DNA from: Nanobdellota archaeon
GTDB taxonomy: Archaea > Nanobdellota > Nanobdellia > JAAOXT01
Length of the DNA stretch: 64,000 bases
Direction: 5' to 3'
Assembly: GCA_018221045.1 (NCBI GenBank)
Contig: JAAOXT010000004.1
Span: 25,117 to 89,116, forward strand
Below, piece after piece: positions 1 to 64,000 of this stretch. The translations under genes were made by a program, and so were the position numbers. Numbering within the stretch: the stretch's first letter is position 1; each line of letters opens with the position of its first letter. The notes under the pieces are model-generated. The model was given only the letters and a program-made list of their open reading frames with translations, was not told where the DNA came from and made no database searches.

Positions 1-2752
1 TGTTGATGTCTTGCAGAACGAATCCCAATTCTTTTAGTTGGAACAGTTCTTGTCCTTTGTCTTCTTTTGAGTAGAGGAGCAGTAATTCGTCATGAACGCC
101 TGTCAAAGATTTTACGAAGTTGTCGTAGTTTTCTTGTAATTTTGGTTTTAGCTTGTCTGGGGAATATTTTTCTACTGTTTCAATTATTTGATTTGCGTAC
201 TTTATCGCTTCTTCGACGGGTTCGGGTTTGAAACCATAGTTTAAGAAATTTTTATTTAATAACTCGCCTAAGTTCGCTGCAATGTATCCGAGTAGTTCGT
301 TTAGTTTACTGAAATCCAAAGCTAGTGGTGTTGTAGGCGTTGTTGGAGGCGCTTCAGGCTCTTCTGCTGAGGGTTCTTCGCTTATTAATCCTGTGTCTTT
401 TGTTTCAAGCAGTTGTTTTAGTTCTTCGATTTTTTTTTGGTTGTAATCACGCGATTCTTTGGTTTCAATTTTATCTAATGGTAAGTTGTATTGTTCTAAT
501 ACTTGTATCAGCCATTCCAAGGTTTTTTTATCTGTTTTCAGGATTTGTTTTAGTTTTTTCCAATTTGCTTGCTTGACTATTTGGTCAATGAACTCTTTGT
601 TTTTTTCAGCGAATCTTGGGTAGAGTGATTCCTGAGGGTCAGGGACTTGAACATGAAGGATTCTAGTTAAAATGGTGATTCCTTCTTCATTTAGTTGCGT
701 GAACAGTTTCAAAACATCTTTCTTTTTCTTGGATAGTCCTTTTAGTTCTTGGATTGTCGTGGTTATTCTTGAGAACTCGTCGTTCAGGAGTGTATAAGCG
801 GAGACTAATTGGTTGAAGTCTTTTGGCAGTTTATCCAATAAGTTTTCTCTTGTTGTTCTAAACTCTTTTTCAAGATTCTTCACTCTTTGGAAGAGTTCTT
901 CTATTAATTTTTCTAGTTCTTCAGGTTTTTTGAGCAGTGCATGATAATTTCCTAATCCTTGAATGGAGGGTAAGAGTTTTTTTAGGTAAGTTAAACGAGA
1001 ATCTATCATATTTGGGATTCGACTTGTCAGAAAAGTTATTTTTTTTATCTGATTATTTTTAACGTATTCCTTTATGGATTCTTCAGTTTTTTTGTAAAAA
1101 TTTAGTAAGTGTTCTGCTAGGTCAAAATTGAGTTCTAACAATTTTTTCAGTAGTTCTTCTGATTTGTTCACTTGTCTTTTGTTCAATTCAGGTGTTAGGG
1201 AGCGTATAGCGCTTAACAAATCGATTTCAATGAGGTCTAATTGCTCTATGAATCCTAATTTCTTTACGGAACCATCTTTTTTCTTTTCTCCGAAAAGTTC
1301 TTTTTCTAATGCGCCTGCTTTTTTTTCTTTCTTGACTCTGCCAAGTGCTTTTTCCAGTTTTTTGAGTTGTTTACTAACTTTCCCGAGCATTTTTTTGATT
1401 TGTTCTGGATTCAGTGTCTCCGCGAGTTTATCCTGCCCTGTTTCTGCTTGCATAGGAATTTCCGCGGGAGGTTTTGGAGGAATGAGAACTGGTTCTTTGC
1501 CAGACAATGCTTTCAATCTATTTTCGATATCTTTTACGAGTTTTGAGTCTAATTCAAAATCGGGTACAAACCTTATTTTTCCTAAGTGTTCCATCAGGAT
1601 TCCGATGTTTTCAGGTGTTTTGTTTGAAGCCACGTACTCAATGGCTGTGTTTAGGAAGTTATTATTAATTGTTTGAGCGATAATCTTTTCACCGCCCGTC
1701 TGTTCTGAAGCTATAGAATCCAGCAAATAATCTATTATAATATCCGACAATTGCTCTAAACTTATTTCATTCTTACTTAATTTAGGAATCCAAGATGTTA
1801 TCCTTCCTCCCCTTATACCTAAAATGGTTTTAACTGTTTGGTTATCCAACTTTCTTTCGATTAGTAACTTATTGTAGTTTGTTAATGAATCCAAGATTTG
1901 GATTGCCACTCCCAACTGTTCTTTTTCCAGCCAAGCGGAAAGGATTTGGGTTAATTGCCTATTTGATTGAGATAGAACTTCTTTAGGTATTTGACCGGTG
2001 TTCTCGGTTAAAGCATTCATTACTTCTTTGAAAAGCTCTAATTCGGGAGCTTTTCTGAACATTAAGATTAAACTATTGATTTTCTCCAACGCGACGCTAA
2101 TCTCTTCTTTTTCTTCACGTTGTTTCGTTTTCTTAGCTGATATTTCTCTTTCTATTTCTTCTTTAGATTTTTCAATAATTGCTGTTCCATCTTCATCTGT
2201 TTTTGGAAACATTTTGGTTATGTGAAGTTTTATGCTTCCCGGGTTTCTACCTCTAGTAATTGTTTTATCATCTTTTATTATTCGCTGATTGAAACTGAAT
2301 TCTTGCGAAACGTTTCCTTTTATATCGGATTCTTTGGTTTTTGCTTGCTTTCCATTAACAAGGATTTTTGCTTCTTTTTTGTTTTTATCAATGATTACTT
2401 CAAGGACATCTATTTTTTTAGTGCCTTGCATTAATTCGAAATCAAACTCTTCGTCTATGCGGGAATCAACGAATTCGAAATCTACTTTAACTCTGGTTTC
2501 TTTAGCGTTGGATGAGGCTTGAATGACAGGTTTTAGAATGGTGCCCATGCCTCCTCCCCCAAGTTTTAGTTTTGTTTTTTTTGATGACTCATTAATTTTT
2601 TTAACGTCTGAACTATCAACCCCTGGAGAAACTATTCCAATCACTTCTCTCTTGAAATCATCAACTTCTTTTCCATCAATGTCTAAAGAAACGTAAACTT
2701 CTCCTAATAGCTTGATTTCCTCAACGCTTTCATCAGATGTTGCACTAGGCAT
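1..2752 (-). CDS. Large coiled-coil-type hypothetical protein, N-terminal 917 codons (3' end runs off the window start)
   Basis: ATG at 2752-2750. Hand translation of the minus strand stays open to position 2 (MPSATSDESVEEIKLLGEVYVSLDIDGKEV ... ELFQLKELGFVLQDIN). It is absent from the ORF track because there is no stop in the window. The + strand ORFs 340-576, 1128-1676 and 1998-2522 are S/F/L-rich antisense shadows. Composition is K/E/L-rich. No family recognised. Confidence 0.7.
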   Translation of the reverse strand, partial: MPSATSDESVEEIKLLGEVYVSLDIDGKEVDDFKREVIGIVSPGVDSSDVKKINESSKKTKLKLGGGGMGTILKPVIQASSNAKETRVKVDFEFVDSRIDEEFDFELMQGTKKIDVLEVIIDKNKKEAKILVNGKQAKTKESDIKGNVSQEFSFNQRIIKDDKTITRGRNPGSIKLHITKMFPKTDEDGTAIIEKSKEEIEREISAKKTKQREEKEEISVALEKINSLILMFRKAPELELFKEVMNALTENTGQIPKEVLSQSNRQLTQILSAWLEKEQLGVAIQILDSLTNYNKLLIERKLDNQTVKTILGIRGGRITSWIPKLSKNEISLEQLSDIIIDYLLDSIASEQTGGEKIIAQTINNNFLNTAIEYVASNKTPENIGILMEHLGKIRFVPDFELDSKLVKDIENRLKALSGKEPVLIPPKPPAEIPMQAETGQDKLAETLNPEQIKKMLGKVSKQLKKLEKALGRVKKEKKAGALEKELFGEKKKDGSVKKLGFIEQLDLIEIDLLSAIRSLTPELNKRQVNKSEELLKKLLELNFDLAEHLLNFYKKTEESIKEYVKNNQIKKITFLTSRIPNMIDSRLTYLKKLLPSIQGLGNYHALLKKPEELEKLIEELFQRVKNLEKEFRTTRENLLDKLPKDFNQLVSAYTLLNDEFSRITTTIQELKGLSKKKKDVLKLFTQLNEEGITILTRILHVQVPDPQESLYPRFAEKNKEFIDQIVKQANWKKLKQILKTDKKTLEWLIQVLEQYNLPLDKIETKESRDYNQKKIEELKQLLETKDTGLISEEPSAEEPEAPPTTPTTPLALDFSKLNELLGYIAANLGELLNKNFLNYGFKPEPVEEAIKYANQIIETVEKYSPDKLKPKLQENYDNFVKSLTGVHDELLLLYSKEDKGQELFQLKELGFVLQDIN

Positions 2753-2791
2753 GATAAAATCTTGTTTTTCTGGGTTAAAAAAGTTTTAGAT

Positions 2792-3094
2792 TTATTGCTG
2801 TTTTACGGGTTCAGGCGTGCTTTCAGGTTTTGCCTCAACCACGGGTTTTTGGCTTGTCTTAAACACCGTGTAACCGCACTTACCGCAAGACTCGCGGTTC
2901 TTGTGCGACGCGAGGAAAGTGGCTTGACCGCACTTAGGGCAACTCTTCCTAGACTTAGAAACCTTGCCTCCCTCAACTTTATAAAAACTCCATTTCTTGC
3001 TTGTCGGGCGCTTCGTACGAATCTTCTTTCCCTTAGCCTCCTTCTTCTTAACAACGCTTACTGGAGCTTCAACAGTAGTCTCTTCTTCCGCCAT
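2792..3094 (-). CDS. rps27ae: 30S ribosomal protein S27ae (eS31)
   Basis: Basic 100-aa protein with zinc ribbon CPKCGQ...CGKCGY. Lies directly downstream of S24e, as in the conserved archaeal spt4-rps24e-rps27ae unit. Confidence 0.9.
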
Positions 3095-3096
3095 TC

Positions 3097-3552
3097 CTAC
3101 TTTTTCACTCCTTTCTTCTTTTTCTTGGCTTTCTTCTCGGCCAGCCCTGAACGAACCAACAAGTAATGAAGGCAGACCCGCTTCATCTGCTTCTCATCCT
3201 TATAAACGTGAGCCGCGCCTAACGCGATCGTCCTGCCAAAACTGGTTTTAAGCGGGAGTATAATTGTTAAGCCAGGCTTAGAGTCAATTGTTGCTATAAG
3301 CTTGCTCCTAACATCCTCTCTTCGAGGAGTGCTGGATTCTTTGAAATTGATTTCGAAAAAAACTTCTTCCCTGCCCAAAAGCTTATTCTCCTTCTTCTCA
3401 ACAACCTTAATCTTAAAAGGTTTGGACTTCTTTTTCTCATCTGTTTTCGGGCTAGCCTCTTCTGTCTTCACTTCTTCTTTTTGAAGCTCTTCTTTAACCT
3501 CTTCTTTCTGAGGTTCTTTTTTGACTTCTTTTTTAGGTTTACTTTTTTCCAT
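3097..3552 (-). CDS. rps24e: 30S ribosomal protein S24e (eS24) with a K/E-rich N-terminal extension
   Basis: Core [25 protein letters not shown]...[17 protein letters not shown] is S24e-like. It is preceded by about 45 residues of K/E-rich low complexity. Confidence 0.85.
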
Positions 3553-3566
3553 TTGTTTTTAACTCT

Positions 3567-3755
3567 CTATTTTCTTATTCTTAAAGCGTAAGCCCCTTTT
3601 CTTTCAGTTTTCAGTTCTTTAGCGATCTCAGACTTTTCAGGATTAAAAATTATTGCAACGCCAGTGAACTTGTCAGTGAACTCTCTTCCATTGCATATAG
3701 GGCATTCCTTGGTTTCAGTGATTATATGACATTTAATGCACGCTTTTTCACTCAT
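3567..3755 (-). CDS. spt4: Transcription elongation factor Spt4 (RpoE'')
   Basis: 62 aa with zinc ribbon CIKC...CPIC. Overlaps the upstream rpo7 stop by 4 nt. Conserved archaeal synteny. Confidence 0.85.
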   Translation of the reverse strand: MSEKACIKCHIITETKECPICNGREFTDKFTGVAIIFNPEKSEIAKELKTERKGAYALRIRK

Positions 3756-4315
3756 TTTTCATCACCTTTTTTCTTGGTTTTCTCAACCCACCATTCTGGC
3801 TTGCCAAGACCTTTTTGTCGCATGGTCAACCCGATTTTTGGTGTTTCACTGGTCTTAAATGAAATGGCGATGATGCGCGCGACAACTTGGTCGCCTACTT
3901 TTATGACGCTGTTTGATTCCCTGCCTTGCAAGGACCCGCTTTTTGAATAGCTCACGAAATCATCCATGACTTGAGATAAGTGAACCATTCCTTCAACAGG
4001 ACCTATTCTTATGAACGCGCCGAACTCTGTTATCTCGCTCACAAAGCCTTTAACTATTTCCTGCAATTCTGGCTTCCACACTAACATATCGAACTCGGCG
4101 TCATAATAAACCGCTCCATCCCCTGGTAAGATTACTCCTTCACCAATGCTGTTAACACTTATGTTCAATAGCAGGACCCCTATTTTTCTGTCAAAAATGC
4201 CTTCGTAACCGTCTTTAATGGCTCCTTCCACTGAATCCTCTAATTTTTCCTTGAAAAGGTGTGGTGGAACGCGAATCCTATCTTTAATCGAAACAATTTC
4301 ATACATTTTTACCAA
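3752..4315 (-). CDS. rpo7: DNA-directed RNA polymerase subunit Rpo7 (E')
   Basis: N-terminal Rpb7-like fold followed by an S1 domain (GFVSEITEFGAFIRIGPVEGMVHLSQV). Sits upstream of spt4. Confidence 0.9.
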   Translation of the reverse strand: MVKMYEIVSIKDRIRVPPHLFKEKLEDSVEGAIKDGYEGIFDRKIGVLLLNISVNSIGEGVILPGDGAVYYDAEFDMLVWKPELQEIVKGFVSEITEFGAFIRIGPVEGMVHLSQVMDDFVSYSKSGSLQGRESNSVIKVGDQVVARIIAISFKTSETPKIGLTMRQKGLGKPEWWVEKTKKKGDEK

Positions 4316-4345
4316 AAACTCGTCATTAATATTTATAAAACTTTG

Positions 4346-4708
4346 CTATCTCAATTCAAGCTTTTTCTTTCCTCGAGGAAAAATAACTCTGAAACCTTTT
4401 TTTAAAAGCTCTTGTTTTAACTTCTTATCCGACGTGCAAACAACTGTATCCTGTTTATCCATTTTCAAGATTAACGGGTCAGCATCTCCCACTAATCCCG
4501 TAGTCATTACACCCACTCCTTTCTTGGACATTAATGATAATGCCGCTGGAACAGAAGACTCCTTGATTTTTTTCAGCTCTTCCAAACAATAATCCGGAAA
4601 AAAGATTTTGTACTCGCCTTGCACTATTCTTCGAATCTCATAGTAAACGTCCACTCCAAGAGTGAACGGTAATAACGGGAAGTTGGTGTCAAAAACTATT
4701 TTTTGCAA
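4346..4708 (-). CDS. PIN-domain protein (Fcf1/VapC-like), the type usually found upstream of rpo7 in archaea
   Basis: IVFDTNF near the N-terminus and a later acidic TSD motif. The track ORF extends to ATG 4765, but that segment (MSSSWEHCFHCSV...) overlaps the upstream gene by 77 nt. TTG at 4708 gives a typical PIN N-terminus. The start remains uncertain. Confidence 0.6.
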   Translation of the reverse strand: MQKIVFDTNFPLLPFTLGVDVYYEIRRIVQGEYKIFFPDYCLEELKKIKESSVPAALSLMSKKGVGVMTTGLVGDADPLILKMDKQDTVVCTSDKKLKQELLKKGFRVIFPRGKKKLELR

Positions 4709-7226
4709 GCAATAACACCCCCGCAAAACCGAGCAGTGAAAGCAGTGCTCCCAAGAACTCGACAAAATGAGTTTCGACCGTGAAAGTTATCACTCCGATG
4801 GTTCTGGCTTTGACAAGCATGTAACCCTGATAAGTTTCTAAAATAGGCAGTTCCCTGCCTGACTGGTAAGCGCGCCATTTAGGAAAAAAAGCTTGCTTGA
4901 AAAGGACTAAATCGCCGCGCTTAACGTTGCGAACCACGAATAAATCGTTTTTTTCCTGAAAAAACATTTCTCTTGGCGTGGCGTTAACGTCCTCAAAGTT
5001 TTCAACCCCCTCCCCTAAATACGTTTTGTCAGCGTAATCAATACCCTCAAAATCGTCCTCCAAACCAGTAAATAACAAAGTACCCTTAAAACCCGTCAGG
5101 TCCATGTCCACGACCCCGTCGCTCAGCGCGAACTCGTAATCCTCTAATGGAAGGGAATCGTTGACAAGGAAGTCGAACTTGTAACCCCCTTTTCTCTTCA
5201 ACACTCCTTCAATGGTTGCTTCCCGCAAGGATTCGCCGTCAATTGTTGGCGAGAACACTTTAGTTAAGTAAGGTTTTTCAACCAAGTACGTTTCGTTCAT
5301 GTGAAAAACTTTAACACAAATCTCGTCACTCTGCCTCACGTAATCCGGGTAAAAAACCTTGTAAGAAGCTAGACCAATTGGTGTGCACACGTCGCTAACC
5401 ACTATGTCAACACCCGCTTTTTTGAAAAGATTGTAAGCAAGATAACCGTTATTCGGCTTCAAGAAGTCGTTGCTCGCCTGCTGGACTGGCAGGATAGTGT
5501 TCTCGTAAACCCTTAGCGTGCAGTGAGATTCGAAACCATAACCCGCGAACGCGGGTTTACCCGTCCAAAAAGTGATTCCAGGAATTATGCCAGGCCCAAA
5601 AATTCCGAACACGACGAACCTGCCTTCAGGGTACTGGTCAAGAGTGTTGTAAAGAAGTCCGAACACGGTTCTATCCGCCATGGCTGGCTCGACGATGAAA
5701 GACCTTGACAACTTATACGAAAACATGAACACGTTAGAGAACAACAGCAAAAATAACGTTATGAAAACCGCTTGTTTGAGCGCGCCTTGACTCTCCCAGT
5801 AATCCTGCACTAACCTGCCAATGCTGAAAGCGAATAAAGGAATGAACAAATAATACTGGTACACCCTACCGAACAAGATGTCATATTTTGGGATAAACTT
5901 CCACAACGGGGTGAACTGCAAAAAAATGTAAGCTAATAGGATTATTGATAGAATTCCAGGAAAATTCTGCTCGCTCAACTTCTTCTTAGACACCAAAAAA
6001 AGGATTATCACACTGGCCAAACCTAAATAAAAGAACTGAGGGCTCAGGCCTGTCAGGCTCGGAATATCGTACTCAACTTTTGAAGGATCCAAATGACTGG
6101 CAGCTATTTCAAAAAATTTTGTGGGAGAGTCCATTATGCTCATCCAAGCTCCTTCCTGATACTTGAAAGGGAAGTAATCCAGCCAAGAGAAAAAAGGCAG
6201 CATCCAAGCCATGCTCAACAGGATAGCGATTCCTGCGCTCAGCGCTCCCCAAAAAAGCACGCCTTTCTTGTCCTCAAAGGTTTTGAAAAAAAGAAGGATT
6301 GAAATGAGCAACGGGAATACCAGCACGTAAACGTTGAAATAATAATTCATGAACCACGCGAACAAGGTGATTGACAGAAGGAACGCGTTCTTCCTGGGTT
6401 TTTTAAAAAAACGCAAGAGGACGAGCAAAAACAAACAAATAAAGAATTGGTCCATTATGGTTTTCGTGACCTCAGAAACCTTCACGGTTATCGGAAGCGC
6501 AACCCCAACTAACGCGAGCGTGAGAGATATTTCTTCATTGATCTTAAAATTCTTGAGAAAAGCGTACAACGATAACCCGAACAAAAGTGAAAACACGTAA
6601 AGGCTCACGTTCAAATTTTTCCAAGCAGTTAACGCTGTTACCGCTGACTGCGCTGCAGGAATCAAATAGCTTAACGGGGGGTAAGAGTAAAACGTGGTCA
6701 TCCCACTGTACCATTTCGTGCTCCAACCAATGAACTCTCCGTTCAATACGCTAAGCACGAGCTCATGAGTTTCGTAAACCCATTTAGCGCCAAGGGTCAT
6801 TGGGTTAGCGTTCGCTGTCAGAAAAGGAAGATGAACAGCAAAAAAACCGGCAAAAAACAAAGCGGTTATGAGAAGAAACGAGGGTTTGACGTTAATGCTT
6901 GGTAATCTGAACTTGAATTTTTTAACCTGCTCCAAATTTAATAATAAGATAATCCCTGACAGCAAGGCAGGCTCGAATAGGAAATAACTTTTTAAGACTA
7001 TTTGAAAACCTCTGGTCAAAACAAAGTAGGGCCAGTAAACCATGACCGCGGATAAAGGCACTGAGAACAAGAACTTTTCAAGAACTGACAAGTCTTTCTT
7101 GTAAAAGTGAAGTATTAGGAAGCAGGGCAGCAACGTGTAAAACAATGAGATGGAGTAAACTCCTGCAGTGACTGTAAGAAAAACTAGTGATAAAACAAGC
7201 AATAAGTAATCCTTATCTTCACTCAT
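4689..7226 (-). CDS. Large polytopic membrane protein with a C-terminal soluble domain (function unknown; GT-C-like architecture)
   Basis: 845 aa. More than 12 hydrophobic segments over about 520 aa are followed by a soluble domain of about 320 aa. No WWDxG STT3/AglB motif was seen, so it is not called AglB. Confidence 0.55.
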   Translation of the reverse strand: MSEDKDYLLLVLSLVFLTVTAGVYSISLFYTLLPCFLILHFYKKDLSVLEKFLFSVPLSAVMVYWPYFVLTRGFQIVLKSYFLFEPALLSGIILLLNLEQVKKFKFRLPSINVKPSFLLITALFFAGFFAVHLPFLTANANPMTLGAKWVYETHELVLSVLNGEFIGWSTKWYSGMTTFYSYPPLSYLIPAAQSAVTALTAWKNLNVSLYVFSLLFGLSLYAFLKNFKINEEISLTLALVGVALPITVKVSEVTKTIMDQFFICLFLLVLLRFFKKPRKNAFLLSITLFAWFMNYYFNVYVLVFPLLISILLFFKTFEDKKGVLFWGALSAGIAILLSMAWMLPFFSWLDYFPFKYQEGAWMSIMDSPTKFFEIAASHLDPSKVEYDIPSLTGLSPQFFYLGLASVIILFLVSKKKLSEQNFPGILSIILLAYIFLQFTPLWKFIPKYDILFGRVYQYYLFIPLFAFSIGRLVQDYWESQGALKQAVFITLFLLLFSNVFMFSYKLSRSFIVEPAMADRTVFGLLYNTLDQYPEGRFVVFGIFGPGIIPGITFWTGKPAFAGYGFESHCTLRVYENTILPVQQASNDFLKPNNGYLAYNLFKKAGVDIVVSDVCTPIGLASYKVFYPDYVRQSDEICVKVFHMNETYLVEKPYLTKVFSPTIDGESLREATIEGVLKRKGGYKFDFLVNDSLPLEDYEFALSDGVVDMDLTGFKGTLLFTGLEDDFEGIDYADKTYLGEGVENFEDVNATPREMFFQEKNDLFVVRNVKRGDLVLFKQAFFPKWRAYQSGRELPILETYQGYMLVKARTIGVITFTVETHFVEFLGALLSLLGFAGVLLLAKNSF

Positions 7227-7308
7227 GTCTAAACAACTTTTTTTGTCCGAGGGTTAAAAAGATTGCGGTGAAAGCAAAGATTCGTCAAAGAAAAGGGAGG
7301 GATAATCT

Positions 7309-7911
7309 TTATCCTGTTGGGCCTAGCAAGAACAGCCCTGCACCGAACTTGTGAACCTTCTTCTTATGAAATGGTTGCGAGCTTCTTAGAGGGTACTCAA
7401 ATTTTTTTATTAGCTTGCACGAGTAACCATTGTTCCTGCTGACCGCTTCGAGAAAACTTTGGCTCTCCAGCTTCTGAATAACGTAAACCTTTTTCATTGT
7501 TGCAAACGCTTTTTTCAGGAAGGGCTGGTCAGCGTGCTTTCTCTGAACCCCGAAAGGAGGGTTCATCACCACCAAATCAATCCTTAGAGGGTCAAAATCC
7601 TTCACGTCCGAACAAAATATTTCAACATTCTTTAAACTTAGGTCTTCCAAGTTTTTCCTTTGGGTTTGAACAGCTCGCTCGTCAACCTCAACTGACACTA
7701 CTTTCTTGGCTCCGAGCAAGGAAGCGCCGATCGCGAGCACGCCGGTCCCGCTGCCCAAATCAAGAACCTTCTTACCAGCGAGCTCGTCCTTGATGAGCCA
7801 TAACACTTCTGCAGCTAATTCTCCTGGAATCATGTATTGTTCTAACCTTGCTTTTGGCTTGTGAAAACCTTTCAACAAGGATAGGGTTATGGCTAATCTT
7901 TTTTTCTTCAT
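7309..7911 (-). CDS. SAM-dependent methyltransferase, METTL5/COG2263-like
   Basis: Motif I VLDLGSGTGVLAIGA and motif IV NPPFG. About 200 aa. Confidence 0.75.
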   Translation of the reverse strand: MKKKRLAITLSLLKGFHKPKARLEQYMIPGELAAEVLWLIKDELAGKKVLDLGSGTGVLAIGASLLGAKKVVSVEVDERAVQTQRKNLEDLSLKNVEIFCSDVKDFDPLRIDLVVMNPPFGVQRKHADQPFLKKAFATMKKVYVIQKLESQSFLEAVSRNNGYSCKLIKKFEYPLRSSQPFHKKKVHKFGAGLFLLGPTG

Positions 7912-8198
7912 CTCTCAACGCTTTTCATAAACTTGTATAAGAAGTATATTGTAAACACCAGCATCAAAAAAGGCGCGTAAACCAGTGCGTAAGCGAACTG
8001 AGATATTATTTTGGTCATTGGAAACAACAAGCCCAATATCAATATTGAATAAATCAAAAGCACTAGCCATAAAATATTGTACTTTTTGGGTCTTGTCTTA
8101 GCGAAAAACTTGGTGAATAAGTAACCAAGGTAAAACATGAACAAAAAACCTATTCCTCCTATTAAAGGGAATACTATTTCATAAGGTATTTGAGTCAT
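7908..8198 (-). CDS. Small membrane protein (about 3 TM helices)
   Basis: 96-aa hydrophobic ORF coupled by 4-nt overlaps to both neighbouring genes. Confidence 0.5.
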   Translation of the reverse strand: MTQIPYEIVFPLIGGIGFLFMFYLGYLFTKFFAKTRPKKYNILWLVLLIYSILILGLLFPMTKIISQFAYALVYAPFLMLVFTIYFLYKFMKSVER

Positions 8199-10003
8199 TT
8201 TTTTAATTGTTGAATCATTTTGAAAACCATTTTTCCGTCAGCCCTTCCTCTCGCTTCACCCCTCACTAAACCCATTAACGCCCCGAACGAAGCGCTTCCA
8301 TGTTTTTTTAAAACTTTTTTAACCAGTTTTTCGAGCTCGTCTTCACTCATAACCCCAAATTTTTTCTCAACAACTTTTCGAGAACGTCCTTTGGAAAGCA
8401 TTGTCAAAGCTTCCACGTAAGAGTCTTTTGACAGAACACCCTCGTTTATTAGTCCGAACAACTCTGAAAAATTCTTTATAGTCAATTTAGTGATTCCTTT
8501 TTTTTTCAACTCTGTTTTCGCTCCGAAAAACATTTTTGCTAACTCTGTTGGCTTAATCTTTTTGTACGTGACAAGTAATTGTTCAAAATCTTTCAGTTTT
8601 CTGGAATTGATAACTTGACTGGCCAGTTCCTCGCCCAAACCCATGTTCACGAACTTATCGAATTTTTGTTCAGGGGTCTCCACTCGCTCCACTCTAAGTA
8701 ACTCGTCACTTATTTCCACGATTGGCAGGTCTGTTTCAGGGTACATTCTGGCAGACCCTGGCATTGGCCTCAAGAAAGCAGTGGTGCCGTCAGGTCGGGC
8801 GGCGCGAACATCTTTAGGAACTCCTTTAAAAAATTGTTTAAGCCTGTCCACGCCCAACTCAAGAGTCTGATAACACTTTCCTATCTCTCCGGCAGCTATT
8901 ATGAACGCGTCGCTCTTACCGCAAGACAAAGCCTTATTCACCCCATTCACTTCTCTTGCAGAAACCTTGTAAGCTGGAAGCTCGTCTGAATGAAGAACTC
9001 CTTTAAGACCTACCATTTTAGCAATATCAGCTATCTCCGTCCCAATCCTACGATTTGGAAGGATTTCTCGAGAGATAAAACCTTTAAACCCCTTCAAACA
9101 AACTCCTAACACGTTCTTTCCTTTCAAAAAGCTCTTAGACTTCTCGAAAATCTTTGAAACATTTTTAAAATCTTTTTTAAGAAGTTTAGGGCTTGATTTC
9201 TTTCTTAATTCTTTAGAGATTAAGATTATATTCTTTTGTCTTAATACTTCGTTCTCAATGATTTTTGGCATTAATTTAAGGTCTTGAACCCCTTTTATCT
9301 CAACCCTTGTTCCCCCTTTTATTGAAACGTTAACGTCCTGTCGAATAGATCCTAATCCTCGTTTTACGTGATTGGTCATCCAAAGAGTTGTGCCAAGCTT
9401 TTTTGCTGTTTCAACAGCGTGAAAAGGGTTCTTGATGTCCGGCTCTGTTCTAAGCTCGATTAGTGGAATACCCAACCTGTCAATCCTGTAAAAAATCTTG
9501 TCTTTTTCTTCCTTGATTTTTCTCGCCGCGTCCTCCTCAAGGGAGAGCATGTTCACTCTGACTCTTCCGAGGGATGTATCAACGAACCCGTCCTCCGCGA
9601 CTAGCGCGGTTCTTTGAAATCCTGAAGTGTTAGACCCGTCAACAACAGTTTTTCTCATCACTAAAACTTTTTTTAAAATGTTCATGTTCAGGAGTCTAGC
9701 TACTTGAACGCTTACCATCAAGGCTTCTCTGCTCATCATATGGGGTGGCTCGGAATCCATTTCAACCAAGCAAGTGGTGTCATCGTACCCTTCGTAAACA
9801 AAGAGTTTGTCTTTAACCTCTTCAAGCTTGGTCGCCACGTCTTTCTTACCTGTTTCTCCAACAACAGCTCTAAGCTTTCTTTCAACCCTGAAGTCCGGGT
9901 CTTCTTTGCGAAGCATTGACGGACAGGAGCAGAAAAGCTTGTTCGTGTCTAATTGAGCGTGTATTTCTAAACCGCATTTAAAACCCAGTTTTTCGTAATT
10001 CAT
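8195..10003 (-). CDS. gatE: Glutamyl-tRNA(Gln) amidotransferase subunit E
   Basis: MNYEKLGFKCGLEIHAQLDT... is a GatB/E-type N-terminus. Length is about 600 aa and gatD lies immediately upstream. ATG 10003 is preferred because ATG 10063 overlaps gatD. Confidence 0.9.
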   Translation of the reverse strand: MNYEKLGFKCGLEIHAQLDTNKLFCSCPSMLRKEDPDFRVERKLRAVVGETGKKDVATKLEEVKDKLFVYEGYDDTTCLVEMDSEPPHMMSREALMVSVQVARLLNMNILKKVLVMRKTVVDGSNTSGFQRTALVAEDGFVDTSLGRVRVNMLSLEEDAARKIKEEKDKIFYRIDRLGIPLIELRTEPDIKNPFHAVETAKKLGTTLWMTNHVKRGLGSIRQDVNVSIKGGTRVEIKGVQDLKLMPKIIENEVLRQKNIILISKELRKKSSPKLLKKDFKNVSKIFEKSKSFLKGKNVLGVCLKGFKGFISREILPNRRIGTEIADIAKMVGLKGVLHSDELPAYKVSAREVNGVNKALSCGKSDAFIIAAGEIGKCYQTLELGVDRLKQFFKGVPKDVRAARPDGTTAFLRPMPGSARMYPETDLPIVEISDELLRVERVETPEQKFDKFVNMGLGEELASQVINSRKLKDFEQLLVTYKKIKPTELAKMFFGAKTELKKKGITKLTIKNFSELFGLINEGVLSKDSYVEALTMLSKGRSRKVVEKKFGVMSEDELEKLVKKVLKKHGSASFGALMGLVRGEARGRADGKMVFKMIQQLKK

Positions 10004-10013
10004 TTTTTTTTGA

Positions 10014-11363
10014 TTAGTAAAGGAACGCTTTGTTGATGGTTGCTTCACTGATTTCACCCGCAAAATTTTTTTTAATCAATTCTTTCGCTTGACTTGGTTC
10101 ATGATTGGCTAGGAGCCAAGCCAGTTTAACCAGGGCTGTTTCGGGATGCATGTCTTCGCAAAAAACTGCTCCCGCCCTGTTAAGTAAGCGAAGATTTCTG
10201 TAAACGTAAGGGTTGACCCTGCCATAAATCGTTTGCGTTGTAATCGCGACCACCACACCTTTTTTAACGGCTTTTTTAACCCATGGAAGCCAAGAAAGTT
10301 TTTTGTCAAAGGATTTTGTTTTATCCGAGCTCTCGCCTGTTGGCACGTGACCCAGACCCGTGCCTTCAATGATAATCCCTTTATAACCCTTTTTTATGTA
10401 CCAATCCATTATTTCAGGGTTGCTTCCTGGAAAAACTTTTATCAAACCCACTTTGGAAAAACCTGTTTTAAGAATGGTTTTTGAATCAGACCTTCTCGTA
10501 TAACGCTGATTCAGTATTTCTATCCTGCCGTTAGGCCATATTTTTGCTAAAGGTAAATCGTTTATTGGTCTGAAAGCGTCTCTGCGAGATGAATGCATTT
10601 TCCTTACTTTTGTTCCGCGTATGGCCAAACAGTAGTCGTCCTCGCTTGAACCGTGCATTATGGTCGCCACTTCAGCTATTTTGGATTTGCAGTAATGAGC
10701 CGCGCACAAAAGGTTCATGCTGCCATCAAAAGACCCTCTGTCAGGGGAGCGTTGAGCTCCTACGACTGCAACTGGTTTTGAAAGTTTTTGAAGTGAGAAA
10801 GAAAGAGCTGCAGAAAGATAATGCATTGTATCCGTTCCCACTGTTACTATCACGCTGTCAACGCTCTTCTTGTTGACTTCTCTGGCAACCATGCCAGCTA
10901 TTTCCTGCCATTGCTCAGGAGTTATGTCTTCGCTCGCAATAGTAAAAGGACTTAACATCCTAACAATGTTCACCACTTTACTTATCCTCGGAACTGTAGC
11001 GATTATCTGCTCAGGGGTTCTGCACATGAAAACGCCTCCAGTCTTGTAATCCACGTGCGTCCCTATTGTCCCACCAGTAGCTATCAAAACCACGTTTGGC
11101 AAACCTTTCTTCCTCGTTATTTTAATTGAAGGTATGGAAGCAATCTTTTCCCCGCGGCTAATAAGCTCTATTTTCTTCACGTTCTTAAATTCCACAAAAC
11201 GATTATACCCATTACTTAATTTCAAGACCAAACCATCTTCTTCAGAATTGGGAATGAGTACTCCATCAAACCCTTCTTCTTTTTTCGTGATAACTCTTAC
11301 TTTATCTAAAACACGAATATTTTTATCAGAAAAATTCTTAATCTTTTCAATATAAGTCATCAA
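10014..11363 (-). CDS. gatD: Glutamyl-tRNA(Gln) amidotransferase subunit D
   Basis: Asparaginase-like core (IATGGTIG...VTVGTDTMHY) after a GatD-specific N-terminal domain. Confidence 0.9.
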   Translation of the reverse strand: MMTYIEKIKNFSDKNIRVLDKVRVITKKEEGFDGVLIPNSEEDGLVLKLSNGYNRFVEFKNVKKIELISRGEKIASIPSIKITRKKGLPNVVLIATGGTIGTHVDYKTGGVFMCRTPEQIIATVPRISKVVNIVRMLSPFTIASEDITPEQWQEIAGMVAREVNKKSVDSVIVTVGTDTMHYLSAALSFSLQKLSKPVAVVGAQRSPDRGSFDGSMNLLCAAHYCKSKIAEVATIMHGSSEDDYCLAIRGTKVRKMHSSRRDAFRPINDLPLAKIWPNGRIEILNQRYTRRSDSKTILKTGFSKVGLIKVFPGSNPEIMDWYIKKGYKGIIIEGTGLGHVPTGESSDKTKSFDKKLSWLPWVKKAVKKGVVVAITTQTIYGRVNPYVYRNLRLLNRAGAVFCEDMHPETALVKLAWLLANHEPSQAKELIKKNFAGEISEATINKAFLY

Positions 11364-11494
11364 ATCAATTGTAAGCCTGCAATCTTAATAAATATTATCT
11401 CAAAACTCATTTGTTCATCAAAAACCGTTTTTTCTGAACATTCCATTTTCCTGAATCCGACAACCAAAAACCCTGTTTTAACCAAATGATAAGG

Positions 11495-11502
11495 TTTATA
11501 AA
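11495..11502 (+). promoter_or_regulatory. Candidate TATA box for lrp (near-leaderless transcript)
   Basis: TTTATAAA ends 26 nt upstream of ATG 11528. The same GTTTATA-type element recurs upstream of the tRNAs. Confidence 0.4.
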
Positions 11503-11527
11503 TTAAAATTGAACAAATGTTCATGCA

Positions 11528-11968
11528 ATGGCTAAGCGGGTTGAAGACGAGCTTTTAGAAGAGTTAAAAAAGGACGCTAGAAAATCTTATAGAGATATTG
11601 CTAAAGCCTTAGGGCTTGCCGTTGGAACAATTTCCAAGAAAGTAAAAGAGCTTGAGAAATCGGGCATTATCAAAGGTTACGTCCCAATTCTTGATTTGGA
11701 CAAGCTAGGATTCACCCTAACAACTATCGTCGGAATCAAAATAAAAAAGGGTCGCTCAGACCCTCTAGCGCGCAAATTAAGCGGAAACTCAAATGTTTTA
11801 GCAATTTATGAAGTTACAGGAGGATTTGATTTAATAATTATTGCCAAGTTCAAAAACAAGACGGCTCTCAACCATTTTCTCAAAATACTGAACTTCGCTG
11901 AAGAAGTTGAAAGGACGGAAACGTTCATCTCTCTTAACAATTGTAAAGAAAACTATTTGACAAAATAA
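11528..11968 (+). CDS. lrp: Lrp/AsnC family transcriptional regulator
   Basis: N-terminal HTH (YRDIAKALGLAVGTISKKVKELEKSGIIKGY) plus a C-terminal RAM/AsnC domain. Confidence 0.85.
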   Translation: MAKRVEDELLEELKKDARKSYRDIAKALGLAVGTISKKVKELEKSGIIKGYVPILDLDKLGFTLTTIVGIKIKKGRSDPLARKLSGNSNVLAIYEVTGGFDLIIIAKFKNKTALNHFLKILNFAEEVERTETFISLNNCKENYLTK

Positions 11969-12123
11969 AAGTATATAATCTAGAATATAATTGTTTTTAA
12001 ATACTCGCGTACTTAACTTTTTTTGCGTTGTAATTCTTTATATCCTTCTGTTAGGACTCTCGAATAACAAAGAACTAAAGAGATGTAGATGTATATAAAC
12101 ATTTCGGGGGAAACATAGCGAAA

Positions 12124-13197
12124 ATGGATTTCATCGTGCAAAACGCGTTAAAAAACACAAACGAAATAAACTGGGAAGAAGGCCTGCTAGGCCAAGCCAA
12201 CATAAAAGTTATAGGAGTAGGAGGTGCAGGCAATAATATGGCCGACTGGTTGTACAGAAAAGGCGTCCGGGGAGCAGAGATTATTTCAGCTAACACTGAT
12301 AAACAGCACTTAGATGCGAGAGAAGCAGACATCAAAATATTAATCGGCAAAGATGTCACGCGTGGATTAGGAGCTGGCGGTTATCCGCAAAAAGGTGAAG
12401 AAGCTGCAAGAGAATCATCTCAAGAGCTTAAAGACGCTTTGAAGAATTGCGACATGCTCTTCCTATGCGCTGGCATGGGAGGCGGGACGGGTACAGGTGC
12501 AGCAGCGCCTATCGCAAAAATCGCCAAAGAAATGGGCGCCATAGTGATAGGTGTTGTCACGATGCCTTTTAAGATAGAAAAGGCCCGAATAGATAAAGCA
12601 GAATGGGGTTTAAAACAACTGAGACAAGTTTCCGACACGGTGATAGTCATAGACAACAACAGACTGGTTGACTTTGCTGGAAGTCTTCCGATTGCGCAAG
12701 CGTTCGCTGTTGCGAATGAGTTGGTCGCAACGATGATTAAAGGAATTGTCGAGACCATTGCCATACCCTCTCTGGTTAACTTAGATTTCGCTGACGTTAA
12801 AGCGATAATGAATGGAGGCGACGTATCCGTGATAGGTGTAGGCGAGAGCGACACTGAAGGACGCGTCAAAGAAGCTGTTAACAAAGCCTTAATGAACCCA
12901 TTATTGGACGTTAGCTACGAAGGTTCCACTGGAGCGCTCATACACATATGTGGCGGGCCAGACTTGACCTTGGAAGAAGTTAATCAAATAGGTGAGATGG
13001 TCACGGCGTCCTTGGACCCTGATGCTCAGGTAATCTGGGGAGCAAGAATTCTTGACAACATGTCAGGCAAATTGCGAGTAATGACAATAGTTACTGGAGT
13101 AACCTCCCCATTTATTCTGGGACCAACTAAGACAGCGAAACAAGACCACGTAATGAGGTCGCAAGTTTCGGAAGAACTAGGAATAAGAATGCTGTAA
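12124..13197 (+). CDS. ftsZ: Cell division GTPase FtsZ (paralog A)
   Basis: GVGGAGNN and GMGGGTGTGAAP tubulin signature. Confidence 0.9.
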   Translation: MDFIVQNALKNTNEINWEEGLLGQANIKVIGVGGAGNNMADWLYRKGVRGAEIISANTDKQHLDAREADIKILIGKDVTRGLGAGGYPQKGEEAARESSQELKDALKNCDMLFLCAGMGGGTGTGAAAPIAKIAKEMGAIVIGVVTMPFKIEKARIDKAEWGLKQLRQVSDTVIVIDNNRLVDFAGSLPIAQAFAVANELVATMIKGIVETIAIPSLVNLDFADVKAIMNGGDVSVIGVGESDTEGRVKEAVNKALMNPLLDVSYEGSTGALIHICGGPDLTLEEVNQIGEMVTASLDPDAQVIWGARILDNMSGKLRVMTIVTGVTSPFILGPTKTAKQDHVMRSQVSEELGIRML

Positions 13198-13230
13198 AAA
13201 AAAAGTAAACGCACCCCCAAACCTTTTAGG

Positions 13231-13246
13231 AGTCCCTTCGGGGGCT
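13231..13246 (+). terminator. Hairpin AGTCCC-TTCG-GGGGCT followed by T-rich tracts, downstream of ftsZ
   Basis: 6-bp stem (one G-U pair) with a UUCG loop. CTTTTT follows 15 nt later. Read directly from the sequence. Confidence 0.3.
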
Positions 13247-13311
13247 TCCTTCTTCCCCAACTTTTTGGAAAACCAAAATATTAATTAATCCTACTTGCTC
13301 ATGTTTTAGTT

Positions 13312-14100
13312 ATGACAAGAATCATAGTTCTTGCCTCAGGCAAAGGCGGGGTTGGAAAAACAACTCTAACCATTAATCTTGCCGCCGCGTTAACTTGGTT
13401 GGGCGAGGACACCCTTATAATAGACGCTAATCTCACGACGCCTAACATAGCCTTACAATTAGGAATGCCCACTCCAAACAAAACTTTGCACAGCGTGCTA
13501 AGAGGAGAATCAGACATCAAAGAAGTCGTTTACTTCCACCCTCCAAGCGGGCTAAAAGTCATTCCAGCAGGACTATCATTAAAAGATTTGAAATCGCATT
13601 ACGCGAAGAAACTGGAAAAAGTCATTTTAGACCTGATCGGCGCTGTTGACAACATCATCATAGACTCTCCCGCAGGGCTAACCGACATTACGAGAAGAGC
13701 TATTGAAGCAGGGGACGAATTACTTGTGCTCACCATTCCTGAAATGCCCGCATTGACAGACGCTTTGAAAACAGTTGAAATAGCAAAAGAAGCGGGCACC
13801 AAAATCATTGGAGTGGTTGTGAACAGGGTGAAAAACGTTAAAGAAGAACTTCACCCGCGAGACATAGAACAATTCTTAGAAGTACCTGTATTTGGAGTGA
13901 TTCCGGAGGACAAAAACATGCAGAAAGCGTTAAGAAAAAATGTTCCTTTACTGCTCTCATACCCTCACAGCGATGCCAGCATCGCGATAAAAAAGATTGC
14001 TGCAAAACTAGTTGGCAAAGAATACGATATTATTGAAAGCCCTGTAGGGGTTAGAAGAAGGCTCAGAAAGTTTCTCAGAAAAGTTCTGAGAAGAAAATAA
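13312..14100 (+). CDS. minD: MinD/ParA-family ATPase (archaeal MinD-like)
   Basis: Deviant Walker A SGKGGVGKTT. About 260 aa. Confidence 0.85.
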   Translation: MTRIIVLASGKGGVGKTTLTINLAAALTWLGEDTLIIDANLTTPNIALQLGMPTPNKTLHSVLRGESDIKEVVYFHPPSGLKVIPAGLSLKDLKSHYAKKLEKVILDLIGAVDNIIIDSPAGLTDITRRAIEAGDELLVLTIPEMPALTDALKTVEIAKEAGTKIIGVVVNRVKNVKEELHPRDIEQFLEVPVFGVIPEDKNMQKALRKNVPLLLSYPHSDASIAIKKIAAKLVGKEYDIIESPVGVRRRLRKFLRKVLRRK

Positions 14101-14145
14101 ATAGTTTTTTAAAAAACCTTTTTTTCAAATATGTTTTAAGATATA

Positions 14146-16542
14146 ATGGAAGGCAAGTACGACGCGTTAAAAACCGAGAAGAAATGGCAGGAATACTGGA
14201 AAAAACAAAGAACTTTTGCTTTCAACCCTAAGAGCAAAAAAACTGTCTTCTCCTTGGACACTCCTCCACCCACTGTTTCAGGTAAAATGCACGTTGGACA
14301 CGCTTTCGGGTACTCGCAAGCGGATTTCGTCATGCGGTACAAACGCATGCAAGGATTCAACATTTTTTACCCATTCGGTTTTGATGACAACGGGCTACCC
14401 ACTGAGAGATACGTTGAAAAAAAGTTGGGTGTGCGGGCTACGAGCATGTCACGGCAAGAGTTCATCAAGCTCTGCCTTAAAGAAACTAAGGAAGCGGAAA
14501 AAGAACTGATTAAGGACTTCATGAGCATCGGGCTCTCCCCTGACTGGAATCTTCATTATAGAACCATTGATGATTGGAGTCAAAAAGTTTCTCAACGAAG
14601 CTTCATAGACCTTTACAAGAAAGGAGTGGAGTACCGCAAGGAATCCCCGACGCTTTGGTGCCCGAAATGCGAGACAGCTGTCGCGCAAATCGAGCTGGAG
14701 GACAAGCAAGCAAAAACGTTTTTCAACGACATAATATTCCACACCCTTTCAGGACGAAAAATCATTATTTCCACCACTCGTCCCGAACTATTGCCCGCGT
14801 GCGTCGCGGTTTTCGTCCACCCTGACGATAAGAAAAACAAGAAACTGGTTGGCAAGGAACTAATCGTTCCTTTATTTGATTTCCGTGTTCCAGTGCTCGC
14901 TGACCAGAGAGTTGACTTAAAAAAAGGGAGTGGAGTCGTTATGTGCTGCACTTTCGGCGACCAAACTGACATGGAATGGTACATGGCGCACAAACTGCAA
15001 TTAAAAATGGCTATCGACAAGTCAGGAAGAATGACCAAAATAGCTGGAAGGTACGCTGGCTTAAAGGTTAAAGAAGCTAGGGAAAGAATTGTTCAGGAAT
15101 TGAAAGACGCTGGTTTATTAACTGGCCAGGAAGAAATCGTTCACGACGTTAAGGTTCATGAGCGTTGCGGAAGCCCTTTCGAGATATTGAACAGCAAGCA
15201 ATGGTACATCAAGTACACGGACATGAAAAAAGAGTTGTTGGCTGCTGGAAGGAAGCTTGAATGGCATCCTTCTCACATGAGGAATCGTTATGATAATTGG
15301 ATTAAAGGCTCTCAGTGGGACTGGTGCATATCCCGTCAAAGGTTTTACGGAATCCCTTTCCCTGTATGGTACTGCAAGTGCGGAGAAGTCATCTTAGCTG
15401 AGGACTCGCAACTTCCTGTTGACCCGACCAGCGACCAACCCAAAAAACCTTGCCCTAAATGCGGGTCCAAAAACTTTACGCCAGAAAAAGATGTGATGGA
15501 CACTTGGACTACTTCTGCTTTGACCCCAATGATTGCGCTCAGGTGGGTGGACGACCCCAAATTTTTTGGTAAAATGTTTCCCATGAGTTTGCGCAGCAAC
15601 GGGCATGACATAATAACTTTCTGGCTTTTCAGAACACTGCTCAAAGGCCTTTTACACGAGGACAAGATTCCTTGGGGTGCTGCCATGATTAACGGGTGGG
15701 TGCTCGACCCTAAGGGCAAGAAGATGAGCAAATCTAAAGGAAACACGGTCAACCCTCAAAAAGTTTTGGACAAGTTCGGGGCTGACGCGTTCCGCTTCTT
15801 CGCTGCGAGCGCCAAGCTGGGCGAGGACACTCCTTACAGGGAGAAAGAAGTGGTTAGCGGCAAGAAAACCATCACGAAACTGTGGAATCTTTCAAAATTC
15901 TGCTTCACTCACTTGAAAGACTACAAGCCAGGCCCGAAACCCAAATTAACGCTGGTGGACGAATGGGTTTTATCCAAACTGCAGGAAGTGATTGAAACAG
16001 CCACCCAAGGTTTTGAACGTTACGATTTCTCAAAGGATAAAAGCGCGGTGGATAATTTTATGTGGAGCGTTTTCGCAAGCAATTATTTGGAAATGGTCAA
16101 GTACCGCTTGTACGGGAACTTGTCTTCTAAGAAAGCCGCGCAGTACACGCTTTACAAAGTTTTATTGGACGTTTTGAAGTTGTTCGCCCCGATAATGCCT
16201 CACGTGACCGAAGAACTGTACCAAACTTTTTTCAAGAAGCACGAAAAGAAAGAAAGCATTCATTTAACCAATTGGCCTAAAACAAGTAAAAGAAATAAAG
16301 AAGCGGAAAAAGCGGGTGACCTCGCCGTCGAAATCGTCAGCGCTGTCCGCAAGTTCAAGAACCATGCTCAAAAAAGTTTGAAAGAACCTGTAAAAATTGT
16401 TATCCAAGCTTCCTCAAATGACAGGGAACTCTTAGAAAAAGTGTTGGAAGATGTTCGAGCAGCTACTCACTCGAAAATCGTTTTCGGCAAAGCCAGTCAA
16501 ATCAAGCTTGATAAAGTGAAACTGGACGTTGAGTTCATTTAA
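14146..16542 (+). CDS. valS: Valyl-tRNA synthetase
   Basis: TPPPTVSGKMHVGHA (HIGH), KMSKSKGN and WCISRQRFYGIPFPVWYC. About 800 aa. Confidence 0.9.
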   Translation: MEGKYDALKTEKKWQEYWKKQRTFAFNPKSKKTVFSLDTPPPTVSGKMHVGHAFGYSQADFVMRYKRMQGFNIFYPFGFDDNGLPTERYVEKKLGVRATSMSRQEFIKLCLKETKEAEKELIKDFMSIGLSPDWNLHYRTIDDWSQKVSQRSFIDLYKKGVEYRKESPTLWCPKCETAVAQIELEDKQAKTFFNDIIFHTLSGRKIIISTTRPELLPACVAVFVHPDDKKNKKLVGKELIVPLFDFRVPVLADQRVDLKKGSGVVMCCTFGDQTDMEWYMAHKLQLKMAIDKSGRMTKIAGRYAGLKVKEARERIVQELKDAGLLTGQEEIVHDVKVHERCGSPFEILNSKQWYIKYTDMKKELLAAGRKLEWHPSHMRNRYDNWIKGSQWDWCISRQRFYGIPFPVWYCKCGEVILAEDSQLPVDPTSDQPKKPCPKCGSKNFTPEKDVMDTWTTSALTPMIALRWVDDPKFFGKMFPMSLRSNGHDIITFWLFRTLLKGLLHEDKIPWGAAMINGWVLDPKGKKMSKSKGNTVNPQKVLDKFGADAFRFFAASAKLGEDTPYREKEVVSGKKTITKLWNLSKFCFTHLKDYKPGPKPKLTLVDEWVLSKLQEVIETATQGFERYDFSKDKSAVDNFMWSVFASNYLEMVKYRLYGNLSSKKAAQYTLYKVLLDVLKLFAPIMPHVTEELYQTFFKKHEKKESIHLTNWPKTSKRNKEAEKAGDLAVEIVSAVRKFKNHAQKSLKEPVKIVIQASSNDRELLEKVLEDVRAATHSKIVFGKASQIKLDKVKLDVEFI

Positions 16543-16917
16543 TTAAAAGTCTATAAAAGGTCCGTTCTTAATCTCTGACATGTACTCGCCCTTTCTTTCT
16601 CTTATGACGAGCTCCCAGACATCTCCCAAAGGCGAGTCTTTTATTTGAGAGTAAGCGCAGACCACGTGTTCTCCATCCAAGTTTTCCAGCACTGGCTCTT
16701 TACAAGGCATTATTTCAAGTATTTTGCCATCTTTTTCCAGAATGGTTCGCGGATAAAAAATTGCTGCACCACATCTTCCAGGATCTTCAGATTCAAAGGT
16801 TTTTTTGACTTCTTCTTCAACCATGTCTTCAGCAATAATTTTTTCCAAAAACCTGTCTAGTCCCTCTGGCTCTTGAAGTTTGCCGTGAATCTTCTGCATT
16901 CTTGGTCTTGCTGGCAC
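16543..16917 (-). CDS. Hypothetical protein
   Basis: 124-aa ORF with normal composition. No family recognised. Confidence 0.45.
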   Translation of the reverse strand: MPARPRMQKIHGKLQEPEGLDRFLEKIIAEDMVEEEVKKTFESEDPGRCGAAIFYPRTILEKDGKILEIMPCKEPVLENLDGEHVVCAYSQIKDSPLGDVWELVIRERKGEYMSEIKNGPFIDF

Positions 16918-16951
16918 GTCACTTAATGCCAGCAGTTCTTATTAAAAAATT

Positions 16952-17644
16952 TTATTGTAACGTGAAGTATAACCTGCGATTATTCTTTCCCTTGTTTTGC
17001 GCGCGAGTTATCACTATTCTTCCGATTTCATTGATGTTTTTGACGTGAGTTCCTGCGCACGCCTGCATGTCCAAACCTTTAATCTTAACCACTCGAATGG
17101 TTTTCACAAATAAAGGTATTAAATTGACTTTGGTGCGAATCAAGTCTGGTTCCTTATCCGCTCTTTCGCGTGGCATGAATTCGAAGCTCACTTCCGCTCC
17201 TTTATCGATTAAAAGGTTGGCTTTTTTGACTGCTTGCCCCAGTTTTTCGCGGTCAAATTCCGGGATCGTGTAGTCGTCTCTAGACTCTTCGAGCCCGAGT
17301 TGGCCTCCGCTAATCTCTCCTCCAAGGTCTTCCCACACTACTTTGGATAATACGTGGACCGCGGTGTGCATTCTCATCATCTTGTAACGTCTTTCCCAGT
17401 CAATGATTCCACGCACTTCGTCTCCCGCTTTCAGGTCGTGGTCTTTGACTTCGTGAATTATTCTTCCCTTATCTTTCCTAACGTGCACCACTTCATGATT
17501 GTTCAGTGTTCCCAGATCGCAGAGTTGCCCCCCGCTTTCAGGGTAAAACGCTGTTCTGTCGAGTTCTATTTCGTTGCCGTTCACGCTGGTGACCTCGGCG
17601 CCAAATTCTTTCAAATAACAATCCTTCAAGTACAGTGCTTCCAT
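16952..17644 (-). CDS. alaX: Alanyl-tRNA editing protein AlaX
   Basis: HTAVHVL (HxxxH) and CAGTHV (CxxxH) zinc motifs. 230 aa. Confidence 0.85.
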   Translation of the reverse strand: MEALYLKDCYLKEFGAEVTSVNGNEIELDRTAFYPESGGQLCDLGTLNNHEVVHVRKDKGRIIHEVKDHDLKAGDEVRGIIDWERRYKMMRMHTAVHVLSKVVWEDLGGEISGGQLGLEESRDDYTIPEFDREKLGQAVKKANLLIDKGAEVSFEFMPRERADKEPDLIRTKVNLIPLFVKTIRVVKIKGLDMQACAGTHVKNINEIGRIVITRAQNKGKNNRRLYFTLQ

Positions 17645-18351
17645 CCTAGCTTCCTCATAATTTTTTCAACATAAAAATTGTTTGGTTCCATGCCAAAACC
17701 TTTTATGTCTTCCCAGTAATCGTAAACCGCTCGCATCGCGTCATAAGGTATTTCTCTCAGTCTTGACAGTTCCAAAACATGGTTTGAAAAGGGAATCATT
17801 AAACCCAGCAATACTGCTTTGTTCTCAGCTCTTTCCCGAACCTGGCCGTAACCTTTCTCATCCAATCGCGTCTCTGACATGATCATTAAAACGTTGAAAT
17901 GGCTTTCCAGCGATTCTTTGAATTGGTCTTGCAAGTAATCGTGTCCTTTTCTGAAGTGCTGAGCTATTTTCACGGGCAGCTCGTGGGATACTGAGTAGAG
18001 ACTGCAAATCCTACCAAATGATTTGACGAGCTTGGCTTCTTTCGGTCTCGTAATTATTCTTTGGTTCATCAGCATTGGCTCGTACTCGCCGTAAAACCAT
18101 GTTTTTCTCACGCTGTCGGACAATTTTCCCTCGCTTGGCAGGACATCCATAACAAGCAGCGCTCCTAACGCGTATTCGGCAACGCTCTTCTTTGTTTGTG
18201 GGAACAGGGTTTCAAACTTTTCTTTCAAGATTTTTTTGTCCTCATCGCAAAGATTCTCTATTAGTAAAAGATTTTTTTCAAGCTCACAACTTCTATTGAT
18301 TTCGCGAATCAGCTTGTTAAGGGAAAGACTTAGCCCTTCATTAACCCTCAT
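17626..18351 (-). CDS. Hypothetical protein
   Basis: 241-aa ORF. No family recognised. Confidence 0.45.
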   Translation of the reverse strand: MRVNEGLSLSLNKLIREINRSCELEKNLLLIENLCDEDKKILKEKFETLFPQTKKSVAEYALGALLVMDVLPSEGKLSDSVRKTWFYGEYEPMLMNQRIITRPKEAKLVKSFGRICSLYSVSHELPVKIAQHFRKGHDYLQDQFKESLESHFNVLMIMSETRLDEKGYGQVRERAENKAVLLGLMIPFSNHVLELSRLREIPYDAMRAVYDYWEDIKGFGMEPNNFYVEKIMRKLGWKHCT

Positions 18352-18528
18352 TTAATTAGAAAAAAATGATTTTTTTTCTCTTTTAATGTTTGCTTTTTTT
18401 TAAAAGAAGATAGTGAATGAAAAAGTTTATAAATCGTGCTTCTAACCTTTTATTATTACAATGAAAAGCGGTGAGTGCGTTCATCAACAGTGATTTCACT
18501 AGCCTTGCTTATATTGAACCCGTTCTCG

Positions 18529-18541
18529 AAAAGTTTATAGG
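18529..18541 (+). promoter_or_regulatory. Candidate BRE/TATA (AAAAGTTTATAGG) for tRNA-His
   Basis: Ends 27 nt upstream of the tRNA 5' end. Confidence 0.35.
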
Positions 18542-18567
18542 TGTAGAGCGGGGTTTTGTTCATAATT

Positions 18568-18640
18568 GGTCTGGGTAGTCTAGTGGTTAGGATAGCGGGT
18601 TGTGGTCCCGTTGACCCGAGTTCGAATCTCGGCCCGGACC
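18568..18640 (+). tRNA. tRNA-His (GUG) with a genomically encoded G-1
   Basis: Hand-folded. Acceptor GTCTGGG/CCCGGAC. An extra 5' G pairs with discriminator C73. Anticodon loop TTGTGGT. T arm CCGAG-TTCGAAT-CTCGG. No intron and no encoded CCA. Confidence 0.9.
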
Positions 18641-18687
18641 CTTCTAAACTCAAAAACTTAAAAATGGGTGCGACCAAATATCTAAGC

Positions 18688-19215
18688 ATGAAAGTTTTTG
18701 TCGGCTCAACCAATCCAGCCAAGATAAACGCTGCGAAAAAAGTTTTTGAAAAGGTTTTCGGACAAATCGAAGTGGAAGGAATGAAAACCGGGTCTGGCGT
18801 CAACGCCCAGCCAATGAACGACAACGAAATCATTCAAGGAGCAGTCAACCGGGCAGTCATGGCCTACCAAAAAAACGGTTTCGGGGTCGGACTGGAAGGA
18901 GGAATCATTCAAGTACAAACAGTTTATTACACGAAAGGATGGGTTGCAATCACTAATGGCAAAAAAACAGGTCTTGCAAGCACCGTATCCATCCCTCTGC
19001 CTAACAGCATTGTCTCACAAGTTTTAGAAGGAGTGGAGTTAGGAGAAGTTATTGATAAGCTCGAAGGCCGAAAAGGAATTGGGAAGAAAGAAGGGGTTAT
19101 TGGACTGCTGACAAAAAACTATGTGACCAGAACCGATTTTTTCGAACAAGCATTGTTTTGCGCGCTAGCCCCATTTTACAACGAAAAAGCGTATGAAGGA
19201 GGATTTGGAAGATGA
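18688..19215 (+). CDS. yjjX: Inosine/xanthosine triphosphatase (YjjX/DUF84 family NTPase)
   Basis: MKVFVGSTNPAKINAAKKVF...QP...GLEGG...GWVAI...RKGIGKKEGVIGLLT aligns along its length with my memory of E. coli YjjX. The track ORF start (18556) runs through the tRNA and is rejected. ATG 18664 is an alternative start. Confidence 0.8.
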   Translation: MKVFVGSTNPAKINAAKKVFEKVFGQIEVEGMKTGSGVNAQPMNDNEIIQGAVNRAVMAYQKNGFGVGLEGGIIQVQTVYYTKGWVAITNGKKTGLASTVSIPLPNSIVSQVLEGVELGEVIDKLEGRKGIGKKEGVIGLLTKNYVTRTDFFEQALFCALAPFYNEKAYEGGFGR

Positions 19216-20462
19216 ACTACCAAACCGTCAAAGGCATGAGAGACTTCCTGCCTGAAGAAATGCTGGTCAGGAAAAAGATTTTCGAAACAGCCCAAACAGT
19301 ACTGGAAAAATATGGTTTCGCTCCATTAGACACTCCTGCTTTAGAGTACGAGGAAACCTTAACAGCTAAGAGCGGGGAAGACGTGAAAAAAGAATTATTC
19401 GCTTTCAAAGACAAAGGGGGAAGAAAAGTGGGGTTAAGATTCGACCTCACCGTTCCGACCTCGCGGGTGCTGGCGAACAACCCTCATTTAGTAATGCCTT
19501 TCAAGCGCTACCAATACGGCAAAGCTTGGAGGTATGGTGAGATAAAAAAGGGCAGGTACCGCGAGTTTTACCAGTTCGACATTGACTCTTTCGGCTCGAA
19601 TTCAATGGTGACTGACGCTGAAATCGTGGCCGCCGTCCTTGAGGTTTACAAGAAACTCGGGTTGAACATAATCATGCGCGTCAACAACAGAAAAATCCTT
19701 GCAGACATGATGGACTACGCTGGAATCCCAAAAAAATTGTGGCAGGAAGCGTTTAGAGCAATTGACAAGCTCGATAAAGTGGGGTTAAAAGGTGTGGAAA
19801 AAGAACTGGTTGATAGAGGAATAAGCAAAGAATCCTGCAAAAAAATTATTCGACTAATCGGCACGGACTCTTTGAACAAATTGAAAAAAATTCTCGGGGG
19901 CTGCGAGGGCATTAAAGAACTGGAAGAACTTACCGGTTACTTGAAATCTTTTAACGTAAAGAACTACGTTATTGACGTTTCTCTTGCCCGCGGACTGGAT
20001 TACTACACTGGACCTGTTTTTGAAGCTTCTTGTAAGGATATTAAAGTAAGTGTTGGTGGTGGCGGAAGGTATGATAATCTCATCAAAATTTTATCTGGCA
20101 GGGACGTGCCCGCAACAGGTTTTTCTTTAGGCATTGAACCCATTTTTGAATTGCTCAAATCCAAGTCAAAACAGGCCAGCAGCACCAAAGTTTTTGTGGC
20201 GAGTGTTAAACCCGAGTTCGACAAAAAAGTTGTTGGACTTGCCCAAAAAATGAGGAAGGCTGGAATGAATGTGGAGACCGATTTGATGGGCAGAAGCTTA
20301 AAGAAACAGTTGGATTATGTTTCAAAGAAAGGGATTCCTTTTGTCATAATAATTGGTGAAAAGGAGTTGAAAGAAAAAAAGTTCACTGTTCGGGATATGA
20401 AGACTGGAAAACAGCGAAAAACGGGATTTGAAGAAGTGATGAAACTTTTTGGAAAAGGTTAA
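19212..20462 (+). CDS. hisS: Histidyl-tRNA synthetase
   Basis: KGMRDFLPEEM, RYREFYQFD and GGGGRYDNL class II motifs. Confidence 0.9.
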   Translation: MNYQTVKGMRDFLPEEMLVRKKIFETAQTVLEKYGFAPLDTPALEYEETLTAKSGEDVKKELFAFKDKGGRKVGLRFDLTVPTSRVLANNPHLVMPFKRYQYGKAWRYGEIKKGRYREFYQFDIDSFGSNSMVTDAEIVAAVLEVYKKLGLNIIMRVNNRKILADMMDYAGIPKKLWQEAFRAIDKLDKVGLKGVEKELVDRGISKESCKKIIRLIGTDSLNKLKKILGGCEGIKELEELTGYLKSFNVKNYVIDVSLARGLDYYTGPVFEASCKDIKVSVGGGGRYDNLIKILSGRDVPATGFSLGIEPIFELLKSKSKQASSTKVFVASVKPEFDKKVVGLAQKMRKAGMNVETDLMGRSLKKQLDYVSKKGIPFVIIIGEKELKEKKFTVRDMKTGKQRKTGFEEVMKLFGKG

Positions 20463-20491
20463 AAACCCTTCCTTTCGAGTAATAAATTAAA

Positions 20492-21148
20492 ATGAAGTGT
20501 GTTATTTCGGTTGGGGGTTCACTGCTCGTGCCCAAGGACAAAAACGTTGACGTGAACTACATCAAAAAGTTCACTGCGTTCGCCAAAAACATTAAAGACC
20601 ACTGGATTGTCTGCGGCGGAGGAGCGACCGCCAGAACTTACGCCAAAGCAGCCAAGAACTTAGGAATCAACGATGACGACAGGGACTTATTAGGCATTAT
20701 GTGCACGCACGTCAACGCCATGATATTAACCCTTTACTCAGGGCTGAACGGGGTGGGCTATACTCTAGACGATGTTGAGACCATGAGGGTTTTCGGCGGG
20801 CTAAAAACAGGGCAGACCACTGACGCGAGCGCAGCCGAGATAGCTAAAACCGTGCAAGCAGATTACATTGTTAACCTCACTGACGTGGACGGCGTCTACG
20901 ACAAAAACCCGAAAGAACACGATAATGCCAAAATGTTTAGAAAAATTGGTTGGAAAGAGTTTTTTGAAGTGGCTGAGCGCTCAGGGTTCGGCAAGCACGA
21001 CCCGGGAATGGAATTCGTTTTCGAGCCAAGGGCTGCAAAGATTTGTGAGAAAGCAGGGCTAAAAGTCGTTGTCATTAACGGCCACAAGCTCGACGAACTT
21101 CAAAAATTCATGGAAGGCAAGGATTTCTTAGGAACAATCATTGGCTAA
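20492..21148 (+). CDS. pyrH: Uridylate kinase (archaeal type)
   Basis: Amino-acid-kinase fold (ISVGGSLL...CGGGATAR...VDGVYDKNP). About 220 aa. Confidence 0.8.
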   Translation: MKCVISVGGSLLVPKDKNVDVNYIKKFTAFAKNIKDHWIVCGGGATARTYAKAAKNLGINDDDRDLLGIMCTHVNAMILTLYSGLNGVGYTLDDVETMRVFGGLKTGQTTDASAAEIAKTVQADYIVNLTDVDGVYDKNPKEHDNAKMFRKIGWKEFFEVAERSGFGKHDPGMEFVFEPRAAKICEKAGLKVVVINGHKLDELQKFMEGKDFLGTIIG

Positions 21149-21172
21149 AAAGAAATGGCCTGTTCTTTTTTT

Positions 21173-22021
21173 TTAGGTAAACAGCCTAGCTTGAACAGTC
21201 GGTTTTTCTTTAGTCTTGCTGAACCCCAATAAACTGGCTTTCAACAAGTTAGTGTTTAAAGAATAGCTTGTCCTCCCGCTCTTTAAAAAAATCCACGAGC
21301 CTTTAACCCCAATAATCTTTCCGGAAACAAGTTTCTCATCATAATCCAAAGCGTCAGCGTTGAAGTCAAAACCTGTTTTCTCGTCCACGTTAAGAATTGT
21401 TTTACTGTAAACATGGTCTGGGAACATTTCGTGAACTTTTTCGAGCACAGAACCGATTAATTCAGGTTGCCCTCCCTTAAGCATTAAACTTTTTTTTTGG
21501 CTGGACCTCACAGCAGTCTTAACCCCCAGCTTCTTAGCTATCATGGACTCAATTTTTCTGGCTTCCAAACCGTTGCCCGCTTTCAGAGCTTTAACCGCGC
21601 AGTCAGCTCCCTGCTCCACCCATCTAGTAACCACTCTTTTAGTGCTGCTAACACCTACCTTCAGAATGTCTCCGAAGCTTGCAAGGTAAACCGCGAACTC
21701 GTTATTGAAACAGTAATCCTTTCCTAACTCGCTCATGCACCTCTCGCCAACGCATTTTTTGCACGCGTGACGGTCATCGATTTGCTTGCACTTAAAGCAT
21801 TGCATGCCTTTCTTGATTTGCGTGCTGAAAGGGCAAGGATTATGGTTATAGCCTAAACAATATTTTTCGTTAAGAATCTTGAATCTTAGATTATCTCCTT
21901 TGAGCAGAGGAACTTTTTGATCTTTACCCCCGTTCCTAAGAATCATGTACGGAACTATTTTGTCAACTCTCTTCTTCCATTCCAGACCTGCGAAGAGGTA
22001 GTTCCCGTTCATTGGCTTCAC
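21173..22021 (-). CDS. Cys-rich zinc-ribbon protein, possibly DUF2797-like
   Basis: CFKCKQ...CKKC cluster followed by VYLASFGDILKVGVSS...RWVEQGA. The family assignment is from memory only. Confidence 0.4.
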   Translation of the reverse strand: MKPMNGNYLFAGLEWKKRVDKIVPYMILRNGGKDQKVPLLKGDNLRFKILNEKYCLGYNHNPCPFSTQIKKGMQCFKCKQIDDRHACKKCVGERCMSELGKDYCFNNEFAVYLASFGDILKVGVSSTKRVVTRWVEQGADCAVKALKAGNGLEARKIESMIAKKLGVKTAVRSSQKKSLMLKGGQPELIGSVLEKVHEMFPDHVYSKTILNVDEKTGFDFNADALDYDEKLVSGKIIGVKGSWIFLKSGRTSYSLNTNLLKASLLGFSKTKEKPTVQARLFT

Positions 22022-22054
22022 TAATGAAACCAGTTTTTTATAAGTTTTCTCGTT

Positions 22055-22915
22055 GTGAAAGAGTTAAAAAGAAGTAACTCTAAAATTGGCATCATGTTTG
22101 AATCAATGAGGTTCAACACCATTGACAATCTTTTCGTTCTTTACGGTTTAGACGCGAGTGGTAAAAGCACTCAGGCCAGAATCGTGAAGAAAAAGTTAGA
22201 GGGAAAAGGTTACGAAGTTCATCACATTAAGACTCCTAGCAACGGTGTTTGGGGAACTGTTCAGCGAGGCCTTTTGGTTGGAGGGAGCAAGAAACGCGCG
22301 GCTGTTTTCGGTTTCCTTGATTTTTTGTCCTTAATGCCCGAGTTTGGGAGTGCCAGAAAGACGGATAATGAAGTGAGGAATATTTCGATTGATGACTTGA
22401 CTAATGGTTATTTGGATGACATTTTCAAGAAACTGGAGAAGGCAAACGCGTCCTCAAAAGTTATTTACTTGATGGAGCGTCATCCTTTGTTCGACGCTAT
22501 CACTTATTTTGGCCCTAAATTAAAGAAAAATTGGTATTATCGCGCTTTTTCTTTTTTGTTTCCGAAACCTGGTTTAGCCATCAGAATGAAAACTTCTCCT
22601 GAACAGTCATTTGAAAGAGCAAAGAAAAGGTCTGATGATACTGGCCAGGCGTTGGAGATAACTGAGAATCTTGAAGCATTGGTTGAAGCTGATGATAATC
22701 TTGGCGAGGTCGGGCTTAGAGGGGTTAAATTTACCGATGTTGATACTAGCGATGAAGTTGAAGAAGAGGAATCTGCTGAAGAGATTGTTGAAGTGATTGG
22801 CGAGCACAAAAAGAAAACAGAGAGAAACGTAAAGAAAGGAATAACTAAAACTGTCAGGAAGGCGAAGAAGATTCTAAAAGAAGGTTTGGATTACTTGAGA
22901 AGAGAGGACCAATAA
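22055..22915 (+). CDS. P-loop NMP-kinase-like protein (thymidylate-kinase-related) with an acidic/basic C-terminal tail
   Basis: LYGLDASGKSTQ Walker A resembles the Tmk GIDGAGKST motif. The rest is divergent. The track uses GTG 22055 as the start; ATG 22094 is an alternative. Confidence 0.45.
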   Translation: MKELKRSNSKIGIMFESMRFNTIDNLFVLYGLDASGKSTQARIVKKKLEGKGYEVHHIKTPSNGVWGTVQRGLLVGGSKKRAAVFGFLDFLSLMPEFGSARKTDNEVRNISIDDLTNGYLDDIFKKLEKANASSKVIYLMERHPLFDAITYFGPKLKKNWYYRAFSFLFPKPGLAIRMKTSPEQSFERAKKRSDDTGQALEITENLEALVEADDNLGEVGLRGVKFTDVDTSDEVEEEESAEEIVEVIGEHKKKTERNVKKGITKTVRKAKKILKEGLDYLRREDQ

Positions 22916-22952
22916 AGTTTTTAAAACCGTTGCCCTAATTCTTTGTTCACGC

Positions 22953-23026
22953 GCCTTTGTAGCTCAGCGGTTTAGAGCACCTGCCTCGTAAGCAGGGGGT
23001 CGTGAGTTCAAATCTCACCAAAGGCT
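22953..23026 (+). tRNA. tRNA-Thr (CGU)
   Basis: Hand-folded. Acceptor GCCTTTG/CAAAGGC. D arm GCTC/GAGC. Anticodon stem CCTGC/GCAGG with loop CTCGTAA. T arm GTGAG-TTCAAAT-CTCAC. Confidence 0.9.
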
Positions 23027-23430
23027 TAAACCAGTTTTTTTTGTCGCATGCCGTTCAAGAAATGATGTATTGTTAGGGCCGCGCCCGCTTCTTTTAACAA
23101 GATTTTGTAGGGTTTTCCTGAGCTAATCACTTCTTGCAATGGATAAAAGTGCCAGCCGTGCTTCAAAAACTTGATTGCGAAGTACGCTTCGCAGCCCGCC
23201 CTATCCCTAAAACTTTTGAGTGTTTGCACGTCCCCTTCCGTCAAATAAATGAATGGTTGTTTGCGCATCTTGCACTCAATAGCCAAAACCATGTCATCTT
23301 TCATGACTAGCAGGTCTGGCGTGGGGTATTGGGCGGCACCGCTTCCAGCTACTCGCAGGACCGCGAAACCTTTTTCATAAAACTTTTTAGCAAGCTCTCT
23401 TTCAGCGTTGCTTCCTCTTCTCTTACCCAT
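23026..23430 (-). CDS. hjc: Holliday junction resolvase Hjc
   Basis: GSNAERELAKKFYEKGFAVLRVAGS...DLLV...LAIECK matches the archaeal Hjc catalytic pattern. Confidence 0.8.
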   Translation of the reverse strand: MGKRRGSNAERELAKKFYEKGFAVLRVAGSGAAQYPTPDLLVMKDDMVLAIECKMRKQPFIYLTEGDVQTLKSFRDRAGCEAYFAIKFLKHGWHFYPLQEVISSGKPYKILLKEAGAALTIHHFLNGMRQKKLV

Positions 23431-25057
23431 TTTCGGTCACTTCAAAGCAGGTTACCGGCATTTTTAATTGATTGTTCTTAAGAACCGCTGGATGCACTTC
23501 CCCAATTATTCCAACGCTTCTGTTCTTGACAATTATTTCTCCGCAGCGACCTTCTATGAACGCCTTGTTCTTGGACGGTTTCAACGAGTAATTGATTCCT
23601 CGAGATTTCATGAACCAATCCAAATGCTGTTTTATCTCGCTGAAACTTGTTTCTTTGGACGCCACGCACATGCCGGCGCCCGTCTTGGTTTTCGAACCCA
23701 TGTCATTAGATGATGTTCTTATCACTTGACCTACTTCGAAGATTTTTTGAGGGTATTCTGCGTGAGTGTTTTTTGACAGCGTGTTGACGAGTCCTGGCAG
23801 TAAAGCGTTGCGCGCGCAAGTGTAGGATTCGTTCACAGGGTTTTCTATTTCTATGAACTTGCTTTTTTTCGCGTTCATTTTTTCGAATAGTTTTTCCGTG
23901 TTTGTGAGAACCATGTTCCTGATTTCTTGGCAGCCCATGCTCGTGAAAAGTTTTCTGAGCAGTCTTTCCTGCTTGGTCTTCTTACTGACTCCTCCTACAG
24001 TGAACGCTTTTGGCATTTCAGGCTCTATTTTATCGTAACCGAACGCTATCGCCACGTCTTCAGTGACGTCCACTGGGTGGATAACGTCAACCCTGTAACT
24101 CGATACTTGCACGTCTATGATTTTTCCTCTGCTGAACGCGTTGTACCTCATTTTTCTGAGAAGCTCAACTATTTCTTCAGGTTCTAGTTCAAGCCCCAGT
24201 TCTTTGTTGATTTCTTCTGGTTTTACTCGCAGTGACGTGTTTTCGAAGACTGGAGTAATGCTTCTCCTGTTGCTGTACTTGATGGTCACGTCGTACAAGG
24301 TTCCCCCCCTGTCGAATAAAGAAGTGGTTATTAAGGTTAGAACGTTTCTCACTGCTTCCTCATTGGTTCCAGTGACTTCCACTAACAAGTTGGTGTGCTC
24401 TGGCTTGATTTGGCCGAGCTCGTTGGAATTGATTATTGGGGGCATTGACAGGATTTTTCCTGTCGCGTCCGTGAACAAGGGCGGCTTGTCCACTCCTTCT
24501 AGGATGTGAGCGTAGGCCACGCCTTTAGGATGTTTTTTGAGTATTTGTTTTAAACTCATTTTTTGTTTGAACCCTAATGGAACGAATTCGGTGTCTTGGC
24601 TAGCTTCATCGTAGGTTAATGGAAAAGTTAGTGCGTCAAGGTTGTATAAGCCGATGGACGTTTTTTTTCTCGTTCTGCCGTAAGTAGAGTCTATTTTTTC
24701 TTGCTGCTGCATTAGTTGTTTGATTACATGGTTGTTTAGTTCAACTCCTTTGACCACGCACGCAGCAATGTAAGGTCTTACCTTGATTTCGCCAGCGTTT
24801 ATGACATATTTTGATTTTCTTGCCTTGTACCTTTTTATTCCTTCGTCAACGCCTAAGTGTCCTTTTAGTTCGCGGGCAATTCCTTCCACGCTCCATAGGT
24901 CGACGCGGTTAGTGTCGTTTAATTCTAGGGTTATGGTGTCGCCCACTTCTTTTTCCACTTCTGCTTTAATCTTGGAGAAAAGTTCTTCCTTGTTTTCAGG
25001 CAGTTTTTTGCCTATTAGTTGTTCCAAGTCTTTTTTGCTTATCTCGAGGGTCGGCAT
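23423..25057 (-). CDS. pheT: Phenylalanyl-tRNA synthetase beta subunit (archaeal type)
   Basis: MPTLEISKKDLEQLIGKKL B3/4-type N-terminus. 544 aa. Lies downstream of pheS. Confidence 0.9.
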   Translation of the reverse strand: MPTLEISKKDLEQLIGKKLPENKEELFSKIKAEVEKEVGDTITLELNDTNRVDLWSVEGIARELKGHLGVDEGIKRYKARKSKYVINAGEIKVRPYIAACVVKGVELNNHVIKQLMQQQEKIDSTYGRTRKKTSIGLYNLDALTFPLTYDEASQDTEFVPLGFKQKMSLKQILKKHPKGVAYAHILEGVDKPPLFTDATGKILSMPPIINSNELGQIKPEHTNLLVEVTGTNEEAVRNVLTLITTSLFDRGGTLYDVTIKYSNRRSITPVFENTSLRVKPEEINKELGLELEPEEIVELLRKMRYNAFSRGKIIDVQVSSYRVDVIHPVDVTEDVAIAFGYDKIEPEMPKAFTVGGVSKKTKQERLLRKLFTSMGCQEIRNMVLTNTEKLFEKMNAKKSKFIEIENPVNESYTCARNALLPGLVNTLSKNTHAEYPQKIFEVGQVIRTSSNDMGSKTKTGAGMCVASKETSFSEIKQHLDWFMKSRGINYSLKPSKNKAFIEGRCGEIIVKNRSVGIIGEVHPAVLKNNQLKMPVTCFEVTENG

Positions 25058-25059
25058 TT

Positions 25060-26544
25060 CTAGCTTCTCACCTCTCTGCTTCTGAGCCAGTCAAGGTCTT
25101 GCGTGAACAGGTCCCTGATGTCGGATATTCCTTCTTTTATCATGAACAACCTGTCCAAACCCAGGCCCCAAGCTATGACTGGAACTTTTATTCCAAGGGG
25201 TTGAGTGACCTCTGGCCTGAATATTCCTGAGCCTCCGAGCTCTATCCATCCTATGCCAGGCACTTTTGCCATTATTTCCACGCTTGGCTCAGTAAAAGGA
25301 AAATATCCTGGAACGTATTTAACTTGTTTAGCGTTAGCAACTTTTTCGGCGAACATTTTCAGCATGCCTAACAAGGTTTTTAGGTTAAGGTTTTTGTCCA
25401 GCACGATTCCTTCAACTTGGTTGAATTCAATGTTGTGTTTGAAATCTATGACGTCTGGTCTGAAGCATTTAGCCACAGCGAAATACCTGCCCGGAATTTT
25501 TGGCTGGTTCATCATTGTTCTAGCGCTAAGAGCCGTTCCTTGTGAGCGAAACACTAATCTTTTGCACATTTCTTCGCTGAACTTTATTCCCCATCCTTTG
25601 GAACCAGTTGTCCAGCCGTCCTGATGAACGGATTTCAAGTTCTTGATATCTGGCAACGTCTTGCAATGTTTTGGTGACTGGGTTAAGAATATGTCATGTA
25701 TTCCTCGAGCGTTATGGTCTTGGGGCATGAACAAAGCGTCGCAATTGTACAAGGATTTCTCGATCAAAGGACCTTCCATTTCTTCAAAACCCATGCTGAC
25801 CAAAGTTTCTTTCAGTTCTTCTATGAACAAAGTGTAAGGATGATTTTTTCCCGCAAAAATTTTTGGGGCTGGAGCACTTATGTCGTAAGCCCTCATCTGA
25901 CGGGTTTTCCACTCACCAGATCGTATGATGTTAGGAGTTAGTTTTTCAATGAACTTTTTCTGGCCAACCATTTTTTTGGCTTTTAAACCTTTTTTGGTTA
26001 GAGTGATTATTTGCTCTGACTCCTCGTTTATGACGAGAATGTCTTTTCTTTTAATCAATGCATCAACAATTTTTTGTTTTTCTTTGTTCAGGGAAGAATA
26101 GTAAACATTATCTAATGTTTTTAATGTTTTTCGAGTTTTTTCAAGTTCTTTTACTTTTTTCTTGTTCAAGATTTTGACTATTCCTTTGTCTATGCTGATA
26201 ACCTTGCCTTTTTTTAGGAATCCTAAAGAGTAATTAAATTCTTCCGCGCTTAACCCCGCTTTTTCTCTAACCTTGTTGAGGTCGTGTTCTCCTGCTTCAA
26301 GGAATCTTTGTTCAGGCAACTCTTCTTTTAAGTATTGTTTGCCGTTAGCGCCCAGCTTAACGATTCTTCTGGTTTTTTTGGTTGTGTCAAGCATTCCTTT
26401 GTATTTCAGCCATTCAACCGCTCTTCGCACTTTGGATTCTTTTAATCCTGTTTTCTCTGTTAGGGTTTTGATCGTGTCTTTGTTTTTAGCATTGCTTAGG
26501 ATTATTCTTTCATCGCTTGATAGGGTTTCCGCGCTTTTCATCAT
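25060..26544 (-). CDS. pheS: Phenylalanyl-tRNA synthetase alpha subunit
   Basis: Class II core (FRPDVIDFKHNIEFNQVEG, GFGLDRL-like WGLGLDRLFM) after winged-helix repeats. Confidence 0.9.
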   Translation of the reverse strand: MMKSAETLSSDERIILSNAKNKDTIKTLTEKTGLKESKVRRAVEWLKYKGMLDTTKKTRRIVKLGANGKQYLKEELPEQRFLEAGEHDLNKVREKAGLSAEEFNYSLGFLKKGKVISIDKGIVKILNKKKVKELEKTRKTLKTLDNVYYSSLNKEKQKIVDALIKRKDILVINEESEQIITLTKKGLKAKKMVGQKKFIEKLTPNIIRSGEWKTRQMRAYDISAPAPKIFAGKNHPYTLFIEELKETLVSMGFEEMEGPLIEKSLYNCDALFMPQDHNARGIHDIFLTQSPKHCKTLPDIKNLKSVHQDGWTTGSKGWGIKFSEEMCKRLVFRSQGTALSARTMMNQPKIPGRYFAVAKCFRPDVIDFKHNIEFNQVEGIVLDKNLNLKTLLGMLKMFAEKVANAKQVKYVPGYFPFTEPSVEIMAKVPGIGWIELGGSGIFRPEVTQPLGIKVPVIAWGLGLDRLFMIKEGISDIRDLFTQDLDWLRSREVRS

Positions 26545-26644
26545 TCTTTTTTAAAGGTAATCATTTTTTTTAAGAGTTTGTTTAATAAAACAGCAATGCT
26601 TTTAAACTATTTCTTCATTTCTTCAAATATAGGGTTAAACGATA

Positions 26645-27511
26645 ATGGGAATTGACGATTTATTTTATAAAACAGGTATTGATTTTATTGACGAGCACTC
26701 TTTGCACTTTTTGAAAGGTTCTTTCACAACACTTTCTTGGAATCATCATAAACCAGATGTCTTGCTTAGAGAAATCGCTGACAAAGCTGTTAGCAATGGT
26801 TCGAGCGTTGCATACATATCCACTCTAAACGAGCCCGAAAAAATTTTAAGGAACGGTGAAGTTTACGGTCAAAAATATTTAAAAGAAGTTGATTTTTATA
26901 GGTTGATGCCTGAAATCAAGAGGGATGATGACAGGTTCGAATCCGTTAATGGTGGTAAATCCATTGATGCTTTAATTAAAGATATTGACGTTGTCATAAT
27001 TGAAGAGTTTTTTCACTTTAACGCTGACCCGAATCTGGGGAGAATTTTGAAACGTGTTAAAAATTATTCTCAACTAAATGACGTGACTTGTTTTGCAGGT
27101 TATTTAATCGACGGCAAAAGCGGGATTTCTAGCGAAACAAGTTTGATAGGCCCGACTTCCAGCATGAAATTAATAACTGATAACCACGTTTTTTTCACGA
27201 ACTTAGGAGGAACTCCTCTATCCTGGACTTCCCGCCCAAGATTAGGTGAAGACGAGGAACTGGATAAAGATTTGTTGTTGCCTGTTTTTGAGTTAAGAGC
27301 TATTTCAATGGAGTGTCCTGATTTCAACTCTGAACCAATCGTGATTAACCTGGCTCCCTCCTATGTGAGGAAGCTACCTGATGATTGGGACATGTACGAA
27401 CCAGCTGTTTTTAAGATGGGTGAAGATGGGGATAATGGTGTCCAAATGATTGTGCCAATAACCCGTGAGAGGATTCCGGAAGAAGGTTTCAGAAACTTTG
27501 CGGGGGGTTAA
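26645..27511 (+). CDS. Hypothetical protein; N-terminus resembles a RecA/KaiC-type domain without a Walker A loop
   Basis: TGIDFIDEHSLHFLKGSFTTLSWNHHKPDV occupies the place of the KaiC/RadB TGIxxLDxxLGGGxxxGxxxxxxGxxGxGKT motif, but no GKT is present. Confidence 0.35.
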   Translation: MGIDDLFYKTGIDFIDEHSLHFLKGSFTTLSWNHHKPDVLLREIADKAVSNGSSVAYISTLNEPEKILRNGEVYGQKYLKEVDFYRLMPEIKRDDDRFESVNGGKSIDALIKDIDVVIIEEFFHFNADPNLGRILKRVKNYSQLNDVTCFAGYLIDGKSGISSETSLIGPTSSMKLITDNHVFFTNLGGTPLSWTSRPRLGEDEELDKDLLLPVFELRAISMECPDFNSEPIVINLAPSYVRKLPDDWDMYEPAVFKMGEDGDNGVQMIVPITRERIPEEGFRNFAGG

Positions 27512-28992
27512 TTCATTAGTCCTGTTATTTTTTGTGCTAGCTCTTTTATCTTAACTCTTTCTTGTTTCATGGAGTCCCTGTCCCTGACGGTTACCGTGTC
27601 GTCTTTCATGGTTTGATAATCAATTGTCACGCAGTAAGGGGTTCCGGACTCGTCCTGCCTCCTGTATCTTCGCCCAATGCTTCCAGAATCGTCATAGAAC
27701 GTTCTGAAAGTTTTTCTGAGCTCCTGATAAACTTGTTCTGCTTTTTCTGGAAGCTTGTCCTTGGATACTAATGGGAAGACCGCGATTTGATAAGGAGCGA
27801 TTAAAGGTTTTAGTTTGAGAACCTTTCTTTCCTTTTCTTCTTTGTAAGCGTCGAGAATGATTGCCAGGATTAATCTTTCAACCCCCATGCTTGGCTCGCA
27901 AGCAACGTAAGGAATTACTCGTTCCCCTGTTTCCTCGTCAAAGTAGGATAGTTTTTTCCCAGAATGTTTTTCGTGCTGGGTCAGGTCGTATTGGGAGCGG
28001 TCGGCGTGTCCTTGAAGCTCTCTCCACTTGCCGAGGTATTTGTAGTCTATGTCCCAGTTGTCGCTCGCGTAATGTGATAGCTCGTCTTTGAGGTGTTGTC
28101 TTATCCTCAGGTTTTCTGGCTTGATTCCCATGTCCAATAACCATTTGTAGTCAAAAGCTATCCAGTACGCCTGCCATTTGTTCTTAATGATTTTTTTTAC
28201 GAATAGTTCTTTGGTTTTGGATTTGAACGTTTTTGGCTTGTTTTTTTTCTGCTCTTTTTCGGGAAGCACGTTCATGCTTAGGTTTTCGACTTGCTTAAAG
28301 TCCGGAACATTGTTCAGTCTTTTCGGGTGGACGAAGAACTCTATTTCCATTTGTTCAAATTCCCTGTCCCTGAAAATGAAGTTGCGCGGGCTTATCTCGT
28401 TCCTGAAAGCTTTTCCAATCTGGGCTATGCCGAACGGGAGTTTAACTCTGGTCGAGTCAAGGACGGGTTTAAAGTCAGCGAAAATGGATTGAGCTGTTTC
28501 GGGGCGCAGGTACGCGGTTGAAGATTCGGTTTCCACGGGTCCTACACTGGTTTTGAACATGAGGTTGAAAACTTTGGTGTTAGATAATTCTCCTTTGCAT
28601 GAAGGACATTTTATGCCTTTGCTTTTGATGTTTTTGTCCAAGGCTTGGGCTTTGAGCCCGTCCGAGGGTTTGCCCGTAGCGTTTTCTACGAGGTTATCCG
28701 CTCTCCAGCGTTTCTTGCATTTCTTGCAGTCCACTAACGGGTCTGTGAACCCATCCACGTGACCGCTTGCTTTCCATACTTTAGGGTGCGTTATTATTGA
28801 GCCATCGATGCCTATAACGTCGTCTCGGTTTTCGACAAAGGTTTTCCACCAAGCGTTAGTAACGTTTCTTTTAATCTGGACTCCGAGCGGCCCCCAATCC
28901 CAGAACCCGTTGTACCCGCCGTAAATGCTTCCTGAAGAGAATATTATTCCTTTTCTTTTGAAAAAACCCGCGACTTCTTCCAGCGTTTTCAT
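27508..28992 (-). CDS. glyS: Glycyl-tRNA synthetase (archaeal/eukaryotic type)
   Basis: FKRKGIIFSSGSIYGGYNGFWDWGPLG and class II motifs. ATG 28992 (MKTLEE) is preferred because ATG 29019 overlaps the upstream gene. Confidence 0.9.
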   Translation of the reverse strand: MKTLEEVAGFFKRKGIIFSSGSIYGGYNGFWDWGPLGVQIKRNVTNAWWKTFVENRDDVIGIDGSIITHPKVWKASGHVDGFTDPLVDCKKCKKRWRADNLVENATGKPSDGLKAQALDKNIKSKGIKCPSCKGELSNTKVFNLMFKTSVGPVETESSTAYLRPETAQSIFADFKPVLDSTRVKLPFGIAQIGKAFRNEISPRNFIFRDREFEQMEIEFFVHPKRLNNVPDFKQVENLSMNVLPEKEQKKNKPKTFKSKTKELFVKKIIKNKWQAYWIAFDYKWLLDMGIKPENLRIRQHLKDELSHYASDNWDIDYKYLGKWRELQGHADRSQYDLTQHEKHSGKKLSYFDEETGERVIPYVACEPSMGVERLILAIILDAYKEEKERKVLKLKPLIAPYQIAVFPLVSKDKLPEKAEQVYQELRKTFRTFYDDSGSIGRRYRRQDESGTPYCVTIDYQTMKDDTVTVRDRDSMKQERVKIKELAQKITGLMN

Positions 28993-29002
28993 GATTTTAT
29001 TG

Positions 29003-30013
29003 TTAGGCTTTCTTGACATTTATAAGATTATGTTTTCTTGTTATGACTCTGGCTTTAACGACTTTTCCTACTGACGGCTTGCAATCCAATATTTCCATTG
29101 ACCTTTCTTTGGCCACGCCTAAGGAGTTGTTGTTCATCCTGCCCGGCCCTTTTATTCTGGTTTGGATTATTTCTCCTTTTTTGAACGGGTTAGGTAATTG
29201 TTTGGATTTGTGAATGCCTAAGTGCTCTGCAGTCATGATTAACTGGATTTCGTGTTTTTTCTGGAGTTCTTCGAGTTTTTTGAAGAATTTTGGGAAGGGT
29301 ATTTGTTTTTTTTTGAGTGGTCTGCCGAACCTGTATTTGAGGTAGTTTTGCATCCCTATTTGCGCCCCTATTTTTTTAGCGTAAAGGATTAAGTCTTCTA
29401 TCTCGTCGTAGTTCACCCTGTCAATAATGACTGGGGCGAGCATGACTTTAATCCCTTTTTTGATTGCCAGCACGGTTATTTCAAGCACTTTTTGGAGGTC
29501 GTATTTTTTGGTTCCGCTCATCATCCGGGCTTTTTCTGGTTTGAGAGAGTTTATTGACACGCTTAGTCCTGTTAGTCCTGCATTGATTAAGTGTTTTAGG
29601 AGTTCTTCGTCTAATAAGACAGTGTTGGTTTGGATTATTGTTTTTTCAACGTTTTTTATTTTTGAGATTTGTTCAATCAAGTTGACGATGTCCGGGTGGG
29701 TTAGGGGTTCGCCCTGCCCGGATATGAAGATTTGGTAAGCGTCTTGTCCTTTGTACTCTAATAGTTTTTTGAGTTCTTTGGTGAGATAGTTTGTTTCCAC
29801 CATGTAGTCCGTGACCCTGGTTCGCGAGTTTTTGCCTTCGTCCACGCTGCAGAAAACGCAGTTCAGGTTGCAACCGCTTATCGGCCTGAGTTCTATCATG
29901 TTGGTTCCGCGGTCTATGATTCCGAAAGCGTTGTGACCCATTAGTGGAACCTTTGATTGTTCATCAATTATTAGGATGGGTCTGTTCGTGTACTTGTTTA
30001 GCAGGGTCTTCAT
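29003..30013 (-). CDS. Radical SAM protein with a C-terminal OB/TRAM-like tail
   Basis: CNLNCVFC (Cx3Cx2C) near the N-terminus, MoaA/NifB-like barrel length, and a basic beta-rich C-terminus. Confidence 0.75.
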   Translation of the reverse strand: MKTLLNKYTNRPILIIDEQSKVPLMGHNAFGIIDRGTNMIELRPISGCNLNCVFCSVDEGKNSRTRVTDYMVETNYLTKELKKLLEYKGQDAYQIFISGQGEPLTHPDIVNLIEQISKIKNVEKTIIQTNTVLLDEELLKHLINAGLTGLSVSINSLKPEKARMMSGTKKYDLQKVLEITVLAIKKGIKVMLAPVIIDRVNYDEIEDLILYAKKIGAQIGMQNYLKYRFGRPLKKKQIPFPKFFKKLEELQKKHEIQLIMTAEHLGIHKSKQLPNPFKKGEIIQTRIKGPGRMNNNSLGVAKERSMEILDCKPSVGKVVKARVITRKHNLINVKKA

Positions 30014-30657
30014 ACGTTGACAAGGGTTATTTTGGGGTCGTCGCTTAAGAATTTAATGCTTCCAATGTTATGAGCGTTTTCAGAAATGAATCCGACAATA
30101 TAATTATTAGGGTGGTCACCGGTTAATGATTCATGGAAATCCCTATAATCTCTTAACTGTTTAAAATGTTTTTCTGCATGTTTTTTAGTTTGTTTCAAGT
30201 CTTTTCTTGCTTCATACAAATCATATGACAAAAACGCGGTTGTGGCCGTGCTAATCGAAAATGCTCCTGAAAGTAGTGGTTCTAAACCCATTGCCGTGGA
30301 AAGGATGAATGTTGAGATTCCTGTAATGACTGGTATTGCTATCATTTTTTTGTCAAGTTTGTATTCCGTTATTTCTTTCTGAGGTACGGGTTGTTGGGTT
30401 TGGTCGTATAGGCTGACAAGCGTGTTCAGTGAAGATAAAACTGGAGTGAATTTTTCTGAAACGTCTGTTAAGTCTAGGTCGCGTTCCTTCCTTAACCTGA
30501 CGTGTATTTCCGGATTGTCGGTTTCAAGAATTTCCGGGAATCTTTTACGCTCTAGAAGGGGTTGCATTATTTCTTCAAGCCTGACTTCACTGCTATCATT
30601 TTCTCTCTTATGAGGCCACTGTGTGCCCCAAATCCAGAGTTCTAAATTATTATCCAT
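30010..30657 (-). CDS. Hypothetical membrane-associated protein
   Basis: 215 aa with two adjacent hydrophobic helices mid-protein. No family recognised. Confidence 0.45.
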   Translation of the reverse strand: MDNNLELWIWGTQWPHKRENDSSEVRLEEIMQPLLERKRFPEILETDNPEIHVRLRKERDLDLTDVSEKFTPVLSSLNTLVSLYDQTQQPVPQKEITEYKLDKKMIAIPVITGISTFILSTAMGLEPLLSGAFSISTATTAFLSYDLYEARKDLKQTKKHAEKHFKQLRDYRDFHESLTGDHPNNYIVGFISENAHNIGSIKFLSDDPKITLVNV

Positions 30658-30698
30658 TCTAAAAAAGGGTTTTGAGAGGGTTTATATCAATTTCGTTT

Positions 30699-31427
30699 TT
30701 AGGCTAAGTGTTTTTTGCACCAGGCAAGGATTAGTTCTTTCATTTCTTCCCTGCATGGTTTCAGGTCATGACCCGCTCCTTCAAGAACCCTTTTTTCAGC
30801 GTTTTCAGTGTTCTTGTAGAATTCAAGCATTTCTGTTAATGGGACTTTGTCATCTTCCGAGCCGTGAATGTAGAGGATTGGTGTTTTTATCTTCGATATT
30901 TTTTGGGTGAGGTCGTGTTTTTGCAAGTCTTTCCAAAAACCGGGTTTTATCTTTGTTATTTTTCCGCTAGATCTTTTCCTCCAAGAAATTCCTTCGGGAT
31001 TGTAATTCTCCCCAAACAAGTCCGCAAGAATTTTTTTCGGGTTGGATATTGAACCCATCATTATGAAGCACTTGGCTTTTGGAGCAACGATTATAGTTAC
31101 TGATGTTCCGAAGGATTGCGAGATTATGCAAAGGTTTTGCGAGTCTATTTTTTCAATAATGGTTCTAAGGTCTTGTCCTAGCTTTGTTAGAGTGATCTCG
31201 CTGTAGTCTCCTTGGCTTTGCCCGCACCCGCTGAAGTCAAATCTGTAAACAGTTATTCCTTGGTTTGCGAGGTTTTGAGCTATGTCATCGAACATTCCAC
31301 TTTCTTCTTTAGTTACCCCGAACCCGTGCACTAGAAGAACTATCCTATTCCCTTTTTCTGGAATTGTTTTTAACCCAACCAATTTTTCGTTATGTTGATT
31401 GTAAACACTTATCTTTTGTTCTTTCAT
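30699..31427 (-). CDS. Alpha/beta hydrolase
   Basis: LLVHGFG oxyanion region, nucleophile elbow SQSFG, and late GHD. Confidence 0.8.
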   Translation of the reverse strand: MKEQKISVYNQHNEKLVGLKTIPEKGNRIVLLVHGFGVTKEESGMFDDIAQNLANQGITVYRFDFSGCGQSQGDYSEITLTKLGQDLRTIIEKIDSQNLCIISQSFGTSVTIIVAPKAKCFIMMGSISNPKKILADLFGENYNPEGISWRKRSSGKITKIKPGFWKDLQKHDLTQKISKIKTPILYIHGSEDDKVPLTEMLEFYKNTENAEKRVLEGAGHDLKPCREEMKELILAWCKKHLA

Positions 31428-31432
31428 TTTTT

Positions 31433-32323
31433 TTAGAGGTTTTTCGCGATGAGTTCAGAAACATCGATTTTGTTGACTGGCGTGTTCAACGTGTTCGTGC
31501 ACGCGAGCTCGTCAACCGCTTCAAGCAGGTTTTCAATGCCTTCAGCGAACACTCCGTGAACGCACCCAGCTCTCACGCTTCTCGCCCCCGCTTCCCGCAA
31601 CACTTTTGCGGCTTCAATAACGGTTCCGCCCGTGGATATCATGTCGTCAAGCATTAGCACGTCCTTGCCTTTCACGGACAAGTTTTTCCCATCTATTTTC
31701 ACTTTTCTTGATGAAATCCTTGTCTTTTCCAAGTGGTCGAATCCGCACCCTATTATTTGTGCGGCTTTCTTCGCGTATTGCGACGCGCCTTTGTCTGGAG
31801 AGATTATGACCACGTTTTCTTTAACGAATTTTTCCTTGAAGTATTCTGTCACGATTGGGAACGCGTCCAAGTTGTTCAAGACCAGTTTTTGGTTTTGGAT
31901 GCCGAAGTATTGGCTTACGTCGTGTTCTCCTTCCTCGTTGAGGAAGTGGCAGTTCAAGGTTAGTATTCGGTCGGAATAATTGTCGATTTGTTTCAGAACT
32001 GTTTTCGCGCTAATCGCTTCTCCTGGTTTAGACCTCTTATCTTGACGGGCGTACCCTAGGTAGGGGACGACTGCTGTTATCTTTTTTGCTTTCATGTCTT
32101 TCAGCGCGTCTAAGATGAAGATTAATTCGATTAATTCGTCGTTGGTTCTTGTTGATTGGATTACAGTGCAGTCCCTGCCCTCAACGCTGGACAGGAGTCT
32201 AACGTAGATCTCGTTGTCAGGAAACCTTTTCACGAATAGTTCTCCTAGCTCGTATCGCGCGTGTCGCGCAACTCTTTCAGCTAGGTTTTGGTAGTTGCTT
32301 CCCCCGAAGATTATTGCGTTCAT
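31433..32323 (-). CDS. prs: Ribose-phosphate pyrophosphokinase
   Basis: PRPP-binding loop DDMISTGGT. About 290 aa. Confidence 0.9.
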   Translation of the reverse strand: MNAIIFGGSNYQNLAERVARHARYELGELFVKRFPDNEIYVRLLSSVEGRDCTVIQSTRTNDELIELIFILDALKDMKAKKITAVVPYLGYARQDKRSKPGEAISAKTVLKQIDNYSDRILTLNCHFLNEEGEHDVSQYFGIQNQKLVLNNLDAFPIVTEYFKEKFVKENVVIISPDKGASQYAKKAAQIIGCGFDHLEKTRISSRKVKIDGKNLSVKGKDVLMLDDMISTGGTVIEAAKVLREAGARSVRAGCVHGVFAEGIENLLEAVDELACTNTLNTPVNKIDVSELIAKNL

Positions 32324-34161
32324 TTTCTTTTGTATAGTCTTATCGAAAATATCATTCCGAGCATGAAGCCGATTAAGATTAGTGCTGATGAACTAAGTAT
32401 TTGCTGGCTTAACGCGTCATCGCTTGACTTCACTATTTTTATTTCTTGTCTTTTGATTATTTCGCCGGTTTGAGCTGCGTTGAGAAGGTCTTCGCTGATG
32501 TCTGCGAAATGTTTTGAAAAGGACAGGTAGATTAAAGCTGTTTCAGGTTGTTCTGCCTCGAATTGCTTTGAGTATTCTTTATATGACATGGCGAGTATGG
32601 GGAGCAAACCTTTTTGCCTGGCAGAATTGATGGATTGGGTGGCGTCTTGTTTCTTATCCTCCAGCACTTGACTCATTTGTGCCGCGTCCATCGTGCTAGT
32701 GTCAAGGATTAAGTTGGATAACGCTATCGCTTGGGTTGACTCAAATATTGAGAAAACGTGTTTTCCAGTTTTTATGGCGTCTTCAGATTTCTGCAAGTGC
32801 TCTGCCACGCCAGGCGTAGGGCCATAAATCGTGTTGGCGTACGTCATCGAGTCCCTGGCTTGTCTCAGTCTCTCGTACGCGAATGCCTCTAACTTTCTGG
32901 TATCAAATGTCACGCTCAAGTTGCCTGGTTCCGAGCCTATCATCTCGTACCACGTTTCAGCTGTTACTTTGCGGACTTCAGCGAAACTTGTTTCGTAAAG
33001 GGCGTCCACGTAACCATCGTTATAATAGTACTTGTAAGCTTCTTCCATGGTTTGCTCAGCTTCTCTTATGCGGTCAGTGCTGACTGTTAAAAGTTCTATG
33101 TCGTAAAGACTTGTTAGCGTGATGTTGCCCTCAACCTTTTTTTCAGTGATTTTTATTTCGTCGTTGACCTTATCAATTATTGATTTAACGAAGATTTTTT
33201 GAGAGTCTGTTCCAAGATAATCAACATAATTGTTGTGAAACTTGAGTGTTATAGACGCCCTGACAGCATAACTTGCGGCGGAGTAGTACTCGCCCAAGTT
33301 ATACAAGCTTTGAGCTAAGAGCAACAAACTTTTTTGTTCGCTCACAGCGGTGTTCAACTCCTGTGATTGAGCGTATGTTAGGGCAACGTTTTCTTTTTTG
33401 TCTTCAACTATTTGCAGTTCTTGCAGGCTTATTGATAACAGTTTTTGGGACATGTTTTTCATGAGTCTTTCGTAAACCTGGCTGCTCTTGGTTTCAGGAA
33501 TTTTTTCTTGTATTATTTCGTAACCGGTTAAGTGTTTGTAAACTTCTTTAACGTTTTTCACTTCTATGATGCTGACCCTCCAATTCTTTTTCGCGTAATC
33601 AGTTAGGTCGAGTGTTTGAGTGGTTGCTCCTTCTTCTAGGTAGATGATGGATTGTCCTTTAGGTATTAAGAATTTGGTTGCTCCGCCTTCGTACGCGGCC
33701 TCGGTTTTCGTGAGTATACTTCCCACTCTGCCCACGCTGCCGTCAGGGTTTATGGTGCCCGTGAGCATTACTGATTCGTTCACCGTCTTGTTAGTAAAAG
33801 CTGCTAGCGTGGCGCCAGCCAGGCTTGCTCCCGCGCTCGGCCCCCCAACTATTGGGGCGTGAGACCTTATTATGTAAAAGAAGTCGTATTCGTTGCAGTT
33901 AAGGTTTAGCGTGTTGCAGGACACTTCTTTAGCAAGTCTAGCGCTCGCTTGAGTGTCCACTTCGGTGAGGGGCATTGTGTCCACGAAGACTCTGCCAGAC
34001 CCGTTGTGCACTTCCACTTCTACTGTGGCGAGTATGCCTTTGTAACCAGTATCCGTGGCTCTGACTCCTGGAAGCTGGGTCGTGGCTTTTCCTATTAGTT
34101 CTGCTTGCACGGGGCTTAACAGGAGAAGTGTTGTTAGAATGATAAATGTTTTTTTCAGCAT
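32320..34161 (-). CDS. Secreted/membrane-anchored Lon-like (S16) serine protease, COG1750-type
   Basis: Signal peptide, GGPSAGASLAGATL catalytic-Ser motif, a long helical domain and a C-terminal TM helix. Confidence 0.7.
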   Translation of the reverse strand: MLKKTFIILTTLLLLSPVQAELIGKATTQLPGVRATDTGYKGILATVEVEVHNGSGRVFVDTMPLTEVDTQASARLAKEVSCNTLNLNCNEYDFFYIIRSHAPIVGGPSAGASLAGATLAAFTNKTVNESVMLTGTINPDGSVGRVGSILTKTEAAYEGGATKFLIPKGQSIIYLEEGATTQTLDLTDYAKKNWRVSIIEVKNVKEVYKHLTGYEIIQEKIPETKSSQVYERLMKNMSQKLLSISLQELQIVEDKKENVALTYAQSQELNTAVSEQKSLLLLAQSLYNLGEYYSAASYAVRASITLKFHNNYVDYLGTDSQKIFVKSIIDKVNDEIKITEKKVEGNITLTSLYDIELLTVSTDRIREAEQTMEEAYKYYYNDGYVDALYETSFAEVRKVTAETWYEMIGSEPGNLSVTFDTRKLEAFAYERLRQARDSMTYANTIYGPTPGVAEHLQKSEDAIKTGKHVFSIFESTQAIALSNLILDTSTMDAAQMSQVLEDKKQDATQSINSARQKGLLPILAMSYKEYSKQFEAEQPETALIYLSFSKHFADISEDLLNAAQTGEIIKRQEIKIVKSSDDALSQQILSSSALILIGFMLGMIFSIRLYKRK

Positions 34162-34309
34162 GTTTATCAGTTATGTTTTTGTTTTTATTAAAATTGTCGC
34201 CTCAGACGTCACTTTCACTCCATTTAATTTTTTGGAGTCCGCCCATTTAATCCTCATCGGCAACTAGTTTAGAGAATTGCTTTTGGGTTTTTTAAATTTT
34301 CGTTTGGGT

Positions 34310-34825
34310 TTAGGGGCGTATCCACCCTATTTCGTAGTATGTTATGCTTGATTCATCGTCAACTATGGCTATTATCAGTTTTTTTTTGACGCTGTGAGCA
34401 ACCCTGTTCATGGCAGCGAATTTTTGCCAGTTGTAAGCGTCTTTTTCGCTGACGCAGTATAGAAGCCATTTAGCGTGGCTTTTCCCCAGCTTGGCTCCGC
34501 GCTCGTAAAGCCTGTAATCAGCCCCGTACTTCAACCCGGTTTTTACGATGTAACCTCTGGTTCGCATATCTCTAAAAACAGAGTATTTAGTCCAGAAGTT
34601 CGGAAACTTTTTTTTAGCTTTTTTCACAAGTTTTTGCAAGTCCAAAGGTTTTTTTTTACTGTCAATTATTCTTATCTTTTTTTTTTCCATAAGGTAGAAT
34701 GCTTCTTCTAACGAGAGTTCTAATCTGTCCTCAATTATTTTTCCGAAAACGCTTCTATCATAGAATGCTTTGGCTTTCGGGTCTTCCAAGACCACTTTAT
34801 CTCCTGTTAAGAAACCATTAATCAT
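34310..34825 (-). CDS. endA: tRNA-splicing endonuclease
   Basis: GLKYGADYRLYERG...SHAKWLLYCV catalytic-domain pattern. 171 aa. Confidence 0.85.
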   Translation of the reverse strand: MINGFLTGDKVVLEDPKAKAFYDRSVFGKIIEDRLELSLEEAFYLMEKKKIRIIDSKKKPLDLQKLVKKAKKKFPNFWTKYSVFRDMRTRGYIVKTGLKYGADYRLYERGAKLGKSHAKWLLYCVSEKDAYNWQKFAAMNRVAHSVKKKLIIAIVDDESSITYYEIGWIRP

Positions 34826-34844
34826 AACAGAATCAATCTTAGCT

Positions 34845-37076
34845 TCACACTTTTTTAAAGTAGTCGGTATAAGGCTTTACTTGTTTTGGGCTAAGGTTTT
34901 CTTTTAGGCCAAGCACTTTTTTTCTGAGGTCGCTCATCACTTTCTTGGTTTTTTGTTTTTCATCATGCTTGGTTGCAGATTTTTTCCAGTAATCATAAAC
35001 TTTTGTTTCCCTTCCCCTCATGTACATCCATCCACCGATTAAGCCGCCCACGATTATTACAATGATTACAGGTACTCCTGCGCTAGCAACGTTCACGAAC
35101 TGGCCTGTTAAACCATTGCTTTTGGACTGAACAGTTATTTGTTTAGCACCCATGAGTTTTCCTTCTTCGTAAACGCTTATCGTCGTGTCGTGGAATCCTG
35201 GGCCGAGGTTGTTTATCCTTATCTTGAATTGAACGGATTGACCGCGAAAAATTGTTTCCTCGTTTCCTGGCAGGAGTGTGAAAGAGTCTTTTGGTAAACC
35301 CGTCACTTGGATTTGGTACTTTCTCGTAACGTCTTCCGCGTTCTTAACCACGAAATCGTAATCAATGACTTCTCCTTCGAAGAAGAGTTCATTGGTTTCA
35401 GGGAATGTTACGACGCTTGATTCTTGCACGGTTTTCACGTTGACCAAATACCTTTTTTCTTGGCAAGTTTCAACGTGAGCTGAGCAGACTTTGATTGTTA
35501 TGGTGTTCTCTCCTGTCACTTCATACTGGTTTGGGGCGTGAACAGTCACGGTAATCGTTTTGTGCTCTCCTTGGTTGAGACCGAATTTTGGTGGGAGATC
35601 TAAATAAGGCCAATCCGCTTCCACAGTGTATGAATCGTTATTGCCTATGTTGAACAGGACGAAGGATAGGTTTAGTTTGTTTCCTTGTTCCATCTCGTTT
35701 CTGTAAGGGGATGACTCGACTAGGAAGAAATTGTATACTGGTGTTTGCACTGTTATGTTAGTTTTCGCTATGAAACTATAATCTTTTGATGTTGCAGTGA
35801 ACGTTAATTCTAGTTCGTTGTTCTCAACGTATCCTGGAAGGTATATGTAGAACGGAATGTTTTTTGTCTGACCTTTTGTCAAACTTATGACTCCAGTGGT
35901 TCCTAAAACCCCGCTGGAGTAACCGTATTCCACGGTTATTTGTTCGTCGAAATCCCCTCTGTTTTTGAGTTGTATCGTCCCGTTTAAGAATTCGCTTATA
36001 AAGTAAACATCTTTTTCCACGGTTACTCCTTCTATGGTGAAGTAATGGGTTTTCTCTTTTTCTTCAATGTTCAGGTAAACAGTTTTTTCAGCGGTTTTTC
36101 CCGCGTACTCTACTCTTAAAGTAAAACTGGTCTGGCTTAATGTCGAGTTTGATGGAACCGTGACCACAATGTTTATTTTGCCTGTTTCCCCGGGTTTTAG
36201 CGTGATTTTTTCTTCACTGATTGAAGCATGGTCTTTCAGGTCGCCTGAGATTATTGATAGTGAGAACTCTGTTGTAAGGCTTCCCGCATTCTTAATAGTT
36301 ATTGGAACCGGATTTATGGTTTCTTTTCTTATCACTTCCTCTTGACACGTTATTTCAGCGTCGTAATAATTAGAATAATCTTTTGTGCCTTTCATGAAGA
36401 AAGCGTAATCTGGTAAGGATTCTCCTCCCGGATAACCTGCTGTGACAACGATTATGTTGGCTCCCGTGTTTACGTTCAAATCGTTGAAATCCATTATGGA
36501 TTCCACGTACTTGGTCTCGCTCGCCTCTAAATTAATGGTTTGGGTTTGTTCTTCTCCGTTGCCAATGAATGTGAGGTTGATTGTTTGAGCGTAATCTTTT
36601 TCGTTAGTCAGTTTTAGGTTTGAGTGAAAATCGTGATTGTCCAGCCACGTGCTCAATATTTTTATGGTCACGTTTCTTTCAGTGTTTTGAAGGGTTAATT
36701 GTCTGGAATAATGAATTAATCCATCTATTTTAACGGTTATAAAATAGGTTTCTCCTTCATCAAAATCGTCTGTTTCTATTTTTGCTATGAAAGCTCCTGT
36801 GCTTAACGCTTTGTCGTTGCCGTCATCAGCGTGGAATTGCGGGTCCAAGTTTCTGATGTGGTCCCCGTCCCCATCGGTTATTTCTATCTCAAATCTGTCC
36901 GGGCTAGTGGATTCTGATAAATTGTTGTTATCTATTCTTCCCCACAACAACAAGTACTCGTCCTCGCCAACAATTGAAGGACTTGCCCTAACGTTTTCCA
37001 CATCATAATCTGCAGCCATAACTGTGCAGAACAGGAACGCTACAAGTACTGTGGTTATTATTAATCGTAGTTTCAT
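34845..37076 (-). CDS. Surface protein with repeated CARDB/S-layer-like beta domains, signal peptide and C-terminal TM anchor
   Basis: MKLRLIITTVLVAFLFCTVMA signal peptide. Recurring xxKNxGxxxxxxxxxV strands (ITIKNAGSLT, LKNRGDFD, LFNIGNND, VVKNAEDV, INNLGPGF). C-terminal anchor VPVIIVIIVGGLIGGW. The track ORF start 37271 reads through tRNA-Arg and is rejected; ATG 37127 is an alternative. Confidence 0.65.
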   Translation of the reverse strand: MKLRLIITTVLVAFLFCTVMAADYDVENVRASPSIVGEDEYLLLWGRIDNNNLSESTSPDRFEIEITDGDGDHIRNLDPQFHADDGNDKALSTGAFIAKIETDDFDEGETYFITVKIDGLIHYSRQLTLQNTERNVTIKILSTWLDNHDFHSNLKLTNEKDYAQTINLTFIGNGEEQTQTINLEASETKYVESIMDFNDLNVNTGANIIVVTAGYPGGESLPDYAFFMKGTKDYSNYYDAEITCQEEVIRKETINPVPITIKNAGSLTTEFSLSIISGDLKDHASISEEKITLKPGETGKINIVVTVPSNSTLSQTSFTLRVEYAGKTAEKTVYLNIEEKEKTHYFTIEGVTVEKDVYFISEFLNGTIQLKNRGDFDEQITVEYGYSSGVLGTTGVISLTKGQTKNIPFYIYLPGYVENNELELTFTATSKDYSFIAKTNITVQTPVYNFFLVESSPYRNEMEQGNKLNLSFVLFNIGNNDSYTVEADWPYLDLPPKFGLNQGEHKTITVTVHAPNQYEVTGENTITIKVCSAHVETCQEKRYLVNVKTVQESSVVTFPETNELFFEGEVIDYDFVVKNAEDVTRKYQIQVTGLPKDSFTLLPGNEETIFRGQSVQFKIRINNLGPGFHDTTISVYEEGKLMGAKQITVQSKSNGLTGQFVNVASAGVPVIIVIIVGGLIGGWMYMRGRETKVYDYWKKSATKHDEKQKTKKVMSDLRKKVLGLKENLSPKQVKPYTDYFKKV

Positions 37077-37183
37077 TATCGTGTTTGAAAAGGATTCGAA
37101 AAGGTTTTTTAAACGTTTTGATTTCATTATTTTAAAGGTAAAAAGGTTTAAAAACCTTGCAAAAGAATTAAATGTTTTGACAG

Positions 37184-37258
37184 GGACCCGTGGCGCAGCC
37201 TGGATAGCGCGACAGCCTTCTAAGCTGTATGTCGGGGGTTCAAATCCCTCCGGGTCCA
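37184..37258 (+). tRNA. tRNA-Arg (UCU)
   Basis: Hand-folded. Acceptor GGACCCG/CGGGTCC. D arm GCGC/GCGC. Anticodon stem ACAGC/GCTGT with loop CTTCTAA. T arm GGGGG-TTCAAAT-CCCTC. Confidence 0.9.
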
Positions 37259-37314
37259 TATTATGGAACAATTCAAAGAATTGTGGGGTTTAACAATTCC
37301 TTATCTAAAAAAAG

Positions 37315-37821
37315 GTGTTAGAAAATTTTGTTCTCCACTCTAAATCAGTTACCAAGGCAATGGAATTACTTCTAAAAAAAGAGAAAGGTGATAGAAACAT
37401 ACTGGTTCCTGCAGCGATAGTTCATGATATTGGATGGGCTAAAGTTCCAATAAAACTGCAAAGAAGCCAAAATGAAGAGGATAGGATTGAAGCATTAAAG
37501 TTACACATAAAGTATGCGCCCGAAATAATCTCAAAGATTTTGGGCGGTTTAGGTTATAAAAAAGAAAGAATTGAAAAAATAATTGATATTGTCGTAGCTC
37601 ATAAGTTTCAAAACCCTGAAGAACTTGACAAAAGATTGTTGATTGATGCAGATACTCTGTCAGACTGTTTCAAAGAAGATTTTTATTCAAATGTTAAAGC
37701 ATATGGGGAAACTCCCAAAAAACATTGGAGGTCTTGGATGAAGAATAATCGGTTTTATACTTCAACTGCAAAAAAAATATTTGATGAAGAAATGAAAAAA
37801 AGAATTCTTGATTTTTTGTAA
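37315..37821 (+). CDS. HD-domain phosphohydrolase
   Basis: AAIVHDIGW (HD) and a later HK/D motif. The track start is GTG 37315. See the finding on the A7 tract for a possible longer N-terminus starting at ATG 37263. Confidence 0.75.
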   Translation: MLENFVLHSKSVTKAMELLLKKEKGDRNILVPAAIVHDIGWAKVPIKLQRSQNEEDRIEALKLHIKYAPEIISKILGGLGYKKERIEKIIDIVVAHKFQNPEELDKRLLIDADTLSDCFKEDFYSNVKAYGETPKKHWRSWMKNNRFYTSTAKKIFDEEMKKRILDFL

Positions 37822-37861
37822 TAGTAAGTTTTTTAATTCTTGGTTTGCGTTATTTGTAGTT

Positions 37862-40675
37862 ATGAAGCTTTATGAGCGCAAGTGGCAGTTGATATGGGAA
37901 AAAGAGAAAGTGTTTGAGGCTGACCCTGTTAAAGGTAAGAAAAAGTTTTTCATCACGTTCCCGTACCCGTACGTTAACTGCTCTCCTCACATCGGGCACT
38001 CTTACACTGCTTTAAGAGCTGACATGATGGCCCGCTACAATAAAATGATGGGAAAAGTTGTTCTATACCCTCAAGCCTGGCACTTGACTGGAGAGCCATT
38101 GATGGGTGCCGCGAAAAGAATCATGGCTGGCGATGATAAACAGTTCCAAACGTTCAAAAAAGCCGGGGTTCCTGAAAGAATAATTCCTTCTTTCAAAGAC
38201 CCCAAAAAAATGGCTTCTTACTTCATCAAAGAGTGGGATAAACATTTTCATAAGTTAGGTATGAGTACTGATTGGAGAAGAACTTTTTTCACCACTCGTT
38301 TAAACAAGTGTTACAATCGTTTCGTGACCTGGCAGTTCCTGCGATTAAAGGATAAGAAACTGGTTGGAAAAGGAAGTCACCCAATTATTTATTGTCCTCT
38401 CTGCGACAGCCCGACTGGCAGTCATGACCGCTTGAAAGGAGAGAACGCTACAATCGTTGAGCACTTGATGATTCACTTCCGCATGAATGACGGCACAGTC
38501 CTGCCAGCGGCCACGCTGCGCCCGGAAACGACTTACGGCGTGACCAACATGTGGATCAACCCTGAAGTGGTTTACGTTAAAGCAAAGGTTAACGATGAGG
38601 AATGGATTGTTAGCGAGCAAGCGTTTCAAAAACTTGGCAGTCAAGGTTACGACGTTGAACTGGTCGGCGAAGTAAAAGGAACGGAATTAATTGGCAAGAC
38701 CGTGGACAACCCCGTGACTGGTGACAGCGTATACATTTTCCCAGCCAGCTTTGTCAAACCCGAGAATTCCACTGGCATTGTTATGAGTGTTCCAAGCCAC
38801 GCTCCTTACGACCACATGGCATTAGAAGATTTAAAACATGAAAGGAGGTTCAAGAAAAAACTTGACAGCATTGTTTACGTTCATTTGATTGATTCACCTG
38901 GTTTTGATGAACACCCTGCAGTAAGGGTTTGCGAAATGAAAGGAATAATTTCTCAACAAGACGTCAAAAAATTGGAAAATGCTACCAGCATTGTTTATAG
39001 GAATGAGTTTCATAAAGGGGAGATGAACAAGAATTGTGGTAGTTTTGCAGGCAAAAAAGTTTCTGAAAGCAAGGAAGGGTTGATTAAATATTTCGAGAAG
39101 AAAGGATGGGGGTCACGAATTTATGAGACCAGCGAACCAGTCGTTTGCAGGTGCACGAGTCAGACCCACGTAAAATTGTTGAAGAATCAATGGTTCATAA
39201 AATATTCTAATAAGGCGTGGAAGAAAAAGACTTTGAAATGCTTGTCCAAAATGAGGATTTATCCTGAAGAAGCTAGAAAGTGGTTTGAGAACGCTATCAA
39301 AAACATGAATGCCAAGGCGTGCGCCAGAAAATCTGGGTTAGGCACGCCCCTGCCTTGGGATGAAAACTGGATTATTGAGCCCTTATCAGACTCAACGATT
39401 TACATGGCTTACTACGTTATAGCTAAGTACGTGAACTCTGGAGAATTAAAAGAGAACAACCTTGTTCCCGAGTTCTTCGATTACGTCCTGCTTAACCGGA
39501 AGAAGAAAGGTGTTGCGAAAAGGGTGGGGGTTAAGAAATCACTGCTAGATAAGATTAGGAAAGAATTCGAGTATTTTTATCCTGTAGACATGAGGAGCAG
39601 TGGAAAAGACCTTGTACCTCATCACCTGTGCTTCTTCGTTTATAATCACGTCGCTTTCTTTCCAGAAAAGTATTGGCCTAAAAGCATTAGTGTTAACGGT
39701 TGGGTGACCAGTGAAGGAGAAAAGATGAGCAAATCGCTTGGCAACTTCCTGCCATTGTCCGTCGTGATTGAAGAATTCGGTGCTGACGCCACCCGGCTCG
39801 CGTTGTTCGACACTGCTGAGGGTTTAGACGACCCGGATTTCCGCAAGGATAACGCTATAAGTTTCATAAAAAAGATGGGGCGGTTGCTTGAAGAGGTTGC
39901 AGTGTTGAAGAAGTCTAAGGCGTCAAAGTTGGATGACATGGATAAGTGGTTGCTGGCCAGGGTTCAGGACAGGGTTGAAAAAACAAGCAGTTTTCTTGAC
40001 AGCGCTTTGAACAGGCAGGCTTTGCAAGAAGCTTTTCATGGCATGAACTCTGACTTAATCAAATATTTGAACACGAAAAAATTGAATAAGAAAGTGCTTG
40101 AATACTTTTTCAACGTTTTCGCCAGGCTAATGGTTCCTTTCGCCCCTCACTTCAGTGAAGAGCTTTACTTAAAGCTTGGAAAGAAAGTGTTGGTTCACAA
40201 TTCTTCTTGGCCGAAAGTAGAGAAAAAGTTTGTGAACAAAGAGATACAAGTGCTCGTGGATTACAAGGACGCTTTGATGGTGGATGTTAAGAGCATTCAG
40301 CGGTTAATCAAGAAAGACGCGATTGATTTGTTGACAGTTGTTGTTGCGAGTGATTGGAAGAATGAAGTGGCTGAGTGCGCGAGAAAAGCGGTTGAGAAAG
40401 GAAAATTCAGGGCCTTGATAAAAGAAGTCATGAATTCTAAAGTCAAAAGGTATGGTAAGCGCGCGGCCCAATTGGCGCAGGTTTACGCTAAGGATGCTAA
40501 CAAGATTCCTTCAGTCATTCTTGGAAGCAAGAAGGAGTTAAGAATTCTCGGGCAGAACAAGAATGAGTTGGAAAAACTTTTTGGTTGCAAAGTAATCGTA
40601 GAATTGGATGATGAAAGCGGGTCCGAAAAAGCGGTTAAAGCACTGCCGATGAAGCCATCAATCATTCTTGAATAA
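37862..40675 (+). CDS. leuS: Leucyl-tRNA synthetase (archaeal type)
   Basis: FPYPYVNCSPHIGHSYT (HIGH region), AWHLTGEPLMGAA and KMSKSLGN. ATG 37862 (MKLYERKW) is preferred over the track start 37808. Confidence 0.9.
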   Translation: MKLYERKWQLIWEKEKVFEADPVKGKKKFFITFPYPYVNCSPHIGHSYTALRADMMARYNKMMGKVVLYPQAWHLTGEPLMGAAKRIMAGDDKQFQTFKKAGVPERIIPSFKDPKKMASYFIKEWDKHFHKLGMSTDWRRTFFTTRLNKCYNRFVTWQFLRLKDKKLVGKGSHPIIYCPLCDSPTGSHDRLKGENATIVEHLMIHFRMNDGTVLPAATLRPETTYGVTNMWINPEVVYVKAKVNDEEWIVSEQAFQKLGSQGYDVELVGEVKGTELIGKTVDNPVTGDSVYIFPASFVKPENSTGIVMSVPSHAPYDHMALEDLKHERRFKKKLDSIVYVHLIDSPGFDEHPAVRVCEMKGIISQQDVKKLENATSIVYRNEFHKGEMNKNCGSFAGKKVSESKEGLIKYFEKKGWGSRIYETSEPVVCRCTSQTHVKLLKNQWFIKYSNKAWKKKTLKCLSKMRIYPEEARKWFENAIKNMNAKACARKSGLGTPLPWDENWIIEPLSDSTIYMAYYVIAKYVNSGELKENNLVPEFFDYVLLNRKKKGVAKRVGVKKSLLDKIRKEFEYFYPVDMRSSGKDLVPHHLCFFVYNHVAFFPEKYWPKSISVNGWVTSEGEKMSKSLGNFLPLSVVIEEFGADATRLALFDTAEGLDDPDFRKDNAISFIKKMGRLLEEVAVLKKSKASKLDDMDKWLLARVQDRVEKTSSFLDSALNRQALQEAFHGMNSDLIKYLNTKKLNKKVLEYFFNVFARLMVPFAPHFSEELYLKLGKKVLVHNSSWPKVEKKFVNKEIQVLVDYKDALMVDVKSIQRLIKKDAIDLLTVVVASDWKNEVAECARKAVEKGKFRALIKEVMNSKVKRYGKRAAQLAQVYAKDANKIPSVILGSKKELRILGQNKNELEKLFGCKVIVELDDESGSEKAVKALPMKPSIILE

Positions 40676-41150
40676 AGTTTTTTTGGATTATTAGTCCGCC
40701 AATGTAGTCTTGCTCAAACACTAGTTCTCCTTTGTAAAATATTTTTTCAAGCCCTTTAAACGAGGTTACATCCCCTTCTGACTCGTCCACGTATTCGTAA
40801 TCACCTTGCTCGAAACTTTCTGGTCCTCGGAAAGGACGGGATTCTTCAATCCTTTTCAAAGCTTCCTTCAAGAAATTGAAGGTTTGTTTAGCGAAACCAA
40901 GATTTTCATGGTATTTTTTCCTCATCCCCCCGTTGTAAGACATCGCCCACACTGGTTCCCCGCGAAAACTAACTACTTCTTGCCCAGGCGCGCAGTAGAA
41001 TCCAGAATAACTGTCCCTATAACACCAATCACCTTCTTCGAATTCCAGTTCTTTGAAACCTTTTCTTTGAGAAGTGATTTCTGCTACATCGCTGGCGTAA
41101 GTGCTTGTTTTTGCTTTGACTAAGAATTTTGATAGTTCTTCAATGTTCAT
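40662..41150 (-). CDS. Conserved hypothetical protein (possibly DUF5680-like)
   Basis: 162 aa. The KTSTYAS...YRDSYSGF...GQEVV...PVWAMSYNGG pattern is assigned from memory only. Confidence 0.4.
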   Translation of the reverse strand: MNIEELSKFLVKAKTSTYASDVAEITSQRKGFKELEFEEGDWCYRDSYSGFYCAPGQEVVSFRGEPVWAMSYNGGMRKKYHENLGFAKQTFNFLKEALKRIEESRPFRGPESFEQGDYEYVDESEGDVTSFKGLEKIFYKGELVFEQDYIGGLIIQKNFIQE

Positions 41151-41817
41151 TTCCTAACACGCTCGCAAGCTGGTTTGCCTGATTTATTAATGGTTTGGCT
41201 GACTTGGCCACGAAGTAAAGTGCTGCCAACGCAGTCATGCCCATCGTGATAGCTAAGAACAGTGGATAAAGTCCTATCGCATCTGTTACGTTTCCGACGC
41301 CGTAATCCATTGCTTGTTCTAACCTGTCTATACCGCAACCCTCCCACGGGCCGAAAAGGGTTTCAGAATTGTCCATGAGCTCAATGTTGGCGCCGTAACC
41401 ATTGATTGTTGCTCCTAATGACCCTCCGAGAAAAGCTCCTCCCAAGGCGTATCCAATTCTTCCTTTCCAAGTGCTTGCTTTCTTCCATCCAGCAACCGCC
41501 CCAAAAAAGCTTCCCAACAAAGCTCCAGGTATCGCACCTCCAACCATCCCTTCAAGCAATTGATTGTTCAAGAAAATGTCTTGCATGGCATGAGCGAAAG
41601 TACTTCCTTCATCACAGTTGCATCGTTCATAGATAATGCTTGGCAGTGAAGAATTCTCGAATCCAGGTGGGAATCCTGATTTAGTAGCTTCCATGAAGCC
41701 GAGGAGTCCAAGATTGTACGCTGTAGTGGAGCCAATACCCGCTCCCATCAAAGCTTTTCCCGCTTTTGATGCCTTTCCCGCTTTTGATTCAAATTTTTTT
41801 TCTAAACCGCTTTGCAT
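41140..41817 (-). CDS. Glycine-rich membrane protein, hypothetical
   Basis: 225 aa with G/A-rich amphipathic and TM segments. Overlaps the downstream gene by 11 nt. Confidence 0.45.
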   Translation of the reverse strand: MQSGLEKKFESKAGKASKAGKALMGAGIGSTTAYNLGLLGFMEATKSGFPPGFENSSLPSIIYERCNCDEGSTFAHAMQDIFLNNQLLEGMVGGAIPGALLGSFFGAVAGWKKASTWKGRIGYALGGAFLGGSLGATINGYGANIELMDNSETLFGPWEGCGIDRLEQAMDYGVGNVTDAIGLYPLFLAITMGMTALAALYFVAKSAKPLINQANQLASVLGNEH

Positions 41818-41905
41818 ATAAAAAAGTTAATCAATTATTTGCTTAAAAAGTTATTGGACTTGTATAGGAATGTTTTAATTACTGTTTATTGTTCTTTTTT
41901 ATTTG

Positions 41906-42634
41906 ATGAAAGATTTGCGGGGCAAACTATCGCGAAGCATTCGGAATAAAGAAATGGTTTTACTGGTTTGTAACTGCAGGGTGGATTACTCTGGAAGAGC
42001 GGTCAGCGCGCTTGGCTGGGGTGACCGTCTCGTCTTGATAAAACCAGACCACACAGTGCTCGTGCACAAGCCTGACGGCCGCAACCCTGTTAACTGGATG
42101 GCAGAAGGTTCAAACATTGAAGTTGAGGAAAGTGATGGTAGTCTTATTATTATTTGTGATAGCGTGAACCCAAGAGAGCACATGGTCGTGACTGTTCGAA
42201 AAGTGTATTCCCTGGAATCCAATAAGTTGAAGGATGGCGAGGTTCTGGTTAGCGCGGGAAGCGAGGCTGACATGGCGCGCATGATTTACGAAAACCCTTC
42301 GCTTATCGGCGAGTCTTTTAAGCCGGTCAGATTGGAGGAGCAGACCAAGCACGGTTTTATCGACGTTCTCGGAGCCGAGGGAAGCGTTTTGACCGTTGTG
42401 GAGTGCAAGCGTTATAAAGCAGGGTTAGGGGCTGTTCAGCAGTTGAGGCGTTACGTTGAGCGTTTGCAGAAAAGCAAGGGCGTGATGAAGGTTAACGGGG
42501 TGGTGGCTGCGCCGAGCATTACAAAAAACGCTATGAACATGCTAGGGGATTGGGGTTATCGTTTCGTTGTGGTCGAGCCGCCAATGTATTTGGATTTGGA
42601 TAAAAGCGAGCAGAGAAGGCTTGAAGATTATTGA
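41906..42634 (+). CDS. nucS: Endonuclease NucS/EndoMS
   Basis: N-terminal half-barrel (VLVHKPDGRNPVNWM) plus a C-terminal RecB-like D...ExK motif (GFIDVLG...VVECKR). Confidence 0.8.
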   Translation: MKDLRGKLSRSIRNKEMVLLVCNCRVDYSGRAVSALGWGDRLVLIKPDHTVLVHKPDGRNPVNWMAEGSNIEVEESDGSLIIICDSVNPREHMVVTVRKVYSLESNKLKDGEVLVSAGSEADMARMIYENPSLIGESFKPVRLEEQTKHGFIDVLGAEGSVLTVVECKRYKAGLGAVQQLRRYVERLQKSKGVMKVNGVVAAPSITKNAMNMLGDWGYRFVVVEPPMYLDLDKSEQRRLEDY

Positions 42635-43110
42635 ATTTTTTGCAGTAGTTGCAGGATTAGGTTCAGTTTTTGACTTATTTCTCGAAGTTTATTCGTGTTC
42701 AATTCTTGATGTGCTTGCGTGGCTTTTTTCATGAGCTTGGTTTCTATGCTTTCAAACTCTTGTTTCCCTGCTAAACTTTTTTTCTTAACTTTCTGTTCTT
42801 CCATGGATTTAAGTATTGAAAAATCTCCGGCTCGCAGGTAGATTTTCGTGTTCAAATCTTTTTTCTTAGGCTTGGACTCCTTCCATTCCACAGGGTAATA
42901 TTCTATGTAAAAGAACTTGTTTCCTTCTACTCTTTGGACGCGAATCTCTTTTCTTCCAACGTCATTCGGGTCAAAATAAATCTTATAATTCCTGGCTTTT
43001 CCCCCTATGCTCGCCAGCTTTTGTATCACAAGGTTGGCGTCGCGTCCAGTGATTTCGTCGAATGACCTGAACACGCCCCTAATTTTCTGAGTCCATCTGT
43101 TAACACCCAT
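42628..43110 (-). CDS. Hypothetical protein
   Basis: 160-aa ORF with a basic, helical C-terminus. No family recognised. Confidence 0.45.
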   Translation of the reverse strand: MGVNRWTQKIRGVFRSFDEITGRDANLVIQKLASIGGKARNYKIYFDPNDVGRKEIRVQRVEGNKFFYIEYYPVEWKESKPKKKDLNTKIYLRAGDFSILKSMEEQKVKKKSLAGKQEFESIETKLMKKATQAHQELNTNKLREISQKLNLILQLLQKIQ

Positions 43111-43233
43111 TTTTTATTTAGTTTAAGCTTGTTTGAACTAGTTAAATACCATTTTGGTTAGAAGTATAAGAAAAGAGTTTAGGCTGGTGTTTCAGCCTTC
43201 CTCCAGAAAAAAAAAGGTTTTTGTTATTTTTTT

Positions 43234-43536
43234 TTATCCGAAGAGCGCGCCTAGGCCTGCAGCTGCTTCTTTTTTAGCTTCTTCTTTCTTCTCTTCTGTC
43301 TTCACTTCTTTCTTTTCTTCTGTCTTCACTTCTTCTTTATGTGCAGGTGCTGCCGCCATTACTGGTGCTTGGCTAACGACTTTGTCTATGTCTATTCCTT
43401 CTAATGCTGCGACAAGAGCTTTCACTCTTGAGTCGTCAACTTTGACTCCTGCAGAGGTAAGAACTGCTTTCAATTCTTTTTCCTCAACTTTTTTTCCTGC
43501 TTTGTGAAGCAATAATGCTGCGTACATGTATTCCAT
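43234..43536 (-). CDS. rpl12: 50S ribosomal stalk protein P1 (aP1/L12)
   Basis: [17 protein letters not shown]..., K/E-rich hinge and C-terminal GLGALFG. Confidence 0.9.
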
Positions 43537-43542
43537 TTTTTT

Positions 43543-44445
43543 TTATCCTCCAAGTATTGATCTGACTATTATTTCGTTTAGTTGTTCGCTCAGCGCGTTC
43601 CTATCTTTTTCCTGCACTCCTCTGGCTAACTGCATTGCTTGGCCTTCCGCTTTTCTTAGTATTTCGTCTCTGGTCTGTTTTGTCGGGAAGCCAGTGTTCA
43701 TGGACAGTGCTATGGCTTGCGAGTGAAGTTTTTGCAATAACGCGTTTATTGTTTCTTTTATTGGGATGTTCGCGTTAAGCGACAGCGCTAAGGCTGTTGC
43801 GTGAGCTAGTTTAAGCTTTTCAGTGTATTCTTTTGTGTCTATTCTTAGCTGATCTGCGCTGAATATGATTCCTTTTTCCCAAACCGCTTTTATGGTCAAG
43901 CCTATCTCCATTGGTTCTATGCCAAGCCTTCTCAGAATGCTTGCAGCCACTTTGCTTATGATTTCTTCTTTCTTGACTACTATTACGTCTTGGGTTATGG
44001 TTAATTTTCCTGCCTCAACCTTTGTTTTGATTCCTAAAATGCCTAGTTCTCCTATTATTGGTCCGGGGGTGAATGGTGTGGGCCCTGCTGGGGCTACAAT
44101 GTCTTTTGGAGATGTTTGGCCTGCTTTGGCTAGTGCAGGGGATTTGTTATCATTAATTATTTTTGCGAGTCTAAACGGGTCCAGGCTGGATAGAATAAGT
44201 GCTGGCATCGATCCTAAATTTTTTATTAGTTCTTTGATGTTTTTTTTATCAGAAGTTTCTAAAACCCGCTTCAGAATTCTCTTACGAGCCATTAACAAAG
44301 TTACTCCTTTCTCCTTGAGTTTTTTCTTCATGATTTGTAATTGTTTGGCTGGCAGGGCGTGAAAATCAACTATTCCTAAAACCTTGTAATCCTTAATTTT
44401 TTCACTGATTTCTTTTACCCTTTCTTTTTTCCACTCTTTTACCAT
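43543..44445 (-). CDS. rplP0: 50S ribosomal protein uL10 (P0)
   Basis: Position between L1 and P1, 300 aa, and a uL10-type N-terminus. Confidence 0.9.
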   Translation of the reverse strand: MVKEWKKERVKEISEKIKDYKVLGIVDFHALPAKQLQIMKKKLKEKGVTLLMARKRILKRVLETSDKKNIKELIKNLGSMPALILSSLDPFRLAKIINDNKSPALAKAGQTSPKDIVAPAGPTPFTPGPIIGELGILGIKTKVEAGKLTITQDVIVVKKEEIISKVAASILRRLGIEPMEIGLTIKAVWEKGIIFSADQLRIDTKEYTEKLKLAHATALALSLNANIPIKETINALLQKLHSQAIALSMNTGFPTKQTRDEILRKAEGQAMQLARGVQEKDRNALSEQLNEIIVRSILGG

Positions 44446-45086
44446 AGCTTCACCGGTTTTCCCATCGTCAGTTTTAAGAAAGCGTCTCTTATCTCGTTCT
44501 GAGCGTAATGTCTTTTAACTTCTTCCAAAACTGTTTTAACGTTTTTTGATAGTTGCTCGTCTTTCATGTCTTCAGTTCCTACTAGGACTTGAATCATGGG
44601 GTGTTTTTTCACTCTTAGAATCACGGTATCCCTTAATTTTTTGGTTAGTGCTTCCAAGTCAGTTTTTGGAAAGATTACTTGCCCTGCTTTCGGGTTTGGC
44701 ATTTTTCCTTTTGCCCCAAGGTATTTACCGAAGATTTTGGCTTGGTCTATCATCACGCTGGCTTGAGCTATGAAAAAATCGTTGGTTCTGACGAGTTTTC
44801 TTATTTCTCTTGGTTTATCCCATTTTGAAAAATCTTTTTTTTCGATGACCTCGTCGCAGTGCTTTTTAGCCTGTACTGTTGTGTCTTTGTCAACGAACGC
44901 GGCTATCCTCGCTTTTTTCCTTCCTCTTCCTGCGGGTAAGTGTTCGAAAATCTCGATTTTTTTGTCGTTTTTCTTTAGGTCAACGTTTTTTAGAGTGATG
45001 ATTAAATCTATTGATTGAACGAATTTTCTTTTACTGCCTTGCTCCCTAGCTTTTTTCAGAATTTTTATTATTTCAAGTGATTCCAT
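44439..45086 (-). CDS. rpl1: 50S ribosomal protein uL1
   Basis: 215-aa basic protein at the head of the L1-P0-P1 unit. Confidence 0.9.
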   Translation of the reverse strand: MESLEIIKILKKAREQGSKRKFVQSIDLIITLKNVDLKKNDKKIEIFEHLPAGRGRKKARIAAFVDKDTTVQAKKHCDEVIEKKDFSKWDKPREIRKLVRTNDFFIAQASVMIDQAKIFGKYLGAKGKMPNPKAGQVIFPKTDLEALTKKLRDTVILRVKKHPMIQVLVGTEDMKDEQLSKNVKTVLEEVKRHYAQNEIRDAFLKLTMGKPVKLW

Positions 45087-45144
45087 TTTTTTTCGGTGGC
45101 TAACCTCCTGCTTGTAAGCAGTGCTTCTGAAAGACGAGTATGGG

Positions 45145-45157
45145 TTTTATAAAATTT
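45145..45157 (-). promoter_or_regulatory. Candidate TATA box (AAATTTTATAAAAC region) for the L1-P0-P1 operon
   Basis: Lies about 60 nt upstream of ATG 45086, which leaves a leader of about 35 nt containing a hairpin and AGGAGGT. Confidence 0.35.
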
Positions 45158-45188
45158 ACGGTCGGAAAAAGAATTAAATGGCGCGGGT

Positions 45189-45794
45189 TTAAAAATCGAC
45201 GCCCAATGATCCTAAAGATTTTTCCAATTTTTTAGGGGAAGTGTAATGCACGCCAAACATTCCTAGCTTGCTGGCCGCACTCGAATAATTTTTTATGTCA
45301 TCAATGTACACGCATTCGCCAGGTTTTAAACCCAATTTCTTCAAACAATCCTTATAGATTCTAGAATCGGGTTTCATCGCTTTCGTCTCAAAAGATAAAG
45401 AGACCGCGTCAAAAAAATTGAATATTTCAAGAGGCTTTATACCTAAATTAAAGTGCAACTCACTCGTGTTTGAAAGAAGAGCGAGCACATACTTTTTCTT
45501 CAAATTCTTTATTAGTTGAAAAGTTGGTTTTATTGGATGAAATATGTTTATAAACGCTTTAACAAAAGCGTTTCGCGACATTTTTAAATCACATAGCTTA
45601 ACAATTTTTTCGAAGAATTCCTTTGAGCTAATCAAACCTGTTTCGTATAAATTAGGAAGATTTGATTCTACGTAAATCAATTTTTTTACTTCTTCAAAAG
45701 ATTTGCTTGTATGCCTGCTTATCCGTTTAAGAAAGAGGTCGTTGTCAAAAGAGCAGATGACGTTTCCAAAATCGAAAATAATTGCTTTAATCAT
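45189..45794 (-). CDS. HAD-superfamily hydrolase
   Basis: Motif I IIFDFGNV, motif II LLSNT, and a late DD motif. Confidence 0.75.
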   Translation of the reverse strand: MIKAIIFDFGNVICSFDNDLFLKRISRHTSKSFEEVKKLIYVESNLPNLYETGLISSKEFFEKIVKLCDLKMSRNAFVKAFINIFHPIKPTFQLIKNLKKKYVLALLSNTSELHFNLGIKPLEIFNFFDAVSLSFETKAMKPDSRIYKDCLKKLGLKPGECVYIDDIKNYSSAASKLGMFGVHYTSPKKLEKSLGSLGVDF

Positions 45795-45891
45795 TCTTTT
45801 TAAAAAAAAGGGTTATGATAATATAAAAATTTCTCTACACCCTTCTGTTTCGTAACGTTTTTAAAAACCGTTTTTTCTTCAGTTTACGATA

Positions 45892-46446
45892 ATGTTTCTT
45901 TCTAAAAAAGGTAGCATAGGTTTTGCTGATTATTACTACACTCCTAAAATCGTGAACGAAGAGGACAAAAAGAAGTGGGTTTATTTCAAGAAAAAGTGTG
46001 GACTGTATTACGCGTGCACTGATTTTAACGAGTTAGGAGTGAAAACAAGATTTTTTGCGAATTGGGTGTGGCAACAAGCGTATTTAGGAACTGAAGAAAA
46101 AAAACTGGAAGAAGAAAAAATGTTGTATGATGAACCAATATTGACGCGTTACGTAAGATTTGGTTTAAATTCACCATTCCTTCTTGAGCAGTTCGTGGTT
46201 CTTGACCTGGGTTGCGGCACGAACAATCGTTTGACAAACGTGACAGGAGTTGTCCCTGCTGGAAGAAGTTTTCGTGCAGGAATGAAAGGAGACGTCACGA
46301 AAGTCAACGTGTTAAGCAAATCCTCACTTGATACAAAGGAATTTCAATTATTCGAGCCAAGACAGGATTCATTAGAGTATTATTTAGAAAACAGGTTAGA
46401 ACACAAGTTGAACGCGATTAACGCGTGGTTTAGTCAACGGGATTAA
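45892..46446 (+). CDS. Hypothetical protein
   Basis: 184 aa. An isolated VVLDLGCGTN stretch resembles SAM-MTase motif I, but the remainder does not fit a full methyltransferase fold. Confidence 0.4.
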   Translation: MFLSKKGSIGFADYYYTPKIVNEEDKKKWVYFKKKCGLYYACTDFNELGVKTRFFANWVWQQAYLGTEEKKLEEEKMLYDEPILTRYVRFGLNSPFLLEQFVVLDLGCGTNNRLTNVTGVVPAGRSFRAGMKGDVTKVNVLSKSSLDTKEFQLFEPRQDSLEYYLENRLEHKLNAINAWFSQRD

Positions 46447-46460
46447 AACATTCTGATTCC

Positions 46461-46910
46461 TTATACTTCTTGCAGGAATTCTTGCGGTTTCTTGCCCTCA
46501 ATCGTGACACCCATGCTCCTGCAAACACCAAGGACTTCTTTCATTGATGACTTTATTTCAGTAGCGTAACTCGCATCCATCTTCATTCTCGCAACCTTTT
46601 CCAGTTGCTCTCGTGAAAGGTCTGCGACGAACTCCGTGTTAGGCGAGCCACTGCCCTTCTTAATCCCAACTTCTTTCTTGATTAACTCGGAAGTGGGAGG
46701 CATTCCAACGCTTATCGTGAACGCTTTAGTATCAGTGTCCACAACTATCTTAACCGGCACTTTCATGCCCTTAAAATCACTTGTTTTCTGGTTTATCTCT
46801 GATAAGATCGCGCCAATATTCACTCCCAAAGGCCCGAGGACCCCGCCGATTGCTGGTCCTGGCTTGGCTTCTCCGCCATCAACCAATACTTGAACAGTTT
46901 CTTTAACCAT
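46461..46910 (-). CDS. rpl11: 50S ribosomal protein uL11
   Basis: VDGGEAKPGPAIGGVLGPLGVNI N-terminal domain. Confidence 0.9.
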   Translation of the reverse strand: MVKETVQVLVDGGEAKPGPAIGGVLGPLGVNIGAILSEINQKTSDFKGMKVPVKIVVDTDTKAFTISVGMPPTSELIKKEVGIKKGSGSPNTEFVADLSREQLEKVARMKMDASYATEIKSSMKEVLGVCRSMGVTIEGKKPQEFLQEV

Positions 46911-46930
46911 TATAATTTAATCACCTAACT

Positions 46931-47386
46931 TTATTCTTCTTCCTCTTCTTCTTTTCTTTCGATTAATCGAATGCTGTTCATGTTAACCCTAACCGGTATT
47001 GGAACAGCTGCTTCCAACAATTGAACGTCCACCTGCTCTTTCACAGCAATGATTCTGGAAATCTTAGCCTTCTCTCCTTTGAAAGGCCCGCTAATCAATT
47101 CAACTATATCATTCTTTTTGAGAGTTATTTTCTGAGCGACCGGTGATAAAAAGTGCTTAACCTGATCAATGGTTACCTCACCATCAATCAATCCTCTAGC
47201 GTGAGGTATTCCATAAATCGCTTTTTGAACTATTTCTTTGTCAGATGATTCAATAAAAAAGTATCCTTTAATGTTTGATGGATGCAGGATGGCATCAACT
47301 TTTAATACTTCATTTTTTATTCTGGAGGACAGCCTATCAATGACTTGTTTCTCCCTACCGCTTGTCGTTCTTACTGCGAAAATCAT
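46931..47386 (-). CDS. spt5: Transcription elongation factor Spt5 (NusG)
   Basis: NGN domain (MIFAVRTTSGREKQV) plus KOW (DIVELISGPFKGEKAKISRI). Confidence 0.9.
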   Translation of the reverse strand: MIFAVRTTSGREKQVIDRLSSRIKNEVLKVDAILHPSNIKGYFFIESSDKEIVQKAIYGIPHARGLIDGEVTIDQVKHFLSPVAQKITLKKNDIVELISGPFKGEKAKISRIIAVKEQVDVQLLEAAVPIPVRVNMNSIRLIERKEEEEEE

Positions 47387-47550
47387 CCTCGAATCAACTC
47401 ATAAATCACTTGAATGATAAAACCTATCATTCCTATAATAATGATTCCAGCACCAGTCACCCTAATAATTGTTTCTACCTCTTTTTTGCTGGGCTTCTTG
47501 CTAATCAAGAGAATTCTTTTATACTCTCTGAGTTTTGATGCTAGTTTCAT
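47383..47550 (-). CDS. secE: Preprotein translocase subunit SecE (Sec61 gamma), 55 aa, absent from the ORF track
   Basis: Hand translation gives MKLASKLREYKRILLISKKPSKKEVETIIRVTGAGIIIIGMIGFIIQVIYELIRG. The stop overlaps the spt5 ATG (ATGA). The secE-spt5-L11 order is canonical in archaea. The + ORF 47414-47602 is its antisense shadow. Confidence 0.75.
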   Translation of the reverse strand: MKLASKLREYKRILLISKKPSKKEVETIIRVTGAGIIIIGMIGFIIQVIYELIRG

Positions 47551-47598
47551 TAATTTATTCTTAAGGAGTTTGTTAAGAGGGGTTTTTAAACCTTTTTG

Positions 47599-47961
47599 TT
47601 AAACGCTGAACTTCGTGCTCGTCACGAAGTTAAAGTACTCTGCAATTCCTTTGTTTTCTAGAAAATTTTTTGCTCCAGCGTAAACCTGCTCCAGTTTTGA
47701 ACCTTCTTCCATACAAAGGTCCAATCCTGTTAAAACAGCTAACTCAATGTCCTCAGGAGAGCATCCGAATTCAAAAGCTATTTTCATTGTGTAAGGATTA
47801 ATAGGTGTGTTAGAAACGAGTCTTAGCATTGACATCCTAATCTTTAATTTGGATTTATCAGTTAGTGTTCTGCGAGAAAAACCTGTTTCGTACTCTGAGT
47901 CCCCGTTTTTATGAAATATTGATAAACTATCAAGATTATCAAAATCCTCCCCTTTTATCAT
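47599..47961 (-). CDS. Hypothetical protein
   Basis: 120-aa ORF between ftsZ and secE. No family recognised. Confidence 0.45.
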   Translation of the reverse strand: MIKGEDFDNLDSLSIFHKNGDSEYETGFSRRTLTDKSKLKIRMSMLRLVSNTPINPYTMKIAFEFGCSPEDIELAVLTGLDLCMEEGSKLEQVYAGAKNFLENKGIAEYFNFVTSTKFSV

Positions 47962-48042
47962 ACAAAAATAGCAACCACGATCAGTTTATAAGAATTCCTA
48001 AAATAAATTTTAAAAAAAGATAAAAAAAAGGTAAAAGTTTTT

Positions 48043-49182
48043 TTACCTTAAGAATTCGATTCCGAGTTCTTTCTCTATTTTGCGTTTTCTCTGGTCTTCA
48101 AAAGTGCTTGACGGCCCGAAGATTTGGGGTGATTGAACTCCAGTCACTATGAGTATGGTCCTTATAGTGTCTTGTAAGTCGTTGCTTATTTGCGCTCCCC
48201 AAATAATTTTCGCGTCACCATCCAACTTCTCGCTAACGGTCTGAACAACTTGTCTTGCTTCTTCTAACGTCATGTTCGCTCCACCTGCAACATTGATTAA
48301 CGCTCCTTTGGCCCCGGATATGTCAACATCCAACAATGGGTTCTGAATCGCTTTCTCAACGGCTTCAATCGCCCTGTTCTCAGTATCGCTCTCTCCCACG
48401 CCAATCATCGCCACTCCTCCTTCTTTCATAACCGCTTTAATGTCCGCGAAGTCTAAGTTAATCAGGCCTGGCTTGGTTACCATTTCAGCAATTCCTTTCA
48501 CGGCGTTGGTCAGTATTTCGTCCGCAACCTTAAAAGCAGTGAACAACGGCAGGTCTGGCGCAATTTCTAACAACTTATCGTTTGGAATGACTATCAAAGT
48601 ATCAACTATTCCTTGAAGTTTTTCCAATCCTTCTTGAGCGTTGGCCATTCTCTTCCTTCCTTCTATACCAAAGGGTAGGGTTACAACACCAACTGTTAGC
48701 GCACCTATTTTTTTAGCTACTTCAGCTACTACTGGAGCGCCTCCAGTACCTGTTCCGCCACCAAGTCCGCATGTTATGAACACCATGTCCGCGCCTTGGA
48801 GGGCCTGTTTTATTTCTTGCTCTGTTTCTTTAGCTGCTTCTTCACCTTTTTTAGGGTCCGCGCCTGCACCTAATCCTCCTGTAACGTCTCTTCCTAGCAA
48901 TAATTTTTTATCAGCTAGTGCGACGAGAAGGTCTTGAGCGTCTGTATTCATAGCAATTAATTCTGCTCCTTTAATACCTACGTCCGTCATTCTTGTTATC
49001 GTATTGTTACCTGCTCCTCCAACACCGACAACTTTTATCGCTGCTTTCTTTTTAGATAATAGTTCTTCCAGTTCGGCGTCAACGTCAAGTGTTCTGGACA
49101 TGTCAGGTCTAACTTCTTTTTCATAGCTGGGTTCTTCTTTTTGGATGCCAAATCCTTTTGCAGAAGACATAAGATTCTCCAT
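48043..49182 (-). CDS. ftsZ: Cell division GTPase FtsZ (paralog B)
   Basis: GVGGAGNN and [12 protein letters not shown]. The position upstream of secE-spt5 is typical for archaeal FtsZ1. Confidence 0.9.
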
Positions 49183-49326
49183 TTTTTTATTTTATTCTCC
49201 TATTTAATTTGATTATGTATCATTAAAACAAGTGGCTTTCACTTATAAATTTTAATGCACTCAGAAATAGAACTTGTATTGATTAAACACACATTTTAAG
49301 ATAAACGATTAAGTTTTTGATTTTTT

Positions 49327-50031
49327 TTAATCATTTTTTGATTTTTTCTCTTTTTTTAGTTGTGTGTTTTTCACGTGTTGTTTTGTTATCTTGTATTTTA
49401 CTTTTTTTATCTCGTTTATGTTGTTTTGTATGATTTGAGTTATCTTGTTTTTTAGGAATTCTGGAAGCTCTATTTTAGTGCTTATTGTTAATTCGCCTTG
49501 TTTTAATTCAATTCTTGGCTCGCTAATCCTTGTAAAGTATGTCACGATAGATTTTGCTTTTTCCGGGATTTTGTTGATTTTATTCAGTATTTTTATTTTA
49601 TAACATAATTCCTTGCCAGCTAAAGGATTGTTGAAGTCCACTATTATTCTTCCTCCGCTGACTGTTCTTATCAGGCCTTGCATGTTGTCTACGCTTATCG
49701 CTAGACCCGCCACAGGGGTTATGTTGTGTTCTTCGAAGTATTTTCTAGGTATTAGTTTGATTAATTGTTTGCGTCTTGGTCCGAAACCGTCTTCTGGTTT
49801 GACGCTTGTTTCGTATTCATCTCCTTCCTCGTGTTCCAGCAGGGAATCATCTATTCCTTTTAGAATCTGGTTTTCGCCAATGATTATTGTTATTGGCGCG
49901 TATTTTTGTCTTGAGTCGTAGAACTCTTCTTTTTTGGCTACGCTTTCTTTAGTTGTATCAAACACTTTTTCTGTTTCTTTGACCGTGCCGGTATAATCTA
50001 ATTTAACGAAATCTTTTTTTTGTAGTTTCAT
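49327..50031 (-). CDS. FKBP-type peptidyl-prolyl isomerase (long archaeal SlyD-like form)
   Basis: DYTGTV...FDTT..., IF-domain insertion, and DFNNPLAGKEL. Confidence 0.8.
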   Translation of the reverse strand: MKLQKKDFVKLDYTGTVKETEKVFDTTKESVAKKEEFYDSRQKYAPITIIIGENQILKGIDDSLLEHEEGDEYETSVKPEDGFGPRRKQLIKLIPRKYFEEHNITPVAGLAISVDNMQGLIRTVSGGRIIVDFNNPLAGKELCYKIKILNKINKIPEKAKSIVTYFTRISEPRIELKQGELTISTKIELPEFLKNKITQIIQNNINEIKKVKYKITKQHVKNTQLKKEKKSKND

Positions 50032-50110
50032 TTTTAGTCTTTGAAGAATATCTTTCCTTAAAAAGGGTTTTGATTTCTTATTTTTTCGGGTTTTCCAGTT
50101 TTTAGAGTTT

Positions 50111-50389
50111 TTATTTTGTTAATGGTATCTCTATGGTGGATACGTTCGACTCGTCTCCTTCTTCGTTGCTCATTCTTTCTGTTCCAACGCTTATTTGCCC
50201 GACTTTTAGGTCGTTTAAAAACTTGTTTTTTGTTATCTCTGCAACGTCTACCGCTCTACTTATCGATTTTCCTCTTGCCTTTATTACTACGTTCTCAGCT
50301 CCTCTCTGGAATTGGGTTATTACTGCGAACACGTAGCTCATCGGCGCTTTTTTTCCTATTAACACGAAGTTATCATCTTTTTTAGTCAT
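50111..50389 (-). CDS. albA: Chromatin/RNA-binding protein Alba
   Basis: VLIGKKAPMSYVFAVITQF...VVIKARGKSISRAVDVAEI. 92 aa. Confidence 0.9.
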   Translation of the reverse strand: MTKKDDNFVLIGKKAPMSYVFAVITQFQRGAENVVIKARGKSISRAVDVAEITKNKFLNDLKVGQISVGTERMSNEEGDESNVSTIEIPLTK

Positions 50390-50439
50390 TGTTTATCACT
50401 TCATTCTCTTTATGAAAGGGGTTGTTTTTAATCTTTTTG

Positions 50440-52794
50440 TCATATCATGGGATATTGATAATCATTATCAGGGTAATCGTGTAACTCGTAAGGGTCAACT
50501 GCAAGAGGGGTATCAGATGTATAACTATATGGGTGGCAGTAATTAGAATCTGTATAATAACCTAAAAGGTCAATGAAGTGTATTTGTCCAAAGTTCACGA
50601 TGACGTCACAGATGTATGTTCTTTCCGCCCAGTCCATTATTTTTTGCACGTTGTAGTCTCCTACGCTTCGCTCGCATCCGAGTGGCGTCCACGTCGTTCC
50701 TTTTGGGCAGCAGTACTTTCCAGGAGTTTGGTCGAGTCCAGAGCAAGTTGAGCCTGGCTGGCACTCACATGAGCTAGTGCATTCTTTACCCGCTACGCTG
50801 GCGCTTACTTTGCTTTCGTATTTTTGTATGCATTCTTGCATTGAATCCCTTACCTGCGGGTAGCGCGGAGCCATGCACACGTCTGTCAGGCAGTTAGCGC
50901 AAACACCACCTATCAGCTCGGTTACTTGTCCAAACCCGGGTATTAGCATCCACCAGCAGCACCCCAACCAATTGGATTCAAGACAGTTCCTGCTTCGCTG
51001 TATCATCCCCCCATCAATAGCGTTATTGGCTTTGTTAGAATCATAATACTTAACATTTTCTCCGCTGTAATCAAATTTTTTATTCATAAAGCACATTTTG
51101 ATTTCTTGCTCGTTGTCCATTAATTCTTCTCCCGCATCATCAATTCTTATCATGTACCCGCAAGCATCCCTATCCTGTGCTGGACAATTTGGGTTGCAAA
51201 TAGCTTCTTCTGAATCATAAAGTGGACAATAGGATATACTCATGTCTTGCGGACAGTTCTCACAGTTCTCACCTAAATCAGTCTCTGCCACCCCGTTCCC
51301 GCAGTAAGGGAAGTAATTATAGTCCAGGAAACCTAATTTGTTTTCGTAGACAGGTATTGGCACGTTTTGACCGTAATCCGCTGACGTGATCACGTCGTAG
51401 TCGTACTCGTAATCATAGCAGTACTTCCATTCCCTGACCAAATCATAACTCGCCTCATTACCTGCAGAGCATGTTTTACTTATCTCAAAAATCGAGGTTT
51501 GGGAGCCTGAAACGGATTCTAGTTCACATTCTTGCCACGTGTCGATTGCCGTGCACTTGTACTTGGCGTTTTGCACGTAAATGTATCCTGTTCCTGTAAA
51601 GTCTCCTCCAGAAGCGCTTATTATGTCTTCATCAAATACTGAGAACGTTTTATCCATCCTATTGATTGTTATGCTATTCTTATCTCCTGACAAGTCCGTG
51701 TAAACGTCTTCTTGTGGTATCGAATCTATTGCGTGTTTGCCCGCGCCTTTCAGGTAACATTCTTCCTGTTCAACCAAGTCTAAACAGACTGAAGGGTTTA
51801 ATTTTGCTTCGTCGCAACTGTCTTGGCAAAACGTTTGGACTGAACCGCAGTTTTTCCATTTTTTGATACCATTCTCTACCACGATGTTTTCATCCTCATC
51901 TCTTACATAAGGGTCCACGTAGCAGTCTCCTGACGGGTTCCATTCAGTGGTTCCTGCTTCAGCGTCCCAATTGGTTTCCCAGCTTAACGGCCAATCGCTT
52001 GTCGTATGGCTTATGCTTGTGTCTCCTTTTATGGCGAAGGTAAATTTGATTGGTAGGCTCAGGATTTTTTTCTCCATCTTGTTAGGGAAGTTCATACAGC
52101 AAAGGATTTTTGGGTCTGACACGTTGATGAATGATGTTGAGTTATATCCCGCGCAGTTCACGCCGCTGCAGGACATGGGCTCTTGCACTCCTCCTTGACA
52201 GTCTTCATCGTTCCCGTCCTCTAATCCATCCATGTCATCATCCTCCCCATTGTTACATACATCCATACATTGACCGTCCTCACAACCAATTCCAGTTCGG
52301 GAGTTCCACTCGTTTGGAGAACAGTCGTAAACGTTTTTTCTTTCCAGTGGGCATCGAAAAGTTTTTTCAAAAAGACCGAAGCTTATGAGCCTCCAACAAC
52401 CTTCCGTGTCCCCGTAACAGTCTTTGTCTGCAGGGCAGATGTAATCATAGCCAGTTATTCCGCAAGTTCCAGTAAACCACTCTTCAACATTCTTCACGCA
52501 CCTTTTGCCTGTGTGTTCTAGCGTGCACGCAGTGTTTTCTGATTGCGTTATCTCTCCGTCCATTGAAACATCTACGTAAATTGTTTGGTCGTCTTCCACG
52601 TTTTGGAATGGGTTGACCGTTTCAGGCGGGGCTTTGTATTCTGATAAAGCGCTTCCAAGAACCATGACAGTGTTGCCAGACTGGTTGTTGTAATACATTT
52701 CCATGAAACCGTTGTAAATGTCTGACGGGTTCGCTGCAATAACTGTTGGAATAATGAACAAACAAGTGGTTATGAAGAGTAATTTTTTATCCAC
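50440..52794 (-). CDS. Cluster gene S: 784-aa secreted, extremely Cys-rich protein
   Basis: Sec-type signal MDKKLLFITTCLFIIPTVIAA. About 50 Cys by hand count. Acidic motif CNNGEDDDMDGLEDGNDEDC. Overlaps gene R by 8 nt. No family recognised. Confidence 0.7.
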   Translation of the reverse strand: MDKKLLFITTCLFIIPTVIAANPSDIYNGFMEMYYNNQSGNTVMVLGSALSEYKAPPETVNPFQNVEDDQTIYVDVSMDGEITQSENTACTLEHTGKRCVKNVEEWFTGTCGITGYDYICPADKDCYGDTEGCWRLISFGLFEKTFRCPLERKNVYDCSPNEWNSRTGIGCEDGQCMDVCNNGEDDDMDGLEDGNDEDCQGGVQEPMSCSGVNCAGYNSTSFINVSDPKILCCMNFPNKMEKKILSLPIKFTFAIKGDTSISHTTSDWPLSWETNWDAEAGTTEWNPSGDCYVDPYVRDEDENIVVENGIKKWKNCGSVQTFCQDSCDEAKLNPSVCLDLVEQEECYLKGAGKHAIDSIPQEDVYTDLSGDKNSITINRMDKTFSVFDEDIISASGGDFTGTGYIYVQNAKYKCTAIDTWQECELESVSGSQTSIFEISKTCSAGNEASYDLVREWKYCYDYEYDYDVITSADYGQNVPIPVYENKLGFLDYNYFPYCGNGVAETDLGENCENCPQDMSISYCPLYDSEEAICNPNCPAQDRDACGYMIRIDDAGEELMDNEQEIKMCFMNKKFDYSGENVKYYDSNKANNAIDGGMIQRSRNCLESNWLGCCWWMLIPGFGQVTELIGGVCANCLTDVCMAPRYPQVRDSMQECIQKYESKVSASVAGKECTSSCECQPGSTCSGLDQTPGKYCCPKGTTWTPLGCERSVGDYNVQKIMDWAERTYICDVIVNFGQIHFIDLLGYYTDSNYCHPYSYTSDTPLAVDPYELHDYPDNDYQYPMI

Positions 52795-55375
52795 AGCGGT
52801 TCACCTCCAGTCCCCAACAAGAACCGTATCGTACCACAAAGTATTCGTTTCCAAGAATATCTGTTCCAGAGCAACAGTTTTGTGTTTCTGGGTTAAAAAG
52901 CGATATGAATGTTCCGGCAGCGCAGTTAGCGCAACAGTATCCTGTTTGCTCGCAAACACTTACACTGTTATAATTAAATGTTTTTTGAGTTACTGTGCTA
53001 GTAGTAAACCCTGAGTTATGTGTACATGTAACTGTTAATTTCACGTTTATACTTGATTCGGGATACCCCTGCGCACAATCAGTATCGTGTTCCACAAACG
53101 TGATTAAATCCCTTGGGTTTTCGGTTGGCGAAGAAGGTGAAGGGTAAATAATGTCTCCATCCCTGTTCTTAACGAGCCAATGATAAACACAGTCGGTTTC
53201 AGGTATCCCACATTGCAGGTTGGAAGCTATTTTTTGGCTTGATCCTTGAGCGTTTAACCAATAATCCACTGAATCCACAAAAGTTATGCCACCACACCAC
53301 CACCCTCCTGAATACAATATCTTACCAATTGGCAATATGACTGCGTCGGGCACGGGCTTGGCGTCAAGTGTAATACTCATAGTAGTGCAGTTCGTGTGCC
53401 TGGTTTGAGGGTTGTCAACGCTCTGCGTTGTGCTCGGAGGACTGCCCGAAACATAGTTAGCTGTCACGCATACCTTCACGTCAGTCCTGGCGTAATTACT
53501 CCCCTCAGGAAACGTTAATTCCATCCTGGTTTGGTCGTTGTAACTGCTAGGCTGCTCAGTTCCCCCTATTTGATTGCCATTAGTGTCGTAATTTCTAACA
53601 AACCATCTTATTGTCTGTTGTCTTGCGAAGTGTTCGGACAAGTCGAAATAAGCTCCTACGCTTTGGCAAGCACTTCCTTGGATTAACTGGTCGTTGAAAG
53701 AGTAATAACCTTTTATTTTCCCTGAAAGCGCGCCGTAAGCCTTAAACAACTGGTCTTTAAATTCGTCGTCGAATCTTGTCAGGCTCTGCACTTTTTTGTC
53801 AGAGTAAGGCGGGGCTTCTTCCAAATCGTCGTTATCATCATTCCAAACATCATCGTAGAAGTCCCTGACCCTCTGCCTATCCGTGCTACCCCAATCTATC
53901 GTGCCGTCAGAGTCTATTTTGATTAAAGACACATCATCTGACATCTCTCTGGGCTTGCAGGGAACGCATGAAGTATTGTACGTTTCCATGGCGTAAGCGT
54001 AAGGGCTCAAATCACTATTAGTGTCAACGTAATCGATGCTGGCTTCGTTGTCCGTGAACGTGTAATTGTACCCGTCGTGCGATGCCGCAAGGCCTCTTTC
54101 AGAGTTGAACTCGTCAAGAATCATTTTTTCCACTCGGGAAGCGTCGTAAACACAGGTTGCACTGCAGTTCACAGGATCCTCTCCTGAACAACCTCCTGTC
54201 TTCACGGGTTCTCTGCTTGTTATCTTGCACGTCGGGTTTTGTGTGCTGAACTCTGGACTAGGGGTCTCGTACCAAACGAATTCCCCAACGCTTTTCTTAA
54301 TTCCTGGAACGCAACCCGTCCATTCACCGTCAACGCACATGCTGACCATTGTGGTTTTGCAGTTATTGCTGCCGCAGTCTTGGCTTGTTTCATTGTAGTT
54401 TTCAGTGTTGAAAGCGAATCTTTGTTTTAGCACGTGAACGTCGTTCACCCCGCTCGAGTAGGAGCCTGTGCACTGCCTTTCTTCGTAGAACTCTGTTATC
54501 GTCGAGTCCGGAGAATACTCCGCTCCGTAGCTCGTGTCAGCCGAGTACGTTCCTGTTTGGTCTATCCTGTAAGCGCAGGTTTCGTTGTGCGTGATGATTG
54601 AGTATTTGTTGAGTTGTTGTTTGGCCATGGTTTCGTAGTCTTTGTTTAAGACAAAGTTTTTGGCTTCTTCGTAAAGGCTTGGGAATTTGTTCTCCACCAC
54701 GTTGTGCACGAGGGTTGTGGCCGTGTAGCTGACGGATGGCTTGCCTTGGTAGCTCGCGCCAAGAAGTCTTATCTTGTCGTCGCCCACTATGAACCATTGA
54801 TTTTCAAAGTAATTTCTATCTGATGACGGGCATAGGTCTCCTCCAATGTCGCTGTTTTTCACTCCGCACGACGCCAGTTGGTAAACGTATTTTACGTTGA
54901 AGTTCAGTCCGTAAATTATTTCTAGACTGTTTAGGAAGTTCTGGTCTGGCGTGGCGGAGAATCTTTCAGCTATAAGTGTTATGTTATTGAGTATTGACGT
55001 GAATTCTGGAATGCAGAAGGAGGGATTGGATGACGCGTTGTACCAGTAAGGCACTACTTTTTCTGGCATGTAATTGTGTTTTGGGAGTGTGTCTAAGTAA
55101 CCGCATTCCTGGTCTCTTATTTGACTTTGGTTTCCGCCGTAACCCCCTCTGCTTCCTATTTGGTAAATTATTTTTTCGAAAGTGTATCTTCTTTCCCTGT
55201 CCAATAGGAATTTGATGTTTTCCGCTGTTTGGGCTGTCTGAACTATCTGTGTTCTATAAAAAGGCAAGGCAGATTCTGAGGAAGCTCTTATCGCAATGTA
55301 TCCCATCCCGAACGCTGCTAGCGACAATATTGATATTGTTACAAGTATGTAAGCTAAGGATTGGGCTTTTTTCAT
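52787..55375 (-). CDS. Cluster gene R: about 862-aa Cys-rich surface protein with a class III-like signal (MKKA|QSLAYILVTISILSLAAFG)
   Basis: ATG 55375 abuts the stop of gene Q. The track start 55456 lies inside Q. The long ectodomain has many Cys and ends in a CCANCAAG...CCSG...CWGLEVNRCG knot. Confidence 0.7.
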   Translation of the reverse strand: MKKAQSLAYILVTISILSLAAFGMGYIAIRASSESALPFYRTQIVQTAQTAENIKFLLDRERRYTFEKIIYQIGSRGGYGGNQSQIRDQECGYLDTLPKHNYMPEKVVPYWYNASSNPSFCIPEFTSILNNITLIAERFSATPDQNFLNSLEIIYGLNFNVKYVYQLASCGVKNSDIGGDLCPSSDRNYFENQWFIVGDDKIRLLGASYQGKPSVSYTATTLVHNVVENKFPSLYEEAKNFVLNKDYETMAKQQLNKYSIITHNETCAYRIDQTGTYSADTSYGAEYSPDSTITEFYEERQCTGSYSSGVNDVHVLKQRFAFNTENYNETSQDCGSNNCKTTMVSMCVDGEWTGCVPGIKKSVGEFVWYETPSPEFSTQNPTCKITSREPVKTGGCSGEDPVNCSATCVYDASRVEKMILDEFNSERGLAASHDGYNYTFTDNEASIDYVDTNSDLSPYAYAMETYNTSCVPCKPREMSDDVSLIKIDSDGTIDWGSTDRQRVRDFYDDVWNDDNDDLEEAPPYSDKKVQSLTRFDDEFKDQLFKAYGALSGKIKGYYSFNDQLIQGSACQSVGAYFDLSEHFARQQTIRWFVRNYDTNGNQIGGTEQPSSYNDQTRMELTFPEGSNYARTDVKVCVTANYVSGSPPSTTQSVDNPQTRHTNCTTMSITLDAKPVPDAVILPIGKILYSGGWWCGGITFVDSVDYWLNAQGSSQKIASNLQCGIPETDCVYHWLVKNRDGDIIYPSPSSPTENPRDLITFVEHDTDCAQGYPESSINVKLTVTCTHNSGFTTSTVTQKTFNYNSVSVCEQTGYCCANCAAGTFISLFNPETQNCCSGTDILGNEYFVVRYGSCWGLEVNRCG

Positions 55376-55845
55376 GGCGTGAACGTCACCCCTTGTTTTT
55401 TGAACATCATGACTATTGTTGGCTCGCCTGAGGGCGAGTAAACTTTTATGAAACATTGTAGCGCGTATTTTTGGGTGGCTTCATCGCTGATTATGCTTCT
55501 TAGCTCTGAGCTTGAGCCGAAGCGAACGTGCATTCCCACGCTTTGCTCAAACCCCGGGTTTCTTTCAAGTTCTTCTTGGAACGCGAAGTATGACGCTGAC
55601 CTGTTGTAAAGGCTTTGGTATTTTTGTTTGAGGAAAGTGTCTGGAGTCATTCCTGTTTTTGAGTAGTCACTGCTCACAAGGTTTTCAAGAAGGTTTGTGC
55701 ACATACTGCTGGTTTCAGCGTCTTTTATTGAGAGTATTGCTTGCATGCTCACAGAGTCCACGAACATGGACATCACTAAAAGCAGTCCCATTATGATTAT
55801 CGTGCTTATTATCACCCCTACTCCTGTAAAGTCTCCTTTTTTCAT
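55372..55845 (-). CDS. Cluster gene Q: 157-aa pilin-like protein (MKKG|DFTGVGVIISTIIIMGLLLV)
   Basis: Short basic leader ending in KG, then a hydrophobic helix of about 22 residues, then a globular part of about 120 aa with only 2 Cys. ATGA coupling with gene P. Confidence 0.65.
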   Translation of the reverse strand: MKKGDFTGVGVIISTIIIMGLLLVMSMFVDSVSMQAILSIKDAETSSMCTNLLENLVSSDYSKTGMTPDTFLKQKYQSLYNRSASYFAFQEELERNPGFEQSVGMHVRFGSSSELRSIISDEATQKYALQCFIKVYSPSGEPTIVMMFKKQGVTFTP

Positions 55846-56702
55846 ACTTGCACCTCGAATTGTGTTGCTTCACCAAGTTTTTCTGCAGTGTGGTATTGTA
55901 CGCAGTCGTACAAGTCCCAGCGGAAGTTATCCGGGTTGGGCGCGCTTACTCCACAGTACTTAAAGCCAAACAACAGGTTTGCCAGAAGGGTTTCGGTTTC
56001 TGGGATACAGTTCTCCCAAGGAGGTCTTATCAGGGCTGAAACGATTTGTGGTGATGGTGACGCTTCGCAGAATTTGCCGAAGAATCTTCCTAAGTGCTTG
56101 ACCTGGTCTCCTGTTTGCTTGTCTTGGTAAACAATGAACACTGGATAACTGTATTGGTAGACTTTATCTCCTAGGCTTGAGTTGCATGGAGTGGCCCACA
56201 TACAAGGCACCCCCCTATAACTCGTGGAATCGGGGTCAGGATAAGATGGTATGAAGTATGACCTGTCGTGCGTTTTGGTGAAGAACCACGTGTTATCGTT
56301 TTCAACGTCTTGAACAACGATGGAGTACAGGATGGCGGGTCTTTCAAACGGGTTGTAAGCTCTTCCTCCAAGACTTATTTCAGGGTCGTCTTGTTTTATG
56401 CATTCCATGTTCTTCCAGTTTTCGAGTTTGTAAGCGTCCAGCACTCCTGGATAGATTCTTTGCTTGTAGTACACGTTGTAGTCTGGCTCGTCCGTTATCA
56501 GCATGTCTTTTTGTTCGAATGCTAGGCAATCAGCGCTGGAAAGCATTTTTCTGGAGAACACGAGGAATCGGGTTTCGCTTTGAAGCGAGTCAATGCTGAA
56601 CCCAATGTTTTGAACTTTGAACACTAAAGTGATGACTACTATAAAGAACAATAAGACTAGCCAGAGCATGTATATAGGTCCTTTCAAACTGAAATCAGTC
56701 AT
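55842..56702 (-). CDS. Cluster gene P: 286-aa single-pass protein (MTDFSLKG|PIYMLWLVLLFFIVVITLVF)
   Basis: N-terminal helix after SLKG. No gap to the stop of gene O. Confidence 0.65.
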   Translation of the reverse strand: MTDFSLKGPIYMLWLVLLFFIVVITLVFKVQNIGFSIDSLQSETRFLVFSRKMLSSADCLAFEQKDMLITDEPDYNVYYKQRIYPGVLDAYKLENWKNMECIKQDDPEISLGGRAYNPFERPAILYSIVVQDVENDNTWFFTKTHDRSYFIPSYPDPDSTSYRGVPCMWATPCNSSLGDKVYQYSYPVFIVYQDKQTGDQVKHLGRFFGKFCEASPSPQIVSALIRPPWENCIPETETLLANLLFGFKYCGVSAPNPDNFRWDLYDCVQYHTAEKLGEATQFEVQV

Positions 56703-58505
56703 TTATGTTCCTCCCGCCCAATTGCAGAAATCTGTGTTGTCAGTGCAGTAACCGTCTGGCCCGCAACAATAACTTATCGGACAGCCGTCTTCAGCGCCAA
56801 GCATTGTCGGGTCTTCCGAGTCGTGAGTGCATTGCTTGCATTGGTTGAAGTCTTGGCAAAAACAGTTTGGTTGCTCGCAGGAACCGTGTTTTGGAATGCA
56901 TGGCCCGCACTCGCCGGTTTCTAAGCAACAATTGTTTGTGTTGATGTCATCAAACGTTTTTGAAACGCATCCTTTGCGCGGGTCGTCTTCTTCATTCACG
57001 CTTCCGTCGCAGGAAGGGTAGTGCGTGACAACACAGTTTTCTTGGGATGTCAGGATTATTCTATCATCGTCGTGGGATAAGGTGTTTAGACTGTCAGCGC
57101 ACACTTCGTAATCCAGGGACGCGTCAAGAGTTGTGCACCAGTCACTCCACGAATAAATTGCTGTTATTACGTGAGGGACATCAATCATTAGTTCGAATCC
57201 TTTGCTCGTCACGTCTTTTTTCAAGTTCACGCAGATCTCGTTGACCCATCCTCCATCGATTCCTCCCACTCCGAACTCGTATCTTACCAATGGTTGTTCG
57301 GATATTGTTTGGGTTTCTGGACTAGTGTATTCTGCTGGGATTAATCTTGAAGTTATGCCTTCCACGCTTTCTAACTCTGGGTAAAATGTTTTGACGTTGC
57401 CGATTGAATACGCTATGTTTGGAATTGGAAGGTTTTCGTTCGCGTTTTTTAAAGAGGTTTCAGTGGTTGGTTCACCGTCTTGTTCGATCCACGTGAAAAG
57501 TCCCTTCGGGCTCATAATTTGTTTTTGCTGACAAATCACCAGTGTTTCATCGTGGCAGTGACCATCCTGCCCGCAGTAATAAGTTTCAGGACATCCTTCC
57601 TCGCTTCCTGATTCTGAAGGGTTGTCAGGGTTGTACGTGCAGGGCACGCATTCGTACGAACCTGACACTCGTTTACAGTACTCGTTGTCTTGACAATCAT
57701 CGCACCAACATCTGTTAACAGTACCAACAGTACCCGTTCCTATTTCCAACAATTTTTCGGCATTTGTTAAACCAGTGCATGGAGGATTGTAAGATTGTCC
57801 GTTCGTGTCGGAAAAATTTATTCTGAACCCGGGGGTTAGGCTGAGGCTTGTTGTTTTATTGGTGAACACGCTGTTCTCCATTTGCGCGTAAACGCTCATC
57901 ACGTCCTGTAATAACCTTATCATTCCCACGTCTTCCGCAATGATTACGGGCGTCGTGCCCTCCTTATCGAAGAACAGTCCGCTTGTCAGCGAATCGTAAA
58001 AAGTTCTTCTTTGTTTGGATACGAGAACCGAATCTGTTCTTGGTTGAATGTATAATGGAATGCTTTGTCTTTCAAGGGCTTTTTCTTCAGCGAAGTCTGC
58101 GAAGTGCTGGCTTGTTGGAAAGCTTTGGCTTCTCTTTTCCTCGTCAACAGTGTACTCAACTTTCATGGACTCGTAGGCAAGCGTGTTCACGCCTTGAGTG
58201 CAAGGAGCTGGAGTGGTTTTAACGAAAGCAGGGTCCAGTCTTAACGAGGTTATGTTGATTTCTTCTCCTTGGCAATAGTAAATTCCTTGTTCCCATTTGC
58301 AGTCCGGCGTGCCGTAGTACAGCACGTAAACGTTGTCCGGGACGGCTGTGCAAGCTTCTCTTAGGGATGCAACGTCGTAAACGAGCAGAGCCATTTTTTT
58401 TCCCATGTCAAAGCTTGGCGCCATCATTCTTTGAACGACGAACGCTGACCCCACCACTAGTATCGCTGCCGCGACCAGTGCTCCTACTGTTTCTATTGAC
58501 GTCAA
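56703..58505 (-). CDS. Cluster gene O: 600-aa Cys-rich protein with an N-terminal helix (MTSIETVGALVAAAILVVGSAFVV) and an internal Cys-knot repeat
   Basis: The repeat CVPCTYNPDNPSESGSEEGCPETYYCGQDGHCHD resembles CKQCTHDSEDPTMLGAEDGCPISYCCGPDGYCTD. Confidence 0.7.
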   Translation of the reverse strand: MTSIETVGALVAAAILVVGSAFVVQRMMAPSFDMGKKMALLVYDVASLREACTAVPDNVYVLYYGTPDCKWEQGIYYCQGEEINITSLRLDPAFVKTTPAPCTQGVNTLAYESMKVEYTVDEEKRSQSFPTSQHFADFAEEKALERQSIPLYIQPRTDSVLVSKQRRTFYDSLTSGLFFDKEGTTPVIIAEDVGMIRLLQDVMSVYAQMENSVFTNKTTSLSLTPGFRINFSDTNGQSYNPPCTGLTNAEKLLEIGTGTVGTVNRCWCDDCQDNEYCKRVSGSYECVPCTYNPDNPSESGSEEGCPETYYCGQDGHCHDETLVICQQKQIMSPKGLFTWIEQDGEPTTETSLKNANENLPIPNIAYSIGNVKTFYPELESVEGITSRLIPAEYTSPETQTISEQPLVRYEFGVGGIDGGWVNEICVNLKKDVTSKGFELMIDVPHVITAIYSWSDWCTTLDASLDYEVCADSLNTLSHDDDRIILTSQENCVVTHYPSCDGSVNEEDDPRKGCVSKTFDDINTNNCCLETGECGPCIPKHGSCEQPNCFCQDFNQCKQCTHDSEDPTMLGAEDGCPISYCCGPDGYCTDNTDFCNWAGGT

Positions 58506-58509
58506 AGTT

Positions 58510-59544
58510 TTATCCTCCTACTGCTTTGATGAATATTGGGTGAAAGACTCTTTCTTCGTTGCTATTCACTGTTTGGTATGCTTTTTCGTTTTGGGTTGCG
58601 CTTATCACTTCCGCGCTGGTTTCACTCCAACCCATGAGAATTGGTATGAACGCTTGTGACGGGTTCGACGGGTTTTTGAGTCCTATTATTGCTGGTGCGC
58701 CTTGGTTTTCGCAACCCAGTTCTGACAGTTTTTTGCATGTTATGATCTTGTTGAAGAATGGGAAGTCCATTGGCCAGGACGCTCCTGCAATGGAATAAGC
58801 AGACGCTAAGAACGTGGCCCTTGAGAATTCTTCCAGCGCAGTGTAGGCCGTGCCGTAAACTCCTTCAATATCGTAAGATATTGTTTCGCCATTAACGTTG
58901 TTCACGACTAAGTATGTCATGCTTCCTACCCCGAAAACATTTTTTTCAGGGGTGAAAGCGTAATCCTTTGTTCCCACCATGTCAATTGCCTTCGTGTTTT
59001 GGTCAAAGATGGGTTGTTCTCCTCCAAAAAAATAAAGAAAATTGTTATCTGATGGAGGAGTGCTCTGGCCTAAACTCATTATCCAGTTAAGAACATCCAT
59101 AAACGTGTTAGTGTTCACGCTAGCTAAGCAGACGCAGTTATCACCTATTATTCCTCCTGTTCCCGCTGCAACGTTTGCATTGCACTTTTGGAGTTCTCCT
59201 TCAAATTTTTGTTTTTCCTGCGCTAATTGCTCGGACTTGTCAACAGACCATATCCAAAAGCTCTGCATTGTTGGAAGTTGTTCGTAATCTTCTCCCAAAG
59301 TATCAATTTCGGGGTGCGTTTGTATTATCATATAACCATAAGGTATTTTGAAGCCCGTGTCCGCCGCGTAACCGTTATCGCAGGCTCCTTGCAGCACTCT
59401 AGTGAATTTTGCGAAGCTAGCTCTGGCCTCAGCCCCTGCAAGAAAGCTTATTCCTCCTGAAACAACTATTGCTCCTACAACGAGAACAAACACTAAAACT
59501 AGCACGTCCTTAATTATTTCTCCATATAACAGCATTCTCGCCAT
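58510..59544 (-). CDS. Cluster gene N: 344-aa single-pass protein, paralog of gene L
   Basis: SFAKFTRVLQGACDNGYA, YMIIQTHPE and CVCLASVN align with AFEKFTTGISSACVNGYA, WNIIQVYPD and CLCLIRAP in gene L. Confidence 0.7.
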   Translation of the reverse strand: MARMLLYGEIIKDVLVLVFVLVVGAIVVSGGISFLAGAEARASFAKFTRVLQGACDNGYAADTGFKIPYGYMIIQTHPEIDTLGEDYEQLPTMQSFWIWSVDKSEQLAQEKQKFEGELQKCNANVAAGTGGIIGDNCVCLASVNTNTFMDVLNWIMSLGQSTPPSDNNFLYFFGGEQPIFDQNTKAIDMVGTKDYAFTPEKNVFGVGSMTYLVVNNVNGETISYDIEGVYGTAYTALEEFSRATFLASAYSIAGASWPMDFPFFNKIITCKKLSELGCENQGAPAIIGLKNPSNPSQAFIPILMGWSETSAEVISATQNEKAYQTVNSNEERVFHPIFIKAVGG

Positions 59545-59555
59545 TTTTTTTTTGT

Positions 59556-59750
59556 TTAAGACACTTTTATTTGGGTTAATCCTTCACTAGCGTTGCCTAA
59601 CAAGTTTTCAGAGCCTTGTGTGACGTTCCCGATGTTAGCTTTTCCAGACTCAATGTTCGGAAATATGAACAAGATTACCACAACCGCAACTATCAGGATT
59701 ATTATTAGTGTAAAAACCATTTTAAAACTCATTTCCGATCCCTTTTTCAT
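59556..59750 (-). CDS. Cluster gene M: 64-aa pilin-like protein (MKKG|SEMSFKMVFTLIIILIVAVVVILFIF)
   Basis: KG leader, hydrophobic helix and a short polar tail. Confidence 0.6.
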   Translation of the reverse strand: MKKGSEMSFKMVFTLIIILIVAVVVILFIFPNIESGKANIGNVTQGSENLLGNASEGLTQIKVS

Positions 59751-59791
59751 TGGTTTAAATCAAAGTGTTCAGAATTAATAAAAGTTCTTCT

Positions 59792-60748
59792 CTAGCTCGG
59801 AGTGCTCATGTACACTGGTTCAAAAGTGCTGGAGGACTCTGATTTTTCAAAAGTGATCAGTGAAGCTTGAGAGTTCTCCACTATCATGAACACAGGATTC
59901 AAGTCCATACCTTCTTTCATGGCGAGGATTGCTGAATTGTTGTAAAAGTTGGGTTGCGCGTTTCCGCATTTCATGGAGTTCATTGACGTGCAGGCCTCGA
60001 ACTTATCGATGAATACTAACGGCCACTTAGTAAGAGAATCAATTCCTATCAATAATGATACTGGTGTGAAAAAGTAGATTGTGTCAAGGCTTTTCAGGAC
60101 CGCGTAATCGCTTTTTTCAGGGTTGTGGAAATCTTGTTTCAGAAAGCTTATGTAATAAGGAATTACTTCGTTTCCGTTGTTCGAATCTATTTTAGGAAGA
60201 GGGTTTGGTGCATAGCTCATGATTCTAAGGTTTCTGAAGTTTTTAGTGGTTATTAGCGGCACGGGTACTTCCCCTGAATTATACGCGTCACTATCTAAGT
60301 TCAGGTCAAGGATGGACGGCGCTCTTATGAGGCACAGGCAGGGCGAGCCAATGGCTTGTCCTGTTCCTTCCCTGAATTGGCTGTTGCAAGAGTTTTCCGT
60401 TGTGTTAGTTATGTCGATTACTCTTTGCACTTTGTTTCTTAGTGCTTCGAATAAAGGGGAGAAAACTATCATTCCTTCCTCCTCATTCAACTCGTTTACT
60501 ATGTCTTGCATTCTTTCAGCGTCAGGGTATACTTGTATTATGTTCCAATCATCTGACAGTGAGAAGTCCTCTATTTCCGCGTATCCATTCACGCATGCAG
60601 AGCTAATCCCTGTAGTGAATTTTTCGAAGGCTATGTGGGCGAAAACAGCTCCGAGTCCTGAGATTATGCCGAAAGCCACTACGGTTACAATTAGTATGAA
60701 CACTGCTAGGACGGCGAAGTCGAATATTAGGTTTCCCCAATCCTCCAT
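59792..60748 (-). CDS. Cluster gene L: 318-aa single-pass protein, paralog of gene N
   Basis: See gene N. The + strand ORF 60219-60755 is its antisense shadow. Confidence 0.7.
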   Translation of the reverse strand: MEDWGNLIFDFAVLAVFILIVTVVAFGIISGLGAVFAHIAFEKFTTGISSACVNGYAEIEDFSLSDDWNIIQVYPDAERMQDIVNELNEEEGMIVFSPLFEALRNKVQRVIDITNTTENSCNSQFREGTGQAIGSPCLCLIRAPSILDLNLDSDAYNSGEVPVPLITTKNFRNLRIMSYAPNPLPKIDSNNGNEVIPYYISFLKQDFHNPEKSDYAVLKSLDTIYFFTPVSLLIGIDSLTKWPLVFIDKFEACTSMNSMKCGNAQPNFYNNSAILAMKEGMDLNPVFMIVENSQASLITFEKSESSSTFEPVYMSTPS

Positions 60749-60800
60749 TGTTTAAGTAGAAGGGTTTTGCGCGTAAATAAAGGTTTTCCTGATATCATGA

Positions 60801-60828
60801 GTTATGATAAAGTGGTTATGATAAAGTG
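60801..60828. repeat. Perfect 14-nt tandem duplication GTTATGATAAAGTG x2 spanning the stop codon of gene K
   Basis: Read directly: 60801-60814 is identical to 60815-60828. Confidence 0.9.
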
Positions 60829-61220
60829 CAGGTCCCGTCAACGCATTCATAACCAGAGTAAATGCATTCACTGTTTTTTGTGCAGGGTCCTCCTCTCCAT
60901 CCACCGCAACTGCCGTCTGTCAGGCATCTTCCCACGTCTTCTCCGCTCTTGCACGGCCTGTTAATGCAATCCGGGTCGTCGCAGTCTATCAGGAAGTCGC
61001 CGTCATTGTCTTTTCCGTCAGCGCACTCGTTCTCAACTCCTGAAGCAGTAGTGCCTATGTCTCCTACTCTACCAGCGGTTTCCTCGCTTCCTTGAGCTGA
61101 TTGGCCGGATATTGAGCCGAAGCCTTGTGTTAGGAAACTTTGTTGGCTTGTAAAGAACACTATCGCAGCGATTAATACTACTAATGCGATTATTATCATC
61201 ACGATTTTATTGAATTCCAT
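60816..61220 (-). CDS. Cluster gene K: 134-aa pilin-like helix (MEFNKIVMIIIALVVLIAAIVFF) fused to a Cys-rich module
   Basis: CADGKDNDGDFLIDCDDPDC followed by PCKSGEDVGRCLTDGSCGGWRGGPCTKNSECIYSGYECVDGTC, which is paralogous to the C-terminus of gene J. Confidence 0.7.
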   Translation of the reverse strand: MEFNKIVMIIIALVVLIAAIVFFTSQQSFLTQGFGSISGQSAQGSEETAGRVGDIGTTASGVENECADGKDNDGDFLIDCDDPDCINRPCKSGEDVGRCLTDGSCGGWRGGPCTKNSECIYSGYECVDGTCTLS

Positions 61221-61241
61221 CTTTTTTTGGGTTGGTTTTTT

Positions 61242-61259
61242 AAAAAAAAATAAAAAAAA
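61242..61259 (-). terminator. Oligo-T tracts (T8 and T9 on the coding strand) after gene J: candidate archaeal intrinsic terminator
   Basis: The + strand reads A9-T-A8. These are the longest T runs I noticed on the coding strand within the cluster. Confidence 0.4.
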
Positions 61260-61277
61260 TGTAAGTTTTTACTTTGT

Positions 61278-61682
61278 TTATGTTGGACAAGTCTCTGCAG
61301 TTATGCACGTGCCATCACAGCACATTTGACCTGAATACGAACAGTCCAGATTTTTTTCGCAAGGCCCGTTCATCCATCCTCCACAAACACCTATGGACAA
61401 GCATTCTCCTGTTTCGACACCTTCACTGCAGGGTTTTCCCAAGCAGGCCTTTAATTCACATTGTGGTGGTACAGGACATCCTGTTCCTGTTACAACTCCT
61501 GGCAGGCTTCCAATGGTTTCTTCTGTTTGAGAGCCTTGTTCGCCAGTGGCTGTGGATAGTCCTCCTAACCCTCCTGCTAGTGTTCCTAATTGGGATGTGA
61601 ATAATACAATCACTCCTATTATGACCACTATTATTATCAAGAGGGTTGCTATTGTTTGGAACTCCATTCCTTTGTTATTCAT
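61278..61682 (-). CDS. Cluster gene J: pilin-like protein with leader MNNKG|MEFQTIATLLIIIVVIIGVIVLF and a Cys-rich C-terminal module
   Basis: ATG 61682 lies 5 nt after the stop of gene I. ATG 61667 would start at MEFQTI, as in the paralogs. The track start 61697 is a GTG inside gene I. Confidence 0.7.
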   Translation of the reverse strand: MNNKGMEFQTIATLLIIIVVIIGVIVLFTSQLGTLAGGLGGLSTATGEQGSQTEETIGSLPGVVTGTGCPVPPQCELKACLGKPCSEGVETGECLSIGVCGGWMNGPCEKNLDCSYSGQMCCDGTCITAETCPT

Positions 61683-61687
61683 GATTA

Positions 61688-61882
61688 TTACGCGCACTCC
61701 GGGGCGTCCGGGTTTATGAAACAGTTAACGCTTCCTGTTGCTTCTGTTGTCGCATCCCCGCTGGTTGTTTGCAATTGTCCAGTCGCATCCCCTGCAGGAC
61801 CCATCTGGGTTACGAAAAATATTATGGCGACCACCGCGACTATCAAAATGATTATTAAAGTAAATATGGTTTGAAACTGCAT
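61688..61882 (-). CDS. Cluster gene I: 64-aa pilin-like protein (MQFQTIFTLIIILIVAVVAIIFF)
   Basis: ATG 61882 lies 1 nt after the stop of gene H and is preceded by GGAGGAG. The track start 61915 is a TTG inside gene H. The tail has 2 Cys (CFINPDAPEC). Confidence 0.65.
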   Translation of the reverse strand: MQFQTIFTLIIILIVAVVAIIFFVTQMGPAGDATGQLQTTSGDATTEATGSVNCFINPDAPECA

Positions 61883-61883
61883 T

Positions 61884-62120
61884 TTAAACTCCTCCCTCCA
61901 CGCATTGCCCGTCAACGCAAGTGAATCCTTCGTCGCATTGAGCGTCTGAAGCGCAGAAATTGGTTATGGTTCCCGTGGCTACGGTGGATTGTTCTTGAGT
62001 CGCCCCGCTCAGTTCTTGTTGAGGCACCGTTAGCTGGCCGAATTGAGTTACGAAAACTATTATCACTGCAATGATGACTATAAGAATGATGAGCAATGTT
62101 GCTATAGTCTGGAATTCCAT
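61884..62120 (-). CDS. Cluster gene H: 78-aa pilin-like protein (MEFQTIATLLIILIVIIAVIIVF) with a 4-Cys tail
   Basis: Tail CASDAQCDEGFTCVDGQC. There is no in-frame upstream start before a stop codon (checked by hand). Confidence 0.65.
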   Translation of the reverse strand: MEFQTIATLLIILIVIIAVIIVFVTQFGQLTVPQQELSGATQEQSTVATGTITNFCASDAQCDEGFTCVDGQCVEGGV

Positions 62121-62146
62121 TTTCTTTCTTCTATTTTTAGTGCGTG

Positions 62147-62158
62147 TTTTTTAATAAA
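62147..62158 (-). promoter_or_regulatory. Candidate internal TATA box (TTTATTAAAAAA on the coding strand) ending 26 nt upstream of the gene H ATG
   Basis: AAAGTTTATTAAAAAAC resembles the GTTTATA-type elements upstream of lrp and the tRNAs. It implies a near-leaderless mRNA. Confidence 0.3.
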
Positions 62159-62173
62159 CTTTTTCATGATTTC

Positions 62174-62356
62174 TTAACCGCCAGGCGGGGTGTAACCCGA
62201 TATTAGGTCTCCTGCTTCAGTGGTTTTATCTCCTGTTTCCCCAGTTAATTCTTCTGTGGGAGCGTTCATGGTTCCGAACCCGGTTATGAAAAATATTATT
62301 ACCACTACCACGACTAGTATTATGATTAATAGCGTGAATATGGTTTGAAACTGCAT
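62174..62356 (-). CDS. Cluster gene G: 60-aa pilin-like protein (MQFQTIFTLLIIILVVVVVIIFF)
   Basis: Lies 7 nt after the stop of gene F. No in-frame upstream start. The polar tail has no Cys. Confidence 0.6.
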   Translation of the reverse strand: MQFQTIFTLLIIILVVVVVIIFFITGFGTMNAPTEELTGETGDKTTEAGDLISGYTPPGG

Positions 62357-62363
62357 TTTATTT

Positions 62364-62792
62364 TTATCTCGTTCTTGTGGAAGTTCTTCCCCCTGTTACG
62401 GTCGAGCGATCGCAGTCCGGTGAACCGGTCCAGCCGATAGTTCTTGTCTTGCCGTCTTGAGTGCTTGCAGTGCATGTTGGCAGGACTGCTTCGCAGTAAG
62501 TTGTTCTGAGTGTTCCTGTTTCGTCAGCTATGTCTAAGGATAGCGTGCAGTATCTCGAGTCCGACACGTCTTGCTTTGAGTAAACCATCAGGTTTAGTTC
62601 GTTGCATGCTTGCTGGCAGGAAGTTCTTAACGCGGTTAGGTCTGATCCTCCTGTCGCGCCCGCGCCAACAGTGCTTATCTGTCCGAAAAGTTGGGAGCCG
62701 CCTGTCATGAAGAACACTCCTATGACTATCAGCACAAGCAAAGCCATTATTATTATGATTATCATGTTTATGGGCATTCCTTGGGCTTTCAC
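62364..62792 (-). CDS. Cluster gene F: 142-aa pilin-like protein (MKAQG|MPINMIIIIIMALLVLIVIGVFF) with a 6-Cys globular part
   Basis: The track start is GTG 62792, which gives a KAQG leader. The first ATG (62777) would start at MPINM. Confidence 0.6.
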   Translation of the reverse strand: MKAQGMPINMIIIIIMALLVLIVIGVFFMTGGSQLFGQISTVGAGATGGSDLTALRTSCQQACNELNLMVYSKQDVSDSRYCTLSLDIADETGTLRTTYCEAVLPTCTASTQDGKTRTIGWTGSPDCDRSTVTGGRTSTRTR

Positions 62793-62829
62793 AACCTATT
62801 TTTTAGACGTTTAAACTTAAATACTTTAT

Positions 62830-63159
62830 TTAAGAAAGTTGCGCGCAAAACCCTTCTACGCAGTTTAAGCCCTGACAACATGGCTCTTCGCCTCCGCATT
62901 CTTGTCCGCTGGTCTTGCAAGTGCAAACGCTTTCCGAGCAATAAAATCCTCTGCAGCACTTTATTCCTTGTGACACGTCGCAGAAAGTTCCTTTTCCAAC
63001 GCATCCCGCAATGTTGGCAATGGTTGACGAGCCCGACTTGCCGAGTTCTTCTCCACCTTCTTTTACTTGTTCTAACGGGCTGAGACCAAGCAGGAAGGCC
63101 ACACCTATCATAAGTAGTGCTAAGATTAATACCATAACTAAGACTAATGAATTTTTCAT
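62830..63159 (-). CDS. Cluster gene E: 109-aa N-terminal helix plus two tandem 6-Cys knottin-like modules
   Basis: Module 1 is C-x6-C-x7-CC-x4-C-x4-C and module 2 is C-x6-C-x5-CC-x4-C-x4-C (CVGKGTFCDVSQGIKCCRGFYCSESVC-T-CKTSGQECGGEEPCCQGLNCVEGFC). Confidence 0.7.
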   Translation of the reverse strand: MKNSLVLVMVLILALLMIGVAFLLGLSPLEQVKEGGEELGKSGSSTIANIAGCVGKGTFCDVSQGIKCCRGFYCSESVCTCKTSGQECGGEEPCCQGLNCVEGFCAQLS

Positions 63160-63302
63160 GTTGAGGGTAATAAACTGGTTGGTATTTGTGAGTAGGCTTG
63201 GGCTTGGTCTTTAGATGTTTCGAGCATTGGAACCCCGAATAAAAGGACTATTACAAGCATTATCAGGGCGAGCACTATTATTATTATTGTTTTCATTTCC
63301 AT
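63156..63302 (-). CDS. Cluster gene D: 48-aa pilin-like protein, absent from the ORF track
   Basis: Hand translation gives MEMKTIIIIVLALIMLVIVLLFGVPMLETSKDQAQAYSQIPTSLLPST. The stop overlaps the gene E ATG (ATGA). Confidence 0.55.
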   Translation of the reverse strand: MEMKTIIIIVLALIMLVIVLLFGVPMLETSKDQAQAYSQIPTSLLPST

Positions 63303-63305
63303 TGT

Positions 63306-63449
63306 TTATTCACCGAATAATCCGAACGCTAAATCGTTCATTTTCCCGCCTTGCTCTTGAGCTTGACCTAAATATTGGATTCCTAACATGACTAGCATCG
63401 CTACGAACATTACTATAAGAATCATTATCATCACTGTTTTCAGTTCCAT
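63306..63449 (-). CDS. Cluster gene C: 47-aa pilin-like protein, absent from the ORF track
   Basis: Hand translation gives MELKTVMIMILIVMFVAMLVMLGIQYLGQAQEQGGKMNDLAFGLFGE. Lies 7 nt after the stop of gene B and 3 nt before the gene D ATG. Confidence 0.55.
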   Translation of the reverse strand: MELKTVMIMILIVMFVAMLVMLGIQYLGQAQEQGGKMNDLAFGLFGE

Positions 63450-63456
63450 TTGCTTA

Positions 63457-63627
63457 TTATCCCCATCCCATGCTTTGGCCCATAGCGTTTATGACTGTCC
63501 CGCTCTGCTCCCTCCAAGGAGTGATTAAGAATATTATTAATAAAACCGCAATGACTAATCCTATCACAACCAGTATTATTATGAACGTCTGGTCTATCTC
63601 GAAACGGGCCTTATTATTTAATTTCAT
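63457..63627 (-). CDS. Cluster gene B: 56-aa pilin-like protein (MKLNNKA|RFEIDQTFIIILVVIGLVIAVLLIIF)
   Basis: ATG 63627 overlaps the stop of gene A (ATGA). The track start 63660 lies inside gene A. Confidence 0.6.
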   Translation of the reverse strand: MKLNNKARFEIDQTFIIILVVIGLVIAVLLIIFLITPWREQSGTVINAMGQSMGWG

Positions 63628-64000
63628 TCCACAACCTCTTTGATGCATATCACCACACAATCTAAAGGCGCGCGGTCAGCGTTTTTTATTACCGCATTAT
63701 TACAGTAGTCGCTGGTAATAAATGGTTTTGCTGACGCCGCAGAGTCATAATAAGATACATATACTTTCCCGTTTTTTAGTGTTTCGTCAAGCAGTTTATT
63801 ATCCATTTCCATGTTTGTGCATAAAGTTCCAGGGGAATCATAATCAAAGCACAATAGAACTTTATTCGGGTTCAATAATTCTTTATAGGTTTGGCCGCGG
63901 TCCGGAAAGTATTCTTGGTCATATTCATCGTATAAGCCTCCAACCTCTTTATTCTTTTCGAAATCGTACAAGAAAGCGTAGCATTTTGATAAAGGTTGTT
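63624..64000 (-). CDS. Cluster gene A: C-terminal part of a protein whose 5' end lies beyond the window
   Basis: The frame stays open upstream of the track's TTG start (...QPLSKCYAFLYDFEKNK...) to position 64000. The visible part has 6 Cys. Confidence 0.55.
   Translation of the reverse strand, partial: QPLSKCYAFLYDFEKNKEVGGLYDEYDQEYFPDRGQTYKELLNPNKVLLCFDYDSPGTLCTNMEMDNKLLDETLKNGKVYVSYYDSAASAKPFITSDYCNNAVIKNADRAPLDCVVICIKEVVE

Follow-up and report, generated by a model that had tools for sequence, protein, structure and literature searches.

A block of pilin-like and cysteine-rich genes in a DPANN archaeon is the probable substrate half of a type IV filament operon

DPANN archaea need physical contact with host cells, and to our knowledge the hardware by which they attach is largely unknown. 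The end of a 64,000-nt stretch of DNA from one such archaeon (the window), whose source MAGs carry the NCBI labels 'Nanoarchaeota' or 'Candidatus Parvarchaeota' archaeon, holds a dense block of genes for pilin-like and cysteine-rich proteins. A first-pass annotation had read this block as a candidate undescribed surface filament or attachment system with no recognisable assembly machinery. Here we ask whether the block is indeed a system of its own or the cargo of a machine encoded beyond the window.

Mapping of positions 50440-64000 recovers 18 complete ORFs and one 5'-truncated ORF, all 19 on the minus strand and as tightly packed as originally described (Table 1). The distances between neighbouring genes, with overlaps as negative values, are -4, 7, 3, -4, 37, 7, 53, 1, 5 and 57 nt from A/B to J/K, and 67, 41, 11, 4, 0, -4, -4 and -8 nt from K/L to R/S. 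These values reproduce the earlier junction list, including its five AT-rich spacers of 37-67 nt, except at Q/R, which had been called gapless but becomes a 4-nt overlap when the start of R is placed at MKKA (55375). The GC content of the block is similar to that of the remainder of the window, and the cysteine content reaches 4.34%, against 1.02% elsewhere, as expected from the Cys-packed products noted before; one cargo protein of the operon holds more than 100 Cys. A multihaem or Fe-S role is ruled out by the lack of CxxCH motifs and the small number of CxxC motifs.

Table 1. Genes and AT-rich spacers of the block, with positions counted from the first nucleotide of the window.
Feature	Position	Strand	Description
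A	63624..64000	-	3' part of an N-terminally anchored protein; ORF runs past window end
B	63457..63627	-	56 aa, headless pilin-like; MKLNNKA/RFEIDQ (cleavage site candidate) and helix
C	63306..63449	-	47 aa, leaderless pilin-like, MELKTV...; D paralog
D	63156..63302	-	48 aa, leaderless pilin-like, MEMKTI...; C paralog
E	62830..63159	-	109 aa, N-terminal helix and two C-C-CC-C-C knottin-type modules
Spacer E/F	62793..62829	-	AT-rich; TATA-like box TATTTAAGTT ~30 nt before F start, motif and spacing conserved in relative L005; candidate internal promoter
F	62364..62792	-	142 aa, pilin-like, GTG start; helix, Gly-rich linker, 6-Cys domain
G	62174..62356	-	60 aa, leaderless headless pilin-like, MQFQTI...; G/H/I/J/K family
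Spacer G/H	62121..62173	-	AT-rich; TTTATTAAAA ~30-40 nt before H start; candidate promoter
H	61884..62120	-	78 aa, leaderless pilin-like, MEFQTI..., 4-Cys tail; G/H/I/J/K family
I	61688..61882	-	64 aa, leaderless pilin-like, MQFQTI...; GGAGG ribosome-binding site before ATG
J	61278..61682	-	134 aa, MNNKG leader, MEFQTI and helix, Gly/Ser linker, 12-Cys knot domain
Spacer J/K	61221..61277	-	AT-rich; T9A6 ~20-30 nt before K start, conserved in relative L002; candidate promoter
K	60816..61220	-	134 aa, leaderless J paralog, MEFNKI...; acidic double-disulfide motif and Cys knot
Spacer K/L	60749..60815	-	AT-rich; CTTTATTTA ~25-34 nt before L start, conserved in relative L002; candidate promoter
L	59792..60748	-	318 aa, N-terminal helix; N paralog
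Spacer L/M	59751..59791	-	AT-rich; TTTATTAAT 24-33 nt before M start, conserved in relative L002; candidate promoter
M	59556..59750	-	64 aa, headless pilin-like; MKKG leader, SEMSF and helix
N	58510..59544	-	344 aa, N-terminal helix, invariant Gly8, 6 conserved Cys
O	56703..58505	-	600 aa, 35 Cys; TTG start after AGGAGG
P	55842..56702	-	286 aa, anchored by N-terminal helix; SLKG motif of doubtful meaning
Q	55372..55845	-	157 aa, minor-pilin-like; MKKG leader, DFTGVGV and long helix
R	52787..55375	-	862 aa, Cys-rich, adhesin-like; canonical MKKA leader, then QS
S	50440..52794	-	784 aa, 51 Cys; ordinary Sec-type signal peptide (...VIA, ANP); final operon gene

The apparent lack of assembly machinery is an artefact, because the window ends before the genes in question. 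Extending the locus past 64000, as the first-pass annotation had proposed, on a contig that is 93-94% nt-identical reveals that the same-strand block continues upstream with four more cargo genes, a platform and an ATPase, the latter two lying ~8-12.5 kb past the window's end and translationally coupled to the cargo. The ATPase, seen only in this 93%-identical relative and outside the window's own DNA, is a 760-aa T2SSE protein (FlaI/TadA/CpaF-like) at the head of the operon. It scores 61.2 bits against Pfam PF00437 (cutoff 24.9), 110 bits against the TadA family and 99 bits against FlaI, has CpaF, AfGspE and FlaI as its best PDB relatives, and carries ~360 extra N-terminal residues. The platform is a T2SSF/TadC-like polytopic protein of 710 aa with 8-9 transmembrane segments, whose match to T2SSF covers profile positions 4-124 of 125 at E=5e-4 and, with 20.4 bits, stays under the cutoff of 25.2. 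Its gene, the only one for a platform in the locus, shares 34 nt with the ATPase gene on one side and 4 nt with the first cargo gene on the other. On the 110.9-kb contig of the window itself, NCBI annotates an ortholog of the platform as 'type II secretion system F family protein', and a 1862-aa giant is also encoded there; the accession numbers run on consecutively but for one, not seen, that fits the 51-aa gene. The earlier statement that ATPase and platform are missing is thus true inside the window and fails just upstream of it.

In full, the operon comprises 25 genes over 26 kb (ATPase, platform and 23 cargo genes), with the last 19 inside the window. Its upstream cargo includes U1, a Cys-rich giant of 1854 aa that starts MKG, then IIEP, and U4, a 362-aa protein with an MKG leader. 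U4 is a paralog of A, which measures 271 aa at full length in relatives L001/L004, and the two have the motif DCWxQYGxGKYxPLxG in common. Because the 1854-aa gene lies upstream of the window end, the rise of protein sizes along the block that had been noted is likewise a product of truncation. A class III signal peptidase (A24: PibD/FlaK/EppA) was found among the larger membrane ORFs neither in the 64-kb window, nor in the 7.7 kb that precede the ATPase gene, nor in two metagenomic sister loci. These sister loci conserve the ATPase-platform adjacency (ATPase 60% and platform 33% identical; no Pfam match for the two sister platforms), followed by ten downstream proteins of which eight or nine carry M(N)KK[GA] leaders. 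With ATPase and platform coupled upstream, the block is therefore cargo of a known machine type, greatly expanded, Cys-rich and lineage-restricted, and not a new system without a machine.

The block genes are real, because their order, their cysteines and a low dN/dS are conserved in a second species. There, at 43-81% aa identity, all 21 comparable cargo genes (all but G and H) keep the same order beside alba, FKBP and ftsZ; 253 of the 279 aligned Cys (91%) are kept, and dN/dS lies between 0.05 and 0.29 wherever a gene has enough substitutions to be judged, indicating purifying selection, while H has a dN/dS of 0.94 over very few changes. Individual proteins retain their cysteines almost completely: six of six in F (81% identity), ten of ten in K, eight of eight in P (72% identity), 21 of 22 in R and 50 of 51 in S, as well as six of six aligned in E, whose ortholog has one module. 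Between strains, J is hypervariable (77.7% aa identity, dS 0.58 against 0.09 in the flanks) and S reaches 86.5% aa identity with a dS of 0.44; the alleles of J, S, O, P and R all diverge more than the flanks.

What the cargo proteins have in common is their N-terminus. Taking a hydrophobic 19-mer with a mean Kyte-Doolittle value of at least 1.9 as the criterion, an N-terminal helix is present in all 18 complete products, as had been noted, and in 23 of 23 once five more cargo proteins, read from the relative, are counted in, compared with 2 of 47 other window ORFs. Nine of the 23 block proteins have a [KR][GA] motif followed by the helix in their first 15 residues, and none of the 47 other window ORFs does; 14 of the 23 cargo proteins lack K-[GA]. 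At the level of the motif, these leaders appear to be of the class III signal type found in archaeal type IV filament subunits. All seven K-G/K-A leaders quoted in the first-pass annotation are present, and in the 50-80%-identical relative six of them (B, F as KAQG, J, M, Q and R) are retained together with the SLKG of P, which reads SFKG in the L002 ortholog. The leaders persist between species while the adjoining residues change: the orthologs read MKKG, then RIEIDQ in B (81% identity between species), MNMNKKG, then IQFQTI in J, MKKG, then ESSAF in M, MKKA, then AFTGLGV in Q, and MKG, then QSLAY in R. F has the N-terminus MKA, QG(M/L)PIN; the stretch KAQG[ML]PIN, which precedes the called ATG, is conserved.

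Six paralogs (C, D, G, H, I and K) begin precisely at the +1 residue of leader-bearing J, and the ortholog of I, MQFRTIF, is leaderless too and has a Shine-Dalgarno sequence. J and K are clear paralogs (E=1e-27). O starts M(T/A)S(I/V)ETVGALVAAAILVVG, with Glu at position 5. In the usual pilin architecture a head is packed on the helix; in F, J and K, unlike this arrangement, a Gly-rich linker follows the helix immediately. Pilin-like paralogs starting at +1 and knottin-like heads on pilin stems are both unusual. In E, the spacing C-x6-C-x7-CC-x4-C-x4-C corresponds to that of six-Cys knottins. In Q, three beta-strands are predicted after the helix in a low-confidence AF2 model (single sequence, pLDDT 53.7) whose Foldseek matches are noise; the AF2 model of N, from a four-sequence alignment, is unusable at pLDDT 36.8.

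Family searches capture little of this cargo. None of the 19 products passes a cutoff in the Pfam/NCBIfam scan except E (Conotoxin, 27.8 bits against 25.1); the earlier remark that no family could be recognised thus holds for pilin, archaellin, S-layer and adhesin families and has this one exception. At E<=0.1, the 19 products give no match to PF04021 Class_IIIsignal, PF07790 Pilin_N, PF01917 archaellin or their NCBIfam equivalents, and no substrate-binding-protein domains were detected in the cargo with Pfam/NCBIfam. Matches under the cutoff include K with acid_disulf_rpt (E=8e-8), M with the N-terminus of ComGC (weak, E=1e-3) and J with PF16982 Flp1_like (E=1e-3, 18.8 bits; cutoff 33.5). A 60-aa sister-locus protein comes closer to Flp1_like (E=3e-7, 30.1 bits) and aligns with J at an hhalign probability of 88%, and F aligns with a 122-aa MNKKG-leader protein of a sister locus at 96.6%; the Flp1_like scores, all below the family cutoff, suggest a remote relationship. 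One-to-one homology between block and sister cargo finds no support beyond the N-terminal segment, and matches of P, Q and R made by eye are not significant. Relatives of the cargo went undetected outside the lineage (two matches in 5.8e9 proteins, two real ones in 1.84e9 representatives), and the L/N family is confined to it among those 1.84e9 representative proteins. PDB sequence searches with R, S, the 1854-aa giant and the platform profile returned no relatives, nor did a metagenome scan and homolog search with the Cys-rich giant return matches. A profile of the pilin-like N-termini has a single PDB match, the core of the Ignicoccus adhesion filament, at a non-significant E=3.

We conclude that the block is probably one half, the substrate genes, of a single large operon for a pilus-like archaeal type IV filament. 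Several observations weigh against this reading: no class III signal peptidase turned up in the stretches searched, no cargo protein reaches the cutoff of a pilin, archaellin or adhesin family, the T2SSF score of the platform is below its cutoff and the sister platforms have no match, the two structure models are of low confidence, F, J and K have their Gly-rich linkers, and the ATPase was seen in the relative alone. The first-pass annotation had the content right, in that pilin-like subunits, minor pilins and large adhesin-like proteins are laid out as an operon; its description as a candidate undescribed system finds no support. In the mechanism we propose, cargo would insert into the membrane via the N-terminal helix, and proteins with K-[GA] leaders (U1, U4, B, F, J, M, Q and R) would be trimmed by a class III signal peptidase whose gene lies elsewhere. 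ATPase and platform would then pull the helices out of the membrane and polymerise them into a fibre, whose shaft most likely consists of F, the best candidate for the major pilin, and/or the short headless Flp/Epd-like subunits (G, H, I, M, B, C and D). Large disulfide-rich proteins with pilin-type N-termini (U1, R and possibly O) may ride on or cap the fibre as adhesins, with J, K, E and H presenting small cystine-knot heads on flexible linkers; the fibre would probably serve to attach the cell to a host or to a surface. A more specific idea, tentative and on balance doubtful, is that the leaderless paralogs C, D, G, H, I, K and perhaps O are naturally 'pre-processed' pilins that enter the fibre without a prepilin peptidase, the fibre serving as a scaffold for tethered cystine-knot modules and giant disulfide-rich adhesins in host capture.

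It is possible, if unlikely, that the same ATPase and platform build no long pilus. They might instead form a short pseudopilus or bindosome-like structure that holds Cys-rich proteins at the surface, or push Sec-exported S outward as in type II secretion. The helix, flexible linker and small domain of E, F, J and K look better suited to display than to packing in a shaft, the signal peptide of S is of the ordinary Sec type, and class III-signal binding proteins have been described as functionalising such machineries. However, seven short headless subunits resemble Flp/Epd shaft pilins, and the cargo is devoid of detectable substrate-binding-protein domains. Sequence alone cannot separate a true pilus from a pseudopilus. 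Far less probable is a set of unrelated Sec-dependent anchored or secreted surface proteins, forming an envelope or S-layer substitute, that merely sit beside a pilus ATPase and platform and whose K-G leaders are coincidental. The 14 cargo proteins without K-[GA], the lack of a pilin family match above cutoff and the failure to find a peptidase would agree with it, but the platform gene is translationally coupled into the cargo, the leader motif is enriched (9/23 against 0/47) and conserved next to changing residues, the leaderless paralogs begin at the +1 of J, and sister loci of the same ATPase clade encode mostly leader-bearing proteins (8-9 of 10) downstream. Finally, an integrated virus or mobile element with small membrane proteins and Cys-rich spikes, which the orphan products, the many tiny transmembrane ORFs and the divergent alleles of J, S, O, P and R might recall, is scarcely credible and was rejected in view of the absence of notable PHROG matches, of an IMG/VR match and of integrase, capsid and replication genes, the alba-FKBP-ftsZ adjacency kept in the second species, and a GC content like that of the remainder of the window.

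Makarova et al. noted that nanoarchaeal pilus ATPases had no identifiable cognate pilins (PMC4858521). The type IV filament locus proposed here supplies conserved and concrete candidates: 23 orphan genes for subunits and adhesins, directly coupled to a pilus motor, with fast-diverging alleles of the largest surface proteins and subunits that may bypass leader cleavage. Family-based annotation overlooks nearly all cargo of such systems, and the ATPase/platform pair is a reliable anchor for locating them.

Several known systems invite comparison. Like inhibitor-cystine-knot peptides, E has the six-Cys spacing and passes the Conotoxin cutoff; here the knot is fused to a membrane/pilin-like helix in an archaeon, a likeness that does not imply common descent with animal toxins. 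The type IV pili of Saccharibacteria, with which genome-reduced symbionts find and bind host cells (PMC11623550), are a plausible functional analogue, although theirs is a bacterial type IVa machinery whose cargo has no sequence relationship to the present one, for which host binding is our conjecture. With the Epd pilus of Methanococcus maripaludis (system 1) and bacterial Tad/Flp pili, the locus shares short headless pilins (47-64 aa here), numerous minor pilins encoded in one multi-gene cluster, best ATPase family and PDB matches to TadA/CpaF, and Flp1_like scores near the threshold. System 1, however, has two platform genes and a dedicated in-cluster peptidase, named EpdA (bioRxiv 10.64898/2026.04.22.720090), whereas we find a single platform gene, no peptidase either in the 7.7 kb upstream or at any point downstream, no PF04021 match and several subunits without a leader. 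Archaeal TFF loci of this kind are described as combining long ATPases and one platform gene with large adhesins and with pilins of which some have the class III motif and some do not (bioRxiv 10.64898/2026.04.22.720090). By gene layout the locus resembles TFF 'system 2' (Makarova et al. 2016, PMC4858521; Sivabalasarma & Albers 2026, bioRxiv 10.64898/2026.04.22.720090): it, too, has a long ATPase (760 aa), only one platform gene, pilins that carry a class III motif beside pilin-like proteins that lack it, genes for large adhesin-like proteins and, presumably, a peptidase encoded elsewhere. It differs in its 23 cargo genes, lineage-only families and extreme Cys content, and places in a DPANN archaeon a layout described mainly from Euryarchaeota.

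The block from 50440 to 64000 is best supported as the part of an archaeal type IV filament operon that encodes subunits and adhesins. Its 19 ORFs, of which 18 are complete and one is truncated at the 5' end (A to S in transcription order), all lie on the minus strand, with junctions between an 8-nt overlap and an 11-nt gap except at five AT-rich spacers of 37-67 nt. All 18 complete products begin with a strongly hydrophobic helix; with five more proteins of the cargo (the pilin-like, minor-pilin-like and adhesin-like products of the operon) read from a near-identical relative, the count becomes 23/23, against 2/47 other ORFs of the window. The block is cysteine-rich (4.34% vs 1.02% in the remaining window) and lysine-poor (4.2% vs 10.7%). 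The first-pass annotation had thus described strand, packing, helices, K-G/K-A leaders and cysteine richness accurately, and the products remain as hard to place as it reported: Pfam and NCBIfam searches assigned none to a pilin, archaellin or S-layer family, the sole above-cutoff match being that of E to a knottin-type family (Conotoxin), with a weak Flp1_like match for J. No RNA family matched inside the block.

The same annotation saw no assembly machinery, a claim overturned by extending the sequence. In a close relative the same-strand array runs on upstream of 64000 through four further cargo genes (U4 to U1) to a platform gene (TadC/T2SSF-like) and an ATPase gene; 4 nt are shared by the stop of the platform gene and the start of U1, and 34 nt by the end of the ATPase gene and the platform gene. 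Genes upstream of the ATPase lie on the opposite strand, and the operon therefore begins at the ATPase. This protein is a clear T2SSE member (61.2 bits, cutoff 24.9), scoring 110 bits for TadA and 99 bits for FlaI, with CpaF, Archaeoglobus GspE and FlaI as nearest solved structures. The platform aligns with T2SSF over the full profile length (E=5e-4) and scores under the Pfam curated cutoff. Near-identical copies, that of the platform among them, are encoded on the source contig of the window (110,944 bp, NCBI 'Nanoarchaeota archaeon', GOU97 locus tags), their accession numbers consecutive save one unseen number fitting the 51-aa gene; there the 710-aa protein carries the NCBI name 'type II secretion system F family protein'. 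The missing machinery thus reflects where the window ends, since it lies roughly 8-12.5 kb beyond position 64000. No ATPase, platform or peptidase gene was found in the remaining window, and no prepilin peptidase, a defining component of such systems, in any sequence read (window, DNA upstream of the ATPase and sister loci, the genome being read in part).

Features of the operon, related loci and remaining window (L009, DNA upstream of the ATPase in the close relative; L007 and L008, sister loci; ↓, cleavage site)
Feature	Position	Strand	Size	Remarks
ATPase			760 aa	Upstream of platform gene; T2SSE family
Platform			710 aa	Upstream of U1; 8-9 transmembrane segments
U1			1854 aa	Upstream of U2; >100 Cys; N-terminus MKG↓IIEPVAAAIVG
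U2			272 aa	Upstream of U3; Ig-like Big_7/Big_13
U3			51 aa	Upstream of U4
U4			362 aa	Directly upstream of A; leader MKG↓MTITF
A			271 aa	Full length, close relative
E	62830-63159	-
G, H, I	61688-62356	-		MQFQTI/MEFQTI mini-pilin paralogs
J	61278-61682	-
O, P, R	within 52787-58505	-		Order R-Q-P-O
S	50440-52794	-
~180-aa paralogs	L009 4379-6041, 2098-2628	+	~180 aa	Several predicted transmembrane helices each
~180-aa paralogs	L007 64-1556; L008 6004-7670		~180 aa	As above
Low-complexity pair	L009 6055-7242, 7247-7639	-		Coiled-coil-like by eye
Relative of the pair	L008 7657-8253	-
Second cysteine-rich giant with its two neighbours	L009 1-3691		giant 1285 aa, partial	~4-7 kb upstream of ATPase
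Two FtsZ paralogs and MinD-like ATPase	12124-13197 (+), 13312-14100 (+), 48043-49182 (-)
Lon_C (S16) protease-domain protein	32320-34161	-		Signal peptide, C-terminal anchor
Ig-like protein	34845-37271	-	808 aa	FixG_C and HYDIN-type matches; C-terminal anchor
Membrane protein	4689-7226	-	845 aa	Many transmembrane segments; no Pfam match
tRNA-His(GTG)	18569-18641	+
tRNA-Thr(CGT)	22953-23026	+
tRNA-Arg(TCT)	37184-37258	+

The 23 cargo proteins sort into four groups. Leaders are borne by U1, U4, B, F, J, M, Q and R, whose K-[GA] is kept in orthologs as adjacent residues differ (MKKA↓QS vs MKG↓QS in R; MNNKG↓MEFQTI vs MNMNKKG↓IQFQTI in J). The leaderless C, D, G, H, I and K begin M-E/Q-x-x-T/K-I/V, their start residue falling exactly at +1 of the predicted cleavage site of paralog J; none has an in-frame start upstream, and a GGAGG ribosome-binding site precedes that of I. 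These pilin-like proteins may bypass leader cleavage; O, grouped with them, begins M-x-S-I/V-E, so that Glu stands at position 5. U2, U3, A, E, L, N and P are helix-anchored without the motif, and S carries an ordinary Sec signal peptide. Paralog families comprise G/H/I/J/K (with the N-terminus of F), C/D, L/N and A/U4. Between F and J the window holds three mini-pilin paralogs and the distant relative one, its copy number uncertain as two contigs break exactly there. Small cystine-rich heads on Gly/Ser/Thr-rich linkers are found in E, H, J and K, with knottin-type C-C-CC-C-C spacing in E. E has two such six-cysteine modules here and a single one in the relative, which means that one was gained or lost. 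Knottin-like domains have few reports in archaea and are not known there as fusions with a membrane helix.

In each of the five spacers, a TTTATT(A/T)A-like box precedes the start of the next gene (F, H, K, L or M) by 24-34 nt, or by as much as about 40 nt in the case of H; those before F, K, L and M are conserved in the distant species. The boxes are candidate internal archaeal promoters that could boost particular subunits.

Among 5.8 billion proteins only two are related to product N, and a full HMMER profile search with the L/N pair against 1.84 billion representatives returned only N, L and one spurious repeat. Through N's two relatives we obtained two comparison genomes: a close one (93.9-kb contig, 'Candidatus Parvarchaeota archaeon Meg19_1012_Bin_507'; 92.5-93.7% nucleotide identity across the block, 97.6% across the alba-FKBP-ftsZ flank) and a distant species on two abutting Logan contigs. 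The block does co-occur in related genomes, a check the annotation had proposed: the distant species keeps the order of 21/21 comparable genes at 43-81% amino-acid identity, and 253/279 aligned cysteines. Between two close strains, dN/dS is 0.05-0.29 in all genes whose substitutions suffice for a judgement (H, 0.94, from very few changes). We take the block products to be expressed and under constraint, their cysteines serving a structural role. With no CxxCH motif in the block and few CxxC, a haem or iron-sulfur function is unlikely.

Synonymous divergence between the two strains is 0.09 in flanking alba and FKBP, against 0.58 in J (77.7% amino-acid identity, with indels), 0.44 in S and about 0.28 in O, P and R. 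Such elevation is probably the mark of allele exchange, or of allelic diversity kept for a long time, in the most exposed proteins, as expected for adhesins; the divergence is mosaic, which suggests recombination at these proteins.

Two metagenomic contigs carry sister loci with ATPases 60% and platforms 33% identical to those of the studied operon. Each has ten small-to-medium proteins after this pair, eight or nine with an M(N)KK[GA] leader preceding a hydrophobic helix. Profile-profile comparison matched F to a 122-aa sister protein (96.6% probability) and J to a 60-aa one (88%), the latter scoring 30.1 bits for Flp1_like, just short of the Pfam cutoff of 33.5 (E=3e-7). Past the N-terminal segment the cargo is unrelated in sequence, and thus the ATPase/platform pair marks a small clade of loci with complete cargo turnover, ours being the most expanded version seen.

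Upstream of the ATPase in 3/3 clade loci lie three to four paralogous ~180-aa proteins with a conserved GFF(E/D)V..PF motif, three in tandem and, in L009, a fourth ~1.7 kb further upstream. They match no Pfam family and may form an unnamed accessory module. Two low-complexity proteins are encoded divergently from the ATPase promoter region in L009, with a relative at the equivalent location in L008. The second giant, beside a CARDB-domain lipoprotein-like protein (208 aa) and a Cys-rich 160-aa protein, may belong to another surface-protein cluster.

The remaining window is housekeeping (aminoacyl-tRNA synthetases, GatDE, two FtsZ, MinD, ribosomal proteins), the two FtsZ and a MinD-like ATPase lying together within these 64 kb of a very small genome. 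The 808-aa protein is a possible envelope protein, and the 845-aa protein resembles, by eye, a glycosyl- or oligosaccharyl-transferase-like membrane protein. Long 'ORFs' across the three tRNAs (e.g., the N-terminus of 34845-37271) are ORF-extension artefacts.

Sequence alone does not tell a true pilus from a display structure of the bindosome-like or pseudopilus type. Chance adjacency of cargo to the ATPase/platform pair is poorly supported, as a short basic leader with K/R-G/A abutting the helix occurs in 9/23 block proteins vs 0/47 control ORFs of the window. A virus or mobile-element origin is likewise poorly supported.

Under the filament-operon reading, the proposal of a pilin-plus-adhesin operon of unrecognisable families stands; with ATPase and platform upstream, the locus is neither machine-less nor a categorically new system. 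Its distinctions are pilin-like paralogs starting at +1 that may bypass leader cleavage, pilin stems topped with knottin-like heads, and a 23-gene cargo set confined to one lineage, including an 1854-aa adhesin with a pilin-type N-terminus. Seven cargo proteins (47-64 aa) consist of little more than a helix, as do Flp and Epd pilins, and such headless subunits resemble those of the Epd/Tad lineage. Overall, judged by the description in a recent survey (Sivabalasarma and Albers, 2026, bioRxiv 10.64898/2026.04.22.720090), the locus looks most like one of the 'system 2' style: the ATPase is long, there is one platform gene, pilins occur both with and without a class III motif, and the adhesins are large.

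Follow-up and report, generated by a model that had tools for sequence, protein, structure and literature searches.

We consider it fairly probable that the region described here is an array of pilin genes within a type IV filament (TFF) operon from a DPANN (Nanoarchaeota/Nanoarchaeia-type) archaeon, and that its leaderless copies join the filament without a prepilin-peptidase step. The operon lies on the minus strand of the 64,000-nucleotide stretch that was analysed (the window) and runs from beyond the window end down to position 50440. Its tandem genes from 63627 to 59556 (minus strand) encode proteins of 47 to 142 aa that share the N terminus M-[EQS]-[FLM]-x-[TKM]-[IV] followed by ~20 hydrophobic residues. 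To our knowledge, every known type IV pilin requires a prepilin peptidase. Our specific proposal, which is tentative and which we would sooner call possible than probable, is that C, D, G, H, I, and K represent the first type IV pilins to lack a leader by nature, being translated in “mature” form (Met = +1) and entering the filament beside processed paralogues without a peptidase step. If this is true, peptidase cleavage is not obligatory for TFF assembly. Leaderless pilins, invisible to FlaFind-type searches, could then account for reports of DPANN genomes with a TFF ATPase yet no recognizable pilins or peptidase (PMC4858521). The genes are listed below, with a slash marking the leader cleavage position.

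A, 63624..64000, minus strand: gene lying upstream of B, truncated by the window end so that only its 3' part is present; orthologue of a 271-aa protein in locus L001 (MNISEQAQPVIITLVVLGILF).
B, 63457..63627, minus strand: 56-aa mini-protein, MKLNNKA/RFEIDQTFIIILVV, with a leader (K-A); marginal family member; identical protein in L001.
C, 63306..63449, minus strand: 47-aa leaderless mini-pilin-like protein (MELKTVMIMILIV), N terminus MELKTVMIMIL; HMM member.
D, 63156..63302, minus strand: 48-aa leaderless mini-pilin-like protein (MEMKTIIIIVLAL), N terminus MEMKTIIIIVL; the more distant D-like homologue P0023 starts MEVKTII.
E, 62830..63159, minus strand: 109 aa, with a hydrophobic helix (MKNSLVLVMVLIL) at the N terminus and, in tandem, two knottin-like modules of the pattern C-C-CC-C-C.
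F, 62364..62792, minus strand: pilin-like, 142 aa, starting with the leader that is canonical for the family, (GTG)MKAQG-MPINMIIIII; the C-terminal domain contains CxxxC.
G, 62174..62356, minus strand: 60-aa leaderless mini-pilin-like protein (MQFQTIFTLLIIIL), N terminus MQFQTIFTLLIIILVVVVVIIFF.
H, 61884..62120, minus strand: 78-aa leaderless mini-pilin-like protein (MEFQTIATLLIILIV), N terminus MEFQTIATLLIILIVIIAVIIVF, with a small Cys-rich C terminus.
I, 61688..61882, minus strand: 64-aa leaderless mini-pilin-like protein (MQFQTIFTLIIILIV), N terminus MQFQTIFTLIIILIVAVVAIIFF; orthologues start MQFRTIF (L002) and MEFQTIF (L007).
J, 61278..61682, minus strand: 134-aa pilin-like protein with a class III-type leader, MNNKG/MEFQTIATLL (MNNKG-MEFQTIATLLIIIVVIIGVIVLF), and a Cys-rich C-terminal module.
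J-K intergenic region, 61221..61277, minus strand: T-run then A-run (tttttttt a ttttttttt aaaaaa); same arrangement in L001 and L002.
K, 60816..61220, minus strand: leaderless and pilin-like, 134 aa (MEFNKIVMIIIALVV); contains an acidic repeat of double-disulfide-like type and has a Cys-rich C terminus.
L, 59792..60748, minus strand: paralogue of N, 318 aa, whose N-terminal helix is pilin-like (MEDWG/NLIFDFAVLAVFIL).
M, 59556..59750, minus strand: 64-aa mini-pilin of canonical form, MKKG/SE-MSFKMVFTLIIILIV; L002 orthologue (V)KKG/ESSAFRIV.
N, 58510..59544, minus strand: 344-aa paralogue of L, MARMLLYG/EIIKDVLVLVF.
O, 56703..58505, minus strand: 600-aa Cys-rich protein, N terminus M-T-S-I-E-T-V-G-A-L-V, with Glu at position 5.
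P, 55842..56702, minus strand: 286-aa protein, MTDFSLKG/PIYMLWLVLLFF.
Q, 55372..55845, minus strand: 157-aa pilin-like protein, MKKG/DFTGVGVIISTIII.
R, 52787..55375, minus strand: 862-aa protein with a class III-type N terminus, MKKA/QSLAYILVTISIL (L002 form, MKG/QSLAYVLV); candidate adhesin or large minor pilin.
S, 50440..52794, minus strand: 784-aa product of the final operon gene, with a Sec-like signal peptide (MDKKLLFITTCLFIIPTVIA/ANP).

All 18 genes from B to S encode an N-terminal hydrophobic helix, compared to 1 of the 44 other (control) open reading frames in the window. The TFF machinery was assigned from a syntenic, 95%-identical relative, L009, as the ATPase and platform genes lie beyond the window end. 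In L009, the operon is headed by a T2SSE ATPase (61 bits; cut-off, 24.9), followed by a T2SSF-like platform protein of 710 aa with approximately nine TM-like segments (T2SSF match, E of 5e-4); both genes are directly upstream of the pilin array. The operon head also includes an 1854-aa protein with the N terminus MKG/, whose orthologue is encoded on the window's own contig. More than 20 genes follow, each with a product that opens with a pilin-type hydrophobic helix. Neither an ATPase nor a platform gene was found inside the 64-kb window, and a prepilin peptidase (A24 family: PibD/FlaK/EppA) was found neither there nor in the 25-kb L009 locus.

The initial annotation had described a family of ten tandem mini-proteins, with the open reading frames placed correctly on the minus strand and the N termini of G, H, I, J, K, C, D, and M quoted as we find them, and had proposed an HMM search of the N termini. 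We built an HMM of 45 positions from eight N termini and searched 1.84 billion representatives exhaustively at an E of ≤1e-3. Only 36 representative proteins matched, some from this clade itself, and the organism, where the source names one, belongs to the Nanoarchaeia. Family members outside the training set scored from 3e-10 to 1e-3. Nine window proteins fit this HMM (C, D, F, G, H, I, J, K, and M); B aligns by its hydrophobic core only.

Nearly all matches outside this clade have canonical class III leaders ending in [KR][GAS], e.g., MKKAQG/MSMQTIV, MKKKG/VELSLQTIV, and MKKG/MAVQTVV. The family's ordinary form is M-x(0-n)-[KR]-[GAS], 0 to 2 residues, [ML]-[SPE]-[MLF]-[QN]-T-[IV], ~20 hydrophobic residues, and FFTxxG. 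Two of the outside matches sit in homologous ATPase-headed operons (L004/L005 and L010/L011), which likewise encode a polytopic platform protein, and almost every pilin-like gene in L005 and L010, the two operons read, has a leader ending in [KR][GAS]. The L005 operon is homologous to and colinear with that of the window, with the ATPase 72% identical and the platform protein 42% identical over 677 aa. F, M, P, Q, and R likewise match L005 proteins; by BLASTP, F matches a 129-aa protein (MKAQGLPINFIV; E of 2.6e-6) and P a 362-aa protein (E of 4e-15). The positional counterparts of C in L005 carry MKKA/MKKG/MKAS leaders (slashes here separating the variants), and the counterpart of O starts MKSQVDVALLIG.

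Within this clade (the window and three related loci), the leader is kept in the mini-proteins J, M, F, and B and the larger proteins Q, R, and P. These leaders are short and basic, end in [KR][GA], and precede a ~20-residue hydrophobic helix: J (MNNKG/), M (MKKG/), F (MKA/QG), B (MKLNNKA/), Q (MKKG/), R (MKKA/Q), and P (SLKG/). The leader is lost in C, D, G, H, I, and K, and O likewise lacks a [KR][GAS] site. J had already been credited with a classical short leader, and it is genuine because its L002 orthologue (MNMNKKG/IQFQTIAVLL) has Ile, not Met, at +1 and must start translation upstream. Two proteins are orthologous to J, P0002 (81% identity; MNNKG/MEFQTI) and P0003 (60% identity; MNMNKKG/IQFQTI). 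In C, D, G, H, I, and K, the initiating Met aligns with the +1 column of J (KG/MEFQTI), extending to all six what had been observed for G and H, and nothing precedes the helix except M-[EQ]-x-x-x. A single operon does combine copies of one helix that carry a leader with copies that natively have none.

Since they begin exactly where a processed pilin would, the leaderless mini-pilins may not need a prepilin peptidase. Glu or Gln at position 2 would block removal of the initiator Met, so that the primary leaderless product would have the N terminus of peptidase-processed J. The leaderless proteins would insert N-in/C-out. They have acidic, Thr/Gly-rich tails with 0 to 1 Lys/Arg (H has no Lys or Arg in the entire protein), and the acidity, the near lack of Lys/Arg, and the often disulfide-rich character argue for an extracellular position. 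The ATPase/platform machine could then draw these proteins into the same helix-core filament as the processed subunits, or into its base/tip complex, with no prepilin-peptidase step; peptidase-independent insertion, one of the two readings suggested in the initial annotation, is a reasonable inference. The adhesive parts on display would comprise O, R, and S among the large proteins and the small Cys-knot tails that H, J, and K carry. Counting against the filament reading, the absence of a positively charged leader leaves the leaderless proteins with no evident N-in signal.

An alternative that we regard as unlikely, if by no means negligible, is that the leaderless copies are not filament subunits but membrane-resident accessory, anchoring, or stator-like TFF parts, or surface anchors for small Cys-rich tails, and that loss of the leader withdraws a paralogue from assembly. 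There is precedent inside TFF operons in ArlF and ArlG, which are archaellin-like, are without a class III signal peptide, and can be non-filament parts of the TFF machine (PMC10117864). The presence of leaderless and leader-bearing forms in one operon also suggests a division of labour, and no route is known by which a subunit that the peptidase does not recognize is passed to the platform. However, H, G, and I have N-terminal helices that hardly differ from the one in processed J, and since the filament core is made of exactly that helix segment, co-assembly with J is the simplest expectation. The genes number six or seven, and several encode just 47 to 64 aa with no folded domain for a stator role (C, D, G, H, and I have tails of 23 to 54 residues with no domain detected). 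The runs between J and K are probably a terminator and a TATA-like promoter, from which K would be transcribed separately with almost no leader, as might be expected of an abundant structural subunit. In the archaellum, ArlF and ArlG (FlaF/FlaG) are single-copy, have an archaellin domain of the beta-sandwich type, and act as stator or anchor, whereas the leaderless proteins of the window are multi-copy and mostly domain-less, with helices almost identical to that of a leader-bearing paralogue. We rejected membership in an ArlF/ArlG-like group, as the archaellin domain was not found in the window proteins and the absence of a class III leader is all the two have in common.

It is highly improbable that the missing leaders are an annotation artefact, with real starts lying upstream at non-canonical codons or reached via recoding. 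Gene callers do mis-start such proteins: in L008, two “MSIQTIV” proteins truly read MRRGFG/MSIQTIV and MHRRAS/MSIQTIV, and P0020 and P0022 (“MQTIV...”) look truncated. In the window, however, C, D, G, H, and K have no ATG, GTG, TTG, ATT, ATA, ATC, or CTG between the preceding in-frame stop and the ATG, a result that the initial annotation had obtained for G and H with the three canonical codons. In-frame stops in the window lie 1 to 16 codons upstream of the leaderless starts (1 codon for D, as also for L). Upstream of C, none of the 13 in-frame codons that reach back to the stop is a start, both in the window and in L001; the 13 upstream codons of G in the window are equally free of starts, and the GTG that L001 has at -12 is not conserved. 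In L007, H and I begin 1 to 2 nt past the stop of the preceding gene, the H orthologue (MMEFQII) starting 2 nt past the stop of G. Also in favour of upstream starts, I has a TTG in frame 11 codons before its ATG, both in the window and in L001. This TTG is not conserved (L007 has GTG at -8), overlaps the end of H and the GGAGG serving the ATG ~8 nt downstream, and gives no [KR][GA] at -2/-1. Across the four loci, no in-frame ATG/GTG/TTG is conserved upstream of C, D, G, H, I, and K, and no leaderless gene is preceded by a peptide ending in [KR][GA], except for a start-less KKG before K in L002. Set against the canonical leaders outside, this absence of conserved upstream starts implies that leader loss is derived and confined to this clade.

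Less probable still is that the mini-proteins form a family of small membrane proteins with no relation to pilins (e.g., TatA-like or generic single-pass peptides), as the initial annotation had considered, or decaying pseudogene copies of J: significant pilin-profile matches are indeed missing and TatA (E of 0.065) is among the top, nonsignificant PDB matches, but the genes lie in a TFF operon, relatives outside the clade have class III-type leaders, no amphipathic Lys-rich helix follows an FG-like hinge, and a dN/dS well below 1, with order and sequence kept across four loci, argues against pseudogenes. Where changes suffice for measuring, dN/dS against orthologues was 0.05 to 0.30 (D, 0.30 versus L001; J, 0.28; K, 0.15 versus L002; F, 0.07; G, 0.05), and paralogues differ at many synonymous sites, which account for most of their differences. 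Judged by these substitutions, the tandem mini-protein genes are under purifying selection and functional.

The mini-proteins belong to an unannotated pilin family without a match to any curated profile. Also counting against the filament reading, no pilin or archaellin profile of Pfam or NCBIfam scored above its cut-off (Flp1_like, 17.3 bits against 33.5; Tad, 13.6 against 22.3), and a ComGC N-terminus match to M was sub-threshold (19.3 bits; cut-off, 75). A profile search of the PDB gave nothing significant, with Iho670 at an E of 0.08 to 0.24 and TatA chains at 0.065 to 0.13. TatA/E membership was rejected given a match over the TM segment only, the acidic Thr/Gly-rich tails, and the TFF genomic context. 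The AlphaFold (AF2) models of L (pLDDT 35; helix 2-54 only) and F (pLDDT 45 overall; helix 8-37 only, pLDDT 75 to 86) are too poor for judging a pilin fold.

Among known systems, the array resembles archaeal class III pilins (such as the short Epd-type major pilin MMP1685, arCOG06620, of Methanococcus maripaludis) and bacterial Flp/Tad pilins in its proteins of 50 to 140 aa dominated by one N-terminal hydrophobic helix, in having many paralogues whose operon also encodes a T2SSE-family ATPase and a TadC/T2SSF-like platform protein, and in the short basic leader ending in [KR][GA(S)] of J, M, F, Q, R, and nearly all distant relatives. It differs from them in lacking an above-threshold Pfam or NCBIfam pilin match and in its six leaderless members. 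The mature motif of the window family, x-E/G-[ML]-[SP]-[ML]-Q-T-I or [MIL]-E-F-x-T-I, is neither QxSxE (DUF361/class III) nor G/xxxxEY (Flp; the last slash marking cleavage). With no EY motif and Flp1_like below its cut-off, a Flp/Tad-type assignment was rejected. In the adhesion filament protein Iho670 of Ignicoccus hospitalis (PDB 3J1R/5KYH), residues 5-23 (IATLLLILIAVAAAVLLYT) align with profile positions 6-24 in nearly the same register, although the match is not significant, and the protein differs in having 303 aa and a cleaved leader; we treat the match as a lead and not as a test of membership.

The operon's pairing of numerous small pilin-like proteins with very large ones whose N termini are pilin-like (R, 862 aa; O, 600 aa; and the 1854-aa protein) recalls bacterial T4P/T2SS minor pilins and tip adhesins (PilVWX-PilY1 and GspHIJK) and suggests a priming or tip complex plus adhesins. 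No sequence relationship to these was detected, and the bacterial examples are all made as prepilins. The FTLI/FTLL of some members had been likened to the bacterial FTLIE motif. These residues are 7-10 of the start, not +1, with no Glu5 and a different register, and we consider the resemblance a coincidence. E is not a member of the M-E-F-Q-T-I family but a different Cys-rich protein with an MKNS... N terminus, absent from the HMM alignment, and its Pfam Conotoxin match (27.8 bits; cut-off, 25.1) is probably convergent. L has two clusters only in a database of 5.8 billion proteins, and the positional counterpart of S in L004/L005 contains PKD domains.

The window holds archaeal markers (GatD/GatE, archaeal PheRS alpha and beta, two FtsZ paralogues, tRNA intron endonuclease, and NucS). 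Its closest relative is "Candidatus Parvarchaeota archaeon Meg19_1012_Bin_507," and both organisms are DPANN/Nanobdellati. The mini-genes are part of a single long minus-strand operon (genes A to S, from beyond 64000 to 50440). An N-terminal hydrophobic helix was found in all 18 products of B to S compared to 1 of 44 other open reading frames in the window. The window ends within the operon. In the syntenic relative, gene order is the same and most proteins are 92 to 100% identical (J, 78 to 81%).

Upstream part of the operon in the syntenic relative, and features of the window outside the operon
Relative: T2SSE secretion ATPase, 61 bits, Walker A GTRGAGKT
Relative: 710-aa protein, ~9 TM-like segments, sub-threshold match to the platform protein T2SSF (E 5e-4)
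Relative: 1854-aa protein, begins MKG/IIEPVAAAIVG (slash, predicted leader cleavage point)
Relative: four further proteins with N-terminal helices, then B
Window 4689-7226 (-): 845-aa protein, ~14 predicted TM segments, no Pfam match
Window 12124-13197 (+): FtsZ paralogue
Window 48043-49182 (-): FtsZ paralogue, just downstream of the filament operon, adjoining an FKBP26-type PPIase (49327-50031)

An orthologue of the 1854-aa protein is encoded on the window's own contig. The relatives have both a type IV filament (TFF) ATPase and a platform protein; the locus is a TFF locus, and the mini-genes are its pilin array.

All open reading frames of the array lie on the minus strand, with coordinates and N-termini as quoted in the initial annotation. 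G, H, I, and the part of J that follows its leader have M-[EQ]-F-Q-T-I-[AF]-T-L-[LI]-I-I and then a hydrophobic run in common, and K, C, and D have looser forms. M (MKKGSE-MSFKMVFTLIIILIV) is also a family member, with a helix near-identical to that of I. The DNA sequences of the paralogues diverge at many third-codon positions, which rules out recent copying. When orthologues from two related loci were compared, dN/dS was 0.05 to 0.30 where substitutions suffice (K, 0.15; J, 0.28; and M, 0.18, all against L002, another locus of the same clade). Thus, the mini-genes are real and constrained. The likeness of FTLI/FTLL to the bacterial FTLIE motif, proposed earlier, was rejected because the register is wrong. 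A scan of JGI metagenomes with the motif M[EQ]FQTI[AF]T gave no match.

Using a profile of eight N-termini, we searched 1.84 billion representative proteins exhaustively and obtained 36 proteins at an E value of ≤1e-3. Nearly all of them, except close relatives, have a short basic leader, such as MKKAQG-MSMQTIV, MKAQG-LSMQTIA, MKNKKAME-LSLQTIA, MKKKGVE-LSLQTIV, MNKKAQE-LPIQTIV, MKKG-MAVQTVV, or MKGA-LEFETII. The common pattern is [KR][GAS], 0 to 2 residues (often x-[EG]), and [ML]-[SP]-[MLF]-[QN]-T-[IV], which by its sequence is of the class III (prepilin) signal type. In the window, this pattern is seen in F (MKAQG-MPINMII) and M. Members with a named source come from "Candidatus Nanoarchaeia" MAGs and are all labeled "hypothetical protein." Three distant members lie on long contigs; two are in operons that share this plan and have the ATPase gene at their head (L004/L005 and L010/L011), and the third is in a stand-alone pair. 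The L005 operon is homologous to and colinear with that of the window clade (ATPase, 72% identical; platform protein, 42% over 677 aa), with F, M, P, Q, R, and a 362/271-aa pair also matching. Leaders that end in [KR][GAS] are encoded by nearly all pilin-like genes of L005 and L010.

Within the clade, a leader precedes the helix in seven operon genes and is missing from six or seven. The short leader of J is genuine: the L002 orthologue reads MNMNKKG/IQFQTIAVLL, with ATT (Ile) in place of the second ATG of the window, so translation of J starts upstream, and the K-G of J is kept at a synonymous distance of ~1.2. In the window, C, D, G, H, and K have zero ATG, GTG, TTG, ATT, ATA, ATC, or CTG codons between the in-frame stop and the ATG, in agreement with the earlier claim for H and G, which had considered fewer codons. 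For D, the stop is 1 codon upstream. These genes have true leaderless starts. In the family alignment, the leaderless initiator Met occupies the conserved M/L column, which is +1 in J and the homologue P0019 and +3 in most others; an internal Met codon already present probably made 5' truncation easy. Leader loss is restricted to the window, L001/L009 (the syntenic relative), L002, and L007 (another locus of the clade). Given the canonical leaders outside the clade and true leaderless starts inside it, we infer that leader loss is derived.

Several other N-termini of the operon are unusual. O (56703-58505, -) starts with TTG in the window and L001 and with ATG in L002, with GGAGG ~8 nt upstream; its M-[TA]-S-[IV]-E-T-V-G-A-L-V corresponds to MKSQVDVALLIG in L005, the Lys having been lost. 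In L002 (688-702), the ATG of K is preceded by TAA-AAA-AAA-GGA, i.e., a stop and then "K-K-G." We rejected this as a functional leader on account of the stop codon immediately upstream; it may be what remains of a former KKG leader or simply A-rich promoter sequence. L (59792-60748, -) and N (58510-59544, -) are paralogues (23% identical, E 3e-13) that have conserved Cys residues and the motif NGYA in common, and their N-termini (MEDWG/ and MARMLLYG/) end in aromatic-Gly ahead of the helix, which could be an atypical cleavage site with no basic residue at -2. Homologues of L fell into two clusters only in a database of 5.8 billion proteins and, among GTDB representatives, came from one genome, that of the L001 contig. 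A JGI-metagenome scan with the L/N alignment gave no match.

How would leaderless subunits enter a filament? Glu or Gln at position 2 would leave the initiator Met in place, so that G, H, I, and K would be born with the N-terminus that J gains by cleavage. Tails of the leaderless proteins are acidic with 0 to 1 Lys/Arg, and disulfide modules are frequent (H, J, and K), which suggests an extracellular C-terminus, as in the topology of prepilins. N-in orientation would then be set without basic residues. Since N-terminal helices make up the core of type IV filaments and those of the leaderless proteins are near-identical to that of J, co-assembly is the simplest model: the ATPase/platform machine would assemble leaderless and processed subunits together, bypassing the peptidase step. 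Alternatively, the leaderless copies could be ArlF/ArlG-like parts of the machine retained in the membrane, a reading that we regard as possible but less likely.

We compared Lys/Arg content after the helix as a form of positive-inside compensation and found 0.45 per 20 residues in leaderless versus 1.28 in leader-bearing proteins (Mann-Whitney p 0.02). However, the depletion is just as strong in the leader-bearing proteins of this clade (0 to 1), so compensation was rejected, and Lys/Arg scarcity is a trait of the lineage and not of leaderlessness. Between J and K (window 61221-61277; L002 655-700), a conserved T-run and then A-run ends ~19 nt before the ATG of K; these look like a terminator and a TATA box that would yield a separate, nearly leaderless K mRNA. 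With a promoter-like element of its own, K may be an abundant subunit. A TTTATTAAAAAA element lies ~35 to 45 nt before the ATG of H.

Automated gene calls can produce false leaderless pilins. In L008, a locus of distant members, the public calls at 249-443 and 539-727 begin at an internal conserved Met ("MSIQTIV"), while the true reading from the upstream ATG gives MRRGFG/MSIQTIV and MHRRAS/. The public calls of homologues P0020 and P0022 likewise start at an internal Met ("MQTIV"). The upstream frame therefore needs to be checked case by case. Mis-annotated starts are nonetheless unlikely in the window clade, where C, D, G, H, and K passed that check and the few other upstream starts occur in single loci: GTG -12 for G and TTG -22 for K, both in L001, and for I, TTG -11 (window and L001) and GTG -8 (L007). 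None of these is conserved or yields [KR][GA] at -2/-1. On the 666-bp contig of L007, moreover, H starts 2 nt and I 1 nt past the stop of the preceding gene. A family of non-pilins or pseudogenes, including the membrane-helix family distinct from pilins raised by the initial annotation, is contradicted by the TFF context, the leader-bearing homologues, and dN/dS; a TatA reading was also rejected.

The Cys-rich tails vary among members. Following its N-terminal helix, E (62830-63159, -) has the tandem cysteine frameworks C-x6-C-x7-CC-x4-C-x4-C and C-x6-C-x5-CC-x4-C-x4-C, an inhibitor-cystine-knot pattern that is unusual for an archaeal surface protein. Its match to Pfam "Conotoxin" (27.8 bits, cut-off 25.1) is probably convergence, not homology. 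That match aside, no family scored above threshold when all operon proteins and ten distant family members were scanned against Pfam and NCBIfam. J (61278-61682, -) and K (60816-61220, -) share the C-terminal module CGGW..GPC.....C.YSG..C.DGTC, and an acidic double-disulfide-like repeat occurs in K (NF033662, sub-threshold at 31.9 bits, cut-off 41). O has two similar Cys-rich modules (…C..C…EDGCP..YCCG.DG.C), and H (61884-62120, -) groups with J, K, and O among the Cys-rich proteins. These modules of J, K, H, and O may be disulfide-stabilized adhesive tips. DPANN episymbionts are thought to rely on surface filaments for host attachment, and the Cys-knot tails and giant proteins with pilin-type N-termini are candidate host-attachment adhesins.

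To our knowledge, all type IV pilins, pseudopilins, and archaellins characterized to date are synthesized as prepilins, and an A24 peptidase must remove the basic leader before assembly. We found no description of natural leaderless pilins in the literature on leaderless or peptidase-independent pilins. A 2016 census listed two nanoarchaea with a TFF ATPase and without a prepilin peptidase (PMC4858521), and in a 2026 preprint on the diversity of archaeal TFFs, the class III peptidase still counts among the universal components of the core (10.64898/2026.04.22.720090). What is new here, at the level of predicted genes, is an unannotated Nanoarchaeia pilin family and a clade with several leaderless members. 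Although the clade is very small, the findings at gene level are firm and would be unexpected to those who study pili. The clade is a natural experiment in that the new start falls where the product of a leader-bearing sister gene would be cleaved, and its repeated dropping of the leader probes what the leader and its removal do in orientation, retention, quality control, and subunit ordering. Neither Pfam nor NCBIfam has a model for the family, and its leaderless members would escape signal-based pilin finders, so DPANN pilin repertoires are probably undercounted.

The closest known kinds are the short archaeal and bacterial Epd/Flp-type pilins and archaeal class III signal-peptide proteins generally, although the family falls outside the profiles of curated pilin families. 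A PDB profile search gave nothing significant; Iho670, a non-significant match, is almost in register when counted from its mature N-terminus. Predicted models of L (three sequences, pLDDT 35) and F (four sequences, pLDDT 45) were too poor for Foldseek. In the third Nanoarchaeia TFF operon (L010/L011, 3299-3940), a gene for a 213-aa SAM-methyltransferase sits between the ATPase and platform genes, a curious placement given that we know of no N-methylation of archaeal pilins.

Follow-up and report, generated by a model that had tools for sequence, protein, structure and literature searches.

The window analyzed here, a stretch of 64,000 nucleotides, contains on its minus strand a small gene, for which the window's open reading frame listing gives a single frame with an ATG start (Table 1). 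Its predicted product, MKNSLVLVMVLILALLMIGVAFLLGLSPLEQVKEGGEELGKSGSSTIANIAGCVGKGTFCDVSQGIKCCRGFYCSESVCTCKTSGQECGGEEPCCQGLNCVEGFCAQLS, comprises a hydrophobic N-terminal helix, an acidic tether, and a head with 12 cysteines. A sister genome with 94% identity contains an ortholog (L005, 6404..6733) in which all 12 cysteines are kept. The two genes differ by 11 synonymous and 8 nonsynonymous changes; this dN/dS of 0.20 in the minus-strand frame, together with the full cysteine conservation, rules out a chance reading frame or a gene on the opposite strand. The NCBI start call is M9 (P0001, 101 amino acids); because the ortholog has an isoleucine at residue 9, we favor M1. Contamination of the metagenome-assembled genome was also ruled out, since the 111-kb contig carries archaeal housekeeping genes (GatD/E, two FtsZ, Spt5, aminoacyl-tRNA synthetase, and tRNA intron endonuclease genes) and the gene was recovered in two independent assemblies. 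Recent horizontal transfer is not evident from GC content (46% for the gene, 44% for the locus). Thus, the target is a real gene that selection maintains in a DPANN archaeon; the source genome is named "Nanoarchaeota archaeon" at NCBI, and the sister genome is named "Ca. Parvarchaeota archaeon Meg19_1012_Bin_507".

Table 1. Features of the target gene and its surroundings, in window coordinates (a slash within a leader marks the cleavage site)
Feature	Position	Strand	Basis or remark
Type IV filament (TFF) gene cluster, part in window	50440..64000	-	18 genes in the same orientation, all with a hydrophobic helix at the N terminus
Gene K, 134 aa: helix, acidic double-disulfide repeat, 4-Cys module CTKNSECIYSGYECVDGTC	60816..61220	-	NF033662
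Gene J, 139 aa: helix and 12-Cys tail; last module CEKNLDCSYSGQMCCDGTCITAETC	61278..61697	-	Loose ICK pattern (regex)
Gene H, 78 aa: MEFQTI helix and 4-Cys module CASDAQCDEGFTCVDGQC	61884..62120	-	phmmer, hhalign
Downstream 142-aa pilin with class-III-type signal (MKAQG/MPINMIIII...), 6 Cys	62364..62792	-	Homolog in L064
Complete CDS of the predicted helix-tether-double-knottin protein	62830..63159	-	109 aa and TAA stop; ortholog in L005/L008
Knottin-like unit 2, residues 81-105, CKTSGQECGGEEPCCQGLNCVEGFC, C6C5CC4C4C	62845..62919	-	regex, Pfam, phmmer
Knottin-like unit 1, residues 53-79, CVGKGTFCDVSQGIKCCRGFYCSESVC, C6C7CC4C4C	62923..63003	-	regex, Pfam, phmmer
Acidic/Gly/Ser tether, residues 26-52, LSPLEQVKEGGEELGKSGSSTIANIAG	63004..63084	-	Predicted disordered
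Residues 1-25, MKNS and unbroken hydrophobic stretch	63085..63159	-	AlphaFold helix 3-25, pLDDT 77-85
Upstream 48-aa mini-protein (MEMKTIIII...)	63156..63302	-	Stop overlaps target start codon (ATGA); junction ...CTCAACATGAAAAAT

The target gene is a member of a TFF cluster. The cluster genes in the window encode, in order, proteins of 784, 889, 157, 286, 600, 344, 64, and 318 amino acids, K (134), J (139), a 75-residue protein, H (78), proteins of 60 and 142 residues, the target, and proteins of 48, 47, and 67 residues. The C-terminal part of a 271-amino-acid gene runs off the window end, and the ATPase and platform genes lie beyond it; within the window, no genes for pilus machinery, a prepilin peptidase, or a Dsb-like or extracytoplasmic disulfide oxidoreductase were found. 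The sister contig L008 gives the order as a T2SSE ATPase (PF00437), a 710-amino-acid T2SSF-like platform protein (a weak T2SSF match), an 1,854-amino-acid protein, and so on through the target and beyond. Counted from the T2SSE ATPase and the PilC-like platform protein at its head, the cluster has at least 24 genes, all in the same direction, and the target is roughly the 11th. It is located between pilin-like mini-proteins and a conserved pilin with a class III signal, and the ATGA overlap with the upstream mini-protein implies cotranscription and translational coupling.

Class-III-signal pilins, leaderless mini-pilin-like proteins, and giant cysteine-rich adhesin-like proteins are encoded in the same cluster. 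The downstream 142-residue pilin, whose gene is also present in L008, is 38% identical (pairwise E of 9e-15) to a 97-amino-acid pilin-like protein (MANKRG/AMSIEMII...) encoded downstream of the platform gene in one related locus, L064. The platform protein shows 32% identity (E of 3e-100) to its counterpart in another DPANN lineage, and metagenomes contain at least 443 relatives of it; the related platform loci have 5 to 14 helix-first open reading frames each, including classic KKG/FLLAE and KAQG/LS pilins.

The cysteines of the target fall at residues 53, 60, 68, 69, 74, and 79 and at residues 81, 88, 94, 95, 100, and 105. The initial annotation had described them as two consecutive six-cysteine units, C-x6-C-x7-CC-x4-C-x4-C and C-x6-C-x5-CC-x4-C-x4-C, and the open reading frame bears out this spacing, with a single residue, T80, joining the units. 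The cysteine content is 0.93% in the housekeeping proteins of the window, 4.6% in the pilus locus (a 5-fold enrichment), and 11% in the target. At the housekeeping frequency, the probability of 12 or more cysteines in 53 residues is 8e-14, and when the 53-residue segment was shuffled with its 12 cysteines kept, two inhibitor-cystine-knot (ICK) patterns appeared in a fraction of 5.5e-5 of shuffles; the arrangement is not due to chance. With loops of 6, 7, 0, 4, and 4 residues in unit 1 and 6, 5, 0, 4, and 4 in unit 2, both units agree with the published ICK consensus, CX3-7CX3-8CX0-7CX1-4CX4-13C (PMC4942781). Only three ICK-type patterns occur in the six-frame translation of the window, namely, the two target units and the C terminus of gene J.

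What the N-terminal helix does is less easily read. It had been called a pilin-type helix, a description for which the hydrophobic helix and the TFF context speak. The hydrophobic run is about 22 residues long (the stretch within residues 5 to 25), and the N terminus resembles those of neighboring small genes in architecture. Its nearest relatives, at 25 to 28% identity, are those of the two upstream mini-proteins, with which it has the motif ...LLG-x-x-x-LE in common. Against the description, archaeal prepilin leaders carry a [KR]-[GA] motif, as in FlaFind and the work on PibD, and the MKNS leader of the target has no such cleavage motif; the neighbors have leaders MKG/, MKKG/, or KAQG/ or are leaderless (MEFQTI...). 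Most neighbors have an acidic residue at position 2, and the target does not. Pilin models from Pfam and NCBIfam gave no match to the target at relaxed E-values, and of the neighbors, J alone matched, weakly (Flp1_like, E of 0.003). With both the motif and a model match lacking, the term "pilin-like helix" therefore comes from context, and the segment may serve as an anchor in the membrane, as the N-terminal helix of a pilin-like protein, or as a signal sequence. The tether that follows has AlphaFold pLDDT values below 50 at residues 26 to 31 and 33 to 49.

Were the helix cleaved off as a Sec signal and the acidic tether removed as a propeptide, the target would be a secreted toxin-, antimicrobial-, or inhibitor-like peptide, and the freed double knottin would act on a channel, envelope, or protease of a host or competitor, in the manner of conotoxin and spider prepropeptides. 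The Pfam Conotoxin precursor model (PF02950) does align end to end with the target (residues 8 to 80 against model positions 5 to 75), scoring 27.8 bits with the full protein, above the gathering threshold (GA) of 25.1, and PF02950 is also among its precomputed domain assignments; the match (E of 1 or less) vanishes when residues 1 to 44 are removed, so the score needs the N-terminal helix. There is a von Heijne-type site, G19-V-A21/F22, conserved in the ortholog, and the structural neighbors of the head are all secreted toxins or inhibitors. Two bacterial look-alikes, P0007 and P0008, have an ordinary Sec signal followed by two modules. However, the hydrophobic run has the length of a transmembrane segment, cleavage after A21 would give a product that begins with the hydrophobic FLLGL, and the sequence of the tether shows neither a dibasic site nor any other obvious site for propeptide processing. 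The gene also sits in a run of pilin-like genes and is translationally coupled to one of them, and the other archaeal knottin-like family, that of P0002, is likewise helix anchored. On this evidence we regard a secreted peptide as unlikely and favor a protein held at the surface by its helix.

The case that the head consists of knottins draws on profiles and on predicted structure, and both go in the direction of the tandem knottin-like reading proposed initially. In Pfam, Toxin_7 scored 23 to 27 bits on the target, with unit 1 alone reaching 26.9 against a GA of 27. The remaining weak matches to the cysteine region were mostly to ICK families, the exceptions being Dickkopf_N, SMK1_alpha_su, and ArgoL1, and unit 2 alone gave weak matches to ICK families and Dickkopf_N only. 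When the target was compared with the PDB by phmmer, 8 of 10 matches were ICK peptides (delta-palutoxin, agelenin, tachystatin B, DkTx, and ceratotoxin) and 2 were methionine synthase; unit 1 matched delta-palutoxin IT1 and agelenin, and unit 2 matched the K2 lobe of DkTx. A profile built from 13 modules had 47 PDB matches at an E of 1 or less, and all those that we could recognize were knottins, led by Xt3a (E of 1.8e-7) and followed by cyriotoxin-1a, asteropsin G, Hi1a, omega-conotoxins, and DkTx.

AlphaFold predicted the head with a pLDDT of 77 to 87 from the single sequence and 84 to 89 with a six-row alignment. By DSSP, the model has strands at residues 66 to 68, 72 to 75, and 78 to 81 in unit 1, around C68, C74, and C79 (Cys III, V, and VI), and a hairpin in unit 2, with strands at 98 to 101 and 104 to 107 around C100 and C105 (Cys V and VI). 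The top Foldseek match of this model was DkTx (probability 0.97, E of 9e-3), followed by about 35 single ICK toxins at TM scores of 0.6 to 0.8 and root mean square deviations of 1 to 2.5 Å, although every Foldseek E-value was above 1e-3 and AlphaFold may be recalling the toxin pattern. As judged from profiles and predicted fold, the head is composed of two abutting ICK-like modules that resemble knottins. A canonical fold would have six disulfides, namely, 53-69, 60-74, 68-79, 81-95, 88-100, and 94-105.

Cysteine spacing alone does not guarantee a knot, as ISTX-I has the same disulfide bonding pattern and a different fold (PMC4942781). One can envision a 12-cysteine domain with bonds between the units, a Dickkopf- or colipase-like finger, a ladder of disulfide-directed beta-hairpins (DDH), or metal ligation. 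The single residue between the units (C79-T-C81) is suggestive of this, as are the Foldseek matches to the second cysteine-rich domain of Dkk1 (3s2k_C, probability 0.57, 75 columns, root mean square deviation of 4.9 Å) and to the N-terminal region of Dkk4 (probability 0.35) and the weak Pfam match to Dickkopf_N at 12 to 17 bits. Moreover, the modules of H, J, and K have four cysteines, which align with Cys II, III, V, and VI of the knottin units. Yet each unit singly matches ICK profiles and solved ICK structures, and Dickkopf_N falls far under its GA of 25. No CxxC or histidine-containing metal-site pattern is present, and the cysteines are even in number and every one is conserved. In addition, the six-cysteine module occurs in isolated single copies with long linkers in the archaeal P0002 family, which argues for autonomous folding. 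A head without knots is, in our estimate, quite unlikely, and we continue with two ICK-like modules.

It is very improbable that the head instead binds glycans of a host envelope as a carbohydrate- or chitin-binding module like hevein (CBM18), CBM14, or the tachystatins. The weak matches do include tachystatins A and B, ICK peptides that bind chitin, and Foldseek lists Urtica agglutinin and WGA at low rank (probability 0.04 to 0.10), but hevein has eight cysteines in a different framework, hevein-type structures scored much below ICK toxins, and Chitin_bind_1 (PF00187) and CBM_14 (PF01607) went unmatched even at an E of 10 or less, so these folds, named at the outset as ones to exclude, are set aside.

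Related cysteine modules appear in the neighboring genes. The closing motif reported earlier does recur: C-x-[DE]-G-x-C is found five times in the six-frame translation of the window, in every case within the locus (target unit 2, the 784-amino-acid protein, H, J, and K). The further suggestion of one shuffled module family across the locus is weakly supported. H, J, and K clearly have a four-cysteine module in common; its link to the knottin units is an hhalign match at 45% probability, and H is the sole protein of the locus with detectable similarity to the cysteine region of the target (phmmer, 11.3 bits). The modules of H, J, and K have only four cysteines, so a hairpin fold of a simpler kind, with two disulfides, is also present at this locus. 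Gene K scored 31.9 bits against NF033662, below the cutoff of 41. Nowhere in the locus do the two strains diverge more than in the last module of J (72.5% nucleotide identity), and the sister strain has a four-cysteine version there instead. More generally, the locus is the patchily divergent part of the genome between these strains, which is as expected for exposed, interaction-related proteins; the 5-fold cysteine enrichment also speaks for a surface role.

Beyond the two strains, relatives of the target are few. An exhaustive HMMER search of 1.84 billion representatives returned the target itself and four weak matches, with no intermediate and no function-bearing homolog; P0003 was judged spurious because it reflects a CTCT low-complexity repeat. 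A word-indexed search with the target protein found only itself, and a metagenome scan gave 348 pattern matches, none of which was confirmed. The di-module profile search (A2, two rows of which are artificial concatenations of P0002 modules) recovered only a few fungal and bacterial double knottins. The strict knottin pattern did not occur in any of 80 related DPANN pilus loci (964 kb in six frames). This rules out knottin heads as a general trait of this type of pilus, and so the double-knottin head is lineage specific.

How might such a protein be used? We lean, with somewhat better than even confidence, toward a helix-held surface protein with a double-knot binding knob, either a minor pilin-like subunit of the filament or else a plain signal-anchored protein. 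Its N-terminal helix would hold it on the cell, most likely inside the filament, of which it would be a minor pilin-like subunit, and otherwise next to the filament, where the helix would be a signal anchor. A flexible acidic tether of about 27 residues would then carry the 53-residue double-knot head, which we imagine as a small, rigid knob resistant to protease and heat. Such a knob could serve as an adhesion or recognition module that contacts another cell, and by analogy with the double-knot toxins of spiders, the tandem arrangement may provide bivalent avidity. What the data show directly is the gene, how it is conserved, its cysteine framework, the resemblance of profile and predicted fold to knottins, and its place in the TFF cluster; the disulfide topology, the tethering or filament incorporation, and the binding function we infer.

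A bolder proposal, to which we give a low but real chance, is that toxin-type double knots on TFF subunits act as bivalent "warheads", locking onto a host envelope protein or channel during episymbiosis. The target would then represent the first archaeal knottins and the first fusion of pilin and knottin, with a transition from DDH to ICK visible in one prokaryotic locus. If so, the knottin fold would be present in all three domains of life, and the toggling of four-cysteine (DDH-like) modules with six-cysteine versions between strains would show that transition. The isolate name Meg19 of the sister genome suggests, we presume, Guaymas Basin hydrothermal sediment. If the habitat is reducing (anoxic and sulfidic), how six disulfides form and persist becomes a question.

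A double knottin in an archaeal pilus-cluster protein, as predicted here, appears to be the first for archaea. The initial annotation knew of no archaeal example, and the literature that we searched agrees, containing no report of archaeal knottins. The KNOTTIN database still listed knottins as absent from archaea in 2017, and the accessible part of a 2018 survey of tandem cysteine-rich repeat proteins (SCREPs) covers bacteria and eukaryotes only (PMC6262176). Few mini-protein scaffolds are as stable or as heavily engineered as knottins, and a credible archaeal knottin would fill this gap; two unrelated archaeal families were found here. Such an example would also bear on the debated origin of the ICK fold, for which great age, convergence, and horizontal spread have been considered. 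The locus also offers a testable candidate for the host-contact machinery of DPANN episymbionts, itself poorly understood: a few disulfide-rich knobs that vary between strains and are carried on pilin-like helices, encoded in a TFF cluster that is widespread but uncharacterized.

The second archaeal family, P0002 and its relatives P0011 to P0014, comes from another lineage and is an unrelated membrane-anchored multi-knottin family. Like the target, its members have an N-terminal transmembrane anchor followed by C6C5-6CC4C4C modules. P0002 scores 22.6 against Pfam Toxin_12 (GA of 21); in the precomputed annotation, Toxin_12 is assigned to P0002 and, among its four relatives, to P0011, P0012, and P0014. 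The contigs are archaeal: they encode PolD DP2 and an XPF/ERCC4 nuclease, as well as a TFF ATPase with its platform protein, of the type seen for the target. In contrast to the target, these proteins have 270 to 325 residues, with three or four pattern-matching modules and, as read from the sequence, one more near the C terminus, long N-x-T-rich linkers between modules, and a central CVDSDGGKNPYL domain. Their gene is conserved and stands alone between the XPF and Hef-like genes, outside the pilin run; the lineage has 29% GC, compared with 42 to 44% for that of the target, and identity to the target is about 40% over a single module.

The predicted double knottins from a bacterial-looking contig (P0007 and P0008), Crucibulum (P0006), and Mycena (P0010) are 33 to 39% identical to the target head, and all 12 cysteines and the glycines of CxxxG and CCxG(L) align column for column. 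They differ from the target in having cleavable Sec signals, inter-knot linkers of three to five residues, and no pilus context. The single-domain ICK toxins (PF02950 O-superfamily and omega-conotoxins and the spider families PF05980 Toxin_7 and PF07740 Toxin_12) have the same C-C-CC-C-C framework, with loops of 6, 5 to 7, 0, 4, and 4; omega-MVIIA and SVIB are among the matches of the 13-module profile, and the start of omega-MVIIA, which we take to be CKGKGAKC, resembles CVGKGTFC and CKTSGQEC of the target. Unlike these toxins, the target is tandem, tethered, and archaeal and has no propeptide cleavage site of the metazoan style.

The closest parallels to the predicted head are the double-knot toxins DkTx (tau-theraphotoxin-Hs1a; 6cuc and 5irx), Hi1a (2n8f), and Xt3a (7rz3), in which two homologous six-cysteine ICK-type modules lie on a short chain. 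DkTx, the best Foldseek match, is 27% identical to the model over 78 columns, and Xt3a, the best PDB profile match, has two matched stretches (Hi1a follows at an E of 8e-4); the core motif CCxG[LF]xC is common to the target and these toxins. As described in the accessible part of the survey, double-knot venom peptides are soluble, secreted, and bivalent on ion channels, with an inter-knot linker that is flexible in DkTx and short and structured in Hi1a (PMC6262176). The target, in contrast, is archaeal, is encoded in a pilus cluster, bears a hydrophobic helix via a 27-residue tether, and has a one-residue inter-knot linker; no common descent is demonstrable.

Among pilus proteins, cysteine-rich and presumably disulfide-stabilized type IV pilus components have been described in Thermoproteales (PMC4858521). 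From described pilins the target is set apart by its predicted knottin head and by the absence of a class III cleavage motif and of a pilin-model match. In gene makeup, the target cluster is like the "system 2" clusters of a 2026 TFF census preprint, in which the ATPase is long, there is only one platform gene, and small helix-first proteins are numerous and accompanied by large adhesin-like ones (10.64898/2026.04.22.720090).

Exactly one minus-strand ORF matches the coordinates that the initial annotation gave for a protein with tandem knottin-like modules (the target; see the table). Its product has the architecture claimed there, a hydrophobic N-terminal helix, MKNSLVLVMVLILALLMIGVAFLLG, and a Gly/Ser/Glu-rich linker. 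The 12 Cys counted in it follow with the claimed spacing, C6C7CC4C4C in unit 1 (positions 53, 60, 68, 69, 74, and 79) and C6C5CC4C4C in unit 2 (81, 88, 94, 95, 100, and 105), with one Thr only between the units. This arrangement is far from chance. Cys makes up 11% of the target, 4.6% of the surrounding locus, and 0.93% of housekeeping proteins in the window (8.6 kaa), and finding 12 or more Cys in 53 residues by chance has a probability of 8e-14 at the housekeeping frequency. When this 53-residue segment was shuffled with its 12 Cys kept, two patterns of the inhibitor cystine knot (ICK, knottin) type arose in just 5.5e-5 of shuffles. In six frames of the 64-kb window, C..C..CC..C..C of the ICK type occurs three times, in the two target units and at the C terminus of the neighboring gene J.

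The window is chromosome of a DPANN archaeon, with GatD/GatE, two FtsZ, Spt5, L1/L10, many aaRS, a tRNA intron endonuclease, and NucS. The locus is also present, at 92-98% nucleotide identity, in the GTDB species representative 'Candidatus Parvarchaeota archaeon isolate Meg19_1012_Bin_507', whose target ortholog keeps 12/12 Cys. Between the two, there are 11 synonymous and 8 nonsynonymous substitutions (dN/dS, 0.20), implying purifying selection on the minus-strand frame. The public NCBI model, P0001, starts at Met9, which is unlikely because residue 9 of the ortholog is Ile; that and an ATGA overlap of the start codon with the stop of an upstream 48-aa gene make Met1 the favored start. The overlap also indicates an operon with translational coupling. 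Elsewhere in the window, a tRNA-Arg(TCT) overlaps the 5′ end of an 808-aa ORF; the true start of this ORF is probably further downstream than called.

Features in the window and in related loci (window positions unless a locus is named; L005 and L008 are pieces of the sister genome)
Feature	Position	Strand	Remarks
Target CDS	62830..63159	-	109 aa; ATG start, TAA stop
Target start, Met1	63159	-
Target start, Met9 (P0001)	63135	-	101 aa
Target ortholog	L005 6404..6733		109 aa
Gene H	61884..62120	-	78 aa
Gene J	61278..61697	-	L005 7866..8291 in sister strain
Gene J, most divergent stretch	61314-61513	-
Gene K	60816..61220	-
Mini-genes	59556..63660	-	47-78 aa
Cys-rich giant, 784 aa	50440..52794	-	No Pfam match
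Cys-rich giant, 889 aa	52787..55456	-	No Pfam match
Cys-rich giant, 600 aa	56703..58505	-	No Pfam match
tRNA-Arg(TCT)	37184..37258	+
808-aa ORF	34845..37271	-	TTG start; mechanical call
T2SSE ATPase	L008, first gene		760 aa; PF00437
Polytopic platform protein	L008, second gene		710 aa; weak T2SSF/PilC match (E 5e-4, 20.4 bits; GA 25.2)
Cys-rich giant, 1854 aa	L008 3458..9022 (third gene)		104 Cys; start MKG/IIEP; no Pfam match; beyond window end
Next genes, in order	L008		272 aa (Ig-like), 51, 362 (MKG/MTITF), 271, 56, 47, 48 aa, then target
After target	L008		134/142 (MKAQG/MPIN), 60, 78 (H), 64, 136 (J), 134 (K), 318 aa
After 318 aa	L008		64 (MKKG/), 341, 596, 287, 157 (MKKG/), 861 aa, further genes
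P0002-family loci	L001 2666..3625; L006 10001..10822; L007 3032..3853		29% GC contigs with PolD DP2
P0004	L002 540..1022		Four tandem modules
P0007 and P0008	L003 2285..2578 (P0008)		Bacterial-looking contig

Several comparisons point to a knottin-like head. Both units satisfy the ICK consensus CX3-7CX3-8CX0-7CX1-4CX4-13C (PMC4942781). The full target matches Pfam Conotoxin (PF02950) at 27.8 bits, above the gathering threshold (GA) of 25.1; the match is gone once the helix is removed, so part of the score reflects the signal-like helix. Unit 1 alone scores 26.9 bits with Toxin_7 (GA, 27). The remaining weak Pfam matches are mostly ICK (Toxin_12, Toxin_19, Conotoxin_I2, Atracotoxin, and Tachystatin_B), the others being Dickkopf_N, SMK1_alpha_su, and ArgoL1. 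A phmmer search of PDB with the target returned delta-palutoxin IT1/IT2, agelenin, tachystatin B, ceratotoxin, and the double-knot toxin DkTx, along with two methionine synthase entries. A profile built on 13 modules, taken from the target and three knottin-like proteins found by sequence search (P0002, P0004, and P0005), matched 47 PDB sequences at E<=1, and all those recognized were knottins; the best were Xt3a (E 1.8e-7, two stretches), cyriotoxin-1a, asteropsin G, Hi1a, Tsp1a, omega-conotoxins, and DkTx.

AlphaFold gave the head a pLDDT of 77-87 from the single sequence, with the tether below 50. With a six-row alignment, in which 12/12 Cys and three Gly are invariant, residues 45-109 averaged 81.5 and the head 84-89; predicted strands center on Cys V and VI in each unit and, in unit 1, on Cys III as well. 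Foldseek placed DkTx first among PDB structures (prob 0.97, E 9e-3), followed by about 35 single ICK toxins (TM 0.6-0.8, rmsd 1-2.5 Å), its E-values all being >=1e-3, as is usual for 30-residue domains. Dkk1 CRD2 was matched at prob 0.57 and rmsd 4.9 Å. The tandem knottin-like reading held up against both the Pfam toxin families and structure prediction, and a cystine knot in the head is predicted. Disulfide pairing matters for calling a knot, given that ISTX-I has the same bonding pattern and a different fold (PMC4942781). The chitin-binding folds CBM18 and CBM14 gave no Pfam match at E<=10, and hevein-type lectins reached a Foldseek prob of 0.04-0.10 only; neither is supported for the head.

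The target lies in a type IV filament (TFF) cluster. All minus-strand genes at 50.4-64 kb start with a hydrophobic helix, and the cluster runs past the window end, its remainder being seen on the sister contig L008, where all its genes are codirectional. The giant proteins (1854, 784, 889, and 600 aa) have C-terminal parts made of stacks of short Cys modules and are presumably adhesin-like and filament associated. The 710-aa platform protein is widely conserved. A counterpart encoded beside a T2SSE ATPase in a second archaeal lineage (29% GC) is 32% identical to it (E 3e-100), and JGI metagenome contigs yielded at least 443 relatives; the protein defines a very widespread, apparently uncharacterized DPANN-type TFF cluster. 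Across 80 metagenome loci, the platform-like protein carries an invariant motif, [VI]LYIVVYMRHTPNLE, and the pilins downstream are of the types G/FLLAE and KxQG/LS. Where a related locus extends 6 kb or more past the platform gene (31 loci), 5-14 helix-first ORFs follow that gene in 26 cases. Textbook type IV pilin N termini are among them (MNKKG/FLLAEETLK, with Glu at +5, and MNKKAQG/LSTSTII), and each locus encodes one to four small proteins that contain 4 Cys or more. One such pilin is 38% identical (E 9e-15) to the product of the gene that follows the target directly. PMC4858521 mentions Cys-rich T4P components in Thermoproteales and gives the pilins of nanoarchaea as unidentified.

Several mini-genes open with M[EQ][FML][QKN][TK][IV] and about 20 hydrophobic residues and are almost headless; their products are apparently leaderless pilin-like proteins. 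In gene J, MEFQTI is preceded by ...NNKG, as if by a cleavable leader. K has an 'acidic double-disulfide repeat', CADGKDNDGDFLIDCDDPDC (NF033662, 31.9 bits, below the cutoff of 41), and a similar stretch, CNNGEDDDMDGLEDGNDEDC, is found in the 784-aa protein; both may be Ca-binding-type motifs.

How does the target itself fit into such a filament? Its N terminus is built like those of its neighbors (Met, three polar residues, about 21 hydrophobic residues, and Gly) and is closest to two upstream mini-proteins (25-28% identity, common LLG-x-x-x-LE). The pilin-like helix of the initial annotation is suggested by this architecture and by the cluster context; against it stand a leader reading MKNS versus MK(K)G, the absence of Glu-2 of the 'ME[FML]..' neighbors, and the lack of a pilin model match in Pfam/NCBIfam profile searches. 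From context, the helix is probably a pilin helix, and we tentatively regard the target as a filament-associated pilin-like subunit. A plain signal anchor is somewhat less likely, though not far-fetched. Cleavage and secretion are less likely still, a Sec-type cut after G-V-A21 being formally possible.

The locus was also proposed to hold one shuffled module family. The motif C-x-[DE]-G-x-C does recur, with five occurrences in the six-frame window, all within this locus, and H, J, and K have a common C-terminal 4-Cys module, C5C5-6C4C (C-x5-C-x5/6-C-[VC]DG-x-C). The link to the knottin units is less firm: hhalign of the knottin-module profile with the H/J/K module gave 45% probability (E 2e-4), and phmmer with the target found H alone among locus proteins, at 11 bits. 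The hhalign alignment puts the four Cys on knottin Cys II, III, V, and VI, i.e., a knottin without the I-IV disulfide, and a relation of this kind between the two-disulfide DDH fold and ICK has been proposed (PMC4942781); the module may therefore be DDH-like and related to the knottin units of its own operon. The last module of J is a 6-Cys, CC-containing CEKNLDCSYSGQMCCDGTCITAETC in the window versus a 4-Cys CGSNSDCLIAGQECDIPEEESKGIC in the sister strain, and no other part of the locus diverges as much as these 200 bp (72.5% nucleotide identity versus 95-100% nearby), a pattern suggestive of cassette-like replacement or of strong diversifying selection. Overall, the shuffled-module idea is suggestive, not conclusive.

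Within 80 related TFF loci (964 kb, six frames), the strict ICK pattern was absent, and six loose matches look like off-frame noise. We therefore see the knottin head as a lineage-specific acquisition and reject it as a general feature of this pilus type. Exhaustive HMMER searching with the target returned four weak relatives only. P0002 (319 aa) and P0011-P0014 form a small archaeal family (42-52% identity), whose genes always have an XPF/ERCC4 nuclease gene on one side and a Hef-like helicase gene on the other. These proteins of 270-325 aa have a transmembrane anchor, N-x-T-rich linkers, a central 'CVDSDGGKNPYL' domain, and three to four well-separated C6C5-6CC4C4C modules that fit the pattern, with one more near the C terminus read by eye; Pfam Toxin_12 is above GA for P0002. 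Such separation indicates an autonomous six-Cys module, one that a second archaeal lineage places on a membrane anchor. Linkers in P0004 are 0-1 residue. P0007 and P0008, like P0006 and P0010 from the basidiomycetes Crucibulum and Mycena, are double or multiple knottin-like proteins with ordinary Sec signals; P0005 is likewise fungal or fungal-like.

We imagine that the target would be made together with the pilin-like proteins of the cluster and inserted N-in/C-out, the helix anchoring it either within the filament (core or tip) or in the membrane, and a flexible acidic tether carrying a rigid, exposed double knot at its far end. Two tandem knots might favor bivalent, high-avidity binding, by analogy to DkTx and Hi1a (PMC6262176). 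In an episymbiotic DPANN cell, the partner envelope would be the obvious target, and DPANN-host contacts via pili-like connections have been discussed (PMC11329633). Between strains, the locus at 50500-63000 is patchily divergent (78-89% identity at 51.5-52.5, 55.9-56.1, and 57.7-57.9 kb), with flanking housekeeping genes at 95-99%; this pattern fits exposed interaction proteins. We infer an envelope-contact role for the double knot.

The target is an orphan protein from MAGs only; its fold is predicted and its function inferred. Automated pipelines have already placed a PF02950 tag on it, so that a database match exists but is undescribed; in line with the earlier claim, full-text literature searches gave no report of an archaeal knottin. 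The knottin fold class is already known, as is the tandem arrangement, in double-knot toxins and tandem Cys-rich repeat proteins (SCREPs), the latter described by PMC6262176 for bacteria and eukaryotes, 'two distinct domains of life'. Compared to these, what is new in the target is the archaeal domain of life, the hydrophobic helix (pilin-like or anchor) fused on through a tether, the single-residue linker between the knots, and the position of the gene inside a type IV filament operon.
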